A stretch of DNA of 64,000 nt, from NCBI RefSeq assembly GCF_003334255.1, contig NZ_QOWU01000010.1; one strand, given 5' to 3'. Source of the stretch: Escherichia coli. Its GTDB lineage: Bacteria; Pseudomonadota; Gammaproteobacteria; Enterobacterales; Enterobacteriaceae. The translations under genes and the position numbers were made by a program. Shown here piece by piece: positions 1 through 64,000 of the stretch. How positions within the stretch are numbered: position 1 is the stretch's first letter; each line of letters begins with the position of its first letter. Below the pieces are notes generated by a model. The model made no database searches and was not told the origin of the DNA. It was given only the letters and a program-made list of their open reading frames with translations.

Positions 1-1656
<1,656 letters not shown>

Positions 1657-1657
<1 letters not shown>

Positions 1658-2238
1658 TACAACTTCACCAAACCACTAAAGCCCATAAAGGCCAGAGACA
1701 TAAGACCTGCGGTAATTAACGCAATGGCATTACCGCGAAAAGGTGCCGGGACATCAGCCACAGCAAGGCGTTCGCGGATGGCGGCGAAGAGCACCATCAC
1801 CAGCGAGAAACCGACAGCGGCGGAAAAACCGTACAGCGCCGACTGCAAGAAATTGTGCCCGAGATTGATATTCAGCAACGCCACGCCGAGCACTGCACAG
1901 TTGGTGGTGATAAGCGGCAAAAAAATCCCCAGCAGACGGTAAAGCACCGGGCTGGTTTTGCGCACCACCATCTCGGTGAACTGCACGACCACAGCAATCA
2001 CCAGAATAAATGCCAGGGTGCGCAGGTAAATCAGATTAAGTGGGATCAAAATCCACGTATCGATAAGCCAGGCGCAAATAGACGCCAGCGTCATCACAAA
2101 CGTTGTTGCCAGCCCCATGCCCATCGCGGTTTCCAGTTTTTTGGAAACCCCCATAAACGGACAGAGACCGAGAAACTTGACCAGTACAAAGTTATTGACC
2201 AGTACAGTTCCGACAAACAGTAACAGGTAGTCAGTCAT
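1657..2238 (-). CDS. rsxA: RsxA, membrane subunit of Rsx/Rnf complex (193 aa)
   Basis: 193-aa polytopic membrane [34 protein letters not shown]... typical of RnfA/RsxA. Confidence 0.93.
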
Positions 2239-2314
2239 TTTTCGGCCTGAAATAAAAAAGCCGCCTATTATCCGTTAATCCAGAGCAGGCGACAACAGGT
2301 TAACTGTAAGGTTA

Positions 2315-2755
2315 TTACGGATTCACAAACGTCGCTTTTACCCGCGACGAGCGTTTGAAATAGGGGACGATCAATGCGGTTGCCAACAAAGTAAACAGCA
2401 ACTGGCGAACGGCTATGCCATCTTCCACGGGTGAAAAAGCGAATGCTTTTACTGCCAGCAATACGGAAATAAGCAGCCAGATAATATAGTGTTTAGGAAC
2501 ACAACGCCGACGTTTAAAGAAAGCGATGGTCAACCACAGTGTGTAATACCACAAGGCGATAGCGGTAATAAAAGAAACGCCCCATAAGATTTGTGTCGTC
2601 AGTGCTTGTCCGCCGAGCGTTTGAAATGTTTGCGGAGAAGATAACGCAGCGGTATACAGCAACAACGCCAGCGTCGTACTCAACAGAGCGACTAAAAGCC
2701 AGGCCAACGGGCCAAGCAACCAGCCTCCAATACGTTGTGGCGTTGTGGTGGTCAT
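2315..2755 (-). CDS. ydgK: YdgK inner membrane protein (146 aa from internal Met; ORF track extends 8 codons upstream)
   Basis: Hydrophobic ORF in conserved position downstream of rsxA; start chosen at second Met (2755) to give remembered 146-aa length. Confidence 0.8.
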   Translation of the reverse strand: MTTTTPQRIGGWLLGPLAWLLVALLSTTLALLLYTAALSSPQTFQTLGGQALTTQILWGVSFITAIALWYYTLWLTIAFFKRRRCVPKHYIIWLLISVLLAVKAFAFSPVEDGIAVRQLLFTLLATALIVPYFKRSSRVKATFVNP

Positions 2756-2840
2756 AGGTTCTCCAGAATAGCGACGCAAACAGGCAAATCTAATTTTAGG
2801 GGCGTTATTATAAGGCTTTTATAACCGATCGCTACTTTCT

Positions 2841-3056
2841 TTATTGGACATAGTGCCAGACGGACTTCGGTACCTGGCCGAGGTCAAACAAACGCCCGCC
2901 AGAAACCAGCTCTGCGCGACGGTGATCGGCAGCACGATACATATTGATCAGTTCCTGATCGTCCGTCAGGGTGTAATTAAGATGGTCGTAGAGTTTTTCC
3001 AGACTTTCGAGTGAACTGATTTTGCGAAATTTTAATAAGTAGTCCTGAACAGTCAT
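2841..3056 (-). CDS. cnu: Cnu (YdgT), Hha-family nucleoid-associated protein (71 aa)
   Basis: 71-aa [53 protein letters not shown]... matches Cnu/YdgT. Confidence 0.9.
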
Positions 3057-3328
3057 AAAAGGTCCATAAAATAATTAATACCAAAGGGGTAGGTATTATT
3101 AGTGATGATAAAATTTCACCAAAAGTGAACGCTTGTGTTATTACAATAATAAGAATGCACTGATGGCAAATATTCAGGGATGAAAAACTGCTCTGAAAAG
3201 AGTAACGCGCTTTACTATCCCTGACAATCACCAACAACATCGAACAAGATAATAAATTCCTGGTTTAATATCCGACAAGTGAAAACATGCACCCGGACGG
3301 GCAGCATGTCGCTCCACAAGTGCAGAGC

Positions 3329-3454
3329 TTACTTGTGTTGTACCGAAGCACTCTGTTCAGGTGGCTGATAGTTGTCAATGTGACTCGCCACGCCAAGAAG
3401 AATGACTGAAACGACAAGAACGATCCAACCTGTTAATTCAATAAGACGATTCAT
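3329..3454 (-). CDS. blr: Blr, small membrane protein (41 aa)
   Basis: Internal Met of the 66-aa ORF gives MNRLIELTGWIVLVVSVILLGVASHIDNYQPPEQSASVQHK (41 aa), matching Blr from memory. Confidence 0.75.
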   Translation of the reverse strand: MNRLIELTGWIVLVVSVILLGVASHIDNYQPPEQSASVQHK

Positions 3455-3696
3455 TACAGCCCACATCTCTCTTGATTGATCCATTAACTTCAGGGGGTAA
3501 ATGTTACTTAGCAATAATAGCTCCAGCAAGATTTTTACTGAGGTTTTTGCGATATTTAGCTTTTGTCGTTGGAAAATTCGCTATTTTTTTGACTTAAGTT
3601 AAACAACATCCCTTATTGCTGGCAGGTTATTAAACTGTTGAGCGTGGGTAAAGGATAGTGTCAAATAGCCATCATACTTCAATGAGAGGCAATGAC

Positions 3697-4737
3697 ATGA
3701 GCGACAACATCCGTGTTGGGTTGATTGGGTATGGTTATGCGAGCAAAACCTTCCATGCGCCCCTGATTGCGGGCACGCCCGGGCTGGAACTGGCGGTAAT
3801 CTCCAGCAGTGATGAAACAAAAGTAAAAGCCGACTGGCCAACGGTTACGGTTGTCTCTGAGCCGAAGCATCTGTTTAACGATCCCAACATAGACCTGATT
3901 GTCATTCCTACACCCAACGATACCCATTTCCCGTTAGCCAAAGCGGCGCTTGAGGCGGGTAAACATGTGGTCGTTGATAAACCCTTTACCGTGACACTGT
4001 CACAAGCGCGAGAGCTGGATGCGCTGGCAAAAAGCCTGGGGCGTGTGCTGTCTGTATTCCATAACCGTCGCTGGGATAGCGATTTCTTGACGCTAAAAGG
4101 TTTACTCGCGGAAGGCGTGCTGGGTGAAGTTGCTTACTTTGAGTCTCATTTTGACCGCTTCCGTCCGCAGGTGCGCGATCGTTGGCGTGAACAGGGCGGC
4201 CCAGGCAGCGGTATCTGGTACGATTTAGCACCACATCTTCTTGATCAGGCCATTACGCTTTTTGGTTTACCGGTCAGCATGACGGTAGATTTGGCACAGT
4301 TACGGCCCGGAGCGCAGTCGACCGATTATTTCCACGCCATCTTGTCCTATCCACAGCGGCGAGTCATTTTACACGGTACCATGCTGGCAGCCGCTGAGTC
4401 AGCACGGTATATCGTGCATGGATCCCTAGGCAGTTATGTGAAATATGGCCTCGATCCACAGGAAGAACGTCTGAAAAATGGCGAGCGTCTACCGCAGGAA
4501 GACTGGGGCTACGATATGCGTGATGGCGTACTTACCCGCGTGGAAGGTGAGGAACGTGTCGAAGAAACGCTGTTGACGGTGCCTGGGAATTATCCGGCTT
4601 ACTATGCGGCTATTCGTGATGCGTTAAATGGCGATGGTGAAAATCCGGTTCCGGCAAGCCAGGCAATCCAGGTAATGGAGTTGATTGAGCTGGGCATCGA
4701 ATCCGCCAAACATCGCGCGACTTTGTGCCTTGCATGA
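3697..4737 (+). CDS. ydgJ: YdgJ, Gfo/Idh/MocA-family NAD(P)-dependent oxidoreductase (346 aa)
   Basis: Start at ATG 3697 (MSDNIRVGLIGYGYASKTFHAPLIAG..., Rossmann GxGxxG near N-terminus); ORF track start 3658 is probably an upstream in-frame extension. Confidence 0.88.
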   Translation: MSDNIRVGLIGYGYASKTFHAPLIAGTPGLELAVISSSDETKVKADWPTVTVVSEPKHLFNDPNIDLIVIPTPNDTHFPLAKAALEAGKHVVVDKPFTVTLSQARELDALAKSLGRVLSVFHNRRWDSDFLTLKGLLAEGVLGEVAYFESHFDRFRPQVRDRWREQGGPGSGIWYDLAPHLLDQAITLFGLPVSMTVDLAQLRPGAQSTDYFHAILSYPQRRVILHGTMLAAAESARYIVHGSLGSYVKYGLDPQEERLKNGERLPQEDWGYDMRDGVLTRVEGEERVEETLLTVPGNYPAYYAAIRDALNGDGENPVPASQAIQVMELIELGIESAKHRATLCLA

Positions 4738-4770
4738 AAAATGGATGGTGCATTTGCACCATCCATTTTG

Positions 4771-5772
4771 TTACTTCGCGGCGACTTTTTCTCGCAGTGC
4801 GCGTTTTTCCTCAGCGCTGAGGAAAGCCATTTCCAGACCATTAATCTGTGCCTGGCGGATTTGCTCGCGGGATAACCCAGCAGCTGGCGCGGCAACGGTA
4901 TATTCGTGAATGATATCCACTCCCTGTACGCCGGGATCGTCAGTGTTAATGCTGGCACGAATGCCATGCTCAAGGAACGTTTTCAGCGGATGTGCAGCCA
5001 GCTCTGCTACGGTGCTGGTCTGAATATTGGAGGTCAGACAGGATTCAATACCAATTTGTTGCTCGGCGAGAAAATCCATCAGCGCCCGATCTTCAATGGC
5101 TTTTACGCCATGTCCAATACGCTCCGCACCCAGTTCACGAATCGCCTGCCAGATGCTTTCCGGCCCGGCAGCTTCGCCTGCATGGACGGTAATATGCCAG
5201 CCCGCATCACGCGCGCGGTTGAAGTGAGAAAGGAACAGACTTCCCGGGAAACCAAGTTCATCACCGGCTAAATCAAGTGCGGTAATCTGGTCACGGTGGG
5301 CTAAAAAGGCCTCCAGCTCTTGCTGACAGGCGGCTTCGCCGAAGGTCCGGCTCATAATGCCGATAAGCTTCGCCTGCACACCAAAGGTGCGGCAACCTTC
5401 ACGTACGCCATCGATCACCGCTTCGACAACACCCGCTACAGGCAGCTGATGTGCCATTGCCATGTAGCCTGGTGAAAAACGCAGCTCGACATAGTGCAGG
5501 CCGTGACGGGCTGCATCTTCAATGTTTTCAAATGCCACGCGGCGACAGGCATCAAGAGAGGCGAGAACTTTAACGCCCCAGTCAAGTTTGGTCAGAAAGC
5601 TCACCAGATCGGGTTCGTTGGCAATGACCTGAACGTGGGGAATCAGTGTTTCCAGGGATTGTGCAGGAAGCGAGATATTATACTGGCGGCCAAGTTCAAG
5701 AATGGTCTGGGGACGAATGTTGCCATCAAGGTGGCGATGGATATCAGTTAATGGCAGGGTGGTATCAATCAT
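4771..5772 (-). CDS. add: Adenosine deaminase (333 aa)
   Basis: 333-aa [31 protein letters not shown]... with the HxHLDG metal-binding motif characteristic of adenosine deaminase. Confidence 0.95.
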
Positions 5773-5875
5773 GGTCGCACTCTTTTTCTGGATATAAAAG
5801 TGCGCACCATTATAAAAACAAAGCAGGGTAAAAATCCACGATTGCGCAACGATTTTTTACGTTGCGCAATTGGGG

Positions 5876-7048
5876 TTAACGAACAGCGCGGATGGCGTTA
5901 ATTAATCCAGCCACACCTTTTTCCAGTTTCGAACGTGGGCAGCCGGCATTGAGACGGACAAAACCACGACCTTCTTCACCGTAGGTATACCCCGGCATGA
6001 TCGCGACTTTTTCTTGTTCGATAAGTGCTTTTTGCAACGCGTTGTCGTCAATATTCAACGGACGTAAATCAAGCCATGCCAGATAAGTGGATTGTGGGAT
6101 CTGCCAGTTGAGTTCAGGAAACGCGGCGTTCATTTTATCTGCGATATACGTCAGGTTATCTTTCAGATAGATGCGTAAGGCATCCAGCCACGGCGCGCCT
6201 TGCTGATAGGCGGCGATATGGGCAGTTAACGCCAGTACCGAAGGGGAAGAAAGCCCATCACGGCCTTTCAGTGCCGATAAATAGGCATCGCGGCTACTGC
6301 TATTTTCTATAATCCCGTAAGCACCGGTCAGGGCGGGAATATTGAAACTTTTCGAGCCCGACGTTAGCAACGCCCAGTCTCCGCGAGCCACATTACTCCA
6401 GGGAATATGCGGCTGCTCGCCCCAAACCATATCCATATGGATTTCATCGGAAATAACCCGCACACCATGACGCTCGCACAGGTCAGCCATGATCTCCAGC
6501 TCATCGCACGTCCACACTTTCCCGGTAGGATTCTGTGGGCTACACAGGAGCATAATTTTACATTCTGGTTTCGCCAACACGGCTTCCAACTTGCCCATAT
6601 CGCAAAACCAACCATCAGCCTGCTTCTCTAAAGCAACGGGCATTACTGTGCGCTGGTTACCTTCAATGGCCTTGTAAAATGCGTCATAGGCGGGTGTGTG
6701 GATCACCACGCCTTCACCTGTTTCAGACCACTGACGAATCAGTTCTGAAACCATATAGATGACAGAAGGGCCATACACCACCGTCTGAGAATCGATGGCG
6801 GTGTAATGCTGGGTGGAAAACCAGTGGGCAATAGCCGCGAGAAACTCATCGTTTTTCCAGCGGCTGTAGCCAAATACGCCGTGCATCAGGCGCTGATTCA
6901 GCGCCTCGATAATGCAGGGGGCAGTGGCAAAATCCATGTCTGAAATCGTGAACGGTAACAGGTCAGCAGTGCCGAAACGGTCAGCGACATAATCCCACTG
7001 TGTACACCATGTGCCATGACGATCCACGACCTTTGAAAAATCGAACAT
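5876..7048 (-). CDS. malY: MalY, PLP-dependent cystathionine beta-lyase / Mal regulon modulator (390 aa)
   Basis: 390-aa ORF MFDFSKVVDRHGTWCTQWDYVADRFG... matches MalY; sits immediately downstream of malX as in the malXY operon. Confidence 0.94.
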   Translation of the reverse strand: MFDFSKVVDRHGTWCTQWDYVADRFGTADLLPFTISDMDFATAPCIIEALNQRLMHGVFGYSRWKNDEFLAAIAHWFSTQHYTAIDSQTVVYGPSVIYMVSELIRQWSETGEGVVIHTPAYDAFYKAIEGNQRTVMPVALEKQADGWFCDMGKLEAVLAKPECKIMLLCSPQNPTGKVWTCDELEIMADLCERHGVRVISDEIHMDMVWGEQPHIPWSNVARGDWALLTSGSKSFNIPALTGAYGIIENSSSRDAYLSALKGRDGLSSPSVLALTAHIAAYQQGAPWLDALRIYLKDNLTYIADKMNAAFPELNWQIPQSTYLAWLDLRPLNIDDNALQKALIEQEKVAIMPGYTYGEEGRGFVRLNAGCPRSKLEKGVAGLINAIRAVR

Positions 7049-7057
7049 ATCTTATCC

Positions 7058-9853
<2,796 letters not shown>

Positions 9854-9964
9854 TCCTCTCTTTATCTGCTATACCTGGTAGTGTCCTTTCCTCAAGGTTA
9901 ATGATAAAAAATGTGGCACACAGGCGGTGCCTTTTATTTTTACTGAAGTTCACAGGAGGTTTAT

Positions 9965-10732
9965 GTGTTTAATTCTGACAACCTGAGACTCGACGGAAAA
10001 TGCGCCATCATCACAGGTGCGGGTGCAGGTATTGGTAAAGAAATCGCCATTACATTCGCGACAGCTGGCGCATCTGTGGTGGTCAGTGATATTAACGCCG
10101 ACGCAGCTAACCATGTTGTAGACGAAATTCAACAACTGGGTGGTCAGGCATTTGCCTGCCGTTGTGATATTACTTCCGAACAGGAACTCTCTGCACTGGC
10201 AGACTTTGCTATCAGTAAGCTGGGTAAAGTTGATATTCTGGTTAACAACGCCGGTGGCGGTGGACCTAAACCGTTTGATATGCCAATGGCGGATTTTCGC
10301 CGTGCTTATGAACTGAATGTGTTTTCTTTTTTCCATCTGTCACAACTTGTTGCGCCAGAAATGGAAAAAAATGGCGGTGGCGTTATTCTGACCATCACTT
10401 CTATGGCGGCAGAAAATAAAAATATAAACATGACTTCCTATGCATCATCTAAAGCTGCGGCCAGTCATCTGGTCAGAAATATGGCGTTTGACCTGGGTGA
10501 AAAAAATATTCGGGTAAATGGCATTGCGCCGGGGGCAATATTAACCGATGCCCTGAAATCCGTTATTACACCAGAAATTGAACAAAAAATGTTACAGCAC
10601 ACGCCGATCAGACGTCTGGGCCAACCGCAAGATATTGCTAACGCAGCGCTGTTCCTTTGCTCGCCTGCTGCGAGCTGGGTAAGCGGACAAATTCTCACCG
10701 TCTCCGGTGGTGGGGTACAGGAGCTCAATTAA
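9965..10732 (+). CDS. hdhA: 7-alpha-hydroxysteroid dehydrogenase, SDR family (255 aa, GTG start)
   Basis: 255-aa ORF MFNSDNLRLDGKCAIITGAGAGIGKEIA... with SDR TGxxxGxG and Yx3K motifs; matches HdhA; preceded by AGGAGG RBS. Confidence 0.9.
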   Translation: MFNSDNLRLDGKCAIITGAGAGIGKEIAITFATAGASVVVSDINADAANHVVDEIQQLGGQAFACRCDITSEQELSALADFAISKLGKVDILVNNAGGGGPKPFDMPMADFRRAYELNVFSFFHLSQLVAPEMEKNGGGVILTITSMAAENKNINMTSYASSKAAASHLVRNMAFDLGEKNIRVNGIAPGAILTDALKSVITPEIEQKMLQHTPIRRLGQPQDIANAALFLCSPAASWVSGQILTVSGGGVQELN

Positions 10733-10826
10733 TACACTAACGGACCGGTAAACAACCGTGCGTGTTGTTTACCGGGATAAACTCATCAACGTCTCTGCTA
10801 AATAACTGGCAGCCAAATCACGGCTA

Positions 10827-10838
10827 TTGGTTAACCAA
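10827..10838. promoter_or_regulatory. Perfect palindrome TTGGTTAACCAA upstream of uidR (candidate UidR/TetR-type operator)
   Basis: 12-bp perfect palindrome about 115 bp upstream of uidR; a near-copy (TTGGTTAACTAA) lies upstream of uidA. Confidence 0.4.
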
Positions 10839-10952
10839 TTTCAGAGTGAAAAGTATACGAATAGAGTGTGCCTTCGCACTATTCAACAGCAATGATAGGC
10901 GCTCACCTGACAACGCGGTAAACTAGTTATTCACGCTAACTATAATGGTTTA

Positions 10953-11543
10953 ATGATGGATAACATGCAGACTGAAGCACAACCGACACGGACCCGGATC
11001 CTCAATGCTGCCAGAGAGATTTTTTCAGAAAATGGATTTCACAGTGCCTCGATGAAAGCCATCTGTAAATCTTGCGCCATTAGTCCCGGGACGCTCTATC
11101 ACCATTTCATCTCCAAAGAAGCCTTGATTCAGGCGATTATCTTACAGGACCAGGAGAGGGCGCTGGCCCGTTTCCGGGAACCGATTGAAGGGATTCATTT
11201 CGTTGACTATATGGTCGAGTCCATTGTCTCTCTCACCCATGAAGCCTTTGGACAACGGGCGCTGGTGGTTGAAATTATGGCGGAAGGGATGCGTAACCCA
11301 CAGGTCGCCGCCATGCTTAAAAATAAGCATATGACGATCACGGAATTTGTTGCCCAGCGGATGCGTGATGCCCAGCAAAAAGGCGAGATAAGCCCAGACA
11401 TCAACACGGCAATGACTTCACGTTTACTGCTGGATCTGACCTACGGTGTACTGGCCGATATCGAAGCGGAAGACCTGGCGCGTGAAGCGTCGTTTGCTCA
11501 GGGATTACGCGCGATGATTGGCGGTATCTTAACCGCATCCTGA
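10953..11543 (+). CDS. uidR: UidR (GusR), TetR-family repressor of the glucuronide operon (196 aa)
   Basis: 196-aa ORF with TetR-type N-terminal HTH (TRTRILNAAREIFSENGFHSASMKAICKSCAISPGTLYHHF); position upstream of uidA. Confidence 0.9.
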   Translation: MMDNMQTEAQPTRTRILNAAREIFSENGFHSASMKAICKSCAISPGTLYHHFISKEALIQAIILQDQERALARFREPIEGIHFVDYMVESIVSLTHEAFGQRALVVEIMAEGMRNPQVAAMLKNKHMTITEFVAQRMRDAQQKGEISPDINTAMTSRLLLDLTYGVLADIEAEDLAREASFAQGLRAMIGGILTAS

Positions 11544-11874
11544 TTCTCTCTCTTTTTCGGCGGGCTGGTGATAACTGTGCCCGCGTTTCATATCGTAATT
11601 TCTCTGTGCAAAAATTATCCTTCCCGGCTTCGGAGAATTCCCCCCAAAATATTCACTGTAGCCATATGTCATGAGAGTTTATCGTTCCCAATACGCTCGA
11701 ACGAACGTTCGGTTGCTTATTTTATGGCTTCTGTCAACGCTGTTTTAAAGATTAATGCGATCTATATCACGCTGTGGGTATTGCAGTTTTTGGTTTTTTG
11801 ATCGCGGTGTCAGTTCTTTTTATTTCCATTTCTCTTCCATGGGTTTCTCACAGATAACTGTGTGCAACACAGAA

Positions 11875-15115
<3,241 letters not shown>

Positions 15116-15153
15116 TATTCAATAAAAATAATCAGAACATCAAAGGTGCAACT

Positions 15154-16419
15154 ATGAGAAAAATAGTGGCCATGGCCGTTATTTGCCTGACGGCTGCCTC
15201 TGGCCTTACCTCTGCTTATGCGGCGCAACTGGCTGACGATGAAGCGGGACTACGCATCAGACTGAAAAACGAATTGCGCAGGGCGGATAAGCCCAGTGCT
15301 GGCGCGGGAAGAGATATTTACGCATGGGTACAGGGAGGATTGCTCGATTTCAATAGTGGTTATTATTCCAATATTATTGGCGTTGAAGGCGGGGCGTATT
15401 ATGTTTATAAATTAGGTGCTCGTGCTGATATGAGTACCCGGTGGTATCTTGATGGTGATAAAAGTTTTGGCTTTGCCCTGGGGGCAGTAAAAATAAAACC
15501 CAGTGAAAATAGCCTGCTTAAATTAGGTCGCTTCGGGACGGATTATAGTTATGGTAGCTTACCTTATCGTATTCCGTTAATGGCTGGCAGTTCGCAACGT
15601 ACATTACCGACAGTTTCTGAAGGAGCATTAGGTTATTGGGCTTTAACACCAAATATTGATCTGTGGGGAATGTGGCGTTCACGAGTATTTTTATGGACTG
15701 ATTCAACAACCGGTATTCGTGATGAAGGGGTGTATAACAGCCAGACGGGAAAATACGATAAACATCGCGCACGTTCTTTTTTAGCCGCCAGTTGGCATGA
15801 TGATACCAGTCGCTATTCTCTGGGGGCATCGGTACAGAAAGATGTTTCCAATCAGATACAAAGTATTCTCGAGAAAAGCATACCGCTCGACCCGAATTAT
15901 ACGTTGAAAGGGGAGTTGCTCGGCTTTTACGCGCAGCTCGAAGGTTTAAGTCGTAATACCAGCCAGCCCAATGAAACGGCGTTGGTTAGTGGACAATTGA
16001 CCTGGAATGCGCCGTGGGGAAGTGTATTTGGCAGTGGTGGTTATTTGCGCCATGCAATGAATGGTGCCGTGGTGGATACCGACATTGGCTATCCCTTTTC
16101 ATTAAGTCTTGATCGTAACCGTGAAGGAATGCAGTCCTGGCAATTGGGCGTCAACTATCGTTTAACGCCGCAATTTACGCTGACATTTGCACCGATTGTG
16201 ACTCGCGGCTATGAATCCAGTAAACGAGATGTGCGGATTGAAGGCACGGGTATCTTAGGTGGTATGAACTATCGGGTCAGCGAAGGGCCGTTACAAGGGA
16301 TGAATTTCTTTCTTGCTGCCGATAAAGGGCGGGAAAAGCGCGATGGCAGTACGCTGGGCGATCGCCTGAATTACTGGGATGTGAAAATGAGTATTCAGTA
16401 TGACTTTATGCTGAAGTAA
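15154..16419 (+). CDS. uidC: UidC (GusC), outer-membrane protein of the glucuronide operon (421 aa)
   Basis: 421-aa ORF with signal peptide (MRKIVAMAVICLTAASGLTSAYA) and beta-barrel-like C-terminus ending in F. Confidence 0.9.
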   Translation: MRKIVAMAVICLTAASGLTSAYAAQLADDEAGLRIRLKNELRRADKPSAGAGRDIYAWVQGGLLDFNSGYYSNIIGVEGGAYYVYKLGARADMSTRWYLDGDKSFGFALGAVKIKPSENSLLKLGRFGTDYSYGSLPYRIPLMAGSSQRTLPTVSEGALGYWALTPNIDLWGMWRSRVFLWTDSTTGIRDEGVYNSQTGKYDKHRARSFLAASWHDDTSRYSLGASVQKDVSNQIQSILEKSIPLDPNYTLKGELLGFYAQLEGLSRNTSQPNETALVSGQLTWNAPWGSVFGSGGYLRHAMNGAVVDTDIGYPFSLSLDRNREGMQSWQLGVNYRLTPQFTLTFAPIVTRGYESSKRDVRIEGTGILGGMNYRVSEGPLQGMNFFLAADKGREKRDGSTLGDRLNYWDVKMSIQYDFMLK

Positions 16420-16426
16420 AAAATAA

Positions 16427-16456
16427 CGCCGGAGAGAAAAATCTCCGGCGTTTCAG
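16427..16456 (+). terminator. Intrinsic terminator downstream of uidC
   Basis: Hairpin CGCCGGAGAGAAAAATCTCCGGCG followed by TTTCAG immediately after the uidC stop. Confidence 0.6.
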
Positions 16457-16483
16457 ATTGTTGACAAAGTGCGCGTTTTTTAT

Positions 16484-16580
16484 GCCGGATGCGGCGTAAA
16501 CGCCTTATCCAGCCTACAAAAACTCATAAATTCAAAGTGTTGCAGGAAAAGGTAGGCCTGATAAGCGTAGCGCATCAGGC
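16484..16580. repeat. REP/BIME elements (two inverted REP units)
   Basis: GCCGGATGCGGCGTAAACGCCTTATCC... and GTAGGCCTGATAAGCGTAGCGCATCAGGC are characteristic E. coli REP sequences in inverted orientation between convergent genes. Confidence 0.65.
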
Positions 16581-16603
16581 AATCTCTGGTTTGTTTTCAG
16601 ATG

Positions 16604-16634
16604 AAAACGCCGGAGTGAAAATTCTCCGGCGTTT
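16604..16634 (-). terminator. Intrinsic terminator downstream of ydgA
   Basis: Hairpin AAACGCCGGAGTGAAAATTCTCCGGCGTTTT with flanking T/A runs (potentially bidirectional). Confidence 0.55.
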
Positions 16635-16644
16635 TGGCCGTGAA

Positions 16645-18153
16645 TTACTGCTGCGGAATTGCCGGTACAGCCGGAACGTTAAGAGCTGGCATCGCAAACA
16701 TGCCAACAAAATCTTCTAACGACATTTTCTGCCCATTTAACGTTATCTGACCGTTAGCATATTGCAGGCTGGTGGTGATGGTATTGTCCTGCAAGGTGGT
16801 CAGACGGAACATCTGCCCCATTGCTGATGCACCTTCAACTTGCTGTTTCGCCAGTTTTTTCGCTTGATCTTCCTGATAACCTTCCAGCTTCGCTACCTGA
16901 GTCATAAACTCAGTTGCCATATCCACCGGAATGGTCAGTTTCGCATCCAGAGATTTAACCGAACGATCTACTTCCTGCGCCAGCGTTTGCGGCGCTTCTT
17001 TAGTCGTTGCCGGATCTTTCAGGAACAGCGACAGATTCAGGGCACTTTCACCCTGACTGTTTTTCCAGCTTAGCGGCGCGATAGTAATCACCGGATCGCC
17101 TTTCAGCATCAGCGGCAGGGCGCTAAAGAAGGCTTCCGTCACTTTCTCCTGATAAAGTTCGGGGTTGTTGGCAATTTCTGGCTGTGCCAGCAGCGCCTGA
17201 GTTTGCGCGTTATATTGCTGGCTAAACTGATGCCAGGCTTCACCATCAATCTGGCCGACTTTTAAAGTCAGCTTGCCGCTGCCCAGATCCTGATTCTGTA
17301 CCTTCAGGCTGTTTAGCGAGTAATCCAGTTGGCTATTGATCGTTTTACCGTCATTGACCAGATCCGATTTACCGCTGATCTCCATGCCTTCCAGCAGTGC
17401 CAGTTCTTTGCCTTCCACTGAAATGGTCATTTTTTCCAGTGACAGTTTTTGATTTCCTACACGCTCACCAAAACTTGCCAGCGTGCTGGAACCGTCGGTT
17501 TTCAGATTATTAAAGGTCAACTGCACTTTCTGGTTGTATTCGTTAACTGCGTCTATCCGACCACTTTGCGCCTCCCCGGAAAGGGAGATGGCTTTGCCGT
17601 CTCTGTCAGCATTTAACTGGAACTCGCCGCCGCTAAAGGCGACTTTTTCATCCTTTTGCTCGTAATTCAGTGGCTTGAGCGAAATATCGGAACTGGAATC
17701 ACCGCTGTAACCAATGCGCGAGTTAATCTCAAAAGGCGTTTCACCTTTTGCCATATCAAACAGTGGTTTGCTTACTTCGTTATTAACCAGCGTGGTTTGA
17801 ATTGATGCCATCGACGGGATCAGGTTCAGTTTTTTAAGCTGGGCAAGCGGGAAGGGACCATGATCAACCGATTCGTTGAAGATGACGCTCTGACCGCTTT
17901 TAATCCACGGATTTTCTTTCCCGGCAATGGGTTTCACCAACAGTTGCAACTGGCTGCTGAATACGCCGCGATGATAGTTTTGATAACTCACTTCCAGGTT
18001 GGATTCAGGAGCTGTCAGTTTGAGTTGCGCGTTCGCCTGCGCGACCATGTCTTCGAGATGGGTTTCAATCTTCTTGCCTGTATACCATGCGCCGCCTGTC
18101 CAGACTACGCCTAGCGCAACAATGACGCCTACCGCTACCAGCGATTTATTCAT
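16645..18153 (-). CDS. ydgA: YdgA, DUF945-family periplasmic/membrane-anchored protein (502 aa)
   Basis: 502-aa ORF with N-terminal signal/anchor MNKSLVAVGVIVALGVVWTGGAWYTGKK...; conserved position between uidC and manA. Confidence 0.88.
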   Translation of the reverse strand: MNKSLVAVGVIVALGVVWTGGAWYTGKKIETHLEDMVAQANAQLKLTAPESNLEVSYQNYHRGVFSSQLQLLVKPIAGKENPWIKSGQSVIFNESVDHGPFPLAQLKKLNLIPSMASIQTTLVNNEVSKPLFDMAKGETPFEINSRIGYSGDSSSDISLKPLNYEQKDEKVAFSGGEFQLNADRDGKAISLSGEAQSGRIDAVNEYNQKVQLTFNNLKTDGSSTLASFGERVGNQKLSLEKMTISVEGKELALLEGMEISGKSDLVNDGKTINSQLDYSLNSLKVQNQDLGSGKLTLKVGQIDGEAWHQFSQQYNAQTQALLAQPEIANNPELYQEKVTEAFFSALPLMLKGDPVITIAPLSWKNSQGESALNLSLFLKDPATTKEAPQTLAQEVDRSVKSLDAKLTIPVDMATEFMTQVAKLEGYQEDQAKKLAKQQVEGASAMGQMFRLTTLQDNTITTSLQYANGQITLNGQKMSLEDFVGMFAMPALNVPAVPAIPQQ

Positions 18154-18253
18154 AATGATTATCCATAAAATGAAATCAGGCGGACTGGCCGCCTGAAGGT
18201 GTTATAAGCCTTTAATAAGCTTAGCAAGAGATGTTAATTTTTTCAGTAAGCTC

Positions 18254-19429
18254 TTACAGCTTGTTGTAAACACGCGCTAAACGGCCGTGGCCTTTGACAG
18301 TCACCGGTGATTCGTTGGCGGCAATAAACGCTGATTCACCCGGTTTAAGCTGTAACTGCTGAGAACCTTTCCACAACGTTGCATCGCCTTCGACGCAGAA
18401 CAAAATGGCGGCACTCTGCTGGCTAATGGTGGTTTCTTTATCACTAAGGTCATGCAGCGAGAAGGCAAAATCATCCACTGGAATCGGGAAGTCCAGTTCT
18501 GCACCTTGTTTCACCGGCTGGGTCAACAACTGGTTAGCCGGTTTGGCTTCGAATTTCACATTGGCAACCAGTTCCGGAATATCAATGTATTTAGGCGTCA
18601 GACCCGCACGCAGCACGTTATCGGAGTTTGCCATCACTTCCAGCGCCACGCCTTGCAGGTAAGCGTGCGGTGTTTCAGCGAACAGGAACATCGCTTCGCC
18701 AGGGTTCAATTTCACCACATTCAGCAATAGCGGGGAGAACAGACCGCTGTCTTCCGGGTAAAATTCAGAAATTAAACGAATCGTTTGCCACGGTTCACCC
18801 TGCTGGCTATCGAGGGCCGATTTTAAAATCGCCAGCGCGCGGGATTTTTCTTCACCCTGCATATTCAACAGGCTGGCGAACAGTTCGCTTAAACGTTCGG
18901 CATCAGGCTGTTGTAAAAAGTGAGCAATCGCCGGATGTGCACCTGCGACCGGCTGGAGTAGGGAGACAATCTCGGAAAATTCACGAAACGCGTTCATCGC
19001 AAGGAAAGGCGTCAGCGCAAAAACCAGCTCCGGCTTGTGGTTAGGATCTTTATAGTTACGCTCGGCGGCATCCATCGGGATACCTGCGGCATTTTCTTTG
19101 GCAAAACCGATTTCAGAATTGTGTTTGTTTGGATGAACCTGAATGGAGAGTGGCTGTGCTGCGCATAATACTTTGAACAGGAAAGGCAGTTCGCCAAAGC
19201 GTTTGGCAACGGCCTCTCCGAGCAGAGTCGATTTATCACTCTCAATCACATCACGCAGTGAAACGATATCTCCGGCGGCATTCTGCACTCGTGAACTGCT
19301 TTTCGGATGTGCGCCCATCCACAGCTCGGCCATCGGCTGGCTGGACGGATTTTCCATACCATAAAGTTCAGTCAACGCCGTTTTGCTGCCCCAGGCATAG
19401 TTTTGCACTGAGTTAATGAGTTTTTGCAT
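18254..19429 (-). CDS. manA: Mannose-6-phosphate isomerase (391 aa)
   Basis: Start at Met 27 of the ORF (MQKLINSVQNYAWGSKTALTELYGMENPSS...), the class I PMI N-terminus. Confidence 0.93.
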   Translation of the reverse strand: MQKLINSVQNYAWGSKTALTELYGMENPSSQPMAELWMGAHPKSSSRVQNAAGDIVSLRDVIESDKSTLLGEAVAKRFGELPFLFKVLCAAQPLSIQVHPNKHNSEIGFAKENAAGIPMDAAERNYKDPNHKPELVFALTPFLAMNAFREFSEIVSLLQPVAGAHPAIAHFLQQPDAERLSELFASLLNMQGEEKSRALAILKSALDSQQGEPWQTIRLISEFYPEDSGLFSPLLLNVVKLNPGEAMFLFAETPHAYLQGVALEVMANSDNVLRAGLTPKYIDIPELVANVKFEAKPANQLLTQPVKQGAELDFPIPVDDFAFSLHDLSDKETTISQQSAAILFCVEGDATLWKGSQQLQLKPGESAFIAANESPVTVKGHGRLARVYNKL

Positions 19430-19627
19430 GATCAATCCCTGTTTTAATGTGGAAATTAATCCCACTATTAAAGCAAGAATCCTACGGGAAGTAACCTGGA
19501 GCCGCAAAAAGTCGTACTAGTCTCAGTTTTTGTTAAAAAAGTGTGTAGGATATTGTTACTCGCTTTTAACAGGGCAACGGAACACCCGCCCAGAGCATAA
19601 CCAAACCAGGCAGTAAGTGAGAGAACA

Positions 19628-21274
19628 ATGTCAAACAAACCCTTTCATTATCAGGCTCCTTTTCCACTCAAAAAAGATGATACTGAGTATTACCTGCTAA
19701 CCAGCGAACACGTTAGCGTATCTGAATTTGAAGGGCAGGAGATTTTGAAAGTCGCACCCGAAGCGTTAACTCTGTTGGCGCGCCAGGCGTTTCATGATGC
19801 GTCGTTCATGCTGCGTCCGGCGCACCAACAACAGGTGGCCGACATTCTGCGTGACCCGGAGGCCAGCGAAAATGATAAATATGTGGCGCTGCAATTCCTG
19901 CGTAACTCCGACATCGCGGCGAAAGGCGTTCTGCCAACCTGTCAGGATACCGGCACCGCGATTATTGTTGGTAAAAAAGGGCAGCGTGTATGGACCGGTG
20001 GTGGTGATGAAGCGGCGCTGGCGCGCGGTGTCTATAACACTTATATCGAAGATAATCTGCGCTACTCGCAAAACGCGCCGCTGGATATGTATAAAGAAGT
20101 GAATACCGGCACCAATCTGCCAGCGCAGATCGATCTTTATGCCGTTGATGGCGACGAATACAAATTCCTCTGTATCGCCAAAGGTGGTGGTTCGGCAAAC
20201 AAGACGTATCTCTATCAGGAAACCAAAGCGTTACTGACGCCGGGGAAACTGAAAAATTACCTGGTTGAGAAGATGCGCACGCTGGGTACGGCGGCCTGTC
20301 CTCCGTATCATATTGCGTTCGTTATTGGTGGAACTTCTGCAGAAACGAACCTTAAAACGGTGAAACTGGCTTCCGCGAAATACTATGATGAACTGCCAAC
20401 GGAAGGGAATGAGCACGGTCAGGCGTTCCGCGATGTGGAACTGGAAAAAGAATTGCTGATCGAAGCGCAAAATCTTGGTCTGGGTGCGCAGTTTGGTGGT
20501 AAATACTTCGCTCACGACATCCGCGTGATTCGCCTGCCACGTCACGGCGCATCCTGCCCGGTCGGTATGGGCGTCTCCTGCTCTGCTGACCGTAATATCA
20601 AAGCGAAGATCAACCGTCAGGGGATCTGGATCGAAAAACTGGAACATAATCCAGGCAAATATATCCCGGAAGAGCTGCGCAAAGCGGGAGAAGGCGAAGC
20701 GGTGCGCGTTGACCTTAACCGTCCGATGAAAGAGATCCTCGCACAGTTGTCGCAGTATCCCGTTTCTACACGCTTATCGCTTAACGGCACGATTATCGTC
20801 GGTCGTGATATTGCTCACGCCAAACTGAAAGAGCGGATGGATAACGGTGAAGGGCTGCCGCAGTACATCAAAGATCATCCGATTTACTACGCGGGTCCGG
20901 CCAAAACGCCGGAAGGTTATGCCTCCGGTTCTCTTGGCCCAACGACCGCCGGACGGATGGATTCTTATGTCGATCAACTGCAAGCGCAGGGCGGAAGTAT
21001 GATCATGCTGGCGAAAGGCAACCGCAGCCAGCAGGTGACGGATGCCTGTAAAAAACACGGCGGCTTCTACCTTGGCAGTATCGGTGGTCCGGCCGCTGTA
21101 TTGGCGCAGGGAAGTATTAAGTGCCTGGAATGTGTTGAATATCCGGAACTGGGAATGGAAGCCATCTGGAAAATTGAAGTGGAAGATTTCCCGGCGTTTA
21201 TCCTTGTGGATGATAAAGGAAATGACTTCTTCCAGCAGATACAACTCACACAATGCACCCGCTGTGTGAAATAA
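19628..21274 (+). CDS. fumA: Fumarate hydratase class I, aerobic (548 aa)
   Basis: 548-aa [44 protein letters not shown]... matches FumA; Cys-rich Fe-S fumarase. Confidence 0.95.
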
Positions 21275-21279
21275 ACAGA

Positions 21280-21304
21280 GCCGCCCTTCGGGGCGGTTTT
21301 TTTA
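21280..21304 (+). terminator. Intrinsic terminator downstream of fumA
   Basis: GC hairpin GCCGCCCTTCGGGGCGG followed by TTTTTTT. Confidence 0.7.
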
Positions 21305-21416
21305 CATGGCACGAAAGACCAAACATTTGTTATCAAATGGTAAATAATAAGTGAGCTAAAAGTTGCTTAACGAAAGCAAAACAGAAAGAAAAAATTAATC
21401 AGGTGAGGAGCAGGTC

Positions 21417-23779
<2,363 letters not shown>

Positions 23780-23821
23780 TTATAGCACAGTCGTGGTGAC
23801 TTGACCATCGTGCGCGTAGTG

Positions 23822-25123
23822 TCAGGCAGAGGTAAATTGCGGGATGTTATGCCATAACGGCCAGCTAAACGAGAAGCGGGCACCACCCAGTTCGCTGGTG
23901 TCACAATTAACCGTACCGCCCATTGCCAGTGCTATAGAGTGGACAATTGCCAGCCCCAGCCCGCAGCCGCCGGTTGAGCGATCCCGGCTGGGATCGAGGC
24001 GAACAAAAGGTTCAAAGATATGTTCGCGGTTTTCTGGGGCAATCCCTGGGCCATCATCCTCAACAATTAATGTCGCTCTATTCCCCGACAGTAGCAGGCT
24101 GGTTTCAACCGTTGAATGGCAGTACCGCAGGGCGTTATTGAGCAAATTATCCAGCACGCGCTCCATTAAGCGCATATCCAACGCCGCATAATGGCCTTGC
24201 ACGAGCGTTTTTATCCGTACCGTTTTATCGGGCGTTACTGCCTGAATATCTGCCAGATGCGTTGACAGCCACAACGGCAGGTCTGGTTCGCTAAGATGAA
24301 GCTCGTTTTGTGGGCGATCGAGTCGGGCATAAGTCAGCAGCTCTTCAATTAAAGCTTCAAGTTGACTGATATCACGATTCAACGCCTGGGATTCGGCGGC
24401 GCTCAGGTTATCGCTCATCTCCAGTCGATAACGCAGGCGCACTAACGGTGTTCGCAGTTCGTGAGCGATACCGTCAATAAGCTGTTTTTTGCTGGCAATT
24501 AAGGCGTTGATATTGTCCGCCATCTGGTTAAATGCGACGCCAAGTCGTTCAAAGCTCGAACCCTCATCAAAGTGGATACGTTCATTGAGATGCCCATCGC
24601 CAAATCGTTGCGCCGCTGCTTCCAGTTTTAACATATCCTGCCAGTGCGGACGCATCCAGATAAACACCGGAAAGGCGAGGGAAATAGCAATAAAAGCGAT
24701 CAGGGCGATATCCAGCAATCGCATCTGATGGAGATAATAAAGATAAGGAACAGGACCAACTGCCAGCACGTAGTGGCTGCGCGGGATACGCTGCAAAAAC
24801 GTGTACTGATCGTCCAGGGCGACAATTTCGCCGCCACGCAGTCGGTGCATGGAAATATCATCAAGATGGTATTTACTCAGTGGCTCGACACGCAGATCGA
24901 AAGAGAGATTTAAATCCATCTCTTTCAGAGTTTTACCCCAGTCGTGTGGGGGGATCTCACGCAATTCGCTGCGCATCAGATACAGCGAACTGTTCATCAA
25001 ATCATCCAGCGACTGTTTGCCCGCGCGTTCGGCGGTAAATTTGTACACCAGCCCAACCAGCAGAGACATCACAAGGAAGCAGACAAACAATAACAGGTAA
25101 AACTGGATAAACAGTTTTTTCAT
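23822..25123 (-). CDS. rstB: RstB sensor histidine kinase (433 aa)
   Basis: 433-aa ORF with two TM segments, HAMP, and H-box (GIAHELRTPLVRLRYRL) plus ATPase domain. Confidence 0.93.
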   Translation of the reverse strand: MKKLFIQFYLLLFVCFLVMSLLVGLVYKFTAERAGKQSLDDLMNSSLYLMRSELREIPPHDWGKTLKEMDLNLSFDLRVEPLSKYHLDDISMHRLRGGEIVALDDQYTFLQRIPRSHYVLAVGPVPYLYYLHQMRLLDIALIAFIAISLAFPVFIWMRPHWQDMLKLEAAAQRFGDGHLNERIHFDEGSSFERLGVAFNQMADNINALIASKKQLIDGIAHELRTPLVRLRYRLEMSDNLSAAESQALNRDISQLEALIEELLTYARLDRPQNELHLSEPDLPLWLSTHLADIQAVTPDKTVRIKTLVQGHYAALDMRLMERVLDNLLNNALRYCHSTVETSLLLSGNRATLIVEDDGPGIAPENREHIFEPFVRLDPSRDRSTGGCGLGLAIVHSIALAMGGTVNCDTSELGGARFSFSWPLWHNIPQFTSA

Positions 25124-25126
25124 CGC

Positions 25127-25846
25127 TTATTCCCATGCATGAGGCGCAAAAAGATAGCCTTTGTTACGCACAGTTTTAATGCGATAAGGTTCTGCGGCGT
25201 TATCGAGCAGTTTTTTTCTTAACCGCGAAATAGCCACGTCCACGCTACGATCCAGTCCGTCATAACTGACGCCGCGTAAATTTTTCAGCAATGCATCGCG
25301 GTCCATGATTTGCCCGGCATGGGTAGCTAATTCCCACAATAATTCGAAATCAGCTGTCGAGAGCGAGATTTCAGTGTTAGCCAGGGTGACTACGCGGTTG
25401 ATGGGATCGATGGTCAACGTGCCGAAATGCAGGGCTTTGTAGGGAGTCAGAGACGTTTCCTGAAGACCTTTGGTCAGTGTGGCTTGCTCATTCTGACGCA
25501 AATGCAAACGTAAACGCGCTAGCAAAACAGCAGGGGGCGTCGTTTTGAGAATATAGTCGCAGGCACCCATTTCCAGTGCCAGGATGTGGTTCATATCGCT
25601 ATCGAGAGAGGTTAGAAGAACAATCGGTCCAGACCACTTTGCGCGTAAATCACGACAAATGGTCATGCCGTCCTTGCCTGGTAGCATGATGTCGAGTAAC
25701 ACCAAATCCGGATTTTCTCGCAAAATGGTTTCTTCGGCCTGGTCGCCGCGCGGCTCTACGGTAACCTGCATATCATGTTTTGCCAGGTACGCGGCAATCA
25801 GTGAACCGACTTCCGCATCATCTTCCACAAATACGATAGTGTTCAT
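25127..25846 (-). CDS. rstA: RstA response regulator, OmpR family (239 aa)
   Basis: Start at internal Met (MNTIVFVEDDAEVGSLIAAYLAKHDMQV...); receiver domain plus winged-helix; ORF track start 25906 is an upstream extension. Confidence 0.9.
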   Translation of the reverse strand: MNTIVFVEDDAEVGSLIAAYLAKHDMQVTVEPRGDQAEETILRENPDLVLLDIMLPGKDGMTICRDLRAKWSGPIVLLTSLDSDMNHILALEMGACDYILKTTPPAVLLARLRLHLRQNEQATLTKGLQETSLTPYKALHFGTLTIDPINRVVTLANTEISLSTADFELLWELATHAGQIMDRDALLKNLRGVSYDGLDRSVDVAISRLRKKLLDNAAEPYRIKTVRNKGYLFAPHAWE

Positions 25847-25974
25847 AACATTCACGGTAGATATAAAAACGTCACAATACACCGCGCTGTTTTTACTTAC
25901 TATCAATCGTTTCTAAACAAGTTTTCATCAGGTATTCTACTGATGACTTGTTATGGAAGTGTTAAGGTAAAAAG

Positions 25975-26310
25975 ATGGGGCTGGTAATCAAAGCCGCGCT
26001 CGGTGCGCTGGTAGTGCTGTTGATTGGTGTTTTAGCAAAAACGAAAAATTATTATATCGCCGGGCTGATTCCACTTTTCCCGACCTTTGCGCTTATCGCG
26101 CATTATATTGTTGCCAGCGAACGCGGCATTGAAGCCTTACGCGCAACCATCATTTTTAGTATGTGGTCGATTATTCCCTATTTTGTTTACCTGGTGTCGC
26201 TGTGGTATTTCACCGGAATGATGCGCTTGCCCGCCGCTTTTGTTGGTTCTGTTGCGTGTTGGGGGATAAGCGCATGGGTGTTGATTATATGCTGGATAAA
26301 GCTGCATTAA
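25975..26310 (+). CDS. ydgC: YdgC, GlpM-family inner membrane protein (111 aa)
   Basis: 111-aa hydrophobic ORF MGLVIKAALGALVVLLIGVLAKTKNYYIAGLIPLFPTF... Confidence 0.88.
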   Translation: MGLVIKAALGALVVLLIGVLAKTKNYYIAGLIPLFPTFALIAHYIVASERGIEALRATIIFSMWSIIPYFVYLVSLWYFTGMMRLPAAFVGSVACWGISAWVLIICWIKLH

Positions 26311-27029
26311 CGCAGATGACGACCGCCATCAAGTGGGAAACTGCGTCCGGTGACAAAGCAACTGGTAAGTAAGTAATCGACCAGGTCGATCACTTCTTTC
26401 TCGCCAGGCGCGGTTTTCATCAGTGATTTATTCAGCGCCTGTTGTCGATATTCGGCATCATCATGTTCATTAAACAGGATCAGCGATGGCGCAATAGAAT
26501 TCACTTTCACTTCCGGTGCCAGCTTGCGGGCAAACGAGCGGGTCATATTATCCAGTGCCGCTTTGCTTGCAGCATACGCAATATGTTTGTCGCTACCGCG
26601 CTCCACCACATAATCGGTAAAGTGAATGATATCGCTGGCGGCGTGTCCGTGCCCACGCAGTAATCTTTCCAGCGCATGGTTGAGCAGGTATGGGGTATTA
26701 ACGTGGATCTGCATCATGCAAGCCAGTACGTCGGCCAGTGGCGCACCCGGTTTTTCCGCCATCCACGCACTGGCGTTATGCAAAATAGCACGCAGACCAT
26801 GGGTGCTTTTTAGTACTTCATCGGCAAACGCCATCACACCGTCGTTGGTCGAAAAATCAGCCTGAATACACTGCGCACCTGCATTAATCAGTCCATCAAT
26901 GGCTGGATAGTGTGTCCGATAGCTGACAATCACCGGTTGCTTTTGATTAATGAAATGCCATGCGAGGGCGAGGCCGATGCGACGACCTCCGCCAGTAATT
27001 AATATTGGCAAGGGCTGGGTTTTACCCAT
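26307..27029 (-). CDS. folM: FolM, dihydromonapterin reductase, SDR family (240 aa)
   Basis: 240-aa ORF MGKTQPLPILITGGGRRIGLALAWHF... SDR fold; matches FolM. Confidence 0.92.
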   Translation of the reverse strand: MGKTQPLPILITGGGRRIGLALAWHFINQKQPVIVSYRTHYPAIDGLINAGAQCIQADFSTNDGVMAFADEVLKSTHGLRAILHNASAWMAEKPGAPLADVLACMMQIHVNTPYLLNHALERLLRGHGHAASDIIHFTDYVVERGSDKHIAYAASKAALDNMTRSFARKLAPEVKVNSIAPSLILFNEHDDAEYRQQALNKSLMKTAPGEKEVIDLVDYLLTSCFVTGRSFPLDGGRHLR

Positions 27030-27065
27030 CGTTATCTCCTTTGCTATCCAACGATGGGATGAACG

Positions 27066-28448
27066 TTATCCCACCAGCATCCAGGTCGCCGGAACTGAGG
27101 CAATTAACAGCATGCCAATCAGCACCATTTCCTGACGGTTCAGTACATTATCATGGGTATGCGTTTTGCGCGCGTACAGGAAAACCAGCAGCCCCGGTGC
27201 ATACAGAACAACGGATAACAGCAAGTGCATTGGACCAGAGGCGTACAATAACCATAAGCCATAAATGCAGGCACCGACACCTACCGCTTTATGCAGTGGA
27301 CGGGTTGCGATTTTCAGCAAGAACGCGCCGACCAGGAAATAGGGCACCAGAATCATTTCTGAGGCGATGGTCAGCAACGTGTTGTAATCGGAACCGGTCA
27401 GCCAGATGAGTACCAGACAAATTTGCACGCAGATGTTGGTCAACCACAGTGAGGCGGATGGCGCAGCTTGTGCGTTCTGGCGCGCAAAAATGCGCGGGAA
27501 TGCTTTATGAGTGGCGGCCAGGAACGGTACTTCTGCTGCCATGATGGTCCAGCTTAAGTACGCGCCGCAAACGGAAACGATCAAACCGGCAGCGATGATG
27601 ATTTCGCCCCATGGTCCCATCATTTCCACCATCAGACCGGCCATTGACGGGTTACGAATTTCAGCCAGTTCAGGACGTGCCACCACACCCAGCGAAAGCA
27701 GCGTTACCAGCAAGTAAACGCCCAGAGCGGAGAGAACCGCCAGCAGTGTCGCTTTGCCAACATCACGTTTATTACGCGCACGCGCAGAAACAACCACGGC
27801 ACCTTCCACACCAATGAAAACCCACAGGGTGATCAGCATGGTGTTTTTCACCTGTTCCCAAACGGGTACGCCAAGTGCAAGTCCGGTGAAGTCGAGCTTG
27901 AAGGTATCCAGTTTGAACATCATCATCGCCAGCACAACAAACAGACCCAGCGGCAACAATTTTGCCAGTGTCGCCACCAGGTTAATGCTGGCAGCGGTTT
28001 GCACCCCGCGCAGGATCAAAAAGTGAACAATCCACAATAAAGCCGATGCACCGACTATCGATTGCCAGGTATTACCATCGCCAAACAGGCGCAATTCCGG
28101 CGTGTCCGTAAAAAAGCTTAACGCGGAAAAAACGATCACCAGATAGGAGACGTTGGCGATGACTGCGCACAGCCAGTATCCCCATGCGGAACAAAAGCCG
28201 ATTAGCTCGCCAAACCCTTCGCGGGCATAGGTAAAGATACCGCCGTCAAGTTCGGGACGAATGCGCGTGAGGATCAGCATGGCAAAGGCCAGCAATAAAA
28301 TGCCAGCGCCAGTAATACCCCAGCCGATGAGCAGTGCTGCCGGGCTGGCAACTGCCGCCATATTTTGCGGCAGACTGAAAACACCCGCGCCCAGCATTGA
28401 GCTTAATACCAGCGCGGTGAGTGCGCTCAGTCCCAGTTTCTTTTCCAT
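27066..28448 (-). CDS. ydgI: YdgI (ArcD-like) arginine:ornithine antiporter, APC family (460 aa)
   Basis: 460-aa polytopic ORF MEKKLGLSALTALVLSSMLGAGVFSLPQNMA..., APC-family signature. Confidence 0.9.
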   Translation of the reverse strand: MEKKLGLSALTALVLSSMLGAGVFSLPQNMAAVASPAALLIGWGITGAGILLLAFAMLILTRIRPELDGGIFTYAREGFGELIGFCSAWGYWLCAVIANVSYLVIVFSALSFFTDTPELRLFGDGNTWQSIVGASALLWIVHFLILRGVQTAASINLVATLAKLLPLGLFVVLAMMMFKLDTFKLDFTGLALGVPVWEQVKNTMLITLWVFIGVEGAVVVSARARNKRDVGKATLLAVLSALGVYLLVTLLSLGVVARPELAEIRNPSMAGLMVEMMGPWGEIIIAAGLIVSVCGAYLSWTIMAAEVPFLAATHKAFPRIFARQNAQAAPSASLWLTNICVQICLVLIWLTGSDYNTLLTIASEMILVPYFLVGAFLLKIATRPLHKAVGVGACIYGLWLLYASGPMHLLLSVVLYAPGLLVFLYARKTHTHDNVLNRQEMVLIGMLLIASVPATWMLVG

Positions 28449-28633
28449 CGATATCCAGTGATTAAAACGTGATAAGAAGAATAAATATTAGGGCAAAACG
28501 CATAAAAATGGAGTTTGCCACTGAAGCGCGGGATTTTACGAAGAGATGTGTCTGCATGCAATGGTCGCGGGGAAATTTGTGACTAAAAATGCGAAAGGCG
28601 GCATCAAGCCGCCTTATAGGAGTAACTGAATAG

Positions 28634-29578
28634 TTATTTATACAGATCTGCGCTGACGGTCAGGTTATTACCACGTTCCTGCCACTGGCGGGTGATGTGG
28701 TAATACTTAGCACCTTTCTTCGCGGCACGTTTCGCAACCTGATAGGAGACTTCGGTCATGTTGCCGTAGTTGCCAGAGAATTTGATGCTGTCGAACGGGA
28801 CCATCATCGCTGCGGTCGCTTTGTTCAGTTCTTCGACTTTAGTGCCATCCGGGAGCGTGACGGTGTAACGCCCGCCTTTTGATGACTGGGTTTCAAAGAA
28901 GCGACCGACTTCAGAACTTGGTGATGCGGTAGTCGCAACACCCGGGATCTCAACTTTCTTCGCGGCTTCGCCACCGGCAGCCAGAGCTGCACGTCCTGCT
29001 TCGGAATCTGCCGGGATCACATCCGGGCTCTGGACGATACGTTTCTTAGCATCTTTTTTATAGATGAATGCAGTAATACGCTGGTTGCCGCCCTGGTTGG
29101 CATCGATTTGACGAACGATGTAGAAAGAGTAGGCACCTTTCGCTTTTGCCGCTTTGGTGATGGCATCATTGACTTCTGGCTGGCTACGATAGAAGCCCTG
29201 GACGGTGACCGTGTCAAACGGTTCAATCAGAACAGCCTGATCTTTCGGCAGTTCGACAACACCGTTAATTACGCGATTACTTGTTTCTTCTGCTTTTTCA
29301 GCATCGGCTTTATAGAGGTCAGCGACCACACGCCAGTTACCGCTGTTACCAAAATCAGAAGTGTCGACAACATAAAAAGAGGCGGCACCTTCTTTATCTG
29401 CGCGACGAGAAACGGCTTTCACCGCTTCGCCAATAGCATTAAAACGACCGGTAACCACTACACGGTCAAAAGGTTTAACCGCTGCCGCTTGCTCCGGTGT
29501 CAGTTCTGTTGCTGCGTTAACGGAGAATGCCGTAGCAGAAAGCAGTGCCGACGCCAGGAGGGTGTTCTTAAGCTTCAT
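28634..29578 (-). CDS. ydgH: YdgH, DUF1471-repeat periplasmic protein (314 aa)
   Basis: 314-aa ORF with signal peptide and three repeated YdgH/BhsA/McbA-like domains. Confidence 0.9.
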   Translation of the reverse strand: MKLKNTLLASALLSATAFSVNAATELTPEQAAAVKPFDRVVVTGRFNAIGEAVKAVSRRADKEGAASFYVVDTSDFGNSGNWRVVADLYKADAEKAEETSNRVINGVVELPKDQAVLIEPFDTVTVQGFYRSQPEVNDAITKAAKAKGAYSFYIVRQIDANQGGNQRITAFIYKKDAKKRIVQSPDVIPADSEAGRAALAAGGEAAKKVEIPGVATTASPSSEVGRFFETQSSKGGRYTVTLPDGTKVEELNKATAAMMVPFDSIKFSGNYGNMTEVSYQVAKRAAKKGAKYYHITRQWQERGNNLTVSADLYK

Positions 29579-30038
29579 AAAAATAATCCTTCGCCTTGCG
29601 CAAACCAGGTACTGGTATTGTTATTAACGAGAAACGTGGCTGATTATTGCATTTAAACGGTGTAACTGTCTGCGTCATTTTTCATATCACATTCCTTAAG
29701 CCAATTTTAATCCTGCTCAAATGACCGTCTATGCTTAAAAAACAGCCGTATCAGCATCATTACTACTGAAGCAACTGAATTGTATAAGTTAATTTAATGT
29801 TAAGTAGTGATTCGTGCCGGGGCGATGTCTCGTTTTACCCGACCGTCGAAGACAATTATCAGTCTTTATCCGGCGTTCTAAGGTGTTTATCCCACTATCA
29901 CGGCTGAATCGTTAATATTTTGCGAGTTCACGCCGAAATACTGATTTTTGGCGCTAGATCACAGGCATAATTTTCAGTACGTTATAGGGCGTTTGTTACT
30001 AATTTATTTTAACGGAGTAACATTTAGCTCGTACATGA

Positions 30039-31634
<1,596 letters not shown>

Positions 31635-31641
31635 GGGGTAA

Positions 31642-33033
<1,392 letters not shown>

Positions 33034-33038
33034 CCCTG

Positions 33039-33060
33039 ACGGCCTCTGCTGAGGCCGTCA
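33039..33060. terminator. Bidirectional hairpin between convergent pntB and tqsA
   Basis: Inverted repeat GACGGCCTC-TGCT-GAGGCCGTC (9-bp stem) between the two stop codons. Confidence 0.5.
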
Positions 33061-33963
33061 CTCTTTATTGAGATCGCTTAACAGAACGGCGATGCTTTGA
33101 CCTCCCGCTGTTTGTTCAAGCGCAATTTTGACAATAATTGTCAACGGCACGGAAAGCAGCATACCCACCGGTCCTAACAACCATCCCCAAAAAATCAACG
33201 ACAAAAATACCACCAATGTGGAAAGCCCCAGCCCACGCCCCATGATACGCGGCTCCAGAATATTGCCGAAGACCAGATTAATCAGCAGATATCCCGCCAG
33301 CACCAGCAACGCTTCGTAGAAGCCATTAAACACCAGTACCTGAGCGATAGGGGGGATTGCCGCGAGGACTGAACCAATATTCGGGATGTAATTAAGCGCA
33401 AAGGCCAGCAATCCCCAGACAAAAGCGAAGCGAACATCGAGTGCGGCGAGCATCGCCCAGGCGACCAGGCCGGTGATGATGCTGATGGCTGTTTTCAGCA
33501 CCAGATAATGAGAAACACTGTCAATCGCACGTTGAATCGCCGCCATCCCTTCAACCGGACGCGCCATCATTTGCTGAAATTTTCCGGGCAATTGTGGCAC
33601 TTCGAGCAGCATAAACAGCACCGTCAGCAGCAATAAAAATATTGATGACATGGCATTAGATAACTGCGTCAATAAGTTGGTGAGCAACGTCATCGCCGCG
33701 TTCGGATCAATATAATGCGCCAGCTGGTCAACTGAGACGTCAATCCCTACGCGTTGCAACAACGGTTCAAGCGCTTGCAGCGGCGTCATAATAGAGTTGC
33801 GATATTGCGGTAACGTCCGCGTCAACTCGTTGAGCGCGGAACCCAGATAAGCTAATAGCAACACCATCGCCATCACGATGATGGTCATCAAAATCGACAC
33901 CGCCAGTACACGCGGCACACGCCAGCGGACCATGTGTTGCACCAGCGGGTTAAGAATAACAGC
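33058..33963 (-). pseudogene. tqsA: tqsA (ydgG) 3' fragment: AI-2 exporter lacking its first 45 codons because of island insertion
   Basis: Minus-strand coding sequence ...[27 protein letters not shown]... to stop matches TqsA residues 44-344; sequence 5' of 33964 is unrelated and enters an integrase gene. Confidence 0.88.
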
Positions 33964-33964
33964 A
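33956..33964. repeat. Left att core copy (ATAACAGCA) at island/tqsA junction (attL)
   Basis: Identical 9-mer at both junctions; flanking sequence on the outer sides corresponds to contiguous tqsA codons. Confidence 0.7.
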
Positions 33965-34091
33965 TTTTATCATTTAGTGTTTTTTGCTGTTTCATAATGT
34001 TTCAGGCTGTGCATTATGTTTTTGATTATCAACAGATTTGTGATTTTCCTTGTTCCAGCTTGTTTCACGTTGTAGCCCTTTGTGCAACGAT

Positions 34092-34115
34092 CGGTGTAGT
34101 CACTGGTGTAGTCAC
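34092..34115 (+). repeat. Tandem 10-bp repeat GGTGTAGTCA x2 (candidate integrase arm-type site) upstream of int
   Basis: CGGTGTAGTCACTGGTGTAGTCAC 25 bp upstream of the int start; a near-identical copy lies at 48725-48747 near the other island end. Confidence 0.5.
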
Positions 34116-34139
34116 TTTTTCGTAAAGAGGGGGTAAAAC

Positions 34140-35369
34140 GTGAGCAGAGCAATGAACAAACTGAGCGATACCTTGCTAAGGAAACTTCATGGTAAGCCAG
34201 CGGAGAAAAACACGTTTTATAGTGATGGCGGAAACCTGAGCGTGAAATATTTAACATCAGGGAAATTGACCTGGTATTTCACATACAGGGCCGGAACGGG
34301 AAGGGAGACACGACCCGAACGCATTAAGCTGGGAAGTTATCCTGATCTGAGCCTGAAAGCAGCCAGGGAAAAAGCCGCACAGTGTCGCACATGGCTGGCT
34401 GAGGGGAAAAATCCACGTCATGAGATGAATTACACCGTACAGGAAGCGTTAAAGCCCGTAACGGTTGGCGATGCGCTCACCTACTGGCTTGAGTATTACG
34501 TAAAGGAAAACCGCGTGGATTATATCGCCCTGAAAAGGCGACTTAATAATCACGTAATACAGCAGATTGGTGCTATGCCGCTGGATAAATGCGAGCTACG
34601 GCACTGGCTGGCCTGTTTTGACCAGGTGGCAAAGCGAACGCCTGTTACTGCCGGATTCGTGCTACAGGCGTGCAAACAGGCGCTTAAGTTCTGCCGTAGG
34701 CGGCGCTATGCAATCAGCAACGTTCTGGACGATCTGAACGTGGCGGACGTTGGGAAAAAACCGGATATAAGCGAACGTGTCTTAAGTAACAAAGAACTTG
34801 GCGAATTATTGCAGGCACTGGACAAAAAAATATTTTCCCCTTACTACGTCGCGTTAATCCGCCTCCTGATTGTCTTCGGAGCCAGGACGGTAGAACTGAG
34901 GCTATCGGAGATCGGGGAGTGGGATTTTACGGAAATGCTATGGACCGTTCCGAAGGAGCACAGCAAAACGAAGGTCGCAATATTCCGGCCCATACCGGAA
35001 GCGATCCTGCCGTTCGTCACGCAGCTGGTGGAGCAGAACAGGCACACGGGCTTATTGCTGGGGGAAGTGAAACAGGAGGCCAGCGTATCGCAGTATGGAA
35101 GATTAGCGCACAGGAGGCTTAATCATCCTCACTGGTCACTGCATGACATCCGGCGCACCTTTACAACCATGCTGAACGATTTAGGCGTTGATCCGCATGT
35201 CGTGGAGCAGCTTACAGGTCATCAGATGCCAGGAATGCAGCGAGTTTATAATCATTCCCGTTATCTGGATGCTAAACGCAATGCGCTGGATATGTGGATG
35301 GAGCGGTTAGGGATACTGGCGGGAACACATGAAAACGTAACCACGCTACCAGTAGCCAGAAGAAAATAA
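34140..35369 (+). CDS. int: Tyrosine integrase, P4-type (DUF4102 arm-binding N-terminal domain plus catalytic domain ending ...HDIRRTF...Y), 409 aa from GTG
   Basis: N-terminal KLSDTLLRKLHGKPAEKNTFYSDGGNLSVKYLTSGKLTWYF resembles the P4 integrase family N-terminus; C-terminal HxxRRT and downstream Tyr; GTG at 34140 has a GAGGGGG RBS (alternative ATG at 34152). Confidence 0.88.
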   Translation: MSRAMNKLSDTLLRKLHGKPAEKNTFYSDGGNLSVKYLTSGKLTWYFTYRAGTGRETRPERIKLGSYPDLSLKAAREKAAQCRTWLAEGKNPRHEMNYTVQEALKPVTVGDALTYWLEYYVKENRVDYIALKRRLNNHVIQQIGAMPLDKCELRHWLACFDQVAKRTPVTAGFVLQACKQALKFCRRRRYAISNVLDDLNVADVGKKPDISERVLSNKELGELLQALDKKIFSPYYVALIRLLIVFGARTVELRLSEIGEWDFTEMLWTVPKEHSKTKVAIFRPIPEAILPFVTQLVEQNRHTGLLLGEVKQEASVSQYGRLAHRRLNHPHWSLHDIRRTFTTMLNDLGVDPHVVEQLTGHQMPGMQRVYNHSRYLDAKRNALDMWMERLGILAGTHENVTTLPVARRK

Positions 35370-35743
35370 TTTTTTTCGTGTTTTTTCAGTATGCGCATAC
35401 TGGATATGCGAACAGATACAACATGCAACAATGAGCAACAATGCGGAACAACTACGAACAAGAGACGAAAAAGTGTACGGATTTATAAGTAGCTGATTTT
35501 TAATGTGTTACTGGTTTTTTATACACTAGCGAATCACTCTTTAAATAGCGAGAAAAAAGGCATGAAACAATATTTTATGCCTTTGTATTAACATGAATTT
35601 AAATGATTTTATCCTGATTATTCCTGTTTCTGTAAACCATACGACCTCAACATTTGCCAACTCTGAATCATCCTGACACAATCAGACACATCCCAACGCA
35701 ATAGAACACGAAATAACTCTTTAAGAAACGAAAGGGGGCAATA

Positions 35744-35932
35744 GTGTTAAGCACTGATCGGTTTATACGTGAAAAAGAATGCGAAAAGCTAACAGGCCTT
35801 AGCCGCTCATGCCGCTACCGCCTGGAAAAGGCCGGACAATTCCCATCACGTCGTAAACTTGGCGGTCGTTCCGTTGGCTGGTCTTTATCCGAGGTTCTGG
35901 CCTGGAAGGATAGCTGCAAGGCAGTTCATTAA
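35744..35932 (+). CDS. alpA: AlpA-family transcriptional regulator / excisionase-like HTH protein (62 aa, GTG start)
   Basis: LSTDRFIREKECEKLTGLSRSCRYRLEKAGQFPSRRKLGGRSVGWSLSEVLAWKDS fits the AlpA/Vis-type small HTH family; RBS AGGGGG 5 nt upstream. Confidence 0.75.
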   Translation: MLSTDRFIREKECEKLTGLSRSCRYRLEKAGQFPSRRKLGGRSVGWSLSEVLAWKDSCKAVH

Positions 35933-36432
35933 TCACGCTGGCGGCACACAGCCGCCACACATCAATCATCTGAACACAGAGCTATAACCATGAAGATTGA
36001 ATATACGCCAGAACGTGGGCGGGGATTCGTTCGCCCTGGTGAGACTGGAAAACCACAAAATTGGGGTTTTTCAGGCATAAAAAAAGCGGCCCCGAAATGG
36101 AGCCGCCTTTCTGAACAGATAACACGCTGCGCCGTTTGTGTGTGTGATCCCAAACATAAGCACGGGGATGATAGCCGCTATCAGGCTGGTGGGCAATGCA
36201 ATCAGTCTGGTTCAGTTCGTTGCCATACCTGCAATGAGCGCTTTTCCCTGTACTCTTTAAGGAATTGCTCAAGGGCAAAAGCACATGGCGCGAATCTTTC
36301 TGATTCATGCTCTATCTTTCTGCGCCGTCTTTTCCGTGCCGGTGATAATGTTTTGGTCAATTCTTTATCGGTCATTGTGTTGTCCTGCATAGCAATGCGC
36401 CGTAATACCTCACACCACGGCGCTGATAGTGA

Positions 36433-36738
36433 TTATTCTGATTCTTTGGCCTTGCGGCGCTGTAGTTCTTCACGAGCGATGGCGATAAGTTGCCCGAGTT
36501 CTTCCGTAGCTTTAATACCAATTTTTTCCACTTGCGCCAATGCATCGAGAGAAGAAATCAGAGGATTTTCACTGCTTCCTTCTGCCTGGCGGCGGGCGAT
36601 CTCCCCGCGCATGGCGGTTACTATGAATCCGGCGTTGCTTTCGCCGTCCAGTTTTACGGATTCCATGCCATCAAAAGCATCATGTGGGATACGAATTGAA
36701 ATCTGTTTTGATTTGTCGTTGATAGTGTTTTTTGCCAT
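36433..36738 (-). CDS. Hypothetical protein (101 aa), leftward-transcribed; candidate island regulator
   Basis: Start at Met 14 of the ORF, with AGGAGA RBS 7 nt upstream; the only clearly leftward gene in the island, divergent from the replication operon; function unknown. Confidence 0.5.
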   Translation of the reverse strand: MAKNTINDKSKQISIRIPHDAFDGMESVKLDGESNAGFIVTAMRGEIARRQAEGSSENPLISSLDALAQVEKIGIKATEELGQLIAIAREELQRRKAKESE

Positions 36739-36925
36739 GTGCATTCTCCTAAACAAAAGATGTGATTCAGTATACACAAAAAAGAATCACAAAAAACACT
36801 TGACCTGTGATTCAGTTGAATTTAATTTAAATCACACCTCAGTAAGAGGATGTAAACGACAACGCCCCGAACTGTTTGCGGCAGTAGCGGGGCGTCTAAC
36901 CAAACCGTTAACAGGAGTAACGATT

Positions 36926-37123
36926 ATGGCTGGAACACAGCATACCCCACGTCTGGCGCACACACAAACTGCCTTTGTGTGGCGTTTTCTGGCACTAAGT
37001 GCCGGAGAATCTCAAATCATCCACGTAACCGCCTGGACGGAACGCGAAGCGCGTAGCCGTTGCCCGTCCGGTTGTGTTGCTGTATTCGCCGCCCGTATTC
37101 GTCAGGGGGTGTGCCATGCCTGA
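36926..37123 (+). CDS. Small protein (65 aa), first gene of rightward operon; possibly Icd-like (function uncertain)
   Basis: ATG at 36926 preceded by AGGAG RBS (ACAGGAGTAACGATTATG); C-terminal part of the spurious long ORF 35990-37123; stop overlaps next gene start. Confidence 0.5.
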   Translation: MAGTQHTPRLAHTQTAFVWRFLALSAGESQIIHVTAWTEREARSRCPSGCVAVFAARIRQGVCHA

Positions 37124-37436
37124 CATGACCAATTACCAGTACCTGATTAATCCGCATTTTAACTGTGAGCATGATATTGCTAAAAAGGTTTATTCCGCTG
37201 CGGATGGGGCTACTGACAATATATCAATGGCTGTTTCGTCAATTGGTAGCCTGATGTGGTATGCGTCAGAAAATAAGGAATATGACGAAAAGGCCATGCG
37301 CATTGATATGGGTAATATTGGTTTGTTACTGGCAATGCTTGGACATTTTGATATTTCGTTACGGTGCACCATTGAAAATGCCACAGATGCATTAAATGCT
37401 ATAAAGAAAGCGAATACTGATTCAAATCGGGGATAA
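37116..37436 (+). CDS. Hypothetical protein (106 aa)
   Basis: ATG at 37116 overlapping the upstream stop (translational coupling); no recognisable motif. Confidence 0.5.
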   Translation: MPDMTNYQYLINPHFNCEHDIAKKVYSAADGATDNISMAVSSIGSLMWYASENKEYDEKAMRIDMGNIGLLLAMLGHFDISLRCTIENATDALNAIKKANTDSNRG

Positions 37437-37442
37437 ATAATC

Positions 37443-37742
37443 ATGAGAACGTATTTATCTGGCTTTACTGCCAGCGGTTATGCACACCCCAAAATTATCC
37501 CCGGCGCTATTTATCTGGATAAGAACGGTAACAGAGTAACGGTAAAAGAACTGATGTTTGACCGTGTGTATTTTATTCGTGATGGCTATTCATTTCATAG
37601 TTCGCTGAACGTGGAGATCTTTATTAGCAGATTCCGGCGGGAAATCCCGCTTTCCAGAAATAACCATGTGTCATGTATGGATGTTGATAAAAAACTACAG
37701 GAACTGAAAAACATGATTGCCGCGTGGAGAGAGCAGAAATGA
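37443..37742 (+). CDS. Hypothetical protein (99 aa)
   Basis: ORF directly upstream of and overlapping the primase gene start; no recognisable motif. Confidence 0.5.
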   Translation: MRTYLSGFTASGYAHPKIIPGAIYLDKNGNRVTVKELMFDRVYFIRDGYSFHSSLNVEIFISRFRREIPLSRNNHVSCMDVDKKLQELKNMIAAWREQK

Positions 37743-39556
37743 AAAAAGCGCCAAATTTAAAACACCAGCCGCGTGACAAAATGACGGAAGTCATCATTTT
37801 TGCGGGTAGTGATGCGTGGGCACATGCGAAGCAGTGGCAGGAACAGGACGGGCGACTGGCTGGCGATAACGTGCCACCTGTCTGGCTTGGAGAGCAACAA
37901 CTTGCCGAACTGGACAACCTGCAAATCGTACCGGACGGACGCTATCGCGTGCGTCTCTACCAGGCGGGGTTATTGCGTCCGGGGCTTGTTAATACCATCG
38001 GGCAGAAACTGGCAGCGGCAGGTGTCAGGGATGCTGATTATTACCCTGAAGGAATGCACAGCCAGAAACGGGAGAACTGGCGCGAATATCTGGAACGTGA
38101 GCGGGGAGAGCTGGCGGAAAAGAAAAAGGTAGTTGAACTGCCTGTAAAGAAAAAAGAGCGGGTAAAAGACGATAACGCTTCATCACTGGCGCTTAACCAG
38201 ATGGGAGCAAGTCAACGCGGCGAAGTTCTCCTGGCACATTATGGCGGTGAACTGGCGATTCATGCTGACTCTGACACTGTTCACTATTACAACGGCGTTG
38301 TATGGGAGCCAGTACAGGATAAAGAATTACAGCGAGCTATGGCGCAGATTTTCATTGATGCGGAGATCAGCTATTCGCAGAACGCCATTAAATCGGCGGT
38401 CGATACCATGAAGTTAAGTTTGCCTGTAATGGGGAATACAGCCCGTAACCTGATTGGATTCAGTAACGGTGTTTTTGATACCCGGACAGGCGATTTTCGG
38501 GAGCATAACAAAAACGACTGGTTGTTAATTGCCAGTGAATTACCTTTCAGCCCACCAGCAGAGGGGGAAACGCTGGCAACACATGCGCCGAATTTCTGGA
38601 AGTGGTTACGCCGTTCGGTGGCTGAGAATGACCGCAAGGCGGATCGCGTACTGGCTGCATTATTCATGGTGCTGGCGAACCGGTACGACTGGCAGTTATT
38701 CATTGAGGTAACAGGTCCAGGGGGAAGTGGTAAAAGCGTGATGGCGGAGATTTGCACCATGCTGGCGGGTAAGGCCAACACGGTATCGGCAAGCATGAAG
38801 GCGCTGGAAGATGCCAGGGAACGCGCGTTAGTGGTTGGCTTTTCGCTGATTATCATGCCGGATATGACCCGTTACGCTGGTGATGGCGCAGGAATTAAGG
38901 CCATTACAGGCGGTGACAAGGTGGCAATCGACCCGAAGCATAAAGCCCCCTACTCAACACGCATTCAGGCGGTAGTGTTGGCGGTGAACAATAACGCCAT
39001 GTCATTCAGTGACCGCAGCGGGGGGATTTCACGTCGTCGGGTGATATTCAATTTTTCGGAGGTTGTACCGGAAAACGAACGCGACCCCATGCTGGCAGAA
39101 AAAATAGAAGGAGAGCTGGCGGTTGTGATTCGCCACCTGCTTACTCGTTTTTCTGACCAGGACGCAGCTAAACGCCTGCTGTATGAGCAGCAGAAATCAG
39201 AAGAAGCTCTGGTGATAAAACGCGAGGGCGATTCGCTGGTGGACTTCTGCGGCTATCTCATGTCGTCGGTAATGTGTGATGGTCTGTTAGTGGGTAATGC
39301 CGAAATTATTCCGTTCAGTCCGCGCAGGTATCTTTATCACGCCTATCTGGCATATATGAGGGCACACGGATTCGGTAAACCTGTAACACTGACGCGCTTC
39401 GGTAAAGATATGCCGGGGGCAATGGCGGAATATGGCAGGGAGTATATGAAACGGAAAACGAAGCACGGTTTGCGTTCAAACGTGACACTGACGGAGGAAT
39501 CAGAAGACTGGATGCCATCATGTGTATCGGTCACTAATGACGATAGCAAAAATTAA
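37739..39556 (+). CDS. Primase / replication initiator with P4/D5-type NTPase domain (605 aa)
   Basis: Walker A VTGPGGSGKS and downstream Walker B-like hydrophobic-acidic stretch in the C-terminal half (P4-family primase C-terminal domain architecture); GGAGAG RBS before ATG 37739; followed by an iteron array. Confidence 0.75.
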   Translation: MKKAPNLKHQPRDKMTEVIIFAGSDAWAHAKQWQEQDGRLAGDNVPPVWLGEQQLAELDNLQIVPDGRYRVRLYQAGLLRPGLVNTIGQKLAAAGVRDADYYPEGMHSQKRENWREYLERERGELAEKKKVVELPVKKKERVKDDNASSLALNQMGASQRGEVLLAHYGGELAIHADSDTVHYYNGVVWEPVQDKELQRAMAQIFIDAEISYSQNAIKSAVDTMKLSLPVMGNTARNLIGFSNGVFDTRTGDFREHNKNDWLLIASELPFSPPAEGETLATHAPNFWKWLRRSVAENDRKADRVLAALFMVLANRYDWQLFIEVTGPGGSGKSVMAEICTMLAGKANTVSASMKALEDARERALVVGFSLIIMPDMTRYAGDGAGIKAITGGDKVAIDPKHKAPYSTRIQAVVLAVNNNAMSFSDRSGGISRRRVIFNFSEVVPENERDPMLAEKIEGELAVVIRHLLTRFSDQDAAKRLLYEQQKSEEALVIKREGDSLVDFCGYLMSSVMCDGLLVGNAEIIPFSPRRYLYHAYLAYMRAHGFGKPVTLTRFGKDMPGAMAEYGREYMKRKTKHGLRSNVTLTEESEDWMPSCVSVTNDDSKN

Positions 39557-39569
39557 ACTTATGGAATAA

Positions 39570-39792
39570 CTGTTCACCACTGTTCACCCTGTCATAAATA
39601 TCTTTTGTATCAGTATGTTATAGGGTGAACAGTTATTTATGAACTGTTCACCAAACTATTCACTGTTCACCTTTTTGATTGTTTATTGAGCTTCAAGGGT
39701 GAACAGTGGTGAATAGTTGGTGAATAGTTTTTGTGAAACTGTTCACCCCTTAACATTATGAATTAAAAGATAAAATATCAAAAGGTGAACAG
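39570..39792. repeat. Iteron array (at least 8 copies of CTGTTCACC / GGTGAACAG in both orientations): candidate island replication origin
   Basis: Copies at 39570, 39580, 39624(inv), 39644, 39663, 39698(inv), 39739, 39784(inv) plus GGTGAATAG variants at 39708 and 39718, in AT-rich DNA just after the primase gene. Confidence 0.65.
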
Positions 39793-39843
39793 GTGAAGGG
39801 TTAAAACGCAAAAATTTTAATTTACTGCTGTGAGATAAAGCCT

Positions 39844-40089
39844 ATGACAGCGAAGCACACAAAAAAATCACAATCGCACGCCCTTGATTTGACGGAACAC
39901 TGGTTAAGGGTGTCGATAAAAATCATCGACCGCAACGCCGGGGAAGGATATGCGAAAGCACATCCCGAACTGATTAGCTCATTCATGACAACGGCAGCTG
40001 CAAACTTTGCCACGCTGACAGAACGGGAGATTGCCGAAGCGGAACAGGTGACAACCATCAACGTTAAAACCGGAGAGCAGACAGCATGA
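39844..40089 (+). CDS. Hypothetical protein (81 aa)
   Basis: ORF immediately upstream of and overlapping the ssb start (ATGA overlap); weak RBS. Confidence 0.4.
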   Translation: MTAKHTKKSQSHALDLTEHWLRVSIKIIDRNAGEGYAKAHPELISSFMTTAAANFATLTEREIAEAEQVTTINVKTGEQTA

Positions 40090-40496
40090 CAGCACAGATA
40101 GCAGCTTACGGGCGGCTGGTGGACGACCCGCAGGTAAAACAGACCAGTAAGGGCACACCGATGACGCTGGCGCGTATGGCGGTATCGTTGCCATGTAGTC
40201 AGGCGCAGGATGGGCAGGCGACGTTATGGCTATCGGTCATCGCATTTGGTAAGCAGGCCGACTTCCTGGCTAAACATCAAAAAGGCGACGTTGCCAGCGT
40301 ATCCGGCACGATGCAGGTCAGCCAGTGGACCGGACAGAACGGGGAAACGCGGCAGGGTTATCAGGTTATTGCAGACAGCGTAATCAGTGCCCGTGCGGCA
40401 CGTCCTGGCGGGAACAGACGCAAAACCACAGGCACACAGGGTAATCAGCCACCAGCGGGAGGCGATGACCCTTACGGTGACGGTATTCCGTTCTGA
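40086..40496 (+). CDS. ssb: Single-stranded DNA-binding protein (136 aa)
   Basis: OB-fold-like N-terminal region, Gly/Pro/Gln-rich linker and acidic C-terminal tail ...DDPYGDGIPF, the hallmark SSB protein-interaction tail. Confidence 0.75.
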   Translation: MTAQIAAYGRLVDDPQVKQTSKGTPMTLARMAVSLPCSQAQDGQATLWLSVIAFGKQADFLAKHQKGDVASVSGTMQVSQWTGQNGETRQGYQVIADSVISARAARPGGNRRKTTGTQGNQPPAGGDDPYGDGIPF

Positions 40497-40506
40497 GGGG
40501 GTGGCG

Positions 40507-40779
40507 ATGGTACATGACCGCATAGCGGAAGAACTCGAGGCGAAAGGCTTTTACCGGAGGGCGGCGGCGCGATGGGGTGAAGTCATGCTGCTGGTGGAGA
40601 CAGACAAGGAACGGCATCAGGTTACGATGCGACGGCTGGAATGTTCCAGGAAGGCACAGAAGCCACCGGAGCCGCCGGATAACTTCGGAGACCTGAGAAA
40701 GGCAGTAGATCGCACTTATGCTGAAATGGGTATAGATGGTGTAAGCGATGAAATATGGCGTAATTACCCAGACAGCTAA
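40507..40779 (+). CDS. PerC-family-like small transcriptional activator (90 aa)
   Basis: MVHDRIAEELEAKGFYRRAAARWGEVM... resembles the conserved PerC motif (LEAxGxxRRAAxRW) as I remember it; GAGGGGG RBS. Confidence 0.5.
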   Translation: MVHDRIAEELEAKGFYRRAAARWGEVMLLVETDKERHQVTMRRLECSRKAQKPPEPPDNFGDLRKAVDRTYAEMGIDGVSDEIWRNYPDS

Positions 40780-40784
40780 TCAAC

Positions 40785-40808
40785 AGCCGGAGAAATCCGG
40801 CTTTTTTT
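40785..40808 (+). terminator. Intrinsic terminator
   Basis: AGCCGGAGAAATCCGGCT followed by TTTTTTT. Confidence 0.65.
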
Positions 40809-40903
40809 GCACCAGTTGAAACGGTATGGCGCATTACCGGGTTTTCGTCACGGTCAGGCATAGTTACTATCTGAAACAAACAGACACAACAGAGGAAAAA
40901 ACA

Positions 40904-41128
40904 ATGCCGATGAAATTTGATGAGATATTAAAACAGCGTGATAAATACCATGCTGACAACATGGAGACGATGAGCATCAATGATTACCGCGCATTCCTGG
41001 AGACGGGCGCACTGATTGAAAAGGATCAGCATGGTTTTGTGAGATGTGCTCTGTCCGGTGAAATGCTGGCGGTAAATCCTGAACAGATAGATGCATTGAT
41101 AGAATTTCTGAAAGGGATCAGGGACTGA
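40904..41128 (+). CDS. Hypothetical protein (74 aa)
   Basis: Start at internal Met with GAGGAAAAAACA-ATG RBS; followed by a terminator almost identical to the one at 40785. Confidence 0.45.
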   Translation: MPMKFDEILKQRDKYHADNMETMSINDYRAFLETGALIEKDQHGFVRCALSGEMLAVNPEQIDALIEFLKGIRD

Positions 41129-41138
41129 GCACGCATAC

Positions 41139-41160
41139 AGCCGGAGCAATCCGGCTTTTT
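41139..41160 (+). terminator. Intrinsic terminator (near-duplicate of 40785-40808)
   Basis: AGCCGGAGCAATCCGGCT followed by TTTTT. Confidence 0.65.
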
Positions 41161-41420
41161 GTCATTTTTTGTAAATTATTTGTTCGTGGTTGTTCCACGT
41201 TGTTCACTGACAGGATCGGCATATTTTACCCGAACTGAATCATGAGTATTCTCGCCCGTGGTGCCAGGACGCTGGGGCCACTTTCCCGCCTGTTAATGTG
41301 CTCGCCAATATTCATTACCAGGCGGGAAAACGATCGGTGCGATTGCTGATTTCCTTATGAAAAACGGTTGAGTTTTTGCCGCGTCCTGGAGTTCCTTACT
41401 TAACCCCAGGACTTTTTTTT

Positions 41421-42578
41421 ATGCCGAGAATAATCGAATTACGCCAGCAGAAAACCGCCATTAAAAATCAGATGCGCGACATGCTGGAGAACGCGGAAAA
41501 AGAAAACCGCAGCCTTAACGATGCAGAGGGCGCAAAATTTGACGAATTACGCGCTAAAGCTGAATCCCTCGATAAAGACATTTCCCGCCTTGAAGCCATT
41601 GCAGACGAAGAGCGCAGCAAGCCAGGTAAAAGCAGCCAGACCACTGACCCGGCAGAACTCCGCAACTACATCCTGACAGGTGAAACCCGCGCATTAAGTA
41701 CAGGCGTTCCCGCTGATGGTGGTTATACCGTTATCCCCGAACTGAACACCGAAATCATGCGAATGCTGACGGATGAATCCACCATGCGCCGCATCTGTAC
41801 CGTGAAGAAAATCAGCAGCAACGAGTTTAAGCAGCTTGTTTCCGCTGGCGGTGCGACCGTTAACCACGGTGAAGAGGGTAAGACACGCGAACAGACCAGC
41901 ACCCCGCAGATTAACGAGGTGAGCATTAAGCTGTATCCGGTCTATGCGTACCCGCGCACCACACAGGAAATCGTGGATTTTTCCGATGTGGACATCCTTT
42001 CATGGCTGACGGGTGAGATTGGCGACACCTTCACGGAAACCGAAGAAAGCGATCTGGTTGTGGGCGACGGTGACAAAAAAGCAAAAGGTTTTTTATCCGT
42101 ACCCCGTGCAGAGAAGAACGACAAAGAGCGTGATTTTGGTACGTTGCAGGTAATTAAACCTTCCGAATCTCTGGCGTGGACATCTGCGGACCCGCTGATC
42201 GACCTGAAATTTGCATTACGTAAAAAATACCGCAAAAACGCGGTCTGGGTGGTTAACTCCACGACGGCGGCAAAACTTCAGAAGGTGAAGAACGCGAACG
42301 GTGATTACATCTGGCGCGACCGTTTACAGGCGGGTGATCCTGATACGTTGCTGGGCCTTCCGGTCGAATATCTGGAGTTTATGCCTGATAACGTTATTGC
42401 CCTGGGTGACTTCAAACGCGGTTACTACATTGTTGATCACGAAACAGGTGTTCGCACCAGACCGGACAACCTCACAGAGCCGGGCTTCATCAAAATTTTC
42501 ACGCAGAAATATTTAGGCGGTGGCGTGGTGGATTCGAACGCGATCAAGATTCTGGAACTGCCACAGGACGACGATTAA
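41421..42578 (+). CDS. Major capsid protein, HK97 fold, with N-terminal coiled-coil scaffolding (delta) domain (385 aa from ATG 41421)
   Basis: N-terminal coiled-coil region (IELRQQKTAIKNQMRDMLENAEKENRSLNDAEGAKFDELRAKAESLDKDISRLEAIADEE) followed by a region typical of HK97-family capsid proteins; ORF track start 41376 is a TTG extension; strong terminator follows. Confidence 0.85.
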   Translation: MPRIIELRQQKTAIKNQMRDMLENAEKENRSLNDAEGAKFDELRAKAESLDKDISRLEAIADEERSKPGKSSQTTDPAELRNYILTGETRALSTGVPADGGYTVIPELNTEIMRMLTDESTMRRICTVKKISSNEFKQLVSAGGATVNHGEEGKTREQTSTPQINEVSIKLYPVYAYPRTTQEIVDFSDVDILSWLTGEIGDTFTETEESDLVVGDGDKKAKGFLSVPRAEKNDKERDFGTLQVIKPSESLAWTSADPLIDLKFALRKKYRKNAVWVVNSTTAAKLQKVKNANGDYIWRDRLQAGDPDTLLGLPVEYLEFMPDNVIALGDFKRGYYIVDHETGVRTRPDNLTEPGFIKIFTQKYLGGGVVDSNAIKILELPQDDD

Positions 42579-42590
42579 CAGCATACAGAA

Positions 42591-42620
42591 GGGGCTTAAA
42601 AGCCCCTTTAGTGTTTTATG
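42591..42620 (+). terminator. Intrinsic terminator after major capsid gene
   Basis: GGGGCTT-AA-AAGCCCC hairpin followed by a T-rich tract. Confidence 0.65.
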
Positions 42621-42632
42621 GGTGAAAAAATT

Positions 42633-43190
42633 ATGAAGAGTATGGAAATCCGGTCATCGGAAATCACCACCAGCGCCAGCAACACGCTTACAGGCTACGT
42701 TGTTCGCTGGGATAAGCTTTCAGAGCTGCTATGGGGGGAGTTTTACGAAAAATTCCAGCGGGGAGCGTTTACTGAATGGCTTGCGGCGGGTAATGACGTT
42801 CGCGGCCTGTATGAGCATGACCACAGCATGTTGCTGGGGCGTACCCGTTCCGGCACGCTGAAACTGGAAGAGGACGAAACAGGGTTACGCTTTGAACTGA
42901 CCCCACCGGATACCAGTACAGGGCGCGACGTTATCGAACTGGTTAAGCGTGGGGACATCTCGGGGATGAGCTTTGGCTTTCGCTCCCGTAAGGATGTATG
43001 GGATACCACAACAGATCCATGCGTGCGCACCGTGCTGGTGGCGGAACTGTACGAAATTACCGTTACATCGGTACCGGCTTACCCCGATTCCGGCGTGGAG
43101 CTGGCCCGCCGTTCCCTGTATGAGCAGCACCCCGAAAAAATGCCGCGTGCGGATAATCGCCGCTGGTGGGTGGATTTAGCGGGGGTGTGA
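42633..43190 (+). CDS. Prohead maturation protease, HK97 family (S78-like), about 186 aa
   Basis: Sequence typical of HK97-type prohead proteases (GYVVRWDKLS..., YEHDHSMLLGRTRSGTL, GDISGMSFGF); start ambiguous among ATG 42618/42633/42642. Confidence 0.8.
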   Translation: MKSMEIRSSEITTSASNTLTGYVVRWDKLSELLWGEFYEKFQRGAFTEWLAAGNDVRGLYEHDHSMLLGRTRSGTLKLEEDETGLRFELTPPDTSTGRDVIELVKRGDISGMSFGFRSRKDVWDTTTDPCVRTVLVAELYEITVTSVPAYPDSGVELARRSLYEQHPEKMPRADNRRWWVDLAGV

Positions 43191-43191
43191 T

Positions 43192-44403
43192 ATGTGGCTT
43201 TTCAGAAGAAAAAAAGAGCAGCGCAGCATGACGCTTGATGAATTTATGGCGCTGGCTGGCACATCGAACACGGGGGCGGGTGAGTACGTATCATCGGGGA
43301 CAGCGGAATCACTGCCCGCCGTCATGAACGCCGTGACGGTCATCTCTGAGGCGGTGGCTACCATGCCGTGTTACCTGTACCTGGTACGCAATGAGAAGGG
43401 GAAGGAGGCCCGCGAGTGGCTTGATTCTCATCCGGTCGATCACATCCTCAACGAGCGCCCGAACGCGTGGCAGACTCCCTACCAGTTTAAGCGAATGATG
43501 ATCCGCCACTGCCTGTTAAACGGTAATGCTTATGCGGTGATTCAGTGGGGGCGTGATGGTTTTCCGGTGGCTTTACATCCTTACCCGCCGCAGTCGGTGA
43601 ACGTGGAGCAGACAGGCGAACACAACTGGCGCTACTGCATCACTGACGCCTACACCGGAAACACCCGCAACTATTTACCGTGGGAGGTTCTCCACCTTCG
43701 TTACTCCACGGATGACGGTTTTATGGGGCGCTCACCTGTAACCATCTGCCGCGAATCGCTGGGGCTTGGGCTGGCCCAACAACGCCACGGCGCGAGCGTG
43801 ATGCGTGATGGCATGATGGCGGCAGGGGTTATCACGTCAGGCGAATGGCTGGACGGCGTGAAGGGCAAACAGGCATTAGCCGCACTGGAACGCTACAAAG
43901 GGGCCAGAAACGCCGGAAAAACGCCCATCCTTGAAGGGGGTATGAGCTATCAGCAGCTGGGCATGAGTAATCAGGATGCTGAATGGCTGGCCTCCCGTCG
44001 CTTCACCATTGAAGACATCGCCCGAATGTTCAACGTCTCGCCGATTTTTCTGCAGGAATACAGCAACAGCACCTACAGCAATTTCAGCGAGGCAAGCCGC
44101 GCATTTCTCACCATGACAATGCGCCCGTGGCTGGCGAACTTTGAGCAGCAGATAAAAAACGCCCTGCTGGTGGCCTCGCCTGTACCTGGTATCCGGTATC
44201 AGGTGGAGTTTGACAGCGCGGACCTGTTACGGGCCACACCTGGCGAACGCTTTGCCACCTATGAACGCGGCATCAAATCCGGCGTTATGTGCCCGAACGA
44301 AGCCCGCGAACGTGAAGGGCTGTCCCCGCGTGATGGTGGTGATGAGTTCAGCCAGGCATGGAAACAGGAAGTAAAAATCAGCGAGGGAGAAAAACCGGAA
44401 TGA
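43192..44403 (+). CDS. Portal protein, HK97 family (403 aa)
   Basis: Size, position and conserved portal-like core (…LLNGNAYAVIQWGRDG…, …ILEGGMSYQQLGMSNQDAEWL…); immediately follows the protease with 1-nt spacing. Confidence 0.8.
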   Translation: MWLFRRKKEQRSMTLDEFMALAGTSNTGAGEYVSSGTAESLPAVMNAVTVISEAVATMPCYLYLVRNEKGKEAREWLDSHPVDHILNERPNAWQTPYQFKRMMIRHCLLNGNAYAVIQWGRDGFPVALHPYPPQSVNVEQTGEHNWRYCITDAYTGNTRNYLPWEVLHLRYSTDDGFMGRSPVTICRESLGLGLAQQRHGASVMRDGMMAAGVITSGEWLDGVKGKQALAALERYKGARNAGKTPILEGGMSYQQLGMSNQDAEWLASRRFTIEDIARMFNVSPIFLQEYSNSTYSNFSEASRAFLTMTMRPWLANFEQQIKNALLVASPVPGIRYQVEFDSADLLRATPGERFATYERGIKSGVMCPNEAREREGLSPRDGGDEFSQAWKQEVKISEGEKPE

Positions 44404-44738
44404 ACATAGGGCGACTGCGTGACAGGGTAACGATTCAGACCCTGAAACAGACCAGGGATATAACCGGCGAAATACTCGAAACGTGGGAGGACGGTCACAC
44501 ACTCTGGGCAAGCGTGAACATGATCAGCAGCAAGGAGGCCATTTCATCGGGTGCAGAGCTGGCGATTGGTACCGTAAGGATCTGGATACGGTACCGGAAG
44601 GACATCAATGCCACCAGCCGGATAAAGGTCAGTACGGGGCCGCTGGCGGGGCGTGTACTGAATATCATCGGGCAGCCGCTGCCGGATGCCGCCAGGACAC
44701 GCCTTGAAATTCTTTGTCGTGAGGGCGCGGAAAAATGA
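44400..44738 (+). CDS. Head closure / head-tail adaptor protein (112 aa)
   Basis: MNIGRLRDRVTIQTLKQTRD... resembles the head-tail joining family; ATGA overlap with portal stop; GAGGGAGA RBS. Confidence 0.7.
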   Translation: MNIGRLRDRVTIQTLKQTRDITGEILETWEDGHTLWASVNMISSKEAISSGAELAIGTVRIWIRYRKDINATSRIKVSTGPLAGRVLNIIGQPLPDAARTRLEILCREGAEK

Positions 44739-45031
44739 CAGAAGAACTTATCACCCTGGAAGAAGTGAAACTCCATTGCCGCATCGATGGCGACGAGGAA
44801 GACCAGTTAATCAGCGGATACATCGCCGCATCGCTTGAGGCGTGCCAGATACACATAGGCAGGCGCTTTGATGACGGGCTGGAGTTCACGCCAGCCATAA
44901 AGATTGGCTGCATGATGTTTATCGCTCACCTGTATGAAAATCGCCAGATTGTCGCGGATAACGCAAAAACACGCGTACCCATGACGATTGGTGCACTCTG
45001 GACGGCTTACCGTGATGTGGGGGTGTACTGA
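44735..45031 (+). CDS. gp6-like head-tail connector protein (98 aa)
   Basis: MTEELITLEEVKLHCRIDGDEEDQLISGYIAASLEACQIHIG... resembles the gp6-like connector family N-terminus. Confidence 0.7.
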   Translation: MTEELITLEEVKLHCRIDGDEEDQLISGYIAASLEACQIHIGRRFDDGLEFTPAIKIGCMMFIAHLYENRQIVADNAKTRVPMTIGALWTAYRDVGVY

Positions 45032-45471
45032 TGCCGTGGCAACCATTAAGACGATGCACAGAACCAGGCTGTAACAGGCGCGTGAAGTCCGGCAAGTGTG
45101 AGGAGCACAGGCGGGCGGCATGGCGTGCAGAGGATGCCAGACGAGGACACCGCCGCGCGCGTGGGTACTCCAGACAGTGGGACAAATACCGCGCCATGTA
45201 TCTGAGTAAAAACCCGTTATGCGTGCGATGCCTTGAGAAGGGGATATATACGCCCGCCGTGGTGGTGGATCACATTATCCCGATTAATGGCGGTGATGAT
45301 GTTCTCTTCTGGCCCGAATGGAACCATCAGCCATTGTGCCAGGCGTGCCATAACCAGAAAACGAAATGGCTTGATCCGGCAACAAAAAGCAAGCGTGCCG
45401 CAGGTGGATTTCGTGAAGAGGAAGAACGGGCCGCTAACCGCAATAACTGGATGTATGACGCTGATGAATGA
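45031..45471 (+). CDS. HNH endonuclease (packaging-associated), 146 aa
   Basis: Cys pairs plus VVDHIIPINGGDD...NHQPLCQACHNQK (HNH motif); located immediately upstream of TerS as in HK97-like cos packaging modules. Confidence 0.85.
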   Translation: MPWQPLRRCTEPGCNRRVKSGKCEEHRRAAWRAEDARRGHRRARGYSRQWDKYRAMYLSKNPLCVRCLEKGIYTPAVVVDHIIPINGGDDVLFWPEWNHQPLCQACHNQKTKWLDPATKSKRAAGGFREEEERAANRNNWMYDADE

Positions 45472-45759
45472 GCGGGAACAAAACCGCCTTATCCGTGGAC
45501 TTATAAGGCAGCGTGACGCATGGAAGACACAGGAAACAGGGCATAAAGATAAAGCGTCAGGACGCGCAGAACGCATCACAGCGAAGCGATTAACCGACCG
45601 TGACCGCGAGGTTATGGAATGTTTCCGCAATCGCTGATGAGGCTGTATGACGGGGTGGGGGGCGTTTTCAGGACAAACCCGACCCCGCCGGGCACCGACC
45701 GCCTCCTCAAATTTTTATGCACGGGAATTTTTTGAAAAATAATCTGACGAAAAATAAGC

Positions 45760-46116
45760 ATGGCAAGACCACCGAAAGCCCCCGCCTACCTGGATGACAT
45801 CGCCGTGAAGCAGTGGCGGGAAAAATCGCGGCAGCTTGCGGAACGGGGAGACCTGACCCCCGCCGACTGGAGCAATCTGGAACTGTATTGTGTCAACTAC
45901 TCCATTTACCGGAAAGCCGTCGCAGACCTTGCGGCGCGCGGGTTCAGCATTGTTAACAGTCAGGGCGGCGAGAGCAGAAACCCCGCATTAAGCGCGAAAT
46001 CAGACGCTGAAAGGGTGATGATAAAAATGGCCTCCTTGCTCGGTTTTGACCCGATAAGCCGCCGTAAAAACCCACCGGAAACAGAAGAAGAGGACGAGCT
46101 TGACCGCCTGGAATAA
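45760..46116 (+). CDS. Terminase small subunit, P27 family (118 aa)
   Basis: Resembles P27-type TerS (AVKQWREKSRQLAERGDLTPADWSNLELYCVNYSIYRKA); overlaps TerL start. Confidence 0.8.
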   Translation: MARPPKAPAYLDDIAVKQWREKSRQLAERGDLTPADWSNLELYCVNYSIYRKAVADLAARGFSIVNSQGGESRNPALSAKSDAERVMIKMASLLGFDPISRRKNPPETEEEDELDRLE

Positions 46117-47761
46117 GTACGCAGAAGACGTAAAAACGGGCAAAATTCAGGCCTGTAAACGGTTAAAACAGGCCGTTAAACGGTACTTTTCGGACCTTAA
46201 AAGCCCCCTTTACACGTTCGATCGTGAGGTTGTGGATCGGTTTATTGCCTTTTCCAGGGTGTGCCCGCACGTAAAAGGGCCGATGCGTGGCAGACCCATT
46301 GAGCTGGAGCCGTGGCAGCAGTTCGCCTTTGCGTGCATCCTCGGCTTTAAGGTTAAGGCCACCGGACGGCGCAAATATACGAGCGCCTTTATCGAAGTGC
46401 CGCGCAAAAATGCTAAATCAACGACCGCCGCGATTCTGGCTAACTGGTTTCTGATTATGGAGAACGGTCAGCAGGATATTTACACCGCAGCGGTGAGCCG
46501 TGACCAGGCGAGGATCGTATTTGATGATGCGCGTCAGATGTGCATTTTATCCCGACCGTTACGCAGGCGGGTGAATATTCAGGCGCATAAGGTGATACAC
46601 CCGAAAACCAACAGCCTGTTAAAGCCGCTGGCAGCAAAAGCGGCAACTATCGAGGGCACAAACCCCAGTCTTTCTATCGTGGACGAATACCACCTACACC
46701 CCGACAACGGCGTATATTCTGCGCTTGAACTGGGGATGGGGGCACGTCCCGAAGGGCTGTTATTTGCCATTACCACATCGGGAAGTAACGTCGTTTCAGC
46801 CTGTAAGCAGCATTATGATTATTGCTGCCAGATCCTGGACGGCGAAGAGGTTAACGAATCGCTTTTTGTGCTGATTTACGAACTGGACGACGAAAACGAG
46901 GTTGATGATCCGGAGATGTGGATAAAGGCGAACCCTAATATCGATGTTTCCGTGGATCGTGAAAAACTGGCCTCAACCATTCAGAAAGCGCGGGGTATTC
47001 CGTCGCAATGGGTGGAGATGATGACAAAGCGATTTAATATCTGGTGTCAGGGGACTACCCCGTGGATGGGTAATGGTGCATGGGCTGAGTGTGCCGGAAC
47101 GTTCACGGAGGAAGATTTACACGGTCAGGAGTGTTACGCGGGGCTGGACTTATCATCAACCAGCGATATTTCCAGCGTGTGCTATGCCTTTCCGGTCGGT
47201 AAAACCATTATGATGATTTCCCGTCATTATCTGCCGGAGTTCCAGCTACAGAACCCCGCCAATAAAAACCGCGCTGTCTATCGTCAGTGGGCTAAAGCAG
47301 GCTGGATACGCACAACGCCTGGCGACTGCATTGATTACGACCGGATCAGAGATGACATCATGCAGGACGCGGAGAAATTTAATATCAGGCTGGTGGGCTT
47401 TGATACGTGGAACGCCACGCATCTCAGAACGCAATTACAGGGGGCAGGTTTTGAGGTGGAGCCGTTCCCGCAAACCTACCTCAGATTCAGTCCGGCGGCG
47501 AAATCGTTCGAAGTTTTTGTTAACCGCAGGGTGATTGTGCATCGTGGCGATCCGGTGTTGTCCTGGTCGATGAGTAACGTCGTGATGCAGAGTGACGCGA
47601 ACGCCAATATCAAGCCGAACAAGAAAAAATCACCGAACAAGATAGACCCGAGCGTGGCGGCGCTGATGGCGTTTGGTACATTCCAGGCAGAGCATGAGGA
47701 TTTTGCTTTTGATATAAGCGACAGCCACCGCCAGAAACTGGAAGAATTTAGCGGGGTGTAA
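46100..47761 (+). CDS. Terminase large subunit (553 aa; apparent TTG start)
   Basis: ATPase and nuclease domains in typical TerL arrangement; no in-frame ATG/GTG near the 5' end, TTG at 46100 preceded by GAGGA. Confidence 0.85.
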   Translation: MTAWNKYAEDVKTGKIQACKRLKQAVKRYFSDLKSPLYTFDREVVDRFIAFSRVCPHVKGPMRGRPIELEPWQQFAFACILGFKVKATGRRKYTSAFIEVPRKNAKSTTAAILANWFLIMENGQQDIYTAAVSRDQARIVFDDARQMCILSRPLRRRVNIQAHKVIHPKTNSLLKPLAAKAATIEGTNPSLSIVDEYHLHPDNGVYSALELGMGARPEGLLFAITTSGSNVVSACKQHYDYCCQILDGEEVNESLFVLIYELDDENEVDDPEMWIKANPNIDVSVDREKLASTIQKARGIPSQWVEMMTKRFNIWCQGTTPWMGNGAWAECAGTFTEEDLHGQECYAGLDLSSTSDISSVCYAFPVGKTIMMISRHYLPEFQLQNPANKNRAVYRQWAKAGWIRTTPGDCIDYDRIRDDIMQDAEKFNIRLVGFDTWNATHLRTQLQGAGFEVEPFPQTYLRFSPAAKSFEVFVNRRVIVHRGDPVLSWSMSNVVMQSDANANIKPNKKKSPNKIDPSVAALMAFGTFQAEHEDFAFDISDSHRQKLEEFSGV

Positions 47762-47774
47762 TGAGGTCAGCAGC

Positions 47775-48056
47775 ATGACAGAAGCCGAAATAACGGGATT
47801 AATCCGCCGCGTTGCCGGAATCAGCCAGCAGGCTGACGAACAGGCCACGCAGCCGGACAGCGTGACAGCCGAAAACTATGCGCGTGTTGTTGCTGAGGTG
47901 ATGCGCCGTGATGGTATAGAACTTAATGGCGTGGATATGCGCAACATACGAACCAGAGTTCTTGAGTTGCTGGCCTACCGTCGCCGCGTGGAGATGTATC
48001 GGGAGAAGGAGAAAATAACGTACCACTGGAAGAAGCCGGAGCGGTTGCGGCGGTAA
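47775..48056 (+). CDS. Hypothetical protein (93 aa), last gene of island
   Basis: ATG 47775 with GAGG RBS 8 nt upstream; no recognisable motif. Confidence 0.5.
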   Translation: MTEAEITGLIRRVAGISQQADEQATQPDSVTAENYARVVAEVMRRDGIELNGVDMRNIRTRVLELLAYRRRVEMYREKEKITYHWKKPERLRR

Positions 48057-48349
48057 CTGGTTGATATTCCCGACGGACCAAAAATGGGTGGCTACATCCC
48101 TCGCTTCTGAGGACTGTTAACAAGCTGCCTGAAAGACAGTCACAAACTACGAAATTTTCGCAGTTTAATTAATGATCAGCTTAATCGCTAACCCGCTGAT
48201 ATTTTCGGAAACCTCAATTTGAGGAAGTCGGCGCGGTAACTCGCTGAACTTTAAGCAAAGTGCAAAATTGCGCTTGCTGAATAATCATTATGATTACGCA
48301 GATGATTAAGGAATGACCGAAGGCGGAAATTCGCCTGTGGTTAATGGGG

Positions 48350-48462
48350 GAGTTGCAGATCTGCAACTCGACCATGAAACTACGGAAACTACCCGTAGTT
48401 TGGGTAGTAAGAGTAACACCCAGATTTTGGGTCTTACTCGTGATACCCAAATTTGGGGTATC
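48350..48462. repeat. Cluster of perfect and near-perfect palindromes in the island right arm
   Basis: Perfect 20-bp palindrome GAGTTGCAGATCTGCAACTC (48350-48369); AAACTACGG/CCGTAGTTT stem (48376-48400); nested AGTAAGA...ACCCA...TGGGT...TCTTACT (48406-48439); GATACCCAAATTTGGGGTATC (48442-48462). Confidence 0.6.
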
Positions 48463-48724
48463 AGTGGCAACCATAACGACTTTCGTTACGGTTGATGCTT
48501 TTACCCCATTGGGGGAAAGGTATTACGATAATCATAACACCTACCGAACAGGTAAAGCCCACCAGCCTGATTAACGTTTAACCGGAAAAAAATTCCGGTA
48601 GGTGGGGATCCCCATATCGACATTAACGCCCCTCATGAATTGGTGCGCTTCCCCCTGGAAAGATGATCCGCCTGTATATTTCTTGTGTCTATTTGTTCCA
48701 CGTTGTTTCATACAGTGCACCGAA

Positions 48725-48747
48725 CGGTGTAGTCACTGGTGTAGTCA
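48725..48747 (+). repeat. Tandem 10-bp repeat GGTGTAGTCA x2 (second copy of candidate arm-type site)
   Basis: CGGTGTAGTCACTGGTGTAGTCA, same orientation as 34092-34115; preceded by TTGTTCCACGTTGTT, which recurs at 41190. Confidence 0.5.
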
Positions 48748-48821
48748 TTTTGCGATTTTTGGCACTTTTTGCGGTGAAAATTATTTAATTAAATCAACGT
48801 GTTATGTGAAATAAGTTATAT

Positions 48822-48830
48822 ATAACAGCA
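48822..48830. repeat. Right att core copy (ATAACAGCA) at island/tqsA junction (attR)
   Basis: Identical to 33956-33964; followed by contiguous tqsA 5' coding sequence. Confidence 0.7.
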
Positions 48831-48958
48831 ATAAATAATGCGAGAATAAACGGCACGATGATCTCGGCGGCAAAACGGATACCGCAGAGAATAATGACCA
48901 GCATTCCCAACATAATGACGATTTTTAGGCCATTGAGCGTGATGATCGGCTTTGCCAT
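48824..48958 (-). pseudogene. tqsA: tqsA (ydgG) 5' fragment: first 45 codons with native start and RBS, separated from the rest by the island
   Basis: Minus-strand ATG at 48958 encodes [45 protein letters not shown], which joins in frame to the fragment at 33058-33963 (shared AV codons) when the island is deleted. Confidence 0.88.
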
Positions 48959-49369
48959 GCTTGTCCCCGTTTTTTCTTCCTTTGCTAATAATAATGTCTT
49001 TTTCGCTCCGTCATCATAACGAAAATCAAACCGCTCAGGTAAAGAAGTGAAAATATTTTGAGTTAATTCTTAAGCTATGATACAAATCAGGCGTGTTCAA
49101 CTACCGAGGACAATTATCATCCGCGATGACGAGAAGCAACACTGCGGATAATTGTAATATTATGGACAATTTGTTCAGGACGTTATTTTCTACATTTACC
49201 CATCTTCGTACCTCATCCACTATCTTGCTCGTAGGTGAGCAGCACTGGCGCAACGCGCTTTAGTCCTTTCTTCTGCCAAAGCTTGCGCTATGCGCGGGGC
49301 TTGACCACTTTACTTTGGTTTCGCTGAATTAAGCGAAAATTAAAATAATTCTCTTGCAGGAGAAGGACA

Positions 49370-49735
49370 ATGTATATTTATTGGATTTTATTAGGTCTGG
49401 CTATTGCTACAGAAATTACCGGTACGCTGTCAATGAAATGGGCGAGCGTCAGTGAGGGAAATGGCGGCTTTATTTTAATGCTGGTGATGATTTCTCTGTC
49501 GTATATATTTCTCTCTTTCGCCGTTAAAAAAATCGCCTTAGGCGTAGCTTATGCGCTGTGGGAAGGTATCGGTATTTTATTTATTACCTTGTTTAGCGTT
49601 TTGTTATTCGACGAAAGTTTATCGCTGATGAAAATTGCCGGGTTAACCACCCTGGTCGCCGGGATTGTGTTGATAAAATCAGGTACCCGTAAAGCGCGTA
49701 AACCTGAACTGGAGGTGAACCATGGCGCAGTTTGA
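49370..49735 (+). CDS. mdtJ: MdtJ, SMR-family spermidine exporter subunit (121 aa)
   Basis: 121-aa 4-[32 protein letters not shown]..., SMR family; AGGAGAAGGA RBS. Confidence 0.93.
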
Positions 49736-50051
49736 ATGGGTTCACGCCGCCTGGCTGGCATTGGCAATCGTGCTGGAAATCGTTGCTAACGTCTTTTTGA
49801 AATTTTCTGACGGCTTTCGTCGCAAAATATTTGGCTTGCTCTCCCTGGCGGCGGTGCTGGCTGCCTTTAGTGCGCTTTCTCAAGCCGTTAAAGGGATCGA
49901 CTTGTCTGTCGCTTATGCATTGTGGGGCGGGTTTGGTATTGCCGCCACGTTAGCCGCAGGTTGGATCTTGTTTGGTCAACGGTTAAATCGTAAAGGCTGG
50001 ATTGGCCTGGTCTTGCTGTTGGCTGGAATGATCATGGTGAAACTTGCCTGA
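49722..50051 (+). CDS. mdtI: MdtI, SMR-family spermidine exporter subunit (109 aa)
   Basis: 109-aa 4-[36 protein letters not shown]..., overlaps mdtJ end. Confidence 0.93.
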
Positions 50052-50057
50052 TGAAGA

Positions 50058-50084
50058 CGCTGCCCGCGCTGTCGGGCAGCGTTT
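50058..50084. terminator. Hairpin between convergent mdtI and ydgD
   Basis: CTGCCCG-CGCTGT-CGGGCAG stem-loop immediately after mdtI stop. Confidence 0.5.
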
Positions 50085-50089
50085 GAACA

Positions 50090-50911
50090 TTATTTTTGCG
50101 ACAGTTGATCCAGCTTGTCGCGAAAACCGGTAACAGAAATGGCCCGGTTATCGGCGCGCCAGCGATCTTTCGCGGCAGGAGCCGAACTTTGCACCCCAAT
50201 TAATTGCCAGCCGTCATCGGTATGCAACATCAGAGGCGAACCGCTGTCACCCGGCAAGGTATCGCACTGATGTGACATCACCGACGTTTGCGCCCAGCCA
50301 GTCACTTCACAGTTTTGATGACTGTACAACGTATCGAGATGATCTTCAGGGTAGCCTGCCTGAGTCACTTTACGACCTGCCGCTTTTAATGCGGCGGTAA
50401 GCGCGGCTTTATCTCCCTCAAATAACGGCAACGGCGTAATGCCAGAAGGGGGATTACGTAGCACAATCAATCCGAAGTCCCACGGCGCGGCTGCGGGAGG
50501 TACAATCCAACCATCCCCATCTGCTTTTAACCGCTTTCCCAGTGTCGGATCAACGCGGCCTTCTATGTCGTGGATCTCATAGCGCCAAAGACCTTTATTT
50601 GACACAAAACGCAGCGCCACTGCTTTATCGGCTTTACCCTTTGGAGGTGTCAATAAACAGTGTCCTGCCGTTAATGCCAGATTGGGTGCAATCAGCGTCG
50701 CCGTACATAAATTGCCGCTGGCCGTTTCCAGTTGCCCAACCGCATCCCACGGTGATTGGGTCGTGTCATTCACTGGCACACGATCATCATGACCAAAAAA
50801 CAGGGTGCTGACCTCATCGTTTGCCGATCTGGCAACGTCTGGTTTATCTGCAAACACAAAAGCAGACGTCAAACTAATTGCACCCAACACTACAGCAATG
50901 GTTGTACGCAT
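50090..50911 (-). CDS. ydgD: YdgD, trypsin-like secreted serine peptidase (273 aa)
   Basis: Signal peptide plus His (TAGHC), Asp and Ser (GDSGSPL) catalytic triad motifs of S1 peptidases. Confidence 0.9.
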
Positions 50912-51186
50912 ATCACACTCTGGTGGGTAATTATGATTATTAAAAGCAAACCCTCATAAATACTATAGACGGGACGGGATGAAAGTGGGAGTAAAATCAG
51001 ATAACTACAATCAGGAAAGATAAAAACGGGCGGCAATCAGTGCGCATAAAATAAGGATGATCAGAATGAACTCAAAGCGATAACGGCCCACCATACTACC
51101 CTCCGCTAAAGGCGGTGCTAAACGTTACCCGCTTAGCACCGTAATTTTCAGGCGCGAGGGGGCGCGCCAGCATTACTGTTGAAAAC

Positions 51187-51495
51187 TTACGCTGCGGGTT
51201 GTGCAGCAGGTTTTGCCGGTTGCTGATGGCTGTGTTTCTTGGCGTGTTTCTTCGCTGCCTGCGCTTTTTGTTCAGGGGCTTTCTGTTCAGCTTTCGTATT
51301 TTTATGATGCTTTTTAGCCGCCTGCGCTTTCTGGGCAGGTGCTGCTTTATGCTGTTTTTTATGATGTGTAGTTTTCGCCGGCGCTGCTTTGGTGGTCGTC
51401 GCAGTCGGAGCAGGTGTGGTCGTAGTCTCTGCAGCAAAGGCGGCAGAAGACAGACCCATAGCAGCGGCAACAACCAGAGCTAATACTTTTTTCAT
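51187..51495 (-). CDS. asr: Asr, acid shock protein (102 aa)
   Basis: Start at Met 10 of ORF ([21 protein letters not shown]...) with GAGGG RBS; Lys/Ala/His/Gln-rich low-complexity repeats typical of Asr. Confidence 0.88.
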
Positions 51496-51918
51496 TGTCA
51501 TACCCTCAATTTGTTTTTTCATTTAACCCCACTGCGGGGCCGTTGAAATAACTATATCCCTGGGAATGGCAGACTTCCGTGAGTGGTTGGTTTCAGCGTG
51601 TAACGATATGTACAAACGCTGAATAAATTACAGCGTTGATAATAACGTATTGTGACTTAAGGAAAATTTAGCTACCAATAATAGTAGTCTTGATCGGGTT
51701 AACTATTTTACTACTTACAAAGCAGTAGAATAACTGCGCATCAGTAATAAATGACACACAGCAAAATGAATCCGTTTATTTGGGTACTTATAATCCTGAT
51801 GACGCTAGACGCGCTGCGGGAATTGGCTGGCGCTTCGTCTATTTTAGGATGGCTATTAACGTTGGTTTGAGCTGGCAATAAGTCCGGACGGGTATTTACC
51901 GCAGTCCGGACTTATTTT

Positions 51919-53172
51919 TCAGGCGTGCAGACGACGATGCAAACGCGTCCCGACCAGCAGAGCAATGACCAGCATCAGAGCAATAAATGCGCCGACGCCG
52001 TTCCAGCCATAGTTATGCCAGAAAACACCACCCAGCGTCCCGGCAATACTCGACCCCAGATAGTAACTGAACAGATACAGCGAGGAGGCCTGGCCTTTAG
52101 CGCGTTTTGCGCGGGGGCCGATCCAGCTGCTGGCTACTGAGTGGGCTGCGAAGAATCCTGCTGAGAAGAGTAACATTCCGGCAAAGATCAGCCACAGCGA
52201 GCTGAATAAGGTCATCAGTAAACCAAACAGCATAACCCCCGTCGAAAACAACATCACTGGACCACGCCCATAGCGGGTGGTCATGGTTCCGGCTTTGGGT
52301 GAGCTCCATGTACCGGTCAAATAAGCCAGCGATAATAAGCCAACCACGGCCTGACTGACATGCCAGGGGGAGAGCATCAACCGATAGCCGATGTAATTAA
52401 ACAGCGTGACGAACGACCCCATCAGAAAAAAGCCTTCTGCGAACAATAACGGTAATCCCCGGTCACGCCAGTGCAGACGAAAGTTGATAAACAACGTCTT
52501 AGGGCGCAGCGAAGTCGGGCGAAAATGGCGTGATTCAGGGAGGATTTTCCAGAACATCAACGCCGAGGCCAGCGCGAAACAACCGATTGCCGCCAGAGCA
52601 ATTCGCCAGTTGAAAAAGTCCGTGAAGACACCGCTAATTAAGCGTCCGCTCATGCCGCCAATTGAGTTGCCGCTGATATACAACCCCATTGAAAAGGCCA
52701 CGAAACTGGGATGGATTTCCTCGCTAAGATAAGTCATGCCAACAGCTGCCACGCCACTTAACGAAAGCCCAATCAAGGCGCGCATAATCAAAATGCCGTG
52801 CCAGCTGGTCATCATTGTCGAAAGTAACGTACAAATGGAGGCCAACAGTAGCGCCGTGACCATCACTGGTTTGCGACCAATGGCATCGGATAGCGGGCCA
52901 GTAAACAGCAAACCAATAGCCAACATCGCCGTGGAAATGGACAGTGAAATACTACTGTTCGCGGGGGTTAAGCCAAACTCCTGCGAAAGCACCGGAAGGA
53001 TAGGCTGCACACAATAGAGAAGTGCAAATGTTGCCAGTCCGGCAGAGAACAGCGCCAGGGTGACGCGCATAAATTGCGGCGTACCGCGTTTAATAAATTG
53101 ATTTGGCTGAGAAATGCTTTGCTTGTCAGTGTCGCTTGCCGGAGCGCCATCAACAGTTGTAGTACGGCTCAC
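51919..53172 (-). CDS. ynfM: YnfM, MFS transporter (417 aa)
   Basis: 417-aa 12-TM MFS ORF; conserved position next to divergent LysR-type ynfL. Confidence 0.9.
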   Translation of the reverse strand: MSRTTTVDGAPASDTDKQSISQPNQFIKRGTPQFMRVTLALFSAGLATFALLYCVQPILPVLSQEFGLTPANSSISLSISTAMLAIGLLFTGPLSDAIGRKPVMVTALLLASICTLLSTMMTSWHGILIMRALIGLSLSGVAAVGMTYLSEEIHPSFVAFSMGLYISGNSIGGMSGRLISGVFTDFFNWRIALAAIGCFALASALMFWKILPESRHFRPTSLRPKTLFINFRLHWRDRGLPLLFAEGFFLMGSFVTLFNYIGYRLMLSPWHVSQAVVGLLSLAYLTGTWSSPKAGTMTTRYGRGPVMLFSTGVMLFGLLMTLFSSLWLIFAGMLLFSAGFFAAHSVASSWIGPRAKRAKGQASSLYLFSYYLGSSIAGTLGGVFWHNYGWNGVGAFIALMLVIALLVGTRLHRRLHA

Positions 53173-53278
53173 TTGAAATCCTTGCTAAATATGCCTGTAG
53201 ATCAGGCTTATACATAGGGTAGGAAAATCGAATTGTTCTGTCTAATATATTAATAATCTCAAATAAGATGTTTTAAAT

Positions 53279-54172
53279 ATGAATATTGAACTTCGTCATC
53301 TGCGTTACTTTGTTGCTGTTGCGGAAGAGCTGCATTTCGGGCGCGCCGCTGCCCGCCTGAATATTTCGCAACCGCCGCTAAGTCAGCAGATTCAGGCGCT
53401 GGAGCAACAAATTGGTGCCCGACTGCTGGCACGAACCAATCGCAGTGTATTGCTGACGGCAGCAGGAAAACAGTTTCTTGCAGATAGTCGGCAAATCCTG
53501 TCTATGGTGGATGACGCTGCCGCTCGCGCTGAAAGGCTGCATCAGGGTGAAGCGGGGGAGTTGCGCATTGGTTTTACTTCGTCGGCTCCTTTTATTCGGG
53601 CGGTGTCCGATACGTTATCGCTGTTTCGCCGTGATTATCCTGATGTCCATTTACAAACCCGCGAAATGAACACTCGCGAGCAAATCGCTCCGCTCATTGA
53701 AGGAACGCTGGATATGGGATTGCTGCGTAACACAGCGTTACCGGAGTCGCTTGAACACGCAGTCATCGTCCATGAACCGCTTATGGCGATGATCCCGCAC
53801 GATCATCCCCTGGCAAATAACCCGAATGTAACGCTGGCTGAACTGGCGAAAGAACCCTTTGTCTTTTTTGATCCGCACGTCGGGACAGGGCTGTATGACG
53901 ATATTCTCGGGCTGATGCGACGTTACCATTTGACGCCCGTCATCACTCAGGAGGTGGGCGAGGCAATGACCATCATCGGTCTGGTTTCCGCCGGTCTGGG
54001 TGTTTCAATTTTGCCTGCGTCATTTAAACGTGTTCAGCTCAACGAAATGCGCTGGGTGCCGATTGCTGAAGAGGATGCGGTTTCTGAAATGTGGTTGGTC
54101 TGGCCGAAACATCATGAACAAAGTCCGGCTGCGCGTAACTTTCGTATTCATCTGCTGAATGCTCTCAGGTGA
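53279..54172 (+). CDS. ynfL: YnfL, LysR-family transcriptional regulator (297 aa)
   Basis: N-terminal LysR HTH (MNIELRHLRYFVAVAEELHFGRAAARLNISQPPLSQQIQALE) plus substrate-binding domain. Confidence 0.92.
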   Translation: MNIELRHLRYFVAVAEELHFGRAAARLNISQPPLSQQIQALEQQIGARLLARTNRSVLLTAAGKQFLADSRQILSMVDDAAARAERLHQGEAGELRIGFTSSAPFIRAVSDTLSLFRRDYPDVHLQTREMNTREQIAPLIEGTLDMGLLRNTALPESLEHAVIVHEPLMAMIPHDHPLANNPNVTLAELAKEPFVFFDPHVGTGLYDDILGLMRRYHLTPVITQEVGEAMTIIGLVSAGLGVSILPASFKRVQLNEMRWVPIAEEDAVSEMWLVWPKHHEQSPAARNFRIHLLNALR

Positions 54173-54306
54173 GGGAAATTTCAGCGAAAAAGCCCGAAAA
54201 ATGTGCTGTTAATCACATGCCTAAGTAAAAATTTGACGACACGTATTGAAGTGCTTCACCATAGCCTACAGATTATTTCGGAGCGCGAAAATATAGGGAG
54301 TATGCG

Positions 54307-55527
54307 GTGGTTGCTGAAAACCAGCCTGGGCACATTGATCAAATAAAGCAGACCAACGCGGGCGCGGTTTATCGCCTGATTGATCAGCTTGGTCCAGTCT
54401 CGCGTATCGATCTTTCCCGTCTGGCGCAACTGGCTCCTGCCAGTATCACTAAAATTGTCCGTGAGATGCTCGAAGCACACCTGGTGCAAGAGCTGGAAAT
54501 CAAAGAAGCGGGGAACCGTGGCCGTCCGGCGGTGGGGCTGGTGGTTGAAACTGAAGCCTGGCACTATCTTTCTCTGCGCATTAGTCGCGGGGAGATTTTC
54601 CTTGCTCTGCGCGATCTGAGCAGCAAACTGGTGGTGGAAGAGTCGCAGGAACTGGCGTTAAAAGATGACTTGCCATTGCTGGATCGTATTATTTTCCATA
54701 TCGATCAGTTTTTTATCCGCCACCAGAAAAAACTTGAGCGTCTAACTTCGATTGCCATAACCTTGCCGGGAATTATTGATACGGAAAATGGTATTGTACA
54801 TCGCATGCCGTTCTACGAGGATGTAAAAGAGATGCCGCTCGGCGAGGCGCTGGAGCAGCATACCGGCGTTCCGGTTTATATTCAGCATGATATCAGCGCA
54901 TGGACGATGGCAGAGGCCTTGTTTGGTGCCTCACGCGGGGCGCGCGATGTGATTCAGGTGGTTATCGATCACAACGTGGGGGCGGGCGTCATTACCGATG
55001 GTCATCTGCTACACGCAGGCAGCAGTAGTCTCGTGGAAATAGGCCACACACAGGTCGACCCGTATGGGAAACGCTGTTATTGCGGGAATCACGGCTGCCT
55101 CGAAACCATCGCCAGCGTGGACAGTATTCTTGAGCTGGCACAGCTGCGTCTTAATCAATCCATGAGCTCGATGTTACATGGACAACCGTTAACCGTGGAC
55201 TCATTGTGTCAGGCGGCATTGCGCGGCGATCTACTGGCAAAAGACATCATTACCGGGGTGGGCGCGCATGTCGGGCGCATTCTTGCCATCATGGTGAATT
55301 TATTTAACCCACAAAAAATACTGATTGGCTCACCGTTAAGTAAAGCGGCAGATATCCTCTTCCCGGTCATCTCAGACAGCATCCGTCAGCAGGCCCTTCC
55401 TGCGTATAGTCAGCACATCAGCGTTGAGAGTACTCAGTTTTCTAACCAGGGCACGATGGCAGGCGCTGCACTGGTAAAAGACGCGATGTATAACGGTTCT
55501 TTGTTGATTCGTCTGTTGCAGGGTTAA
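54307..55527 (+). CDS. mlc: Mlc (DgsA), ROK-family global repressor of PTS genes (406 aa, GTG start)
   Basis: 406-aa ROK-family ORF MVAENQPGHIDQIKQTNAGAVYRLIDQLGPVSRIDLSRLAQ... with zinc motif HTQVDPYGKRCYCGNHGCLE. Confidence 0.93.
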   Translation: MVAENQPGHIDQIKQTNAGAVYRLIDQLGPVSRIDLSRLAQLAPASITKIVREMLEAHLVQELEIKEAGNRGRPAVGLVVETEAWHYLSLRISRGEIFLALRDLSSKLVVEESQELALKDDLPLLDRIIFHIDQFFIRHQKKLERLTSIAITLPGIIDTENGIVHRMPFYEDVKEMPLGEALEQHTGVPVYIQHDISAWTMAEALFGASRGARDVIQVVIDHNVGAGVITDGHLLHAGSSSLVEIGHTQVDPYGKRCYCGNHGCLETIASVDSILELAQLRLNQSMSSMLHGQPLTVDSLCQAALRGDLLAKDIITGVGAHVGRILAIMVNLFNPQKILIGSPLSKAADILFPVISDSIRQQALPAYSQHISVESTQFSNQGTMAGAALVKDAMYNGSLLIRLLQG

Positions 55528-55651
55528 CATTTTTTAACTGTTCTACCAAAATTTGCGCTATCTCAATTTGGGCCAGGAAAGCATAACTTAGACTTTCAAG
55601 GTTAATTATTTTCCTGGTTTATATTTGTGAAGCATAACGGTGGAGTTAGTG

Positions 55652-56347
55652 ATGCTGAAGCGTTTCTTTATTACCGGTACAGACACTTCTGTAGGGAAAA
55701 CGGTGGTTTCCCGCGCATTGCTACAAGCGTTAGCCTCCCAGGGAAAAACGGTTGCGGGATATAAACCCGTAGCGAAGGGGAGCAAAGAGACACCCGAAGG
55801 GCTGCGTAATAAAGATGCCCTGGTGTTGCAGAGTGTTTCAACCATCGAACTGCCTTATGAAGCAGTTAATCCTATCGCGTTAAGCGAAGAAGAAAGTAGC
55901 GTGGCGCACAGTTGCCCAATCAATTACACCCTCATTTCAAACGGCCTGGCAAACCTGACCGAAAAAGTCGATCATGTCGTGGTAGAAGGGACTGGCGGCT
56001 GGCGCAGTCTGATGAATGATTTGCGTCCACTCTCTGAATGGGTAGTGCAGGAACAACTGCCGGTGTTGATGGTTGTCGGTATTCAGGAAGGTTGCATTAA
56101 CCATGCACTGCTAACAGCTCAGGCGATCGCCAACGACGGGCTGCCGCTCATTGGCTGGGTGGCTAACCGAATCAACCCAGGACTGGCGCATTATGCGGAA
56201 ATCATTGATGTGCTGGGTAAAAAACTTCCGGCACCGCTCATTGGTGAACTGCCTTATCTGCCGCGCGCCGAACAGCGTGAACTGGGGCAATACATCCGCT
56301 TAGCTATGCTGCGCAGTGTGCTGGCGGTAGATAGAGTCACGGTGTAA
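55652..56347 (+). CDS. ynfK: YnfK (BioD2), dethiobiotin synthetase paralog (231 aa)
   Basis: Start at internal Met ([20 protein letters not shown]...), P-loop GTDTxVGKT typical of BioD. Confidence 0.9.
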
Positions 56348-57556
56348 CGTCCGCGAAATTACCGACGCAATTACGCAGGCAATCAATAAACCGGGGAGTA
56401 GCTGATACTCCCCGGTCATTTCACATATCATCAACGTCGACATAATCGGCGCGTGCGTGGTCGCCGCCAACAGTGTCGCCATCCCGGTCAATCCGAGTAA
56501 AAGTGTAATTTCTTCGCCATCAGGGAACCATAATCCCAGGCTACGACCATACAACATGCCAATGGCAAGACCGATAAATAGCGTCGGTGTAAAGACCCCA
56601 CCGGGTGCGCCGGAACCGCTACTCGCCAGCACGGCACACAGTTTACAAAGGAAGATCCCGGCAATGATCATTAACAGTGGTGGGGCGGTTAAAAAGGATT
56701 GTACGGTGCTATAGCCGTTGCCCCACACTGCAGGTGTGAACAGGGAAAGCAGACCCACGATCAACCCGCCTAGTGCCAGTTGCCAGGGCGGCGCAAGTTT
56801 GAGACTCACAAATCCACGATGACAGGCGTTCATTAACGTTAACAACAGTGGTCCGCACAGACCTGCCAGCACACCTGTACTGATAATCAGCGCATAGTCA
56901 CGAGCCTGAACCGTCACTGAGAGTTGTACGTTGTAGAGTAACGCGTCGCTATGATTAATCAGATTGCTAACCAGCAATGCCACGACGGCGGAAATAATCA
57001 CCGGGCCGAGAGAGGCCAACATCATAGTGCCAAACAGCACTTCGGCTATAAATAAACTGCCAGCAAGCGGGGCACGATAGGCCGCAGCCATTCCCGCCGC
57101 GGCCCCACAGGCGATCCATAATTTCCACTCCTGGCGTGGCGTAAAACGTTGGGCAAAACAGGAGGCGGCAAGGGCAGCTAAAAGAATCATCGCACCTTCG
57201 CGACCAATTGCACTGCCGCTGGTTACTACCAGCAGAGAGGCAAGCGATTTAACCAGGCTTGCTGCGTAATCGAACTGTCCATCGGTTTGCAACGCTTCCA
57301 TATAATCGGTCGGCGCATGAGGGCGTTGTTGGGTAAATTTCTGCCAGCCCATCAGCAACAAACCCGCCGCCAGTCCGCCGAGCGCCGGAGTTAGCAACCG
57401 TCGCCAGGGGGAAAGGTTTGTCGCTGCATTGACCAGACTGCCGGAGTCATTATTGAGGAACAACCACTCCAGTAGCAGCATCGCATGACGAAACCCGGCA
57501 ACGGCAAAGGCCGCGAGAATACCGACGACTGTTGCGATAAGCAGACGGCGGAACAT
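56300..57556 (-). CDS. clcB: ClcB, ClC-family voltage-gated chloride channel (418 aa)
   Basis: Start at Met 21 of ORF ([26 protein letters not shown]...); ClC motifs GSGIP-like and GxFxP; 3' end overlaps ynfK convergently. Confidence 0.88.
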
Positions 57557-57750
57557 AGTGCGCAGATCCGGATAGATGTGTAGATGATGCATGAGCAGAA
57601 ATGGGCAATGAAACACGGGCGACTATTTTGCGGCAAAAGAGGCCAGCCGCAAAAGCAGTGCGTGCTTTAAGAGATAAAAAAACGTGACACTGTAACCTAT
57701 TATTGCCGGATTGCGCGTAATCGTCACCATCCGGCAATATTACGGTGATC

Positions 57751-58365
57751 CTATCGAAACAGCGGTTTAACCGCGACAGGAATTAACAGTTGTGATTGCC
57801 ATTGCGCCAGCGTTAAGCGAGCCAGTTCACCCAGTGCACGGTAGAAAGGGTGTTCTGCTTTTTCGATAAAAACATCAAGAAAACGTGTTGACCACGGAAA
57901 AAGGTGCCATGCCAGCAATTCTTCGCATTCTGTCTGGCGACCATTCTCCGCCAACCACGCAGCCATCAACAGCAGTGAACCAAAATGATCTTCCGGTTCG
58001 TTTTGCTTCATTTCAAACTGAATGCCTTTCTCGCGCATCCACTGACGAAGTGCCAATGTTGAATCGCCAAACAGCACAGATTCGCGATCCAGCCAGACCG
58101 ACCCCCACGGCGGAGACGGCAGTGCCCACGGGCCGACAAACAAACGCTGCCAGGCCTGGGCGTGAGTCTCTTCACACTGTGTCTGAAAAGCCGTCACCAG
58201 CGGCGCTAATGACGCTTCTGGTAGAGGCCACTGAGTTTCCCAGCCGTCACTGGTGAGTACCGCAACCAGAGGTGCGGCTTCCGCACTCTCTGGAGCGTAA
58301 TAAAACAGCGCGCCCAACACGCGCGCCGCGACAGAAAAATTATCTTGCTGTGAAAAATGGGTCAT
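57751..58365 (-). CDS. dmsD: DmsD, Tat-proofreading chaperone for DMSO reductase (204 aa)
   Basis: Start at Met 4 of ORF (MTHFSQQDNFSVAARVLGALFYYAPESAE...), TorD/DmsD family. Confidence 0.9.
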   Translation of the reverse strand: MTHFSQQDNFSVAARVLGALFYYAPESAEAAPLVAVLTSDGWETQWPLPEASLAPLVTAFQTQCEETHAQAWQRLFVGPWALPSPPWGSVWLDRESVLFGDSTLALRQWMREKGIQFEMKQNEPEDHFGSLLLMAAWLAENGRQTECEELLAWHLFPWSTRFLDVFIEKAEHPFYRALGELARLTLAQWQSQLLIPVAVKPLFR

Positions 58366-58407
58366 TCCTAACATCCTGAAATGTGCGGGTTGCCCCGCAC
58401 CAATTTG

Positions 58408-59262
58408 TTAACCTGCAATAGCCATTCCTACTGTCATGTGCAGGCCATAAAAGAGCACACGCCCGATCATCTCACCGCCAAGTATGAGGATTAGCCCCAG
58501 AATAAGTCCGGCAACGTGAGGTTCACGGCGACGAATGAGCGGGCAAAGCCAGCATCCAAGACCTGCGCATAACAATACCACACGCCAGACCTGTAAGGAG
58601 GCGTAATCTGGTACCAGTGCGCTGGCTTGTTGCACGGATGAGTGAATAGACGCCAGAGACAAACCTTGCAGCACAATCACCCCGGCACAAGCGATCAGCG
58701 CCAGAACGCTAATGATGGCAAATGGTGTGGTATTAAATGTAACGCGAGCTGCCCGCAGAATTGCGGCAGCAAGTATTGGACCGCTCAACAATACCGTCAG
58801 GAAGAAAGCCAGCGTAGTGTAACCGTTATGCCAGGTTGGCACGGTGTCGATTTGATACACGCAGGTCATCATCCAGACGAAAATGACGCCGAGCGCCATG
58901 CTGAAAAGTAACCAGAGTTTCCCCAACGCTTGCGGCATTTTACCGATGACTGCCACCAGCCACCATAATCCGCCAACGGCAAAAAATATGGAACCGGCAG
59001 CAATCTCGTTACTCAGACCAGAAGCTCCGATTCGATTCAGCGAGTTAAACGCCCGCAGTGGCGATCCCAGGTGCATGACAGAGGCAATAAACCCGACGCC
59101 CATCAACAGCCAGAGGAAAAACATGCCACGGACAATACGCTGACGGTCTGCGTCATTTTTGGCGGCGAACCAGCCAATTCCGCTAACAATCAGCGCGCCT
59201 ACTACGCATTGACCCAATACGGTAAAGATAACCAGTGGCCACTCATGCCATCCATTTCCCAT
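58408..59262 (-). CDS. ynfH: YnfH, DMSO-reductase-type membrane anchor subunit (DmsC paralog), 284 aa
   Basis: Start at Met 81 of ORF (MGNGWHEWPLVIFTVLGQCVVGALIV...) with GGAGG RBS; polytopic membrane protein. Confidence 0.88.
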   Translation of the reverse strand: MGNGWHEWPLVIFTVLGQCVVGALIVSGIGWFAAKNDADRQRIVRGMFFLWLLMGVGFIASVMHLGSPLRAFNSLNRIGASGLSNEIAAGSIFFAVGGLWWLVAVIGKMPQALGKLWLLFSMALGVIFVWMMTCVYQIDTVPTWHNGYTTLAFFLTVLLSGPILAAAILRAARVTFNTTPFAIISVLALIACAGVIVLQGLSLASIHSSVQQASALVPDYASLQVWRVVLLCAGLGCWLCPLIRRREPHVAGLILGLILILGGEMIGRVLFYGLHMTVGMAIAG

Positions 59263-59263
59263 T

Positions 59264-59818
59264 TTACACTTCCTCCGGATTAGCCAGATAACCAGTGGTA
59301 TCGCCGGTCGGGCGGCTGTTGGCGTTAGGTTTGATAACGATATTGGGTTTTGTGAAATGCGCGCGCGGCAGTGGCGCGACGGCAGCAAGAGTGCCGTGCT
59401 TCTGGCGCAGCTCTTCAATTGGACCGAACTCAAGTGCACGCAGCGGGCAGGATTCGACACATATGGGTTGTTTCCCCTCGGCGACGCGCGAATAACAACC
59501 ATCGCACTTCGTCATGTGCCCTTTTTCAGCATTGTACTGTGGCGCGCCGTACGGACAAGCCATGTGGCAGTAGCGGCAGCCGATACAAACATCTTCATCA
59601 ACCACCACAAAGCCATCTTCACGCTTATGCATTGCGCCGCTGGGGCAGACTTTTGTACATGCGGGGTCATCGCAATGGTTACAGGAGATGGAGAGATAAT
59701 AAGCGAACACGTTCTGGTGCCAGACGCCATTATCTTCCTGCCAGTCGCCGCCAGCGTATTCATAAATACGGCGGAAACTGACTTCCGGGCCAAGATCTTT
59801 AAAGTTGTTGCTCACCAC
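59264..59818 (-). pseudogene. ynfG: ynfG 3' portion: 4Fe-4S subunit of DMSO-reductase paralog, N-terminal about 25 codons (first Cys cluster) replaced by prophage-derived sequence
   Basis: ORF reads MVSNNFKDLGPEVSFRRIYEYAGGDWQEDNGVW...; from KDL onward it matches DmsB/YnfG, but the conserved MTTQYGFFIDSSRCTGCKTCELACKDY N-terminus is absent and sequence upstream runs into a phage integrase gene. Confidence 0.7.
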
Positions 59819-59855
59819 TTGAAAGCGTGAGCTTAACTCATTCTAATTCAATTAC

Positions 59856-61019
59856 TTATGCTTTCTTTGCATCCTCAAAAACCTCAGGGTGGGACAAATT
59901 TGGGACATCGTCACCCAATATGTCGTCAATTTTCCTCGCGTGCTCTGTCAAATGATTAGGTGCAAGGTGTGCGTACCTACGCACCATTTCGATAGACTCC
60001 CAGCCGCCCATTTCCTGAAGTACTGACAGTGGTACACCTGACTGAATTAACCAACTGGCCCAGGTATGGCGGAGGTCATGAAAACGGAAATTTTCAATTC
60101 CTGCCCGACGACATGCTGTTAACCACGATGTGTTATAGTCCAGGCGCATCTTTCTGATGCTTGGTGTCATTGTCCCGTCAGGCCTTCTGGCAGCAGTGGT
60201 ATAAACAAACACCCAGCGGTGATGTTTGCCTATTTGATCACGCAACACCTTGCAGGCAGTGTCATTCAGTGCGACCCCAATAGCGCGGTTTGACTTACTG
60301 TCTTCAGGGTTTACCCAGGCAACACGTCGCTGCATATCGATTTGTTGCCACTCCAGATTAATAATGTTTGATCTCCTCAGGCCAGTTGCCAGTGCAAATT
60401 TAACTACAGATTTCAGGGGATCAGAACATGCATCAATGAGTCTCCTGGCTTCTTCTTTTTCCAGCCATCTCACGCGTTTGTTTTTTACGGCAGGTATTTT
60501 GATTACAGGTGCTTTTTCAAGCCATTTCCAGTCTCGCTCTGCGGCGCGCAGAATAGCCTTGATCATTGCCAGGTGTGTTGCTTTTGTTTGCGTGCTCACC
60601 GATTTAGGTATATAGGCTGGTGGTTCTTTCCCTTTTCTTAATGCAGCCTCCACCTGCAACTTCCATCTCTCCTTTGTTTTTCGGTTATACGCTTTGCTGA
60701 TAACTGAGTAGATCATTGCCTCCGATATATCCTTAATCCTTATTCCCTCGAAATGCTCAATCCAGAATGCGATTCTGGATTTATCGGAATCGATGGATTT
60801 CTTGTCGGCTTTTTCCTCAAGCCATCTCAGGCAGGCTTCTTCGAAAGTGACATCTGGCATATCCCCCAGTCTGTCTACTCGCCAGAGTTCTGCTTTTCGC
60901 TTGTCGTGCAACTCCTGAGCTTGCCGCTTGTCCTTTGTGCCAAGAGACTCCTTAATTCGCTTCCCGCCCGGGAGCGAGTACGAGGCGTACCATATTTCAC
61001 CTCTGCGGAAGAGTGACAT
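59856..61019 (-). CDS. int: Lambdoid prophage tyrosine integrase, DLP12 IntD-like (387 aa)
   Basis: [47 protein letters not shown]... closely resembles IntD as remembered; catalytic [10 protein letters not shown]...Y region present. Confidence 0.9.
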
Positions 61020-61246
61020 TTTCTTTCCTCTGTTATGCCATCACCCGCGCTCACCTGGACAGTATGCAGCGGTGAATGAAGTGCTGCAATGCAGGCTTGC
61101 CGGGTTGTGAGATAAGGTGATCTTTTACCGGAAGAATTTTTTCGGGTTGCCTGTAGTCGGCCCGTTCGTATCCAGTTAACAGCTGTTGGCCTTGATATCT
61201 TGAGAAACTTACAGGCCTCTTTGAGGGTGATACTGTGTGAATCCAT
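60875..61246 (-). CDS. xis: Excisionase-like HTH protein (start at internal Met [36 protein letters not shown]); 3' extent uncertain
   Basis: Excisionase-type HTH motif directly upstream of int; the open frame continues 145 nt into int in another frame, so the true stop or a frameshift is uncertain. Confidence 0.5.
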
Positions 61247-61280
61247 ATTTTCGCCATTAAAAACCGCCCGAAGGCGGTTG

Positions 61281-61541
61281 TCAGTTGATTGATATGCGGC
61301 GCATTTTTCGAAGGCTGGCAATATGCTTTTCCTTCTCAATTTCTGCTTTAATCATGTGTAGTTCGTTGTGATCGATTCGCTCAAATTCTGCATTAAATGC
61401 GCTAATTGAAGCGGCTCTGGTTCTCCCATCCAGCCTGCGGAAGATTACCTGCGTCAGAGTGATTTTGCAGACTTCAACCGGATAGTTGTTGGCGTCGACG
61501 AAGGACTGCCCGCGCTGGATCAGAACGAACACAGGTAGCAT
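61281..61541 (-). CDS. Hypothetical prophage protein (86 aa)
   Basis: ORF between exo and xis on the same strand; poor RBS spacing, so the call is weak. Confidence 0.3.
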   Translation of the reverse strand: MLPVFVLIQRGQSFVDANNYPVEVCKITLTQVIFRRLDGRTRAASISAFNAEFERIDHNELHMIKAEIEKEKHIASLRKMRRISIN

Positions 61542-61579
61542 TCCTTAACTGTCATATCATTTGCACCTCGTTGCTACGG

Positions 61580-62260
61580 CTATCGCCATTGCTCCCCAAA
61601 TACAAAACCAATTTCAGCCAGTGCCTCGTCCATTTTTTCGATGAACTCTGGCACCATTTCGTCAAAACCAGCCATGTATTTTTCATCCCGCTCGACCACG
61701 ACATAATGCAGGCCTTCACGCTTCATACGTGGGTCATAGTTGGCAAAGTACCAGGCATCTTTTCGCGTCGCCCACATGCTGAATTGCACCTGGGCCATGT
61801 AAGCTGATTTTATTGCCTCGAAACCACCGAGCCGGAATTTCATGAAATCCCGGGAGGTAAACGGACATTTCAGCTCAAGGCCTTTACCGTCACTGCATAA
61901 ACCATCGGGAGAGCAGGCTGTACGCATACTTTCGTCACGATAGATGATCGGGGATTCAGTAACATTCACGCCGGAAGTAAACTCAAACAGAGCTCTGGCG
62001 TCGTTCTCGTACTGTTTTCCCCATGCCAGGGCTTTGGCGTTAACTTCCGGGGCCACACCCGTGCAGACCTCAGCCAGCAGAGTGTGGAAGTAGGACATTT
62101 TCATGTCAGGCCATTTCTTTCCTGAGCGGGGTTTTGCTATCACGTTGTGAACTTCTGAAGCGGTGATGACGCCGAGCCGTAATTTGTGCCACGCATCATC
62201 CCCCTGTTCGACAGCTCTCACGTCGATCCCTGTACGTTGCAGGATAATGTCCGGTGTCAT
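61580..62260 (-). CDS. exo: Lambda-type exonuclease (Red alpha), 226 aa
   Basis: [68 protein letters not shown]... near-identical to lambda Exo as remembered. Confidence 0.95.
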
Positions 62261-63042
62261 GCTGCTACCTTCTGCTCTGTGACTTTCTGTTTCAGGAATC
62301 CAAGAACCTTCACAGCTTCAGCCTGTGTTAGTTCTGAAGATGTGTAAATGTTGCGGCGAAAAATCTGGGAACAGAGCGGCAACAGGTCGTCATCCCACGT
62401 TTTTTCCATGGAAGTAAGAAGGGCGTTAATTTCCGACATGGTTTCTTCGTTAACCGGGGTGATGTCGCGTTCCGGCTGACGTTCTGTAGTATATGCAGTA
62501 TTTTCGACAATACGCTCGGCTTCATCCTTGTCATAGAGGCCAGCAAATCCGAAGGCCAGGCGAGCACACTGAATCATGGCTTTGTGCCGTAACATCCGTT
62601 TGGGATGCGACTGCCACGGTCCGGTGATTTCTCTGCCTTCGCGGGTTTTGAATGGTGCGCGGCGACATTCATCCATCCACTCGGTAACGCAGATCGGGTG
62701 ATTGCGATCTTTGCGGTAAATCCGGCATGTACAGGACTCATTGTCCTGCTCAAAGTCCATGCCATCAAACTGCTGGTTTTCATTGATAATGCGGGACCAG
62801 CCATCAACGCCAACCACCGGAACGATGCCGTTCTGCTTGTCAGGGAAGGCGTAAATTTCTTTCGTCCAGGGATTAAGGCCGTACTGGTTGGCGACGATCA
62901 ACAATGCGATAAATTGCGCATCGCTGGCATCACCTTTAAATGCCGTCTGGCGAAGAGTGGTGATTAGTTCCTGTGGGTCGACAGAATCCATGCCGACACG
63001 TTCAGCCAGCTTCCCTGCCAGCGTTGCGAGTGCTGTACTCAT
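62257..63042 (-). CDS. bet: Lambda-type Bet (Red beta) single-strand annealing protein, 261 aa
   Basis: [66 protein letters not shown]... matches lambda Bet. Confidence 0.95.
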
Positions 63043-63047
63043 CCGTT

Positions 63048-63344
63048 TTATACCTCTGAATCAATATTAATTTGGTGACGGGCGATGGTTTCAGCCATGT
63101 AGCGGATGTGTTCTGCCATGCGTTCCTGAAAATCGACATCGTCATCAAATGCACGGGAAATAGCTTTTTTGCTGGCCCCGTGACGTTGCAGATTATCGAT
63201 GCATAGCGATTCAAACAGGTGTTGGGGCAGACCTTTTTCCAGGTCGTCTGCCAGCTCAGCTTCAGTTTCTTCACGGGCAATTTGCTGGTAGTGTCGTGCC
63301 CATGACTGCTCTTCAATGCGATCGGGGATAAGCCAGGCATTCAT
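63048..63344 (-). CDS. gam: Gam, RecBCD inhibitor (98-aa short form)
   Basis: ...[86 protein letters not shown] matches lambda Gam. Confidence 0.92.
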
Positions 63345-63835
63345 GATTTATCACCTCCGAAATTTTCAAGCCTGTTGGCAATCATGATGGCGATATCAGG
63401 GATTGCTGGCGCTGTGGCTATACATGCGGGGTTGGCGCACAAACCATAGACGGCGGCAATCACGAGCTGTCTTTTCCAGTCGAGAGTTACTGGCTCAGAA
63501 TTGGCGTCATCGCCGGACGTATCACTGCCTGGCTCGTTCTGAACAACGGTTTCGCCCTCCTGAGCGGCATCAACAGAGTTTTCCTGAATGATCTTCTCCT
63601 CAGTTTGTGCTGAGTCTTCTCCATCAGCGGCGTCATTTTCTCCAAAAGTTTCTGTGTAAGTGCTATCGCCCATTACCGCACTACAGTCAGGGCAGTTACC
63701 CCCGCCAGTCTGACCACAGACGCGGCAGTTTTTTTCCAGCTCCGGTTGCGCTACTGGCCCTGGCTGTTGCTCTTCTGACCCGTTTTGTTGCGTATCCGGG
63801 CTGTTTTGTCCCGCTTCTGGGGCAATTTGTTCCAC
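63341..63835 (-). CDS. Hypothetical acidic prophage protein with CxxC...CxxC motif (164 aa)
   Basis: ORF upstream of gam in the same operon; highly acidic, two Cys pairs (CRVCG...CPDC), hydrophobic C-terminus; not lambda Kil. Confidence 0.5.
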
Positions 63836-64000
63836 TTTGGACTGATTCTGGTCCTCAGTGTCGCGAGTCTGGATCCCCTTGAACCGCCCCGGGTTTCCTG
63901 GAGAGTGTTTTATCTGTGAACTCAGGCTGCCAGATCATCGTTTCCGATGGAAGCATAATAAGCTTTTTCTGCTTCTGCCGGAGGAGTATGGCCCAGCCTT

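What the first reader, a model, noticed from the sequence alone, without database searches (positions are those of the whole stretch)
48320..48615. Dense cluster of palindromes in the right arm of the island
Within about 300 bp after the last ORF there are a perfect 20-bp palindrome (GAGTTGCAGATCTGCAACTC), a 9-bp-stem hairpin (AAACTACGG...CCGTAGTTT), a nested stem (AGTAAGA...ACCCA...TGGGT...TCTTACT), GATACCCAAATTTGGGGTATC, a near-palindrome ACCGGAAAAAAATTCCGGT and GGGGATCCCC. Such density is unusual for a simple intergenic region. It could be a structured regulatory RNA, a set of operator sites in the attP arm, or a packaging-related site.
Basis: seen in the sequence. Interest (0 to 1): 0.55.

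Follow-up and report, generated by a model that had tools for sequence, protein, structure and literature searches.

The report
Hairpin-cassette array in a phage satellite's arm
The palindrome cluster is real and belongs to an apparently undescribed non-coding array of hairpin cassettes that ends many E. coli phage satellites (PICIs); it is not their packaging site or an integrase site, and its function is still unproven.

Summary
All six palindromes are present at the stated coordinates. The 670-bp arm holds 11 perfect stems of at least 6 bp, against 1.4±1.2 in shuffles, which is the densest stretch in the 64-kb window.

The "island" is a capsid-forming PICI (EcCIEDL933-like, 34092-48747) inserted in tqsA. 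The arm lies between its last ORF, here called ORF93 (93 aa, 47775-48056, phrog_1561), and attR. The arm has three parts:
- **Box+hairpin units.** Three ~48-nt units sit at 48051, 48186 and 48234. Each has a conserved box matching the IHF consensus, followed by a hairpin whose stem varies between units but stays self-complementary. Copy number is 0-8 in related satellites.
- **Module D (48345-48467).** This 123-bp four-hairpin cassette occurs in 706 of 5426 complete E. coli genomes. In every context inspected it lies in a PICI right arm.
- **Integrase-proximal part.** It contains a Chi site and two further palindromes.

Module D occurs next to unrelated integrases, replicases and packaging modules. 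It is missing from 12 of 20 satellites whose TerL is 95.9-99.5% identical to this island's TerL. It is therefore neither cos nor an integrase arm site. There is no Rfam match, promoter, terminator, coding signal or phage homologue.

My best reading, at low confidence, is a satellite-private REP/BIME-like element at the 3' end of the late operon.

The parts
34092..48747 (+). The island: a capsid-forming PICI (EcCIEDL933-like). Genes in order: int, alpA-type HTH, icd-like, DUF4222, P4-type primase, ori, SSB, PerC, capsid, protease, portal, connectors, HNH, terS, terL, ORF93. It is bounded by a 23-bp direct repeat, CGGTGTAGTCACTGGTGTAGTCA, at 34092-34114 and 48725-48747.
   Evidence: Direct repeat. 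RefSeq annotation of a genome identical over the arm. cf-PICI description: bioRxiv 10.1101/2022.09.08.507074.
47775..48056 (+). ORF93, the last ORF of the late operon (93 aa, phrog_1561, function unknown). Its stop codon lies inside the first repeat box.
   Evidence: no match in Pfam, PADLOC or NCBIfam. The AF2 model has three helices at pLDDT 72 and no fold match.
48051..48091 (+). Box+hairpin unit 1. The box is CGGTAACTGGTTGATATTCCCGA. An exact IHF consensus, TATCAACCAGTTA, lies on the - strand at 48054-48066. The hairpin here is degenerate (CCAaaaaTGG); in relatives it is GGCCCAaaaaTGGGTT.
   Evidence: (D1).
48144..48166 (.). Palindrome AAACTACGaaattttCGCAGTTT. It uses the same half-site as hairpin 2 of module D. 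The surrounding block 48145-48231 recurs on its own in other PICI remnants.
   Evidence: D11; H75-H77.
48186..48233 (+). Box+hairpin unit 2. The box is CGCTAACCCGCTGATATTTTCGGAAA, with an exact IHF consensus at 48189-48201 (- strand). The hairpin is CCTCAAtTTGAGG at 48212-48224.
48234..48281 (+). Box+hairpin unit 3. The box is CGGTAACTCGCTGAACTTTAAGCAA. The hairpin is AAGTGCAAaaTTGCGCTT at 48258-48275.
48282..48296 (.). Palindrome TAATCATtATGATTA. A related palindrome, GGTCATAATGACC, occurs in other arms.
48345..48467 (+). Module D, a facultative 123-bp four-hairpin cassette that forms the core of the finding. Hairpin 1 is 48350-48369, hairpin 2 is 48377-48401, hairpin 3 is 48402-48448, and the alternative hairpin 4 is 48442-48462. 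It also reads as four copies of AAACTAC/GTAGT at 9-nt spacing, arranged as two direct then two inverted.
   Evidence: The boundaries come from BLAST blocks. Alignments. Fold. No coding signal.
48469..48493 (.). Hairpin AACCATAACGActtTCGTTACGGTT. It is also found in arms that lack module D.
   Evidence: (I2).
48504..48514 (.). Hairpin CCCCattGGGG.
   Evidence: The same hairpin appears as a unit hairpin in other arms.
48559..48566 (-). Chi octamer (CCACCAGC on the + strand). It is nearly universal at this position in PICI right arms.
48581..48614 (.). Integrase-proximal palindromes: ACCGGAAaaaaaTTCCGGT and TGGGGATCCCCA. The motif GGGGATCC(C/A)CATA(T/A)CG recurs in arms with other integrases.
48673..48707 (+). 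TTGTTC-repeat element, 77% identical to 41170-41204, which lies upstream of the capsid operon. I infer it is an activator or promoter element that would drive int in the circular form.
   Evidence: (D1).

Best explanation
**What is there (shown).** The cluster is the middle of a satellite-specific non-coding arm built from shuffled hairpin cassettes. The arm starts at the stop codon of the last late gene and runs to attR.

- It begins with a tandem array of ~46-50-nt units, each made of a conserved box followed by a hairpin. The box is GGCGCGGTAACyNGYTGATATTnnCGrAAA, and its core is the reverse complement of the IHF consensus WATCARNNNNTTR. The hairpin stem differs from unit to unit but stays perfectly self-complementary. 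The unit is often followed by TGGCTGGTGG, which contains a Chi or Chi-like sequence.
- Module D (48345-48467) is an optional four-hairpin cassette inserted in this array.

**How it most likely works (inferred).** The array acts in cis, in the way REP/BIME elements do at the 3' ends of chromosomal operons.

- When the late operon is transcribed after induction, the + strand RNA would fold into a row of stable stem-loops. These would protect the 3' end of the late mRNA from exonucleases. They would also separate late transcription from attP and int, which lie downstream in the excised circle, and from host DNA in the integrated state.
- On the DNA, the boxes would bind IHF and bend the arm.
- Module D would add to this function but is not needed for excision, replication or packaging.
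For: **Position and orientation**
- The first box overlaps the ORF93 stop codon in every arm, and all units are co-oriented with the late operon.
- No sigma-70 promoter and no intrinsic terminator separates ORF93 from the arm, so read-through is expected.

**Selection on pairing rather than on sequence**
- 78% of 106 distinct unit variable parts hold a perfect stem of at least 5 bp, against 10±3% after shuffling. There are 34 different 5' arms.
- The same architecture follows a 45%-identical ORF93 relative.
- In module D the loops vary while the stems hold. The hairpin 1 centre is GATC, GATT, AATT or AATC. The hairpin 4 loop varies, and its stem shows two compensated variants, GATCCCC/GGGGATC and GACACCC/GGGTGTC.

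**Physical plausibility**
- Stems of 5-11 GC-rich bp are stable as RNA. Fold z-scores are -8.5 and -11.3.

**IHF boxes**
- There are 10 exact matches to the IHF consensus in the 64-kb window, and 3 of them lie within 48054-48804.
- The conserved positions of the box are the specified positions of the consensus.

**Independence from the satellite's own enzymes**
- Module D is found with unrelated integrases.
- It is found with primase, DUF927 or RepA replicases.
- It is found with different packaging modules.

**Variable copy number**
- 0-8 units per arm, as in BIME arrays.
Against: - No transcript data were available.
- Covariation inside module D is not significant: one compensated pair, and the shuffles do as well.
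- The unit hairpins contain almost no G·U pairs, and wobble changes show no strand bias. That fits a DNA-level palindrome at least as well as an RNA.
- The hairpins lack U-tracts, and terminator-like sites are not enriched.
- IHF binding rests on a consensus match only.
- Positions that the IHF consensus leaves free are also conserved in the box, so something else may read it.
- Many satellites with ORF93 have 0-1 units, so the array is dispensable.
Confidence: 0.35

Rival explanations
1. DNA-level architectural array. IHF bound at each box, together with the A/T-centred palindromes, would fold the arm into a compact nucleoprotein structure. That structure would serve recombination at attP, replication or DNA condensation. 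The palindromes would act as DNA, either as sites for a dimeric or structure-specific protein or as hairpins in single-stranded intermediates. The satellite encodes its own SSB.
For: - The palindromes are almost perfect Watson-Crick, with only 2 G·T among about 50 distinct hairpins, and show no strand bias.
- The boxes match the IHF consensus.
- The arm is the long arm of attP.
- Module D contains four copies of AAACTAC at 9-bp spacing, arranged as two direct then two inverted. The same half-site recurs at 48144.
- No promoter or terminator was found.
Against: - Stem sequences differ widely within a single array, which does not fit one sequence-specific protein.
- Arms of 5-6 bp are too short for stable cruciforms (established knowledge).
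- The array is shared by unrelated integrases and replicases.
- The array lies 250-700 bp from the core, and its copy number varies from 0 to 8.
Confidence: 0.25
2. Selfish or neutral repeats. The units and module D would be small repeats that spread and shuffle by recombination within satellite right arms, an accessory hot spot. Like many REP or MITE copies, they would have no function for the satellite.
For: - Presence or absence of module D is unrelated to any other module.
- Copy number ranges from 0 to 8.
- Block boundaries are sharp and the arms are mosaic.
- Some arms hold two copies of module D about 434 nt apart.
- Many satellites lack the units.
Against: - Neutral palindromes should decay, yet 78% of distinct units keep perfect stems across 34 different stem sequences.
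- The architecture persists downstream of a 45%-identical ORF93 relative.
- The repeats never appeared outside PICI arms in any context inspected, nor in phages.
- Module D has no terminal inverted repeats or target duplications.
Confidence: 0.17
3. Trans-acting non-coding cargo. Module D, the array, or both would be transcribed on induction and act on the helper phage or the host. One version is a decoy of stem-loops for an RNA-binding protein, for example boxB-like hairpins titrating a lambdoid N-type antiterminator. Another is a sponge or regulatory RNA.
For: - Module D behaves like an optional cargo cassette in the arm where PICIs carry accessory genes, such as an abortive-infection gene in L004.
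- Each unit resembles a nut site in layout: a conserved ~19-nt box, a spacer, then a 5-bp GC stem with an A-rich loop (the comparison is from memory).
- The fold is very stable.
Against: - No Rfam family matches.
- No own promoter or terminator lies within the conserved block, and its flanks differ between contexts.
- The loops are AAAA or AAAU rather than the GNRA-like loops of known boxB (memory).
- There is no covariation support.
Confidence: 0.1
4. Recombination and end-protection module. Repeated boxes plus Chi or Chi-like octamers would make the arm a RecBCD-controlled hot spot. It would protect concatemer or injected DNA ends and promote exchange of arm cassettes between satellites.
For: - Chi density is 1.76 per kb in 41 distinct arms and about 1 per kb across the island.
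- Chi orientation flips exactly at the arm: 43 in the - orientation against 7 in the + orientation in arms, compared with 36 + and 1 - in the 2.5 kb of coding DNA upstream.
- Chi or Chi-like TGGCTGGTGG directly follows many unit hairpins and precedes module D in other satellites.
- The arms are mosaic.
Against: - This island's own units are not followed by a perfect Chi, and its only arm Chi is at 48559.
- The model explains Chi but not why hairpins are conserved.
- Helper lambdoid phages usually supply Gam (for example in L001).
Confidence: 0.08

Closest known systems
REP/BIME elements of enterobacteria, especially BIME-1 (RIB/RIP: palindromic units flanking an IHF site)
   Same: - Extragenic short GC-rich palindromes placed right after the stop codon at the 3' end of a transcription unit.
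- Arranged in arrays of variable copy number.
- Interleaved with an IHF-consensus site.
- Function is thought to be mixed: mRNA 3'-end protection as RNA, and IHF or gyrase binding as DNA. This description of REP/BIME is from my own knowledge of Boccard & Prentki 1993 and Oppenheim et al. 1993.
   Different: - No sequence similarity to REP.
- In every context inspected the repeats lie in the right arms of phage satellites, not dispersed over the chromosome.
- The palindromic part is hypervariable while the box is conserved, which is the opposite of REP.
- Units are all in one orientation rather than alternating.
Correia repeat-enclosed elements of Neisseria (MITE-like, with an IHF site; transcripts form RNase III hairpins)
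   Same: A small non-coding repeat that combines inverted repeats with an IHF site and could affect transcript ends (own knowledge).
   Different: - No terminal inverted repeats or target duplications.
- No dispersal around the genome.
- Organised as a tandem array.
Lambda attP P arm and the sib retroregulator
   Same: - Non-coding DNA on the int-distal side of attP that carries IHF sites.
- In lambda this DNA includes a hairpin (sib) whose effect on int depends on whether the element is integrated or excised.
- Here int starts 26 nt from the core, so the arm is joined upstream of int only in the circle.
   Different: - The array lies upstream of int, not downstream.
- It is shared by unrelated integrases.
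- It lies up to 700 bp from the core.
- It is facultative.
cos sites: lambda cosQ-cosN-cosB with IHF site I1, and HK97-type cos next to HNH/terS
   Same: A perfect 20-bp palindrome and IHF-consensus sites superficially recall cosN and cosB.
   Different: - No lambda cosN motif in the arm.
- The true cosN lies elsewhere in a classical PICI that carries module D.
- Module D is absent from 12 of 20 loci whose TerL is 95.9-99.5% identical to this island's TerL.
- The canonical HK97-type position is the GC-rich gap 45637-45760, between HNH and terS (inference).
Lambdoid nut sites (boxA + boxB)
   Same: A conserved linear box, a short spacer, then a 5-bp GC stem with an A-rich loop, on the transcribed strand.
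   Different: - The box is not the boxA consensus, and the loops are not GNRA-like (memory).
- The units are repeated up to 8 times at the end of an operon rather than at its start.
- No Rfam or sequence match.

Membership tests
cos / pac packaging site | Co-occurs with, and is specific to, the cognate terminase | tested here: not met
   Among loci whose TerL is 95.9-99.5% identical to this island's TerL, 8 have module D and 12 lack it. Among loci with other packaging modules the split is 8 and 18.
cos / pac packaging site | Contains or adjoins the nicking site next to terS (lambda-type cosN GGGCGGCGACCT, or the HNH-terS gap in HK97-type phages) | tested here: not met
   There is no cosN-like match in the arm. 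In PICI L003, cosN is at 10731, upstream of the terS-like gene, while module D is at 12001.
Integrase arm-type / attP operator sites | The sequence tracks the integrase family and lies within about 250 bp of the core | tested here: not met
   Module D is 94% identical next to an integrase with only 23% identity over 74 aa. It lies 260-380 bp from the core here and is facultative. This was not tested for 48581-48614, which may still qualify.
Known structured RNA family (Rfam 15) | Covariance-model match at the gathering score | tested here: not met
   There are no matches in the window at gathering score. Only chance-level hits appear at E up to 10. There are none in five related arms.
Structured RNA in general | Compensatory base changes beyond phylogenetic expectation | tested here: inconclusive
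   Inside module D there is 1 compensated pair, and the shuffles do as well. Across paralogous units, 34 different self-complementary stems occupy the same position. That supports pairing but does not say whether the pairing is in RNA or DNA.
Intrinsic (Rho-independent) terminators | A GC-rich hairpin followed by a U-tract | tested here: not met
   Terminator-like sites are not enriched in the arm or in unit-rich arms: 2-3 found against 1.2-1.5 expected.
REP/BIME (RIB/RIP) | Extragenic palindromes at the 3' end of operons, in arrays of variable copy number | tested here: met
   The first unit overlaps the ORF93 stop codon, and arms hold 0-8 co-oriented units.
REP/BIME (RIB/RIP) | An IHF binding site between the palindromic units | tested here: inconclusive
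   Exact consensus matches lie at 48054 and 48189, and the conserved box positions coincide with the consensus. Binding itself cannot be tested with these tools.
REP/BIME (RIB/RIP) | REP consensus sequence and dispersal over hundreds of chromosomal intergenic sites | tested here: not met
   Every inspected context in E. coli genomes is a PICI right arm or a remnant of one. There is no similarity to REP. I therefore call it REP/BIME-like, not a member.
Protein-coding small ORF | An open frame conserved across copies, with third-position or synonymous bias | tested here: not met
   One frame on the - strand is open in all 26 variants. However, substitutions fall 9:9:7 over the three codon positions, and there are 7 synonymous against 18 non-synonymous changes, no better than the other frames. 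The start codon would lie in non-conserved flanks.
Type III toxin-antitoxin RNA repeats (ToxI-like) | Near-identical tandem RNA repeats next to a ToxN-type endoribonuclease gene | tested here: not met
   The units are variable. The neighbouring ORF93 has no PADLOC, Pfam or NCBIfam match, and no such gene is present in any context.

The most novel reading that the evidence does not exclude
The array could be an evolved anti-helper or anti-host device rather than a passive 3'-end element. In this reading it is a tandem library of different stem-loops, each preceded by a common loading box. The library would be transcribed only when the satellite is induced. It would titrate RNA- or DNA-hairpin-binding factors of diverse lambdoid helpers, for example N-type antiterminators. 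Alternatively, working together with the flanking Chi sites, it would control RecBCD at satellite DNA ends. Module D would then be an exchangeable "specificity cassette".
Probability: 0.07. Interest if true: 0.8.

Novelty: new variant of a known kind. Interest (0 to 1): 0.45.

Why it matters
PICIs and cf-PICIs are intensively studied, yet the papers I could read describe only their genes, ori and cos. None mentions this arm.

A conserved, modular array of IHF-box+hairpin units occurs in roughly a quarter of complete E. coli genomes: 1326 of 5426 carry some part of this arm, and 706 carry module D. An array that common would be a new cis element of satellite biology. It offers a handle on three questions:
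- how late transcription, int expression and DNA-end protection are organised in the excised form;
- how satellite right arms, where defence and virulence cargo sits, are shuffled;
- how to mark satellite right ends in annotation, since the array is diagnostic of them.

If it turns out to be only a REP-like stabiliser or a selfish repeat, the interest is modest.

Tried and rejected
**Hypotheses tested and rejected**
- **Known RNA family.** Rfam gathering and permissive scans of the window and five related arms found nothing.
- **tRNA or tmRNA.** None found.
- **cos site.** Rejected on the motif search and on distribution.
- **P4-type crr second replication site.** The ori iterons TGTTCACC do not occur in the arm.
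- **Homology to phages.** Neither module D nor a 486-nt unit array has a meaningful match in 50,697 phage records.
- **Small protein.** No coding signature.

**Searches that gave little or nothing**
- **Genome-contig scan with an invariant 16-mer.** All 63 hits fell in taxonomically unrelated genomes and none in enterobacteria, at about the number expected by chance. No representative genome of another species carries that exact 16-mer.
- **ORF93 as a clue.** It has no Pfam, NCBIfam or PADLOC match, and its family is narrow, with 36 clusters at 50% identity. The AF2 model has three helices at pLDDT 72 and no PDB fold match.
- **Strand assignment from G·U wobble.** Too few events and no bias.
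- **Tandem terminators on either strand.** Not enriched.
- **Literature.** A search for the palindrome sequence, and for PICI together with IHF, Chi, hairpin or palindrome, found nothing on this region.
Full report
**1. The observation**

Their coordinates are 48350-48369, 48377-48401, 48406-48439 (nested within 48402-48448), 48442-48462, 48581-48599 and 48604-48613.

Counting perfect inverted repeats with stems of at least 6 bp and loops of at most 9 nt gives 11 in the non-coding stretch 48057-48725. Five hundred dinucleotide shuffles gave 1.4±1.2, with a maximum of 7. No other 670-nt stretch of the 64-kb window comes close: the best-placed frame holds 13, against a window mean of 1.7.

Folded as a single strand, 48340-48515 has z = -8.5 on the + strand and -11.3 on the - strand. 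The only correction is that the palindrome-rich zone begins at the stop codon of the last ORF (48056), not at 48320.

**2. Context**

The window is E. coli chromosome. A region identical over the arm is annotated in many complete genomes.

The "island" is bounded by a 23-bp direct repeat at 34092 and 48725 and interrupts tqsA. Its genes run in this order:
- int, an alpA-type HTH gene, an icd-like gene, DUF4222;
- a P4-type primase followed by an ori with TGTTCACC iterons;
- SSB and PerC;
- major capsid, protease, portal, head closure, connector, HNH, TerS (P27 family) and TerL;
- a 93-aa ORF (47775-48056), here called ORF93.

This is the organisation of the capsid-forming PICIs, whose prototype is EcCIEDL933 (bioRxiv 10.1101/2022.09.08.507074). 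The finding therefore lies in the ~670-bp non-coding right arm between the last late gene and attR.

**3. The arm is modular**

BLAST against 5426 complete E. coli genomes shows that pieces of the arm recur independently.

Its distribution is as follows:
- It is present in 706 genomes, in up to 6 places per genome, at 75-100% identity.
- It is absent from 50,697 phage records.
- It occurs in three "plasmid" records. One is only 10.8 kb, a size consistent with an excised satellite; I did not inspect these records.

Every context I inspected is the right arm of a PICI or of a PICI remnant, always downstream of an ORF93 homologue. Everything else around it differs:
- **Integration sites:** tqsA, tRNA-Ile, thiM, a prophage capsid gene, the clpS region.
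- **Integrases:** one shares only 23% identity over 74 aa with this island's integrase.
- **Replicases:** primase, DUF927 or RepA helicase.
- **Packaging modules:** cf-PICI type, lambda-type TerS-like, or a protease-capsid fusion.

**4. What this excludes**

In the classical PICI L003 the lambda-like cosN lies upstream of the terS-like gene, 1.2 kb from module D. The arm of the present island has no cosN-like sequence.

Among IMG/VR loci with enough downstream DNA, module D is present in 8 and absent in 12 of the 20 that encode a TerL 95.9-99.5% identical to this one. Among loci with other packaging modules the split is 8 present and 18 absent.

Module D is therefore not a packaging site, and it is not needed by the cf-PICI machinery. 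By position, the canonical cos of an HNH/TerS/TerL system would be the GC-rich gap 45637-45760 (inference). Because module D is shared by unrelated integrases and is optional, it is not an integrase arm site either.

It is also not a protein gene. One frame on the - strand is open in all 26 variants. However, substitutions are spread 9:9:7 over the three codon positions, with 7 synonymous against 18 non-synonymous changes, no better than any other frame.

No Rfam family matches the window or five related arms. No sigma-70 promoter or intrinsic terminator lies within the arm.

**5. The repeat units**

Reading the arms of about 75 distinct relatives showed what the single window hides. The arm starts with a tandem array of 0-8 units of ~46-50 nt.

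Each unit has a conserved box, GGCGCGGTAACyNGYTGATATTnnCGrAAA. The first copy contains the ORF93 stop codon. A short hairpin follows the box.

The hairpin is the notable part. Across 106 distinct units, 78% carry a perfect stem of at least 5 bp, against 10±3% after shuffling. Those stems use 34 different 5' arm sequences. Examples are GCGCAAaaTTGCGC, AGCTCAAaaTTGAGCT, CCTCAattTGAGG, CGACCTCCTCAattTGAGGAGGTCG, TTCGCCagcGGCGAA and CCAAAGCTCAttttTGAGCTTTGG.

The same layout follows an ORF93 relative of only 45% identity.

In this window the units start at 48051, 48186 and 48234 (family D1).

The core of the box is the reverse complement of the IHF consensus WATCARNNNNTTR. The window has 10 exact matches to that consensus in 64 kb, and 3 of them lie within 48054-48804.

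Many units in other arms are followed by TGGCTGGTGG, which contains Chi or a near-Chi sequence.

**6. Structure of module D**

An alignment of 26 distinct variants keeps 93.8% of cells paired in the four-hairpin model. Covariation is not significant, with one compensated pair and shuffles that do as well. The copies are simply too similar to one another.

Qualitatively, the loops vary while the stems hold:
- The centre of hairpin 1 is GATC, GATT, AATT or AATC.
- The hairpin 4 loop varies freely.
- The hairpin 4 stem has two compensated variants, in L178 and L189.

Hairpin 2 can also be read as four copies of AAACTAC at 9-nt spacing, arranged as two direct then two inverted. Some variants lack one copy through a 9-nt deletion. 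The same half-site forms another palindrome at 48144.

Wobble-type single changes show no strand preference, and the unit hairpins have almost no G·U pairs.

**7. Mechanism**

*Shown:* the anatomy, the restriction to satellite arms in every context inspected, independence from integrase, replicase and terminase, dispensability, and selection for self-complementarity.

*Inferred:* the function. I commit, at about 0.35, to a REP/BIME-like cis element at the 3' end of the late operon, for four reasons:
- The array begins at the stop codon and is always co-oriented with the operon.
- Nothing terminates transcription before it.
- GC-rich stems of 5-11 bp are stable as RNA but too short for cruciforms.
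- Interleaving with IHF-consensus boxes mirrors the BIME-1/RIP elements of the chromosome.

A second consideration makes an insulating function plausible. The int start codon (34140) is only 26 nt from the attL core. In the excised circle the right arm is therefore the only upstream region of int. A TTGTTC-repeat element next to the core (48673-48707) resembles the one upstream of the capsid operon (41170-41204). The hairpin array thus sits between the late operon and the int control region.

The main rival, at about 0.25, is a purely DNA-level IHF-organised structure. The near-perfect Watson-Crick palindromes favour it. The remaining rivals are:
- a selfish or neutral repeat (0.17);
- a trans-acting RNA cargo or decoy (0.10);
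- a Chi-linked recombination and end-protection module (0.08).

**8. Comparison with known systems and novelty**

The closest analogues are REP/BIME-1 (RIB/RIP) elements and, more loosely, Correia elements, the lambda P arm with sib, and nut sites.

The array fails the membership tests for REP (no sequence similarity, no chromosomal dispersal), for cos, for integrase arm sites, for Rfam families and for intrinsic terminators.

I found no description of it in the PICI or cf-PICI literature that I could search and read.

I rate it a new variant of a known kind: repetitive extragenic palindromes with IHF sites, here private to phage satellites and with an inverted conservation pattern (conserved box, hypervariable stem). 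Interest is moderate at 0.45. The structure is solid and widespread, but its function is unproven and may be mundane.

Noticed in passing
window 34092-48747; Chi(+) at 35024, 36185, 39235, 40115, 40590, 43034, 43162, 44166, 47389; Chi(-) at 38552, 40449, 42667, 44611, 48559: The island carries 14 Chi octamers in 14.7 kb, about 1 per kb. From my own knowledge, the E. coli average is about 0.2 per kb. In 41 distinct related right arms there are 43 Chi(-) and 7 Chi(+). The 2.5 kb of coding DNA just upstream has 36 Chi(+) and 1 Chi(-). Chi orientation therefore flips at the arm. The exact 16-mer TATCAGGCTGGTGGGC occurs at 36179 and 47383, and inverted at 48557.
   Followed up: partly
window 39570-39800: The satellite ori lies directly after the primase gene. 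It holds many copies of the P4-type iteron (C)TGTTCACC/GGTGAACA in both orientations, plus one exact IHF consensus at 39608.
   Followed up: no
window 34115-34140 and 48673-48707 / 41170-41204: The int start codon (GTG at 34140) is only 26 nt from the attL core, so int can have no promoter of its own inside the integrated island. A TTGTTC-repeat element next to the attR core is 77% identical to one upstream of the capsid operon. This suggests that int is co-regulated with the late genes only in the excised circle.
   Followed up: partly
window 33964-34091 and 48748-48814: Between the annotated tqsA fragments and the att cores lie 128 and 67 nt that belong to neither. The left piece..TTGTTCCAGCTTGTTTCACGTTGT.., resembles the island's own core-proximal arm. 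It may be a scar of an earlier satellite or an extended att identity block.
   Followed up: no
window 45637-45760: A GC-rich non-coding gap (GGGGTGGGGGGCG...CCCGACCCCGCCGGGC) lies between the HNH-adjacent ORF and terS. By analogy with HK97-type phages it is the likely cos of this cf-PICI.
   Followed up: no
window 40783-40806 and 41137-41160: Two near-identical strong terminator-like hairpins (ACAGCCGGAGnAATCCGGCTTTTT), 354 nt apart, flank the small ORF upstream of the capsid operon (D6).
   Followed up: no
L154, L178, L202, L204 (IMG/VR): Some satellites carry two copies of module D about 434 nt apart in the same arm. In L177 and in the second copy of L204, module D is truncated after TTTTGGG, where unrelated sequence begins.
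   Followed up: no
L151:1390-1416: A 26-nt near-copy of hairpin 1 (GCGAGTTGCAAATTTGCAACTCGACC) lies inside the coding sequence of an SRAP/YedK-like gene next to an integrase in a 49.7-kb viral contig. It encodes ..RVANLQLD... This may be a chance match or the source of the palindrome.
   Followed up: partly
window 47775-48056 (ORF93): The last late ORF belongs to a very narrow family: 36 clusters at 50% identity among 1.8 billion representatives. It has an invariant C-terminus, W-KKPERLRR, whose codons form part of the first repeat box. No function could be assigned.
   Followed up: yes
window 48725-48747: The att core is itself an internal tandem repeat, GGTGTAGTCA twice at a 12-nt offset (D14). 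This may correspond to the "doubled DNA sequence motif" reported for attP of a related integrase clade (10.1101/2022.07.18.500453).
   Followed up: no
L217:6727-6791: The flank of the most distant ORF93-bearing satellite contains the sRNA STnc290 (Rfam RF01403, 100.9 bits). This suggests that the locus comes from Salmonella or a close relative, and so that the unit array is not limited to E. coli.
   Followed up: no

Follow-up and report, generated by a model that had tools for sequence, protein, structure and literature searches.

The end of the window (the whole stretch of 64,000 nucleotides of Escherichia coli DNA that was analysed) carries, at positions 59797-64000, what is very probably the attL end and the early-left operon of a lambdoid prophage of the group of PhiR5_2, POC-J13 and 75/02 Stx, which is 933W-like and belongs to the Sepvirinae. 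The prophage is inserted inside ynfG, at the attachment core of this group. A lambdoid prophage splitting ynfG had been proposed by an earlier, sequence-only reading of this DNA, and the proposal holds, given that the N-terminal codons of ynfG are absent and that the core TTTAAAG is found at the junction. The same reading took the insertion to be specific to the strain, in agreement with a survey of 5426 complete E. coli genomes, among which only 84 have both the junction and the left arm.

The attachment site in ynfG

The ynfG gene is intact in K-12, as stated in the sequence-only reading. In the window it is a pseudogene, represented by a 3' fragment on the minus strand (59264..59803) that comprises codons about 28-205 and lies within an open reading frame at 59264-59818. 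Alignment of this minus-strand reading frame with YnfG of K-12 (205 amino acids) covers residues 22-205 with 97% identity, and the true homology begins at FKDLGPEV. The gene lacks its first 27 codons, including those for the first cysteine group of the protein (CTGCKTCELAC), and a search for these 5' codons across the window by tblastn and blastn revealed no second copy. The profile TIGR02951 (DMSO_dmsB) matches the fragment from profile position 25 onward, and the same ynfG sequence in strains G1/2 and HCP4S3_I4 is labelled by PGAP as 'ynfG, incomplete, missing N-terminus'.

The attL core, the crossover point between bacterial and phage DNA, is the 7-bp sequence TTTAAAG (CTTTAAA on the plus strand) at 59797..59803, and was defined by a three-way comparison of the attB of K-12, the junction in the window and the int-distal junction of G1/2. 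The match between the window and genomes that bear the satellite island of this region without the prophage stops at 59803, and in GenBank the sequences deposited for PhiR5_2 and 75/02 Stx start directly after TTTAAAG. The phage arm that extends from the core to the stop codon of int (59804..59855) is nearly identical, with one mismatch, to bases 1-50 in PhiR5_2 and in 75/02 Stx. Restoration of ynfG at attB would give the join sequence GATTTTAAAGATC. The use of this site by related phages has been demonstrated by experiment, both for POC-J13, which sits in ynfG in lysogens of MG1655 (PMC4193171), and for 75/02 Stx, which integrates at ynfG/S1742 (PMC5447701). Furthermore, the Stx1a prophage of RM10410 (O113:H4), with 62.5 kb, spans from ynfG to ynfG (PMC10562709).

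Integrase and excisionase

The first genes of the leftward, minus-strand block are those of an integrase and an excisionase. The integrase gene (59856..61019, minus strand) encodes a protein of 387 amino acids that matches the integrase families PHROG 10426 and PHROG 1, and that is 86.8% identical to IntD of K-12 over its whole length. The protein contains the HxxR motif (HDLR) at residues 314-317 and the RRY motif. With this full-length similarity and these catalytic motifs, it is a tyrosine recombinase of the IntD subgroup, in line with the IntD-like integrase described in the sequence-only reading. Given that the protein is 100% identical to the integrase of PhiR5_2 and 99.7% identical to that of 75/02 Stx, it also falls in the specificity group of the integrases of the Sepvirinae-type phages that integrate in ynfG.

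The excisionase gene (xis, 60875..61246, minus strand) encodes 123 amino acids and overlaps the start of int by 145 bp. Its product was correctly recognized in the sequence-only reading, since it matches the excisionase family PHROG 2907 with E=9.7e-44, with residues 1-116 on positions 2-117 of a profile of 117; the score with TIGR01764 ('excise') is barely over the cut-off. The 74 C-terminal amino acids are 89% identical to the xisD remnant of K-12, and the protein is of the xisD type of DLP12. No xis gene is annotated in PhiR5_2 or 75/02 Stx, and the annotation table of G1/2 has at this place only a 66-bp pseudogene fragment with an HTH label.

In DLP12 of K-12, IntD has the same length as the integrase of the window, and xisD overlaps intD just as xis overlaps int. 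However, DLP12 is a cryptic prophage located at the argU tRNA gene, while the prophage of the window is located in ynfG, and the 51 differences between the two integrases are clustered at residues 101-150 and 251-300.

The Red module and the interrupted recE-like gene

The leftward block on the minus strand has the order int, xis, DUF4222, exo, bet, gam and recE-like. The small DUF4222 protein (61281..61541, minus strand) matches PHROG 285 with E=8e-33 and is called 'DUF4222 domain-containing protein' by PGAP. It is followed by exo (61580..62260, minus strand), which codes for the lambda exonuclease (Red alpha) and is 96.5% identical to Exo of lambda over 226/226 amino acids, and by bet (62257..63042, minus strand), which codes for the single-stranded DNA annealing protein (Red beta), is 93.9% identical to Bet of lambda over 261/261 amino acids and scores 167 bits with TIGR01913 (bet_lambda), for which the cut-off is 77. 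The RecBCD inhibitor gam (63048..63344, minus strand) is present in the 98-amino-acid form, with 83.7% identity to residues 41-138 of Gam of lambda and a full-length match to PHROG 259 (E=8.5e-57). At the DNA level, exo-bet-gam is 91.5% identical to lambda over 1742 bp. These adjacent and intact orthologues constitute a lambda Red system, and the exo-bet-gam module noted earlier is confirmed by full-length alignments to the lambda proteins.

The sequence-only reading had further described the whole operon as nearly identical to that of lambda. This applies to part of the block, namely to Exo, Bet and, at a lower identity, Gam, which share with lambda the gene order and the overlaps, but not to the integrase and the excisionase. 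These are unrelated to Int and Xis of lambda at the BLASTP level, and for the integrase no match to lambda Int was found at E<1e-3. Moreover, lambda has ea8.5, ea22 and other genes between xis and exo, where the window has the single DUF4222 gene, and in lambda kil and cIII adjoin gam, where the window has the recE-like gene. A scan of positions 59000-64000 with Rfam gave no match.

The recE-like gene is present as the C-terminal fragment of a recE-family gene (63341..63879, minus strand) that would code for 690 amino acids when intact. The fragment is matched by exonuclease families of PHROG and is collinear with the 2073-bp gene of G1/2 and PhiR5_2 annotated as 'RecE family exodeoxyribonuclease'. 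It is interrupted by the right end of an IS1203 element of the IS3 family (63880..64000, minus strand), with the transposase running leftward and ending near 63922. All of the bases of this end (121/121) are the same as in a copy of EDL933 annotated as 'IS3-like element IS1203 family transposase', and the terminal repeat at its start is TGAACCGCCCCGGG. The window terminates within the IS1203, at position 64000. Neither the recE-like gene nor the IS1203 that interrupts it appears in the sequence-only account.

The junction between the recE-like gene and the IS has no counterpart in the collections searched. When the last 400 bases of the window were compared with 5426 complete E. coli genomes, no locus was found that spans both sides, and the exact 46-bp junction was found neither in GTDB representative genomes nor in JGI metagenome contigs. 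The recE-like gene of G1/2 is uninterrupted at this position. Strain HCP4S3_I4, which carries the same type of prophage, has copies of IS3-family elements in int as well as in the recE-like gene. An apparent 100% match of this strain to the window was rejected as an artefact of joined pieces, with the IS copies at other positions.

Related phages and the remainder of the prophage

Among isolated phages, the left arm of the window is closest to PhiR5_2 (99.0%, over 97% of the query), followed by phiSTEC1589-Stx1c (97.5%) and by 75/02 Stx and POCJ13 (94%). All the phages and prophages found to carry the left arm including the recE-like gene (PhiR5_2, phiSTEC1589-Stx1c, 75/02 Stx, POCJ13 and the prophages of G1/2 and G6/7) have 61-63 kb and are 933W-like. 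A second group (PhiR26_1, 2G7b and ev243) has an int-to-gam arm that is 87% identical, genomes of 45-49 kb and no recE-like gene.

PhiR5_2 (PV340546.1) is a stx-negative phage of 61.5 kb that was propagated on K-12, and is mentioned only in passing in the literature searched. It has 99.0% DNA identity to positions 59806-63880 and the same gene order as the window (int, DUF4222, exo, bet, gam and recE-like), but its recE-like gene is free of the IS1203 found in the window. POC-J13 and 75/02 Stx are Stx1-converting Shigella phages of the Sepvirinae (Diegovirus). The left arm of 75/02 Stx is 94% identical in DNA, in addition to its nearly identical integrase, and the synteny and spacing of the early-left genes in the window are those of PhiR5_2 and 75/02 Stx. 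POC-J13 and 75/02 Stx carry stx1, while the prophage of G1/2 and PhiR5_2 are without stx, and the immunity regions of the Stx1-converting Shigella phages differ from those of the relatives of the window prophage. Lambdoid phages are mosaics, and this, like the existence of the second group with its smaller genomes, counts against the assignment of the prophage to the PhiR5_2 group.

The nearest genome is that of G1/2, which is 99.976% identical over positions 39000-63880 of the window (24.9 kb) and 100% identical over the 4.08 kb of prophage that precede the IS, with every gene intact. Its sister strain G6/7 also matches the window at 99.976-100%. The prophage of G1/2 has 61.9 kb, is bounded by both ynfG fragments and is covered by PhiR5_2 over at least 77% at 98% identity; a blastn search with stx1 of 75/02 Stx found no stx in it or in PhiR5_2, whereas Stx-converting phages have stxA/stxB between Q and the esterase gene nanS-p. 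From the terminase through the tail-fibre genes it is 89-90% identical to 933W, and its exo-bet-gam is 92% identical to that of 933W. The short-tailed phage 933W (Sepvirinae, Traversvirus) nevertheless has a different integrase, uses the wrbA site and carries stx2. The virion module of the 933W type, with an N4-gp56-like capsid, a giant LPD protein and a short tail, is present in both G1/2 and G6/7. The prophage of G1/2 contains many frameshifted structural genes, and the reading that it is decayed was rejected because the same genes are intact in G6/7, including those for the capsid, the portal, the large terminase and LPD38; most of these frameshifts are probably assembly errors. In both strains the prophage is interrupted by an IS1, and its gene for the small terminase is frameshifted; the prophage of this lineage may for this reason be incompletely functional.

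Judged by these relatives, the part of the prophage that lies beyond the window is most likely a stx-negative, short-tailed phage genome of about 62 kb. Given that the window stops inside an IS at position 64000, the prophage of this strain could be truncated or rearranged. In the extreme case, a deletion mediated by the IS after the insertion of IS1203 would have left int-xis-exo-bet-gam alone, with no structural or lysis genes. The break of the recE-like gene by IS1203 exactly at the end of the window, the absence of its junction from all the collections searched and the IS3-family copies in HCP4S3_I4 are compatible with such a deletion, which is nonetheless unlikely, because the 4.08 kb before the IS are identical to G1/2 with all genes intact, the closest strains G1/2 and G6/7 retain a prophage of full length, and HCP4S3_I4, even with two IS copies, has kept the early and regulatory regions.

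The prophage and the satellite island

The right edge of the satellite island lies at about 48.8 kb, which confirms the distance of about 11 kb to the prophage given in the sequence-only reading. From this proximity it had been proposed that the prophage is an obvious candidate helper of the island, supplying tails and lysis. Prophage and island are found together in 17 genomes. If they were independent, about 3 such genomes would be expected, given that 84 of the 5426 genomes have the prophage and 186 have the island; many of the 17 are, however, clonal relatives. On the other hand, 169 of the 186 island carriers are without the prophage and 67 of the 84 prophage carriers are without the island.

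According to published experiments, capsid-forming PICIs (cf-PICIs) take siphovirus tails of the long non-contractile kind, and a helper that was a podovirus provided induction and lysis yet no tails, leaving tail-less capsids. In EDL933, which itself carries 933W, no resident prophage helps or induces EcCIEDL933. The annotation tables of PhiR5_2, 75/02 Stx, G1/2 and G6/7 contain no tape-measure, tail-tube or tail-terminator genes, and from these annotations of its left-arm relatives the prophage would not have the long non-contractile tail of a cf-PICI tail donor.

There is a small chance that the prophage is a partial helper, which induces the island and/or lyses the cell while the tail-less capsids gain the tails of other phages. 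Such a scheme with two helpers has been published for KpCIDSM30104 with a podovirus, related prophages have a lysis cassette, and prophage and island show a mild co-occurrence; however, induction requires a specific phage factor, and EDL933 with its 933W failed to induce its island. Lysis on behalf of the island is, from the gene content of the relatives, plausible for the ynfG prophage. It is more doubtful that this short-tailed prophage is both the inducing and the lysing partner without donating tails, with the capsids of the island completed by the tails of unrelated siphoviruses, although if this is true the strain would provide a natural instance in E. coli of the scheme with two helpers described for Klebsiella. 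A helper role of the ynfG prophage for this capsid-forming island that includes tails as well as lysis is very improbable, in spite of the closeness of the two elements, their partly clonal co-occurrence and the holin, lysozyme and spanin genes of related prophages, because the relatives have short-tailed virions of the 933W type and cf-PICIs need siphovirus tails, to which are added the negative result for the resident prophages of EDL933 and the many genomes with one element only.

Formation of the locus and its meaning

In the preferred reading, that of a prophage of the PhiR5_2, POC-J13 and 75/02 Stx group, the IntD-family integrase would have recombined attP with the 7-bp core TTTAAAG in codons 26-28 of ynfG. 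The gene would thereby have been split, and its first 4Fe-4S cysteine group, together with the side that holds the ynfEF promoter, would lie about 62 kb away, as in the related genomes. The split would inactivate YnfG and sever ynfH-dmsD from the promoter of the operon. The operon formed by int, xis, DUF4222, exo, bet, gam and the interrupted recE-like gene is expected to serve integration, excision and lambda Red recombination and, by analogy with lambda, to be transcribed from pL after induction. The copy of IS1203 would have been inserted into the recE-like gene later.

The phage group and its attachment site in ynfG are already published, and isolated phages as well as 84 complete genomes of E. 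coli have near-identical copies of the left arm, so that the importance of the finding beyond a correct annotation is small. For the satellite island the result is negative, in that the neighbouring prophage is probably not its tail donor. For the strain, it means that ynfG is a pseudogene and that the ynfEF promoter is parted from ynfH-dmsD. Stx1-converting phages of Shigella and E. coli bear a left arm of this type and, since it is common to these phages, the occupied ynfG site marks a strain that is able to host, or has hosted in the past, this type of phage.

Integration into ynfG

On the minus strand of the window, clcB, dmsD and ynfH are followed by an ORF (59264-59818) that matches K-12 YnfG from residue 22 onward only, with 97% identity, the true homology starting at FKDLGPEV. 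In K-12, ynfG is intact, as the sequence-only reading stated, with 205 codons between ynfF and ynfH, the first 27 of which encode the cysteine group C-T-G-C-K-T-C-E-L-A-C. The N-terminus of YnfG gave no match anywhere in the 64-kb window, searched both as protein and as DNA, and the NCBI pipeline calls the identical ynfG sequence of two other strains "incomplete, missing N-terminus".

The junction was mapped by a three-way alignment of the K-12 attB (GATTTTAAAGATCTT), the window junction (CAACTTTAAAGATCTT) and the junction at the other end of the prophage in E. coli G1/2 (GATTTTAAAGTTGGT). The sole bases common to all three are TTTAAAG, which places the attachment core at 59797-59803 (plus-strand coordinates). 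In GenBank, the sequences of phages PhiR5_2 and 75/02 Stx begin with the bases immediately after this core, and in genomes that contain the neighbouring island without the ynfG prophage the match to the window stops at 59803. The window junction is a clean site-specific integration junction and, being proximal to int, is named attL according to the lambda and 933W convention. Together with the left arm, it is present in 84 of 5426 E. coli genomes (RefSeq complete-genome set), bearing out the strain-specific lambdoid prophage proposed earlier.

The genes ynfH and dmsD (57751-59262) are on the same strand as the prophage int and now lie downstream of it, with a distance to the ynfEF promoter of ~62 kb in related genomes. 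For expression they may rely on phage read-through or on internal promoters.

Genes of the left arm

The int gene (59856-61019, minus strand) codes for a 387-aa tyrosine recombinase that is 100% identical to the Int of PhiR5_2 and 99.7% identical to that of Shigella phage 75/02 Stx. It is IntD-like, as first read, with 86.8% identity to K-12 IntD, and the 51 differences between the two are clustered at residues 101-150 and 251-300, which, judging from this comparison, may be specificity-determining parts. The attachment sites of int and of K-12 intD (1316-2479 of the K-12 sequence) differ, being ynfG and the argU tRNA gene (DLP12), respectively.

The start of int is overlapped by 145 bp by xis (60875-61246, minus strand), a 123-codon ORF that matches PHROG excisionase family 2907 from end to end (E=1e-43). 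In its C-terminus, Xis shares 89% identity with the xisD remnant of K-12, whose overlap with intD has the same arrangement. The records of PhiR5_2 and 75/02 Stx have no gene annotated for xis, and at its position in G1/2 PGAP gives only a 66-bp HTH pseudogene fragment, which appears to be a systematic gap due to the overlap with int.

Beyond a DUF4222 gene (61281-61541, minus strand), exo, bet and gam adjoin on the minus strand as a lambda-like Red module. The near identity to lambda claimed for the whole block holds for Exo (96.5%) and Bet (93.9%), less so for Gam (83.7%), and not for the rest; at the DNA level exo-bet-gam is 91.5% identical to lambda over 1742 bp. No RNA families were found by Rfam in 59000-64000.

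Two features add to the earlier observation, a recE-like gene and IS1203. The fragment of the recE-family gene (63341-63879, minus strand) runs rightward from 63341, its 3' end overlapping the start of gam, and corresponds to the C-terminal part of a PhiR5_2 protein (3536-5608 of the phage sequence). The intact protein, which also adjoins gam, has 690 aa, and its Pfam match is confined to an N-terminal Exonuc_VIII segment (residues 55-197, E=2.6e-10). Given that no nuclease domain was detected by Pfam, the name "exodeoxyribonuclease VIII / RecE family" may overstate the function of this protein.

The recE-like gene is cut at 63880 by the terminal repeat of IS1203 (IS3 family), the right end of which occupies 63880-64000 and is identical to the annotated EDL933 copy in 121 of 121 bases; the window therefore ends inside the insertion sequence. 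The exact junction is absent from the 5426 complete E. coli genomes, GTDB representative genomes and JGI metagenome contigs.

Relatives of the prophage

Among isolated phages, the left arm is 99.0% identical to PhiR5_2 (61.5 kb), 97.5% to phiSTEC1589-Stx1c and 94% to 75/02 Stx, classified in Sepvirinae, genus Diegovirus, and to POCJ13. The nearest genome is that of G1/2, from healthy human faeces, with 6 mismatches in the 24,881 bases of 39000-63880. Its prophage has 61.9 kb, ends at an 84-bp ynfG 5' fragment beside ynfF, contains no stx, and is 77% covered by 50 kb of PhiR5_2 with 98% identity. From terminase through tail-fibre genes it is 89-90% identical to phage 933W. That the copy in the present strain, cut by IS1203, is a truncated remnant is unlikely.

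Several structural genes of G1/2 are marked as frameshifted. These are probably mostly assembly errors, because the same genes are intact in the sister strain G6/7, the exceptions being the small terminase and a gene interrupted by IS1. In both strains a late-region gene of the prophage is interrupted by IS1A (24373-25767 in the G1/2 sequence, 23009-24403 in that of G6/7) and the small-terminase gene is frameshifted, and for this reason the prophage of this lineage may be partly defective. The right-end cargo of both comprises a PAPS reductase gene paired with an IbrB-like one, a gene with a Panacea domain, and antirepressor genes.

In Shigella flexneri, POC-J13 inserts site-specifically into S1742, and in lysogens of E. 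coli MG1655 into its homologue ynfG (PMC4193171); 75/02 Stx has the same attachment site (PMC5447701), and an O113:H4 strain carries a 62.5-kb Stx1a prophage with ynfG on both sides (PMC10562709). The element type, integrase and attachment gene have thus already been described, and the ynfG prophage, as a member of this phage group, is in itself of low interest.

Relation to the satellite island

The 15-kb island inserted in tqsA (about 33950-48800) is of the capsid-forming PICI type. It encodes an integrase, a primase, ssb, a PerC-like regulator, a capsid protein, a protease, a portal, proteins for head closure and connection, an HNH endonuclease and TerS/TerL, and has no tail genes, which is the published layout of these elements. 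At least 80% of it is held by 70 complete genomes, mostly O26, O111, O103 and other STEC, with 97.9% identity, and its packaging half by 186 genomes.

Capsid-forming PICIs join their own small capsids to long, non-contractile siphovirus tails, such as those of HK106, and helper mutants in tape-measure or major-tail genes abolish transfer. A Klebsiella island induced by a podovirus was released as tail-less capsids, the podovirus being unable to supply tails. EDL933 carries 933W, yet no resident prophage helps its island. The ynfG prophage had been put forward as a helper supplying tails and lysis. Tail donation is unlikely, since all relatives examined are 933W-like in their virion genes; the annotations of G1/2, G6/7, PhiR5_2 and 75/02 Stx contain no gene for a tape measure, tail tube or tail terminator. 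The two elements occur together in 17 genomes versus about 3 expected under independence, a count inflated by clonal sets, and the majority of genomes with one of the elements do not have the other. A role of the ynfG prophage in lysis, or in inducing the tqsA island, is possible, though hypothetical.

Follow-up and report, generated by a model that had tools for sequence, protein, structure and literature searches.

In phage P22, xis lies directly upstream of int, the ribosome-binding site of int is located within xis, and the two genes share a long overlap. The P22 records X04052.1 and BK000583.1 give 116 amino acids (aa) for Xis, 387 aa for Int and 124 nt for the overlap. P22 Xis is a 14-kDa recombination directionality factor (RDF) of 116 aa, as compared with 72 aa for lambda Xis (PMC4111918, Table 1), and a passage of PMC7498355 that cites Mattis et al. 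2008 describes P22 Xis as a purified protein that binds and bends att DNA. In phage epsilon34, the corresponding pair is gp24/gp23; gp24, annotated 'Excisionase', has 123 aa, and its gene overlaps int by 145 nt. Annotated excisionases with an int overlap of 124 or 145 nt are also present in APSE-2, HK446, SfX, SfII and ENT47670.

In lambda, xis is likewise positioned directly upstream of int and overlaps it. Lambda Xis is a small RDF of the winged-helix type whose basic C-terminal tail is unstructured, the last 18 residues being disordered and basic (PMC4880445). In the lambda excisive complex, this tail points to the arm DNA and the N-terminal domain of Int, which fits the Xis-Int cooperativity (PMC4880445).

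Organisation of the xis-int module

The window analysed here is a stretch of 64,000 nt from Escherichia coli. The features of the module and its surroundings are as follows.

60875..61246, minus strand: xis, P22-type excisionase (recombination directionality factor), 123 aa plus a TAG stop (open reading frame and translation, PHROG 2907, homology to P22 and epsilon34)
61076..61234, minus strand: Xis residues 5-57, winged-helix/MerR-type helix-turn-helix (HTH) DNA-binding domain (Pfam HTH_17, TIGR01764, AlphaFold2, Foldseek)
60875..61019, minus strand: stretch that appears to be dual-coding; in the xis frame the third base of K76, residues 77-123 and the stop, in the int frame codons 1-48 and one base
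59856..61019, minus strand: int, P22/DLP12-type tyrosine integrase, 387 aa (Pfam Phage_integrase, PHROG 10426 and PHROG 1, 70% identity to P22 Int)
61026..61030, minus strand: int Shine-Dalgarno sequence GAGGA, within xis codons E73-E74 (read from the sequence)
60875..60877, minus strand: xis stop TAG, made from Int codons V48 (GTA) and D49 (GAC) (from the sequence)
61258..61283, minus strand: terminator-like element (G+C-rich hairpin, then a T-run) in the gap that separates the DUF4222 gene from the xis ATG (RNA fold)
59264..59803, minus strand: 5'-truncated ynfG (PGAP 'incomplete; missing N-terminus' in identical genomes)
Approximately 59806: end of the prophage (attachment junction), position 1 of the PhiR5_2 record aligning to window position 59806

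On the minus strand, xis reads from an ATG at 61246 to a TAG at 60877-60875 and encodes 123 aa, and int reads from an ATG at 61019 to a stop ending at 59856 and encodes 387 aa. The two starts are 227 nt apart (227 mod 3 = 2); the frames thus differ, and position 3 of an int codon corresponds to position 2 of a xis codon in the overlap. Int codons 1-49 contain the whole of the DNA for Xis residues 77-123. The initial annotation had described an Xis-like HTH reading frame that overlaps the int start by about 145 nt, stays open past the int ATG in another frame, and exceeds the lambda xis-int overlap by far. All of this was borne out: the shared DNA (60875..61019) measures exactly 145 nt counting the xis stop, the frame difference is 2, and the lambda overlap counted in the same way is 23 nt.

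The module agrees with that of P22 in gene order, frame relation, the int ribosome-binding site within xis and the long overlap. It differs in the length of Xis (123 aa versus 116 aa) and of the overlap (145 nt versus 124 nt). At residue 41 of Int, Leu (CTG) in P22 is replaced by Arg (CGA) in the window; hence the TGA of the xis frame is gone and seven residues are added, giving the SEKQNSGE end. Furthermore, P22 is a podovirus, whereas the window phage has a lambda/Stx-like backbone, and the attachment site is in ynfG, whereas those of relatives are annotated at tRNA genes (argU for epsilon34 and thrW for HK446). Epsilon34 has the same 123-aa Xis, the same 145-nt overlap and the same stop position as the window; it differs in host and phage backbone, and its Xis tail differs at about one third of the positions.

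This end of the window carries minus-strand genes only; upstream of xis-int are the DUF4222 gene and exo, bet and gam of the lambda type. Over the 4.2 kb from position 59800, identity to Escherichia phage PhiR5_2 is 99%, and the Stx1-converting phages POCJ13, 75/02 Stx and phiSTEC1589 match at 94-97%. The same prophage/ynfG junction was found in 85 complete E. coli genomes. The module marks the left end of a PhiR5_2/POCJ13-type lambdoid prophage inserted in ynfG.

Identity of Xis and Int

Xis matched PHROG 2907 'excisionase' essentially end to end (E = 9.7e-44, residues 1-116 on profile positions 2-117 of 117). Its N-terminal part matched Pfam PF12728 HTH_17 (residues 7-36, i-Evalue 3e-08) and passed, marginally, the cut-off of TIGR01764 'excise' (29.3 bits versus 28.8). 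A tblastn comparison showed 70.5% identity to P22 Xis over residues 1-122 of 123 in one ungapped piece and 74.8% identity to epsilon34 Xis. Among 50,697 phage records searched by tblastn, 162 matched, and 161 of these covered at least 80% of the reading frame. In a deep protein database, homologues have 115, 116, 122 or 123 aa and come from more than 12 Enterobacterales genera. Both the full-length homology, which includes the C-terminal half, and the position of the gene directly upstream of a P22/DLP12-type int, with a 124/145-nt overlap in the +2 frame, place Xis among the P22-type excisionases.

An AlphaFold2 model based on a 43-sequence alignment showed a β-α-α-β-β-α order of elements for residues 5-57 with pLDDT of 80-91. 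In a Foldseek search, the N-terminal domain was matched to MerR-type small winged-helix proteins, among them BldC and the Xis of mycobacteriophage Pukovnik (PDB 4j2n), with TM scores of 0.72-0.80 (target-normalised), rmsd of 1.9-2.5 Å and a probability of 1.00, but with weak E-values of 0.02-0.04. The profile score above threshold and the predicted MerR-like winged-helix fold together assign this part of Xis to the excisionase-family DNA-binding domains. BldC and the Pukovnik Xis resemble the N-terminal ~55 residues of the window Xis; they have ~55 residues in total and are without its ~60-residue tail. Residues 63-71 were predicted to be a disordered linker. The tail was modelled with low to moderate confidence, mostly as disordered with one helix at about residues 88-101, and it is basic (10 K+R versus 4 D+E in 48 residues). 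No conserved structure or solved homologue of the tail was found by the PDB sequence search or Foldseek.

The sole match in the PDB sequence search with Xis was spurious (E = 0.29), and neither this search nor Pfam linked the window Xis to lambda Xis. With no significant sequence similarity found in these searches, the resemblance of the window Xis to lambda Xis is functional and architectural only.

For the unusual length of the reading frame, the initial annotation had offered a genuine extended Xis, a frameshifted pseudogene or a mis-set int start. The first of these is upheld by the end-to-end match to PHROG 2907 and by the unbroken alignment with P22 Xis over 122 of 123 residues. A frameshifted or decayed xis would agree with the call of PGAP in identical E. 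coli genomes, where only 61181..61246, the first 22 xis codons, is annotated, as a pseudogene 'missing C-terminus'. It would also have a precedent in the related Salmonella phage SEN22, in which a 1-nt deletion truly shortens xis to 45 codons. Against this, 99-100% of the reading frame aligns in one piece to Xis of P22, epsilon34, 2G7b, APSE-2 and HK446, and no frameshift or internal stop was observed relative to P22, epsilon34, APSE-2 or HK446. In the deposited phage genome records, xis is 100% identical in PhiR5_2 and 99% identical in POCJ13, and near-identical full-length proteins are present as NCBI records (for example P0001 and P0002). A pseudogene is therefore considered extremely improbable; as judged by these comparisons of sequence, the window xis is an intact, full-length homologue of P22 Xis and a genuine gene.

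Int contains a Pfam PF00589 Phage_integrase domain (5e-45, residues 184-355) and the motifs TGLRRSN, HDLRHT and RYAHL, matches the profiles PHROG 10426 and PHROG 1, and is 70% identical to P22 Int, both proteins having 387 aa. It is named intD or site-specific integrase by PGAP (WP_001387389.1). The catalytic domain, the family length and the conserved N-terminus identify it as a tyrosine integrase of the P22/DLP12 (IntD) type. In an AlphaFold2 model in which Int was fused to Xis (see below), Int residues 3-25 formed three β-strands and residues 31-51 a helix with pLDDT of 77-89, which would be consistent with the topology of an arm-binding domain. The Pfam arm-binding families gave no match to Int, the only hit being DUF6538 (E = 0.0023).

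Were the true start of int located downstream, for example at Met54 just past the xis stop, no real overlap would exist. Some pipelines do call a shorter protein: Int is given as 300, 334, 372, 380 or 383 aa in Serratia, metagenome, Superficieibacter, Hafnia and Edwardsiella records, that is, with 4 to 87 codons cut from int. In those same loci, a conserved MS[LI]FRRG start preceded by a Shine-Dalgarno sequence gives 385-387 aa. Similarly, the ATG at 61019 gives the 387 aa annotated for P22 Int, and the MS[LI]... N-terminus and the Shine-Dalgarno sequence are conserved in every lineage. A GAGG or AGGAG motif 7-10 nt upstream of the int ATG was found in 10 of 10 lineages compared and in the eight extra loci, in which the int frame is open for 0-18 nt before the ATG (99 nt in one). 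At 70% identity across the family, Int residues 1-48 are conserved as well as the rest of the protein, PHROG 10426 and PHROG 9176 align from residue 1, and residues 1-51 are predicted to fold, as described above. A mis-set int start can thus be given virtually no weight.

The xis-int overlap in related phages and probable selection on the shared stretch

Junctions were collected from phage records (P22, 2G7b, SEN22, epsilon34, SfII, ENT47670, APSE-2, HK446, SfX, Edno5 and MS2 LVA), from the closest 80 contigs of IMG/VR, and from eight genome contigs with a distant Xis (Yersinia, Xenorhabdus, Pantoea, Serratia, Hafnia, Edwardsiella, Superficieibacter and a metagenome). The IMG/VR loci are 85-100% identical to that of the window, and diversity was supplied by the phage records and genome contigs. 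In all 99 loci with a complete int (91 loci and the eight distant ones), the xis frame ends either 124 or 145 nt past the conserved int start (MS[LI]...), and only these two values occurred in both sets. The frame relation is the same throughout, although the loci span more than 10 enterobacterial genera and their Xis can share as little as 36% identity with that of the window. The SEN22 xis was the sole disrupted copy seen among the 99 loci.

The two lengths are distinguished by residue 41 of Int. In the 124-nt class, with a 116-aa Xis, Leu41 is encoded by CTG, CTA or TTA followed by A, which produces TGA or TAA in the xis frame. In the 145-nt class, Arg41 (CGA, CGC or AGA) abolishes that stop and xis is seven codons longer, ending at a TAG or TAA to which Int codon 48 (GTA or ATA) and the initial base of codon 49 contribute. 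CTA, TTA and ATA are rarely used codons in enteric bacteria.

Alignment with the junctions of related prophages was the check proposed with the initial annotation, and it showed that homologous prophages share the same long Xis without a frameshift; the overlap is therefore unremarkable. It is the standard layout of P22-type xis-int modules, on record for P22 in X04052.1 for decades.

An open frame in the overlap is readily obtained by chance. When Int was recoded randomly with synonymous codons, 16-55% of trials left the xis frame open to the observed point or beyond (39% for the window). Hence, openness alone was dropped as evidence for a gene, and xis is regarded as a gene because of homology and conservation.

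Synonymous change in int was compared in forty-codon windows using six phylogenetically disjoint pairs. At identical Int residues, the fraction of synonymous differences was 0.375 in codons 2-41, as compared with 0.556 in codons 50-387 (Fisher p = 3e-6), and the overlap had the lowest value of all int windows (rank 1 of 343). For codons 16-41 alone, the fraction was still depressed at 0.421 (p = 0.002), and the effect is therefore not merely one of the start codon. Synonymous variation climbs back after about codon 45. The depression could also reflect translational constraints at the 5'-end or mosaic recombination. The latter inflates some pairs, such as that of the window and 2G7b, which looks mosaic with 4/38 synonymous differences in the overlap versus 131/271 elsewhere in int.

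The Xis tail itself was compared between deep lineages. Identity was 13-24 of 40 residues, whereas 9-13.5 are expected from the conservation of Int with free codon choice. When out-of-frame identity was compared with that in control windows of int, the overlap ranked first in five of eight pairs and among the top three in all eight. Conservation of the tail is in part forced by the conserved N-terminus of Int. Taken together, the tests indicate that the xis frame of the tail is under purifying selection, with the constraint acting at the protein or the nucleotide level.

It may be argued that only the N-terminal domain of ~75 residues is functional and that the tail is passive read-through, kept open because the N-terminal sequence of Int offers few potential stops in the xis frame, its conservation being a by-product of that of Int. 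The recoding trials, the predicted disorder and low model confidence of the tail, the lack of a conserved structure or solved homologue in the searches described above, and the length of lambda Xis, merely 72 aa (PMC4111918), are all compatible with this. Such an explanation does not account for the minimum of Int synonymous variation exactly across the overlap, with recovery after about codon 45, nor for Xis-frame identity that is higher than under the recoding null and higher than in control windows of the same gene. In addition, only two stop positions occur in 99 loci at Xis identities down to 36%, and the stops rest on the rare codons ATA, CTA and TTA. The product of the open-frame probabilities for seven deep lineages is ~3e-4, a rough figure as the lineages are not fully independent. 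A passive tail is thus very unlikely. Since synonymous variation of int is lowest in the overlap and the tail is conserved beyond the demand of Int, the comparative data indicate that the overlap is a case of real dual coding.

Expression signals, proposed functions and annotation

The hairpin and T-run at 61258..61283 have a predicted energy of -12.7 kcal/mol (z = -2.66), and a similar hairpin and T-run precede xis in epsilon34 and ENT47670. A simple terminator scan did not flag the window hairpin. The location of this element between the DUF4222 gene and xis, together with its counterparts in epsilon34 and ENT47670, suggests that xis-int is reached by leftward transcripts only after antitermination.

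Two further candidates for control of int were rejected. An RNA structure that couples int initiation to xis translation was not supported, as a single fold gave z = -0.61 versus shuffled sequences with the Shine-Dalgarno sequence unpaired, and RNAalifold of 14 lineages gave 0 consensus pairs; a conserved structure masking the int Shine-Dalgarno sequence was not found. A lambda-type CII-dependent pI promoter within xis was dismissed since TTGCN6TTGC is absent from the sense strand of the module; antisense copies are present at 60578 and 61561, and the six copies in the whole window, as compared with 6.1 expected, correspond to chance. A sigma-70 scan of 59700-61700 found no promoter, and scans of the whole window for Rfam families and tRNA genes gave no hit.

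It is highly probable that the locus is a P22-type integration/excision module of a ynfG prophage, with a 123-aa RDF whose tail shares its DNA with int codons 1-48. By comparison with what is published for P22 Xis, the winged helix would bind and bend att arm DNA and steer Int to excision; the occurrence of the identical module in the phage genome records of PhiR5_2 and POCJ13 speaks indirectly for such an activity. A flexible linker would join this N-terminal domain to the basic C-terminal tail of ~48 residues, which, by analogy with lambda Xis, may contact arm DNA and/or the N-terminal domain of Int. Int codons 1-48 would encode a β-sheet-plus-helix N-terminal domain in one frame and the Xis tail in the other. 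The tail probably arose when a short HTH excisionase was extended into the int frame (overprinting); such an origin would be expected to pair a folded domain encoded in one frame with a mostly disordered basic tail encoded in the other, as is predicted here.

A more specific proposal, considered unlikely, is that the Xis tail docks on the very Int N-terminal domain that is encoded by the same DNA, the two being partners of one interface, much as the C-terminus of lambda Xis at X1 faces an Int N-terminal domain. Judged by pTM and pLDDT, a crude AlphaFold2 model of a fused Xis-(GGGGS)5-Int(1-80) gave no confident docking of the tail: pTM was 0.28 and the pLDDT of the tail was 39-64, not above that in Xis alone. 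If docking did occur, each mutation in the overlap would alter both sides of the interface and lock Xis to its cognate Int, and this could explain why only two tail lengths exist, switched by Int residue 41 (Leu/Arg).

The effects of the overlap on annotation extend beyond the partial PGAP pseudogene. The annotation tables of PhiR5_2, 2G7b and SEN22 contain no CDS at xis, and the feature summaries of POCJ13 and 75/02 Stx list no excisionase. The missing or shortened xis and the clipped int genes are taken as the result of gene callers penalising long overlaps. An 'excision-defective prophage' or a 'truncated integrase' inferred from such annotations would be misleading. The biological news is small and the main value of the finding is practical, for annotation; the overlap further provides a clean, well-sampled case of apparent dual coding, with a predicted folded domain read from one frame and, from the other, a tail that is basic and mostly disordered.

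Annotation of xis and int

In the E. coli genomes that are identical to the window (loci L001–L003), the xis feature assigned by PGAP covers only positions 61181 to 61246, corresponding to the first 22 of the 123 codons, and carries the pseudogene label 'helix-turn-helix domain-containing protein; incomplete; missing C-terminus', though the 123-codon xis gene is intact. An xis CDS is absent from the annotation tables of phages PhiR5_2, 2G7b and SEN22, and none is given in the feature summaries of POCJ13 and 75/02 Stx.

At five loci from other genera that carry more distant Xis homologues (L101–L105), xis was retained by the annotators and the int start was shifted downstream, giving annotated Int products of 334, 380, 383, 300 and 372 aa, respectively. 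The conserved MS[LI]FRRG start and its Shine-Dalgarno sequence are still present at all five and give an Int of 385–387 aa. At the Yersinia locus (L098), int was not called despite the 387-aa open reading frame found there.

Disrupted and unusual Xis homologues

In Salmonella phage SEN22 (L008; coordinates 1501 to 1638), a 1-nt deletion truncates xis to 45 codons, and the tail frame downstream of the deletion remains open. Either the gene is genuinely a pseudogene, or the deletion is an error of sequencing. Some E. coli protein records (P0003 and P0005–P0010) are 206–212-aa products, in which a part that is 85–87% identical to the window Xis is joined to an N-terminal part of the DUF4222 (PF13973) or resolvase (PF00239) type. 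These products may be fusions with an upstream gene or start-codon miscalls. In the 116-aa P22-like Xis P0072, residues ~43–64 are replaced by the unrelated sequence SLTSLPGKPALRRFSLRCILSG, after which the normal frame resumes, and this arrangement looks like a compensated double frameshift.

Prophage junction and sequences surrounding xis

The following features were located at the prophage junction and around xis and int.

59264 to 59830, prophage insertion inside ynfG, with a 5'-truncated ynfG adjoining int
60578 to 60591, plus strand, CII-type motif TTGCN6TTGC, antisense to int
61258 to 61283, minus strand, hairpin AACCGCC-TTCG-GGCGGTT, rich in G+C and with a T-run after it, directly upstream of the xis ATG
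61561 to 61574, plus strand, CII-type motif TTGCN6TTGC, antisense to the intergenic region between exo and the DUF4222 gene

In the alignment with the PhiR5_2 phage record, the first nucleotide of the record falls at window position 59806. No tRNA or tmRNA genes were found in the 64-kb window (1 to 64000), and no Rfam family scored above the gathering threshold in it.

The hairpin has a predicted energy of -12.7 kcal/mol (z = -2.66), and a comparable hairpin and T-run precede xis in epsilon34 and ENT47670. A simple terminator scan did not flag the hairpin and T-run at 61258 to 61283. The TTGCN6TTGC motif occurs 6 times across the window versus 6.1 expected, i.e. with no excess over chance. In the curated P22 genome record, an antisense 'aI' promoter, possibly activated by C1, is annotated upstream of xis.
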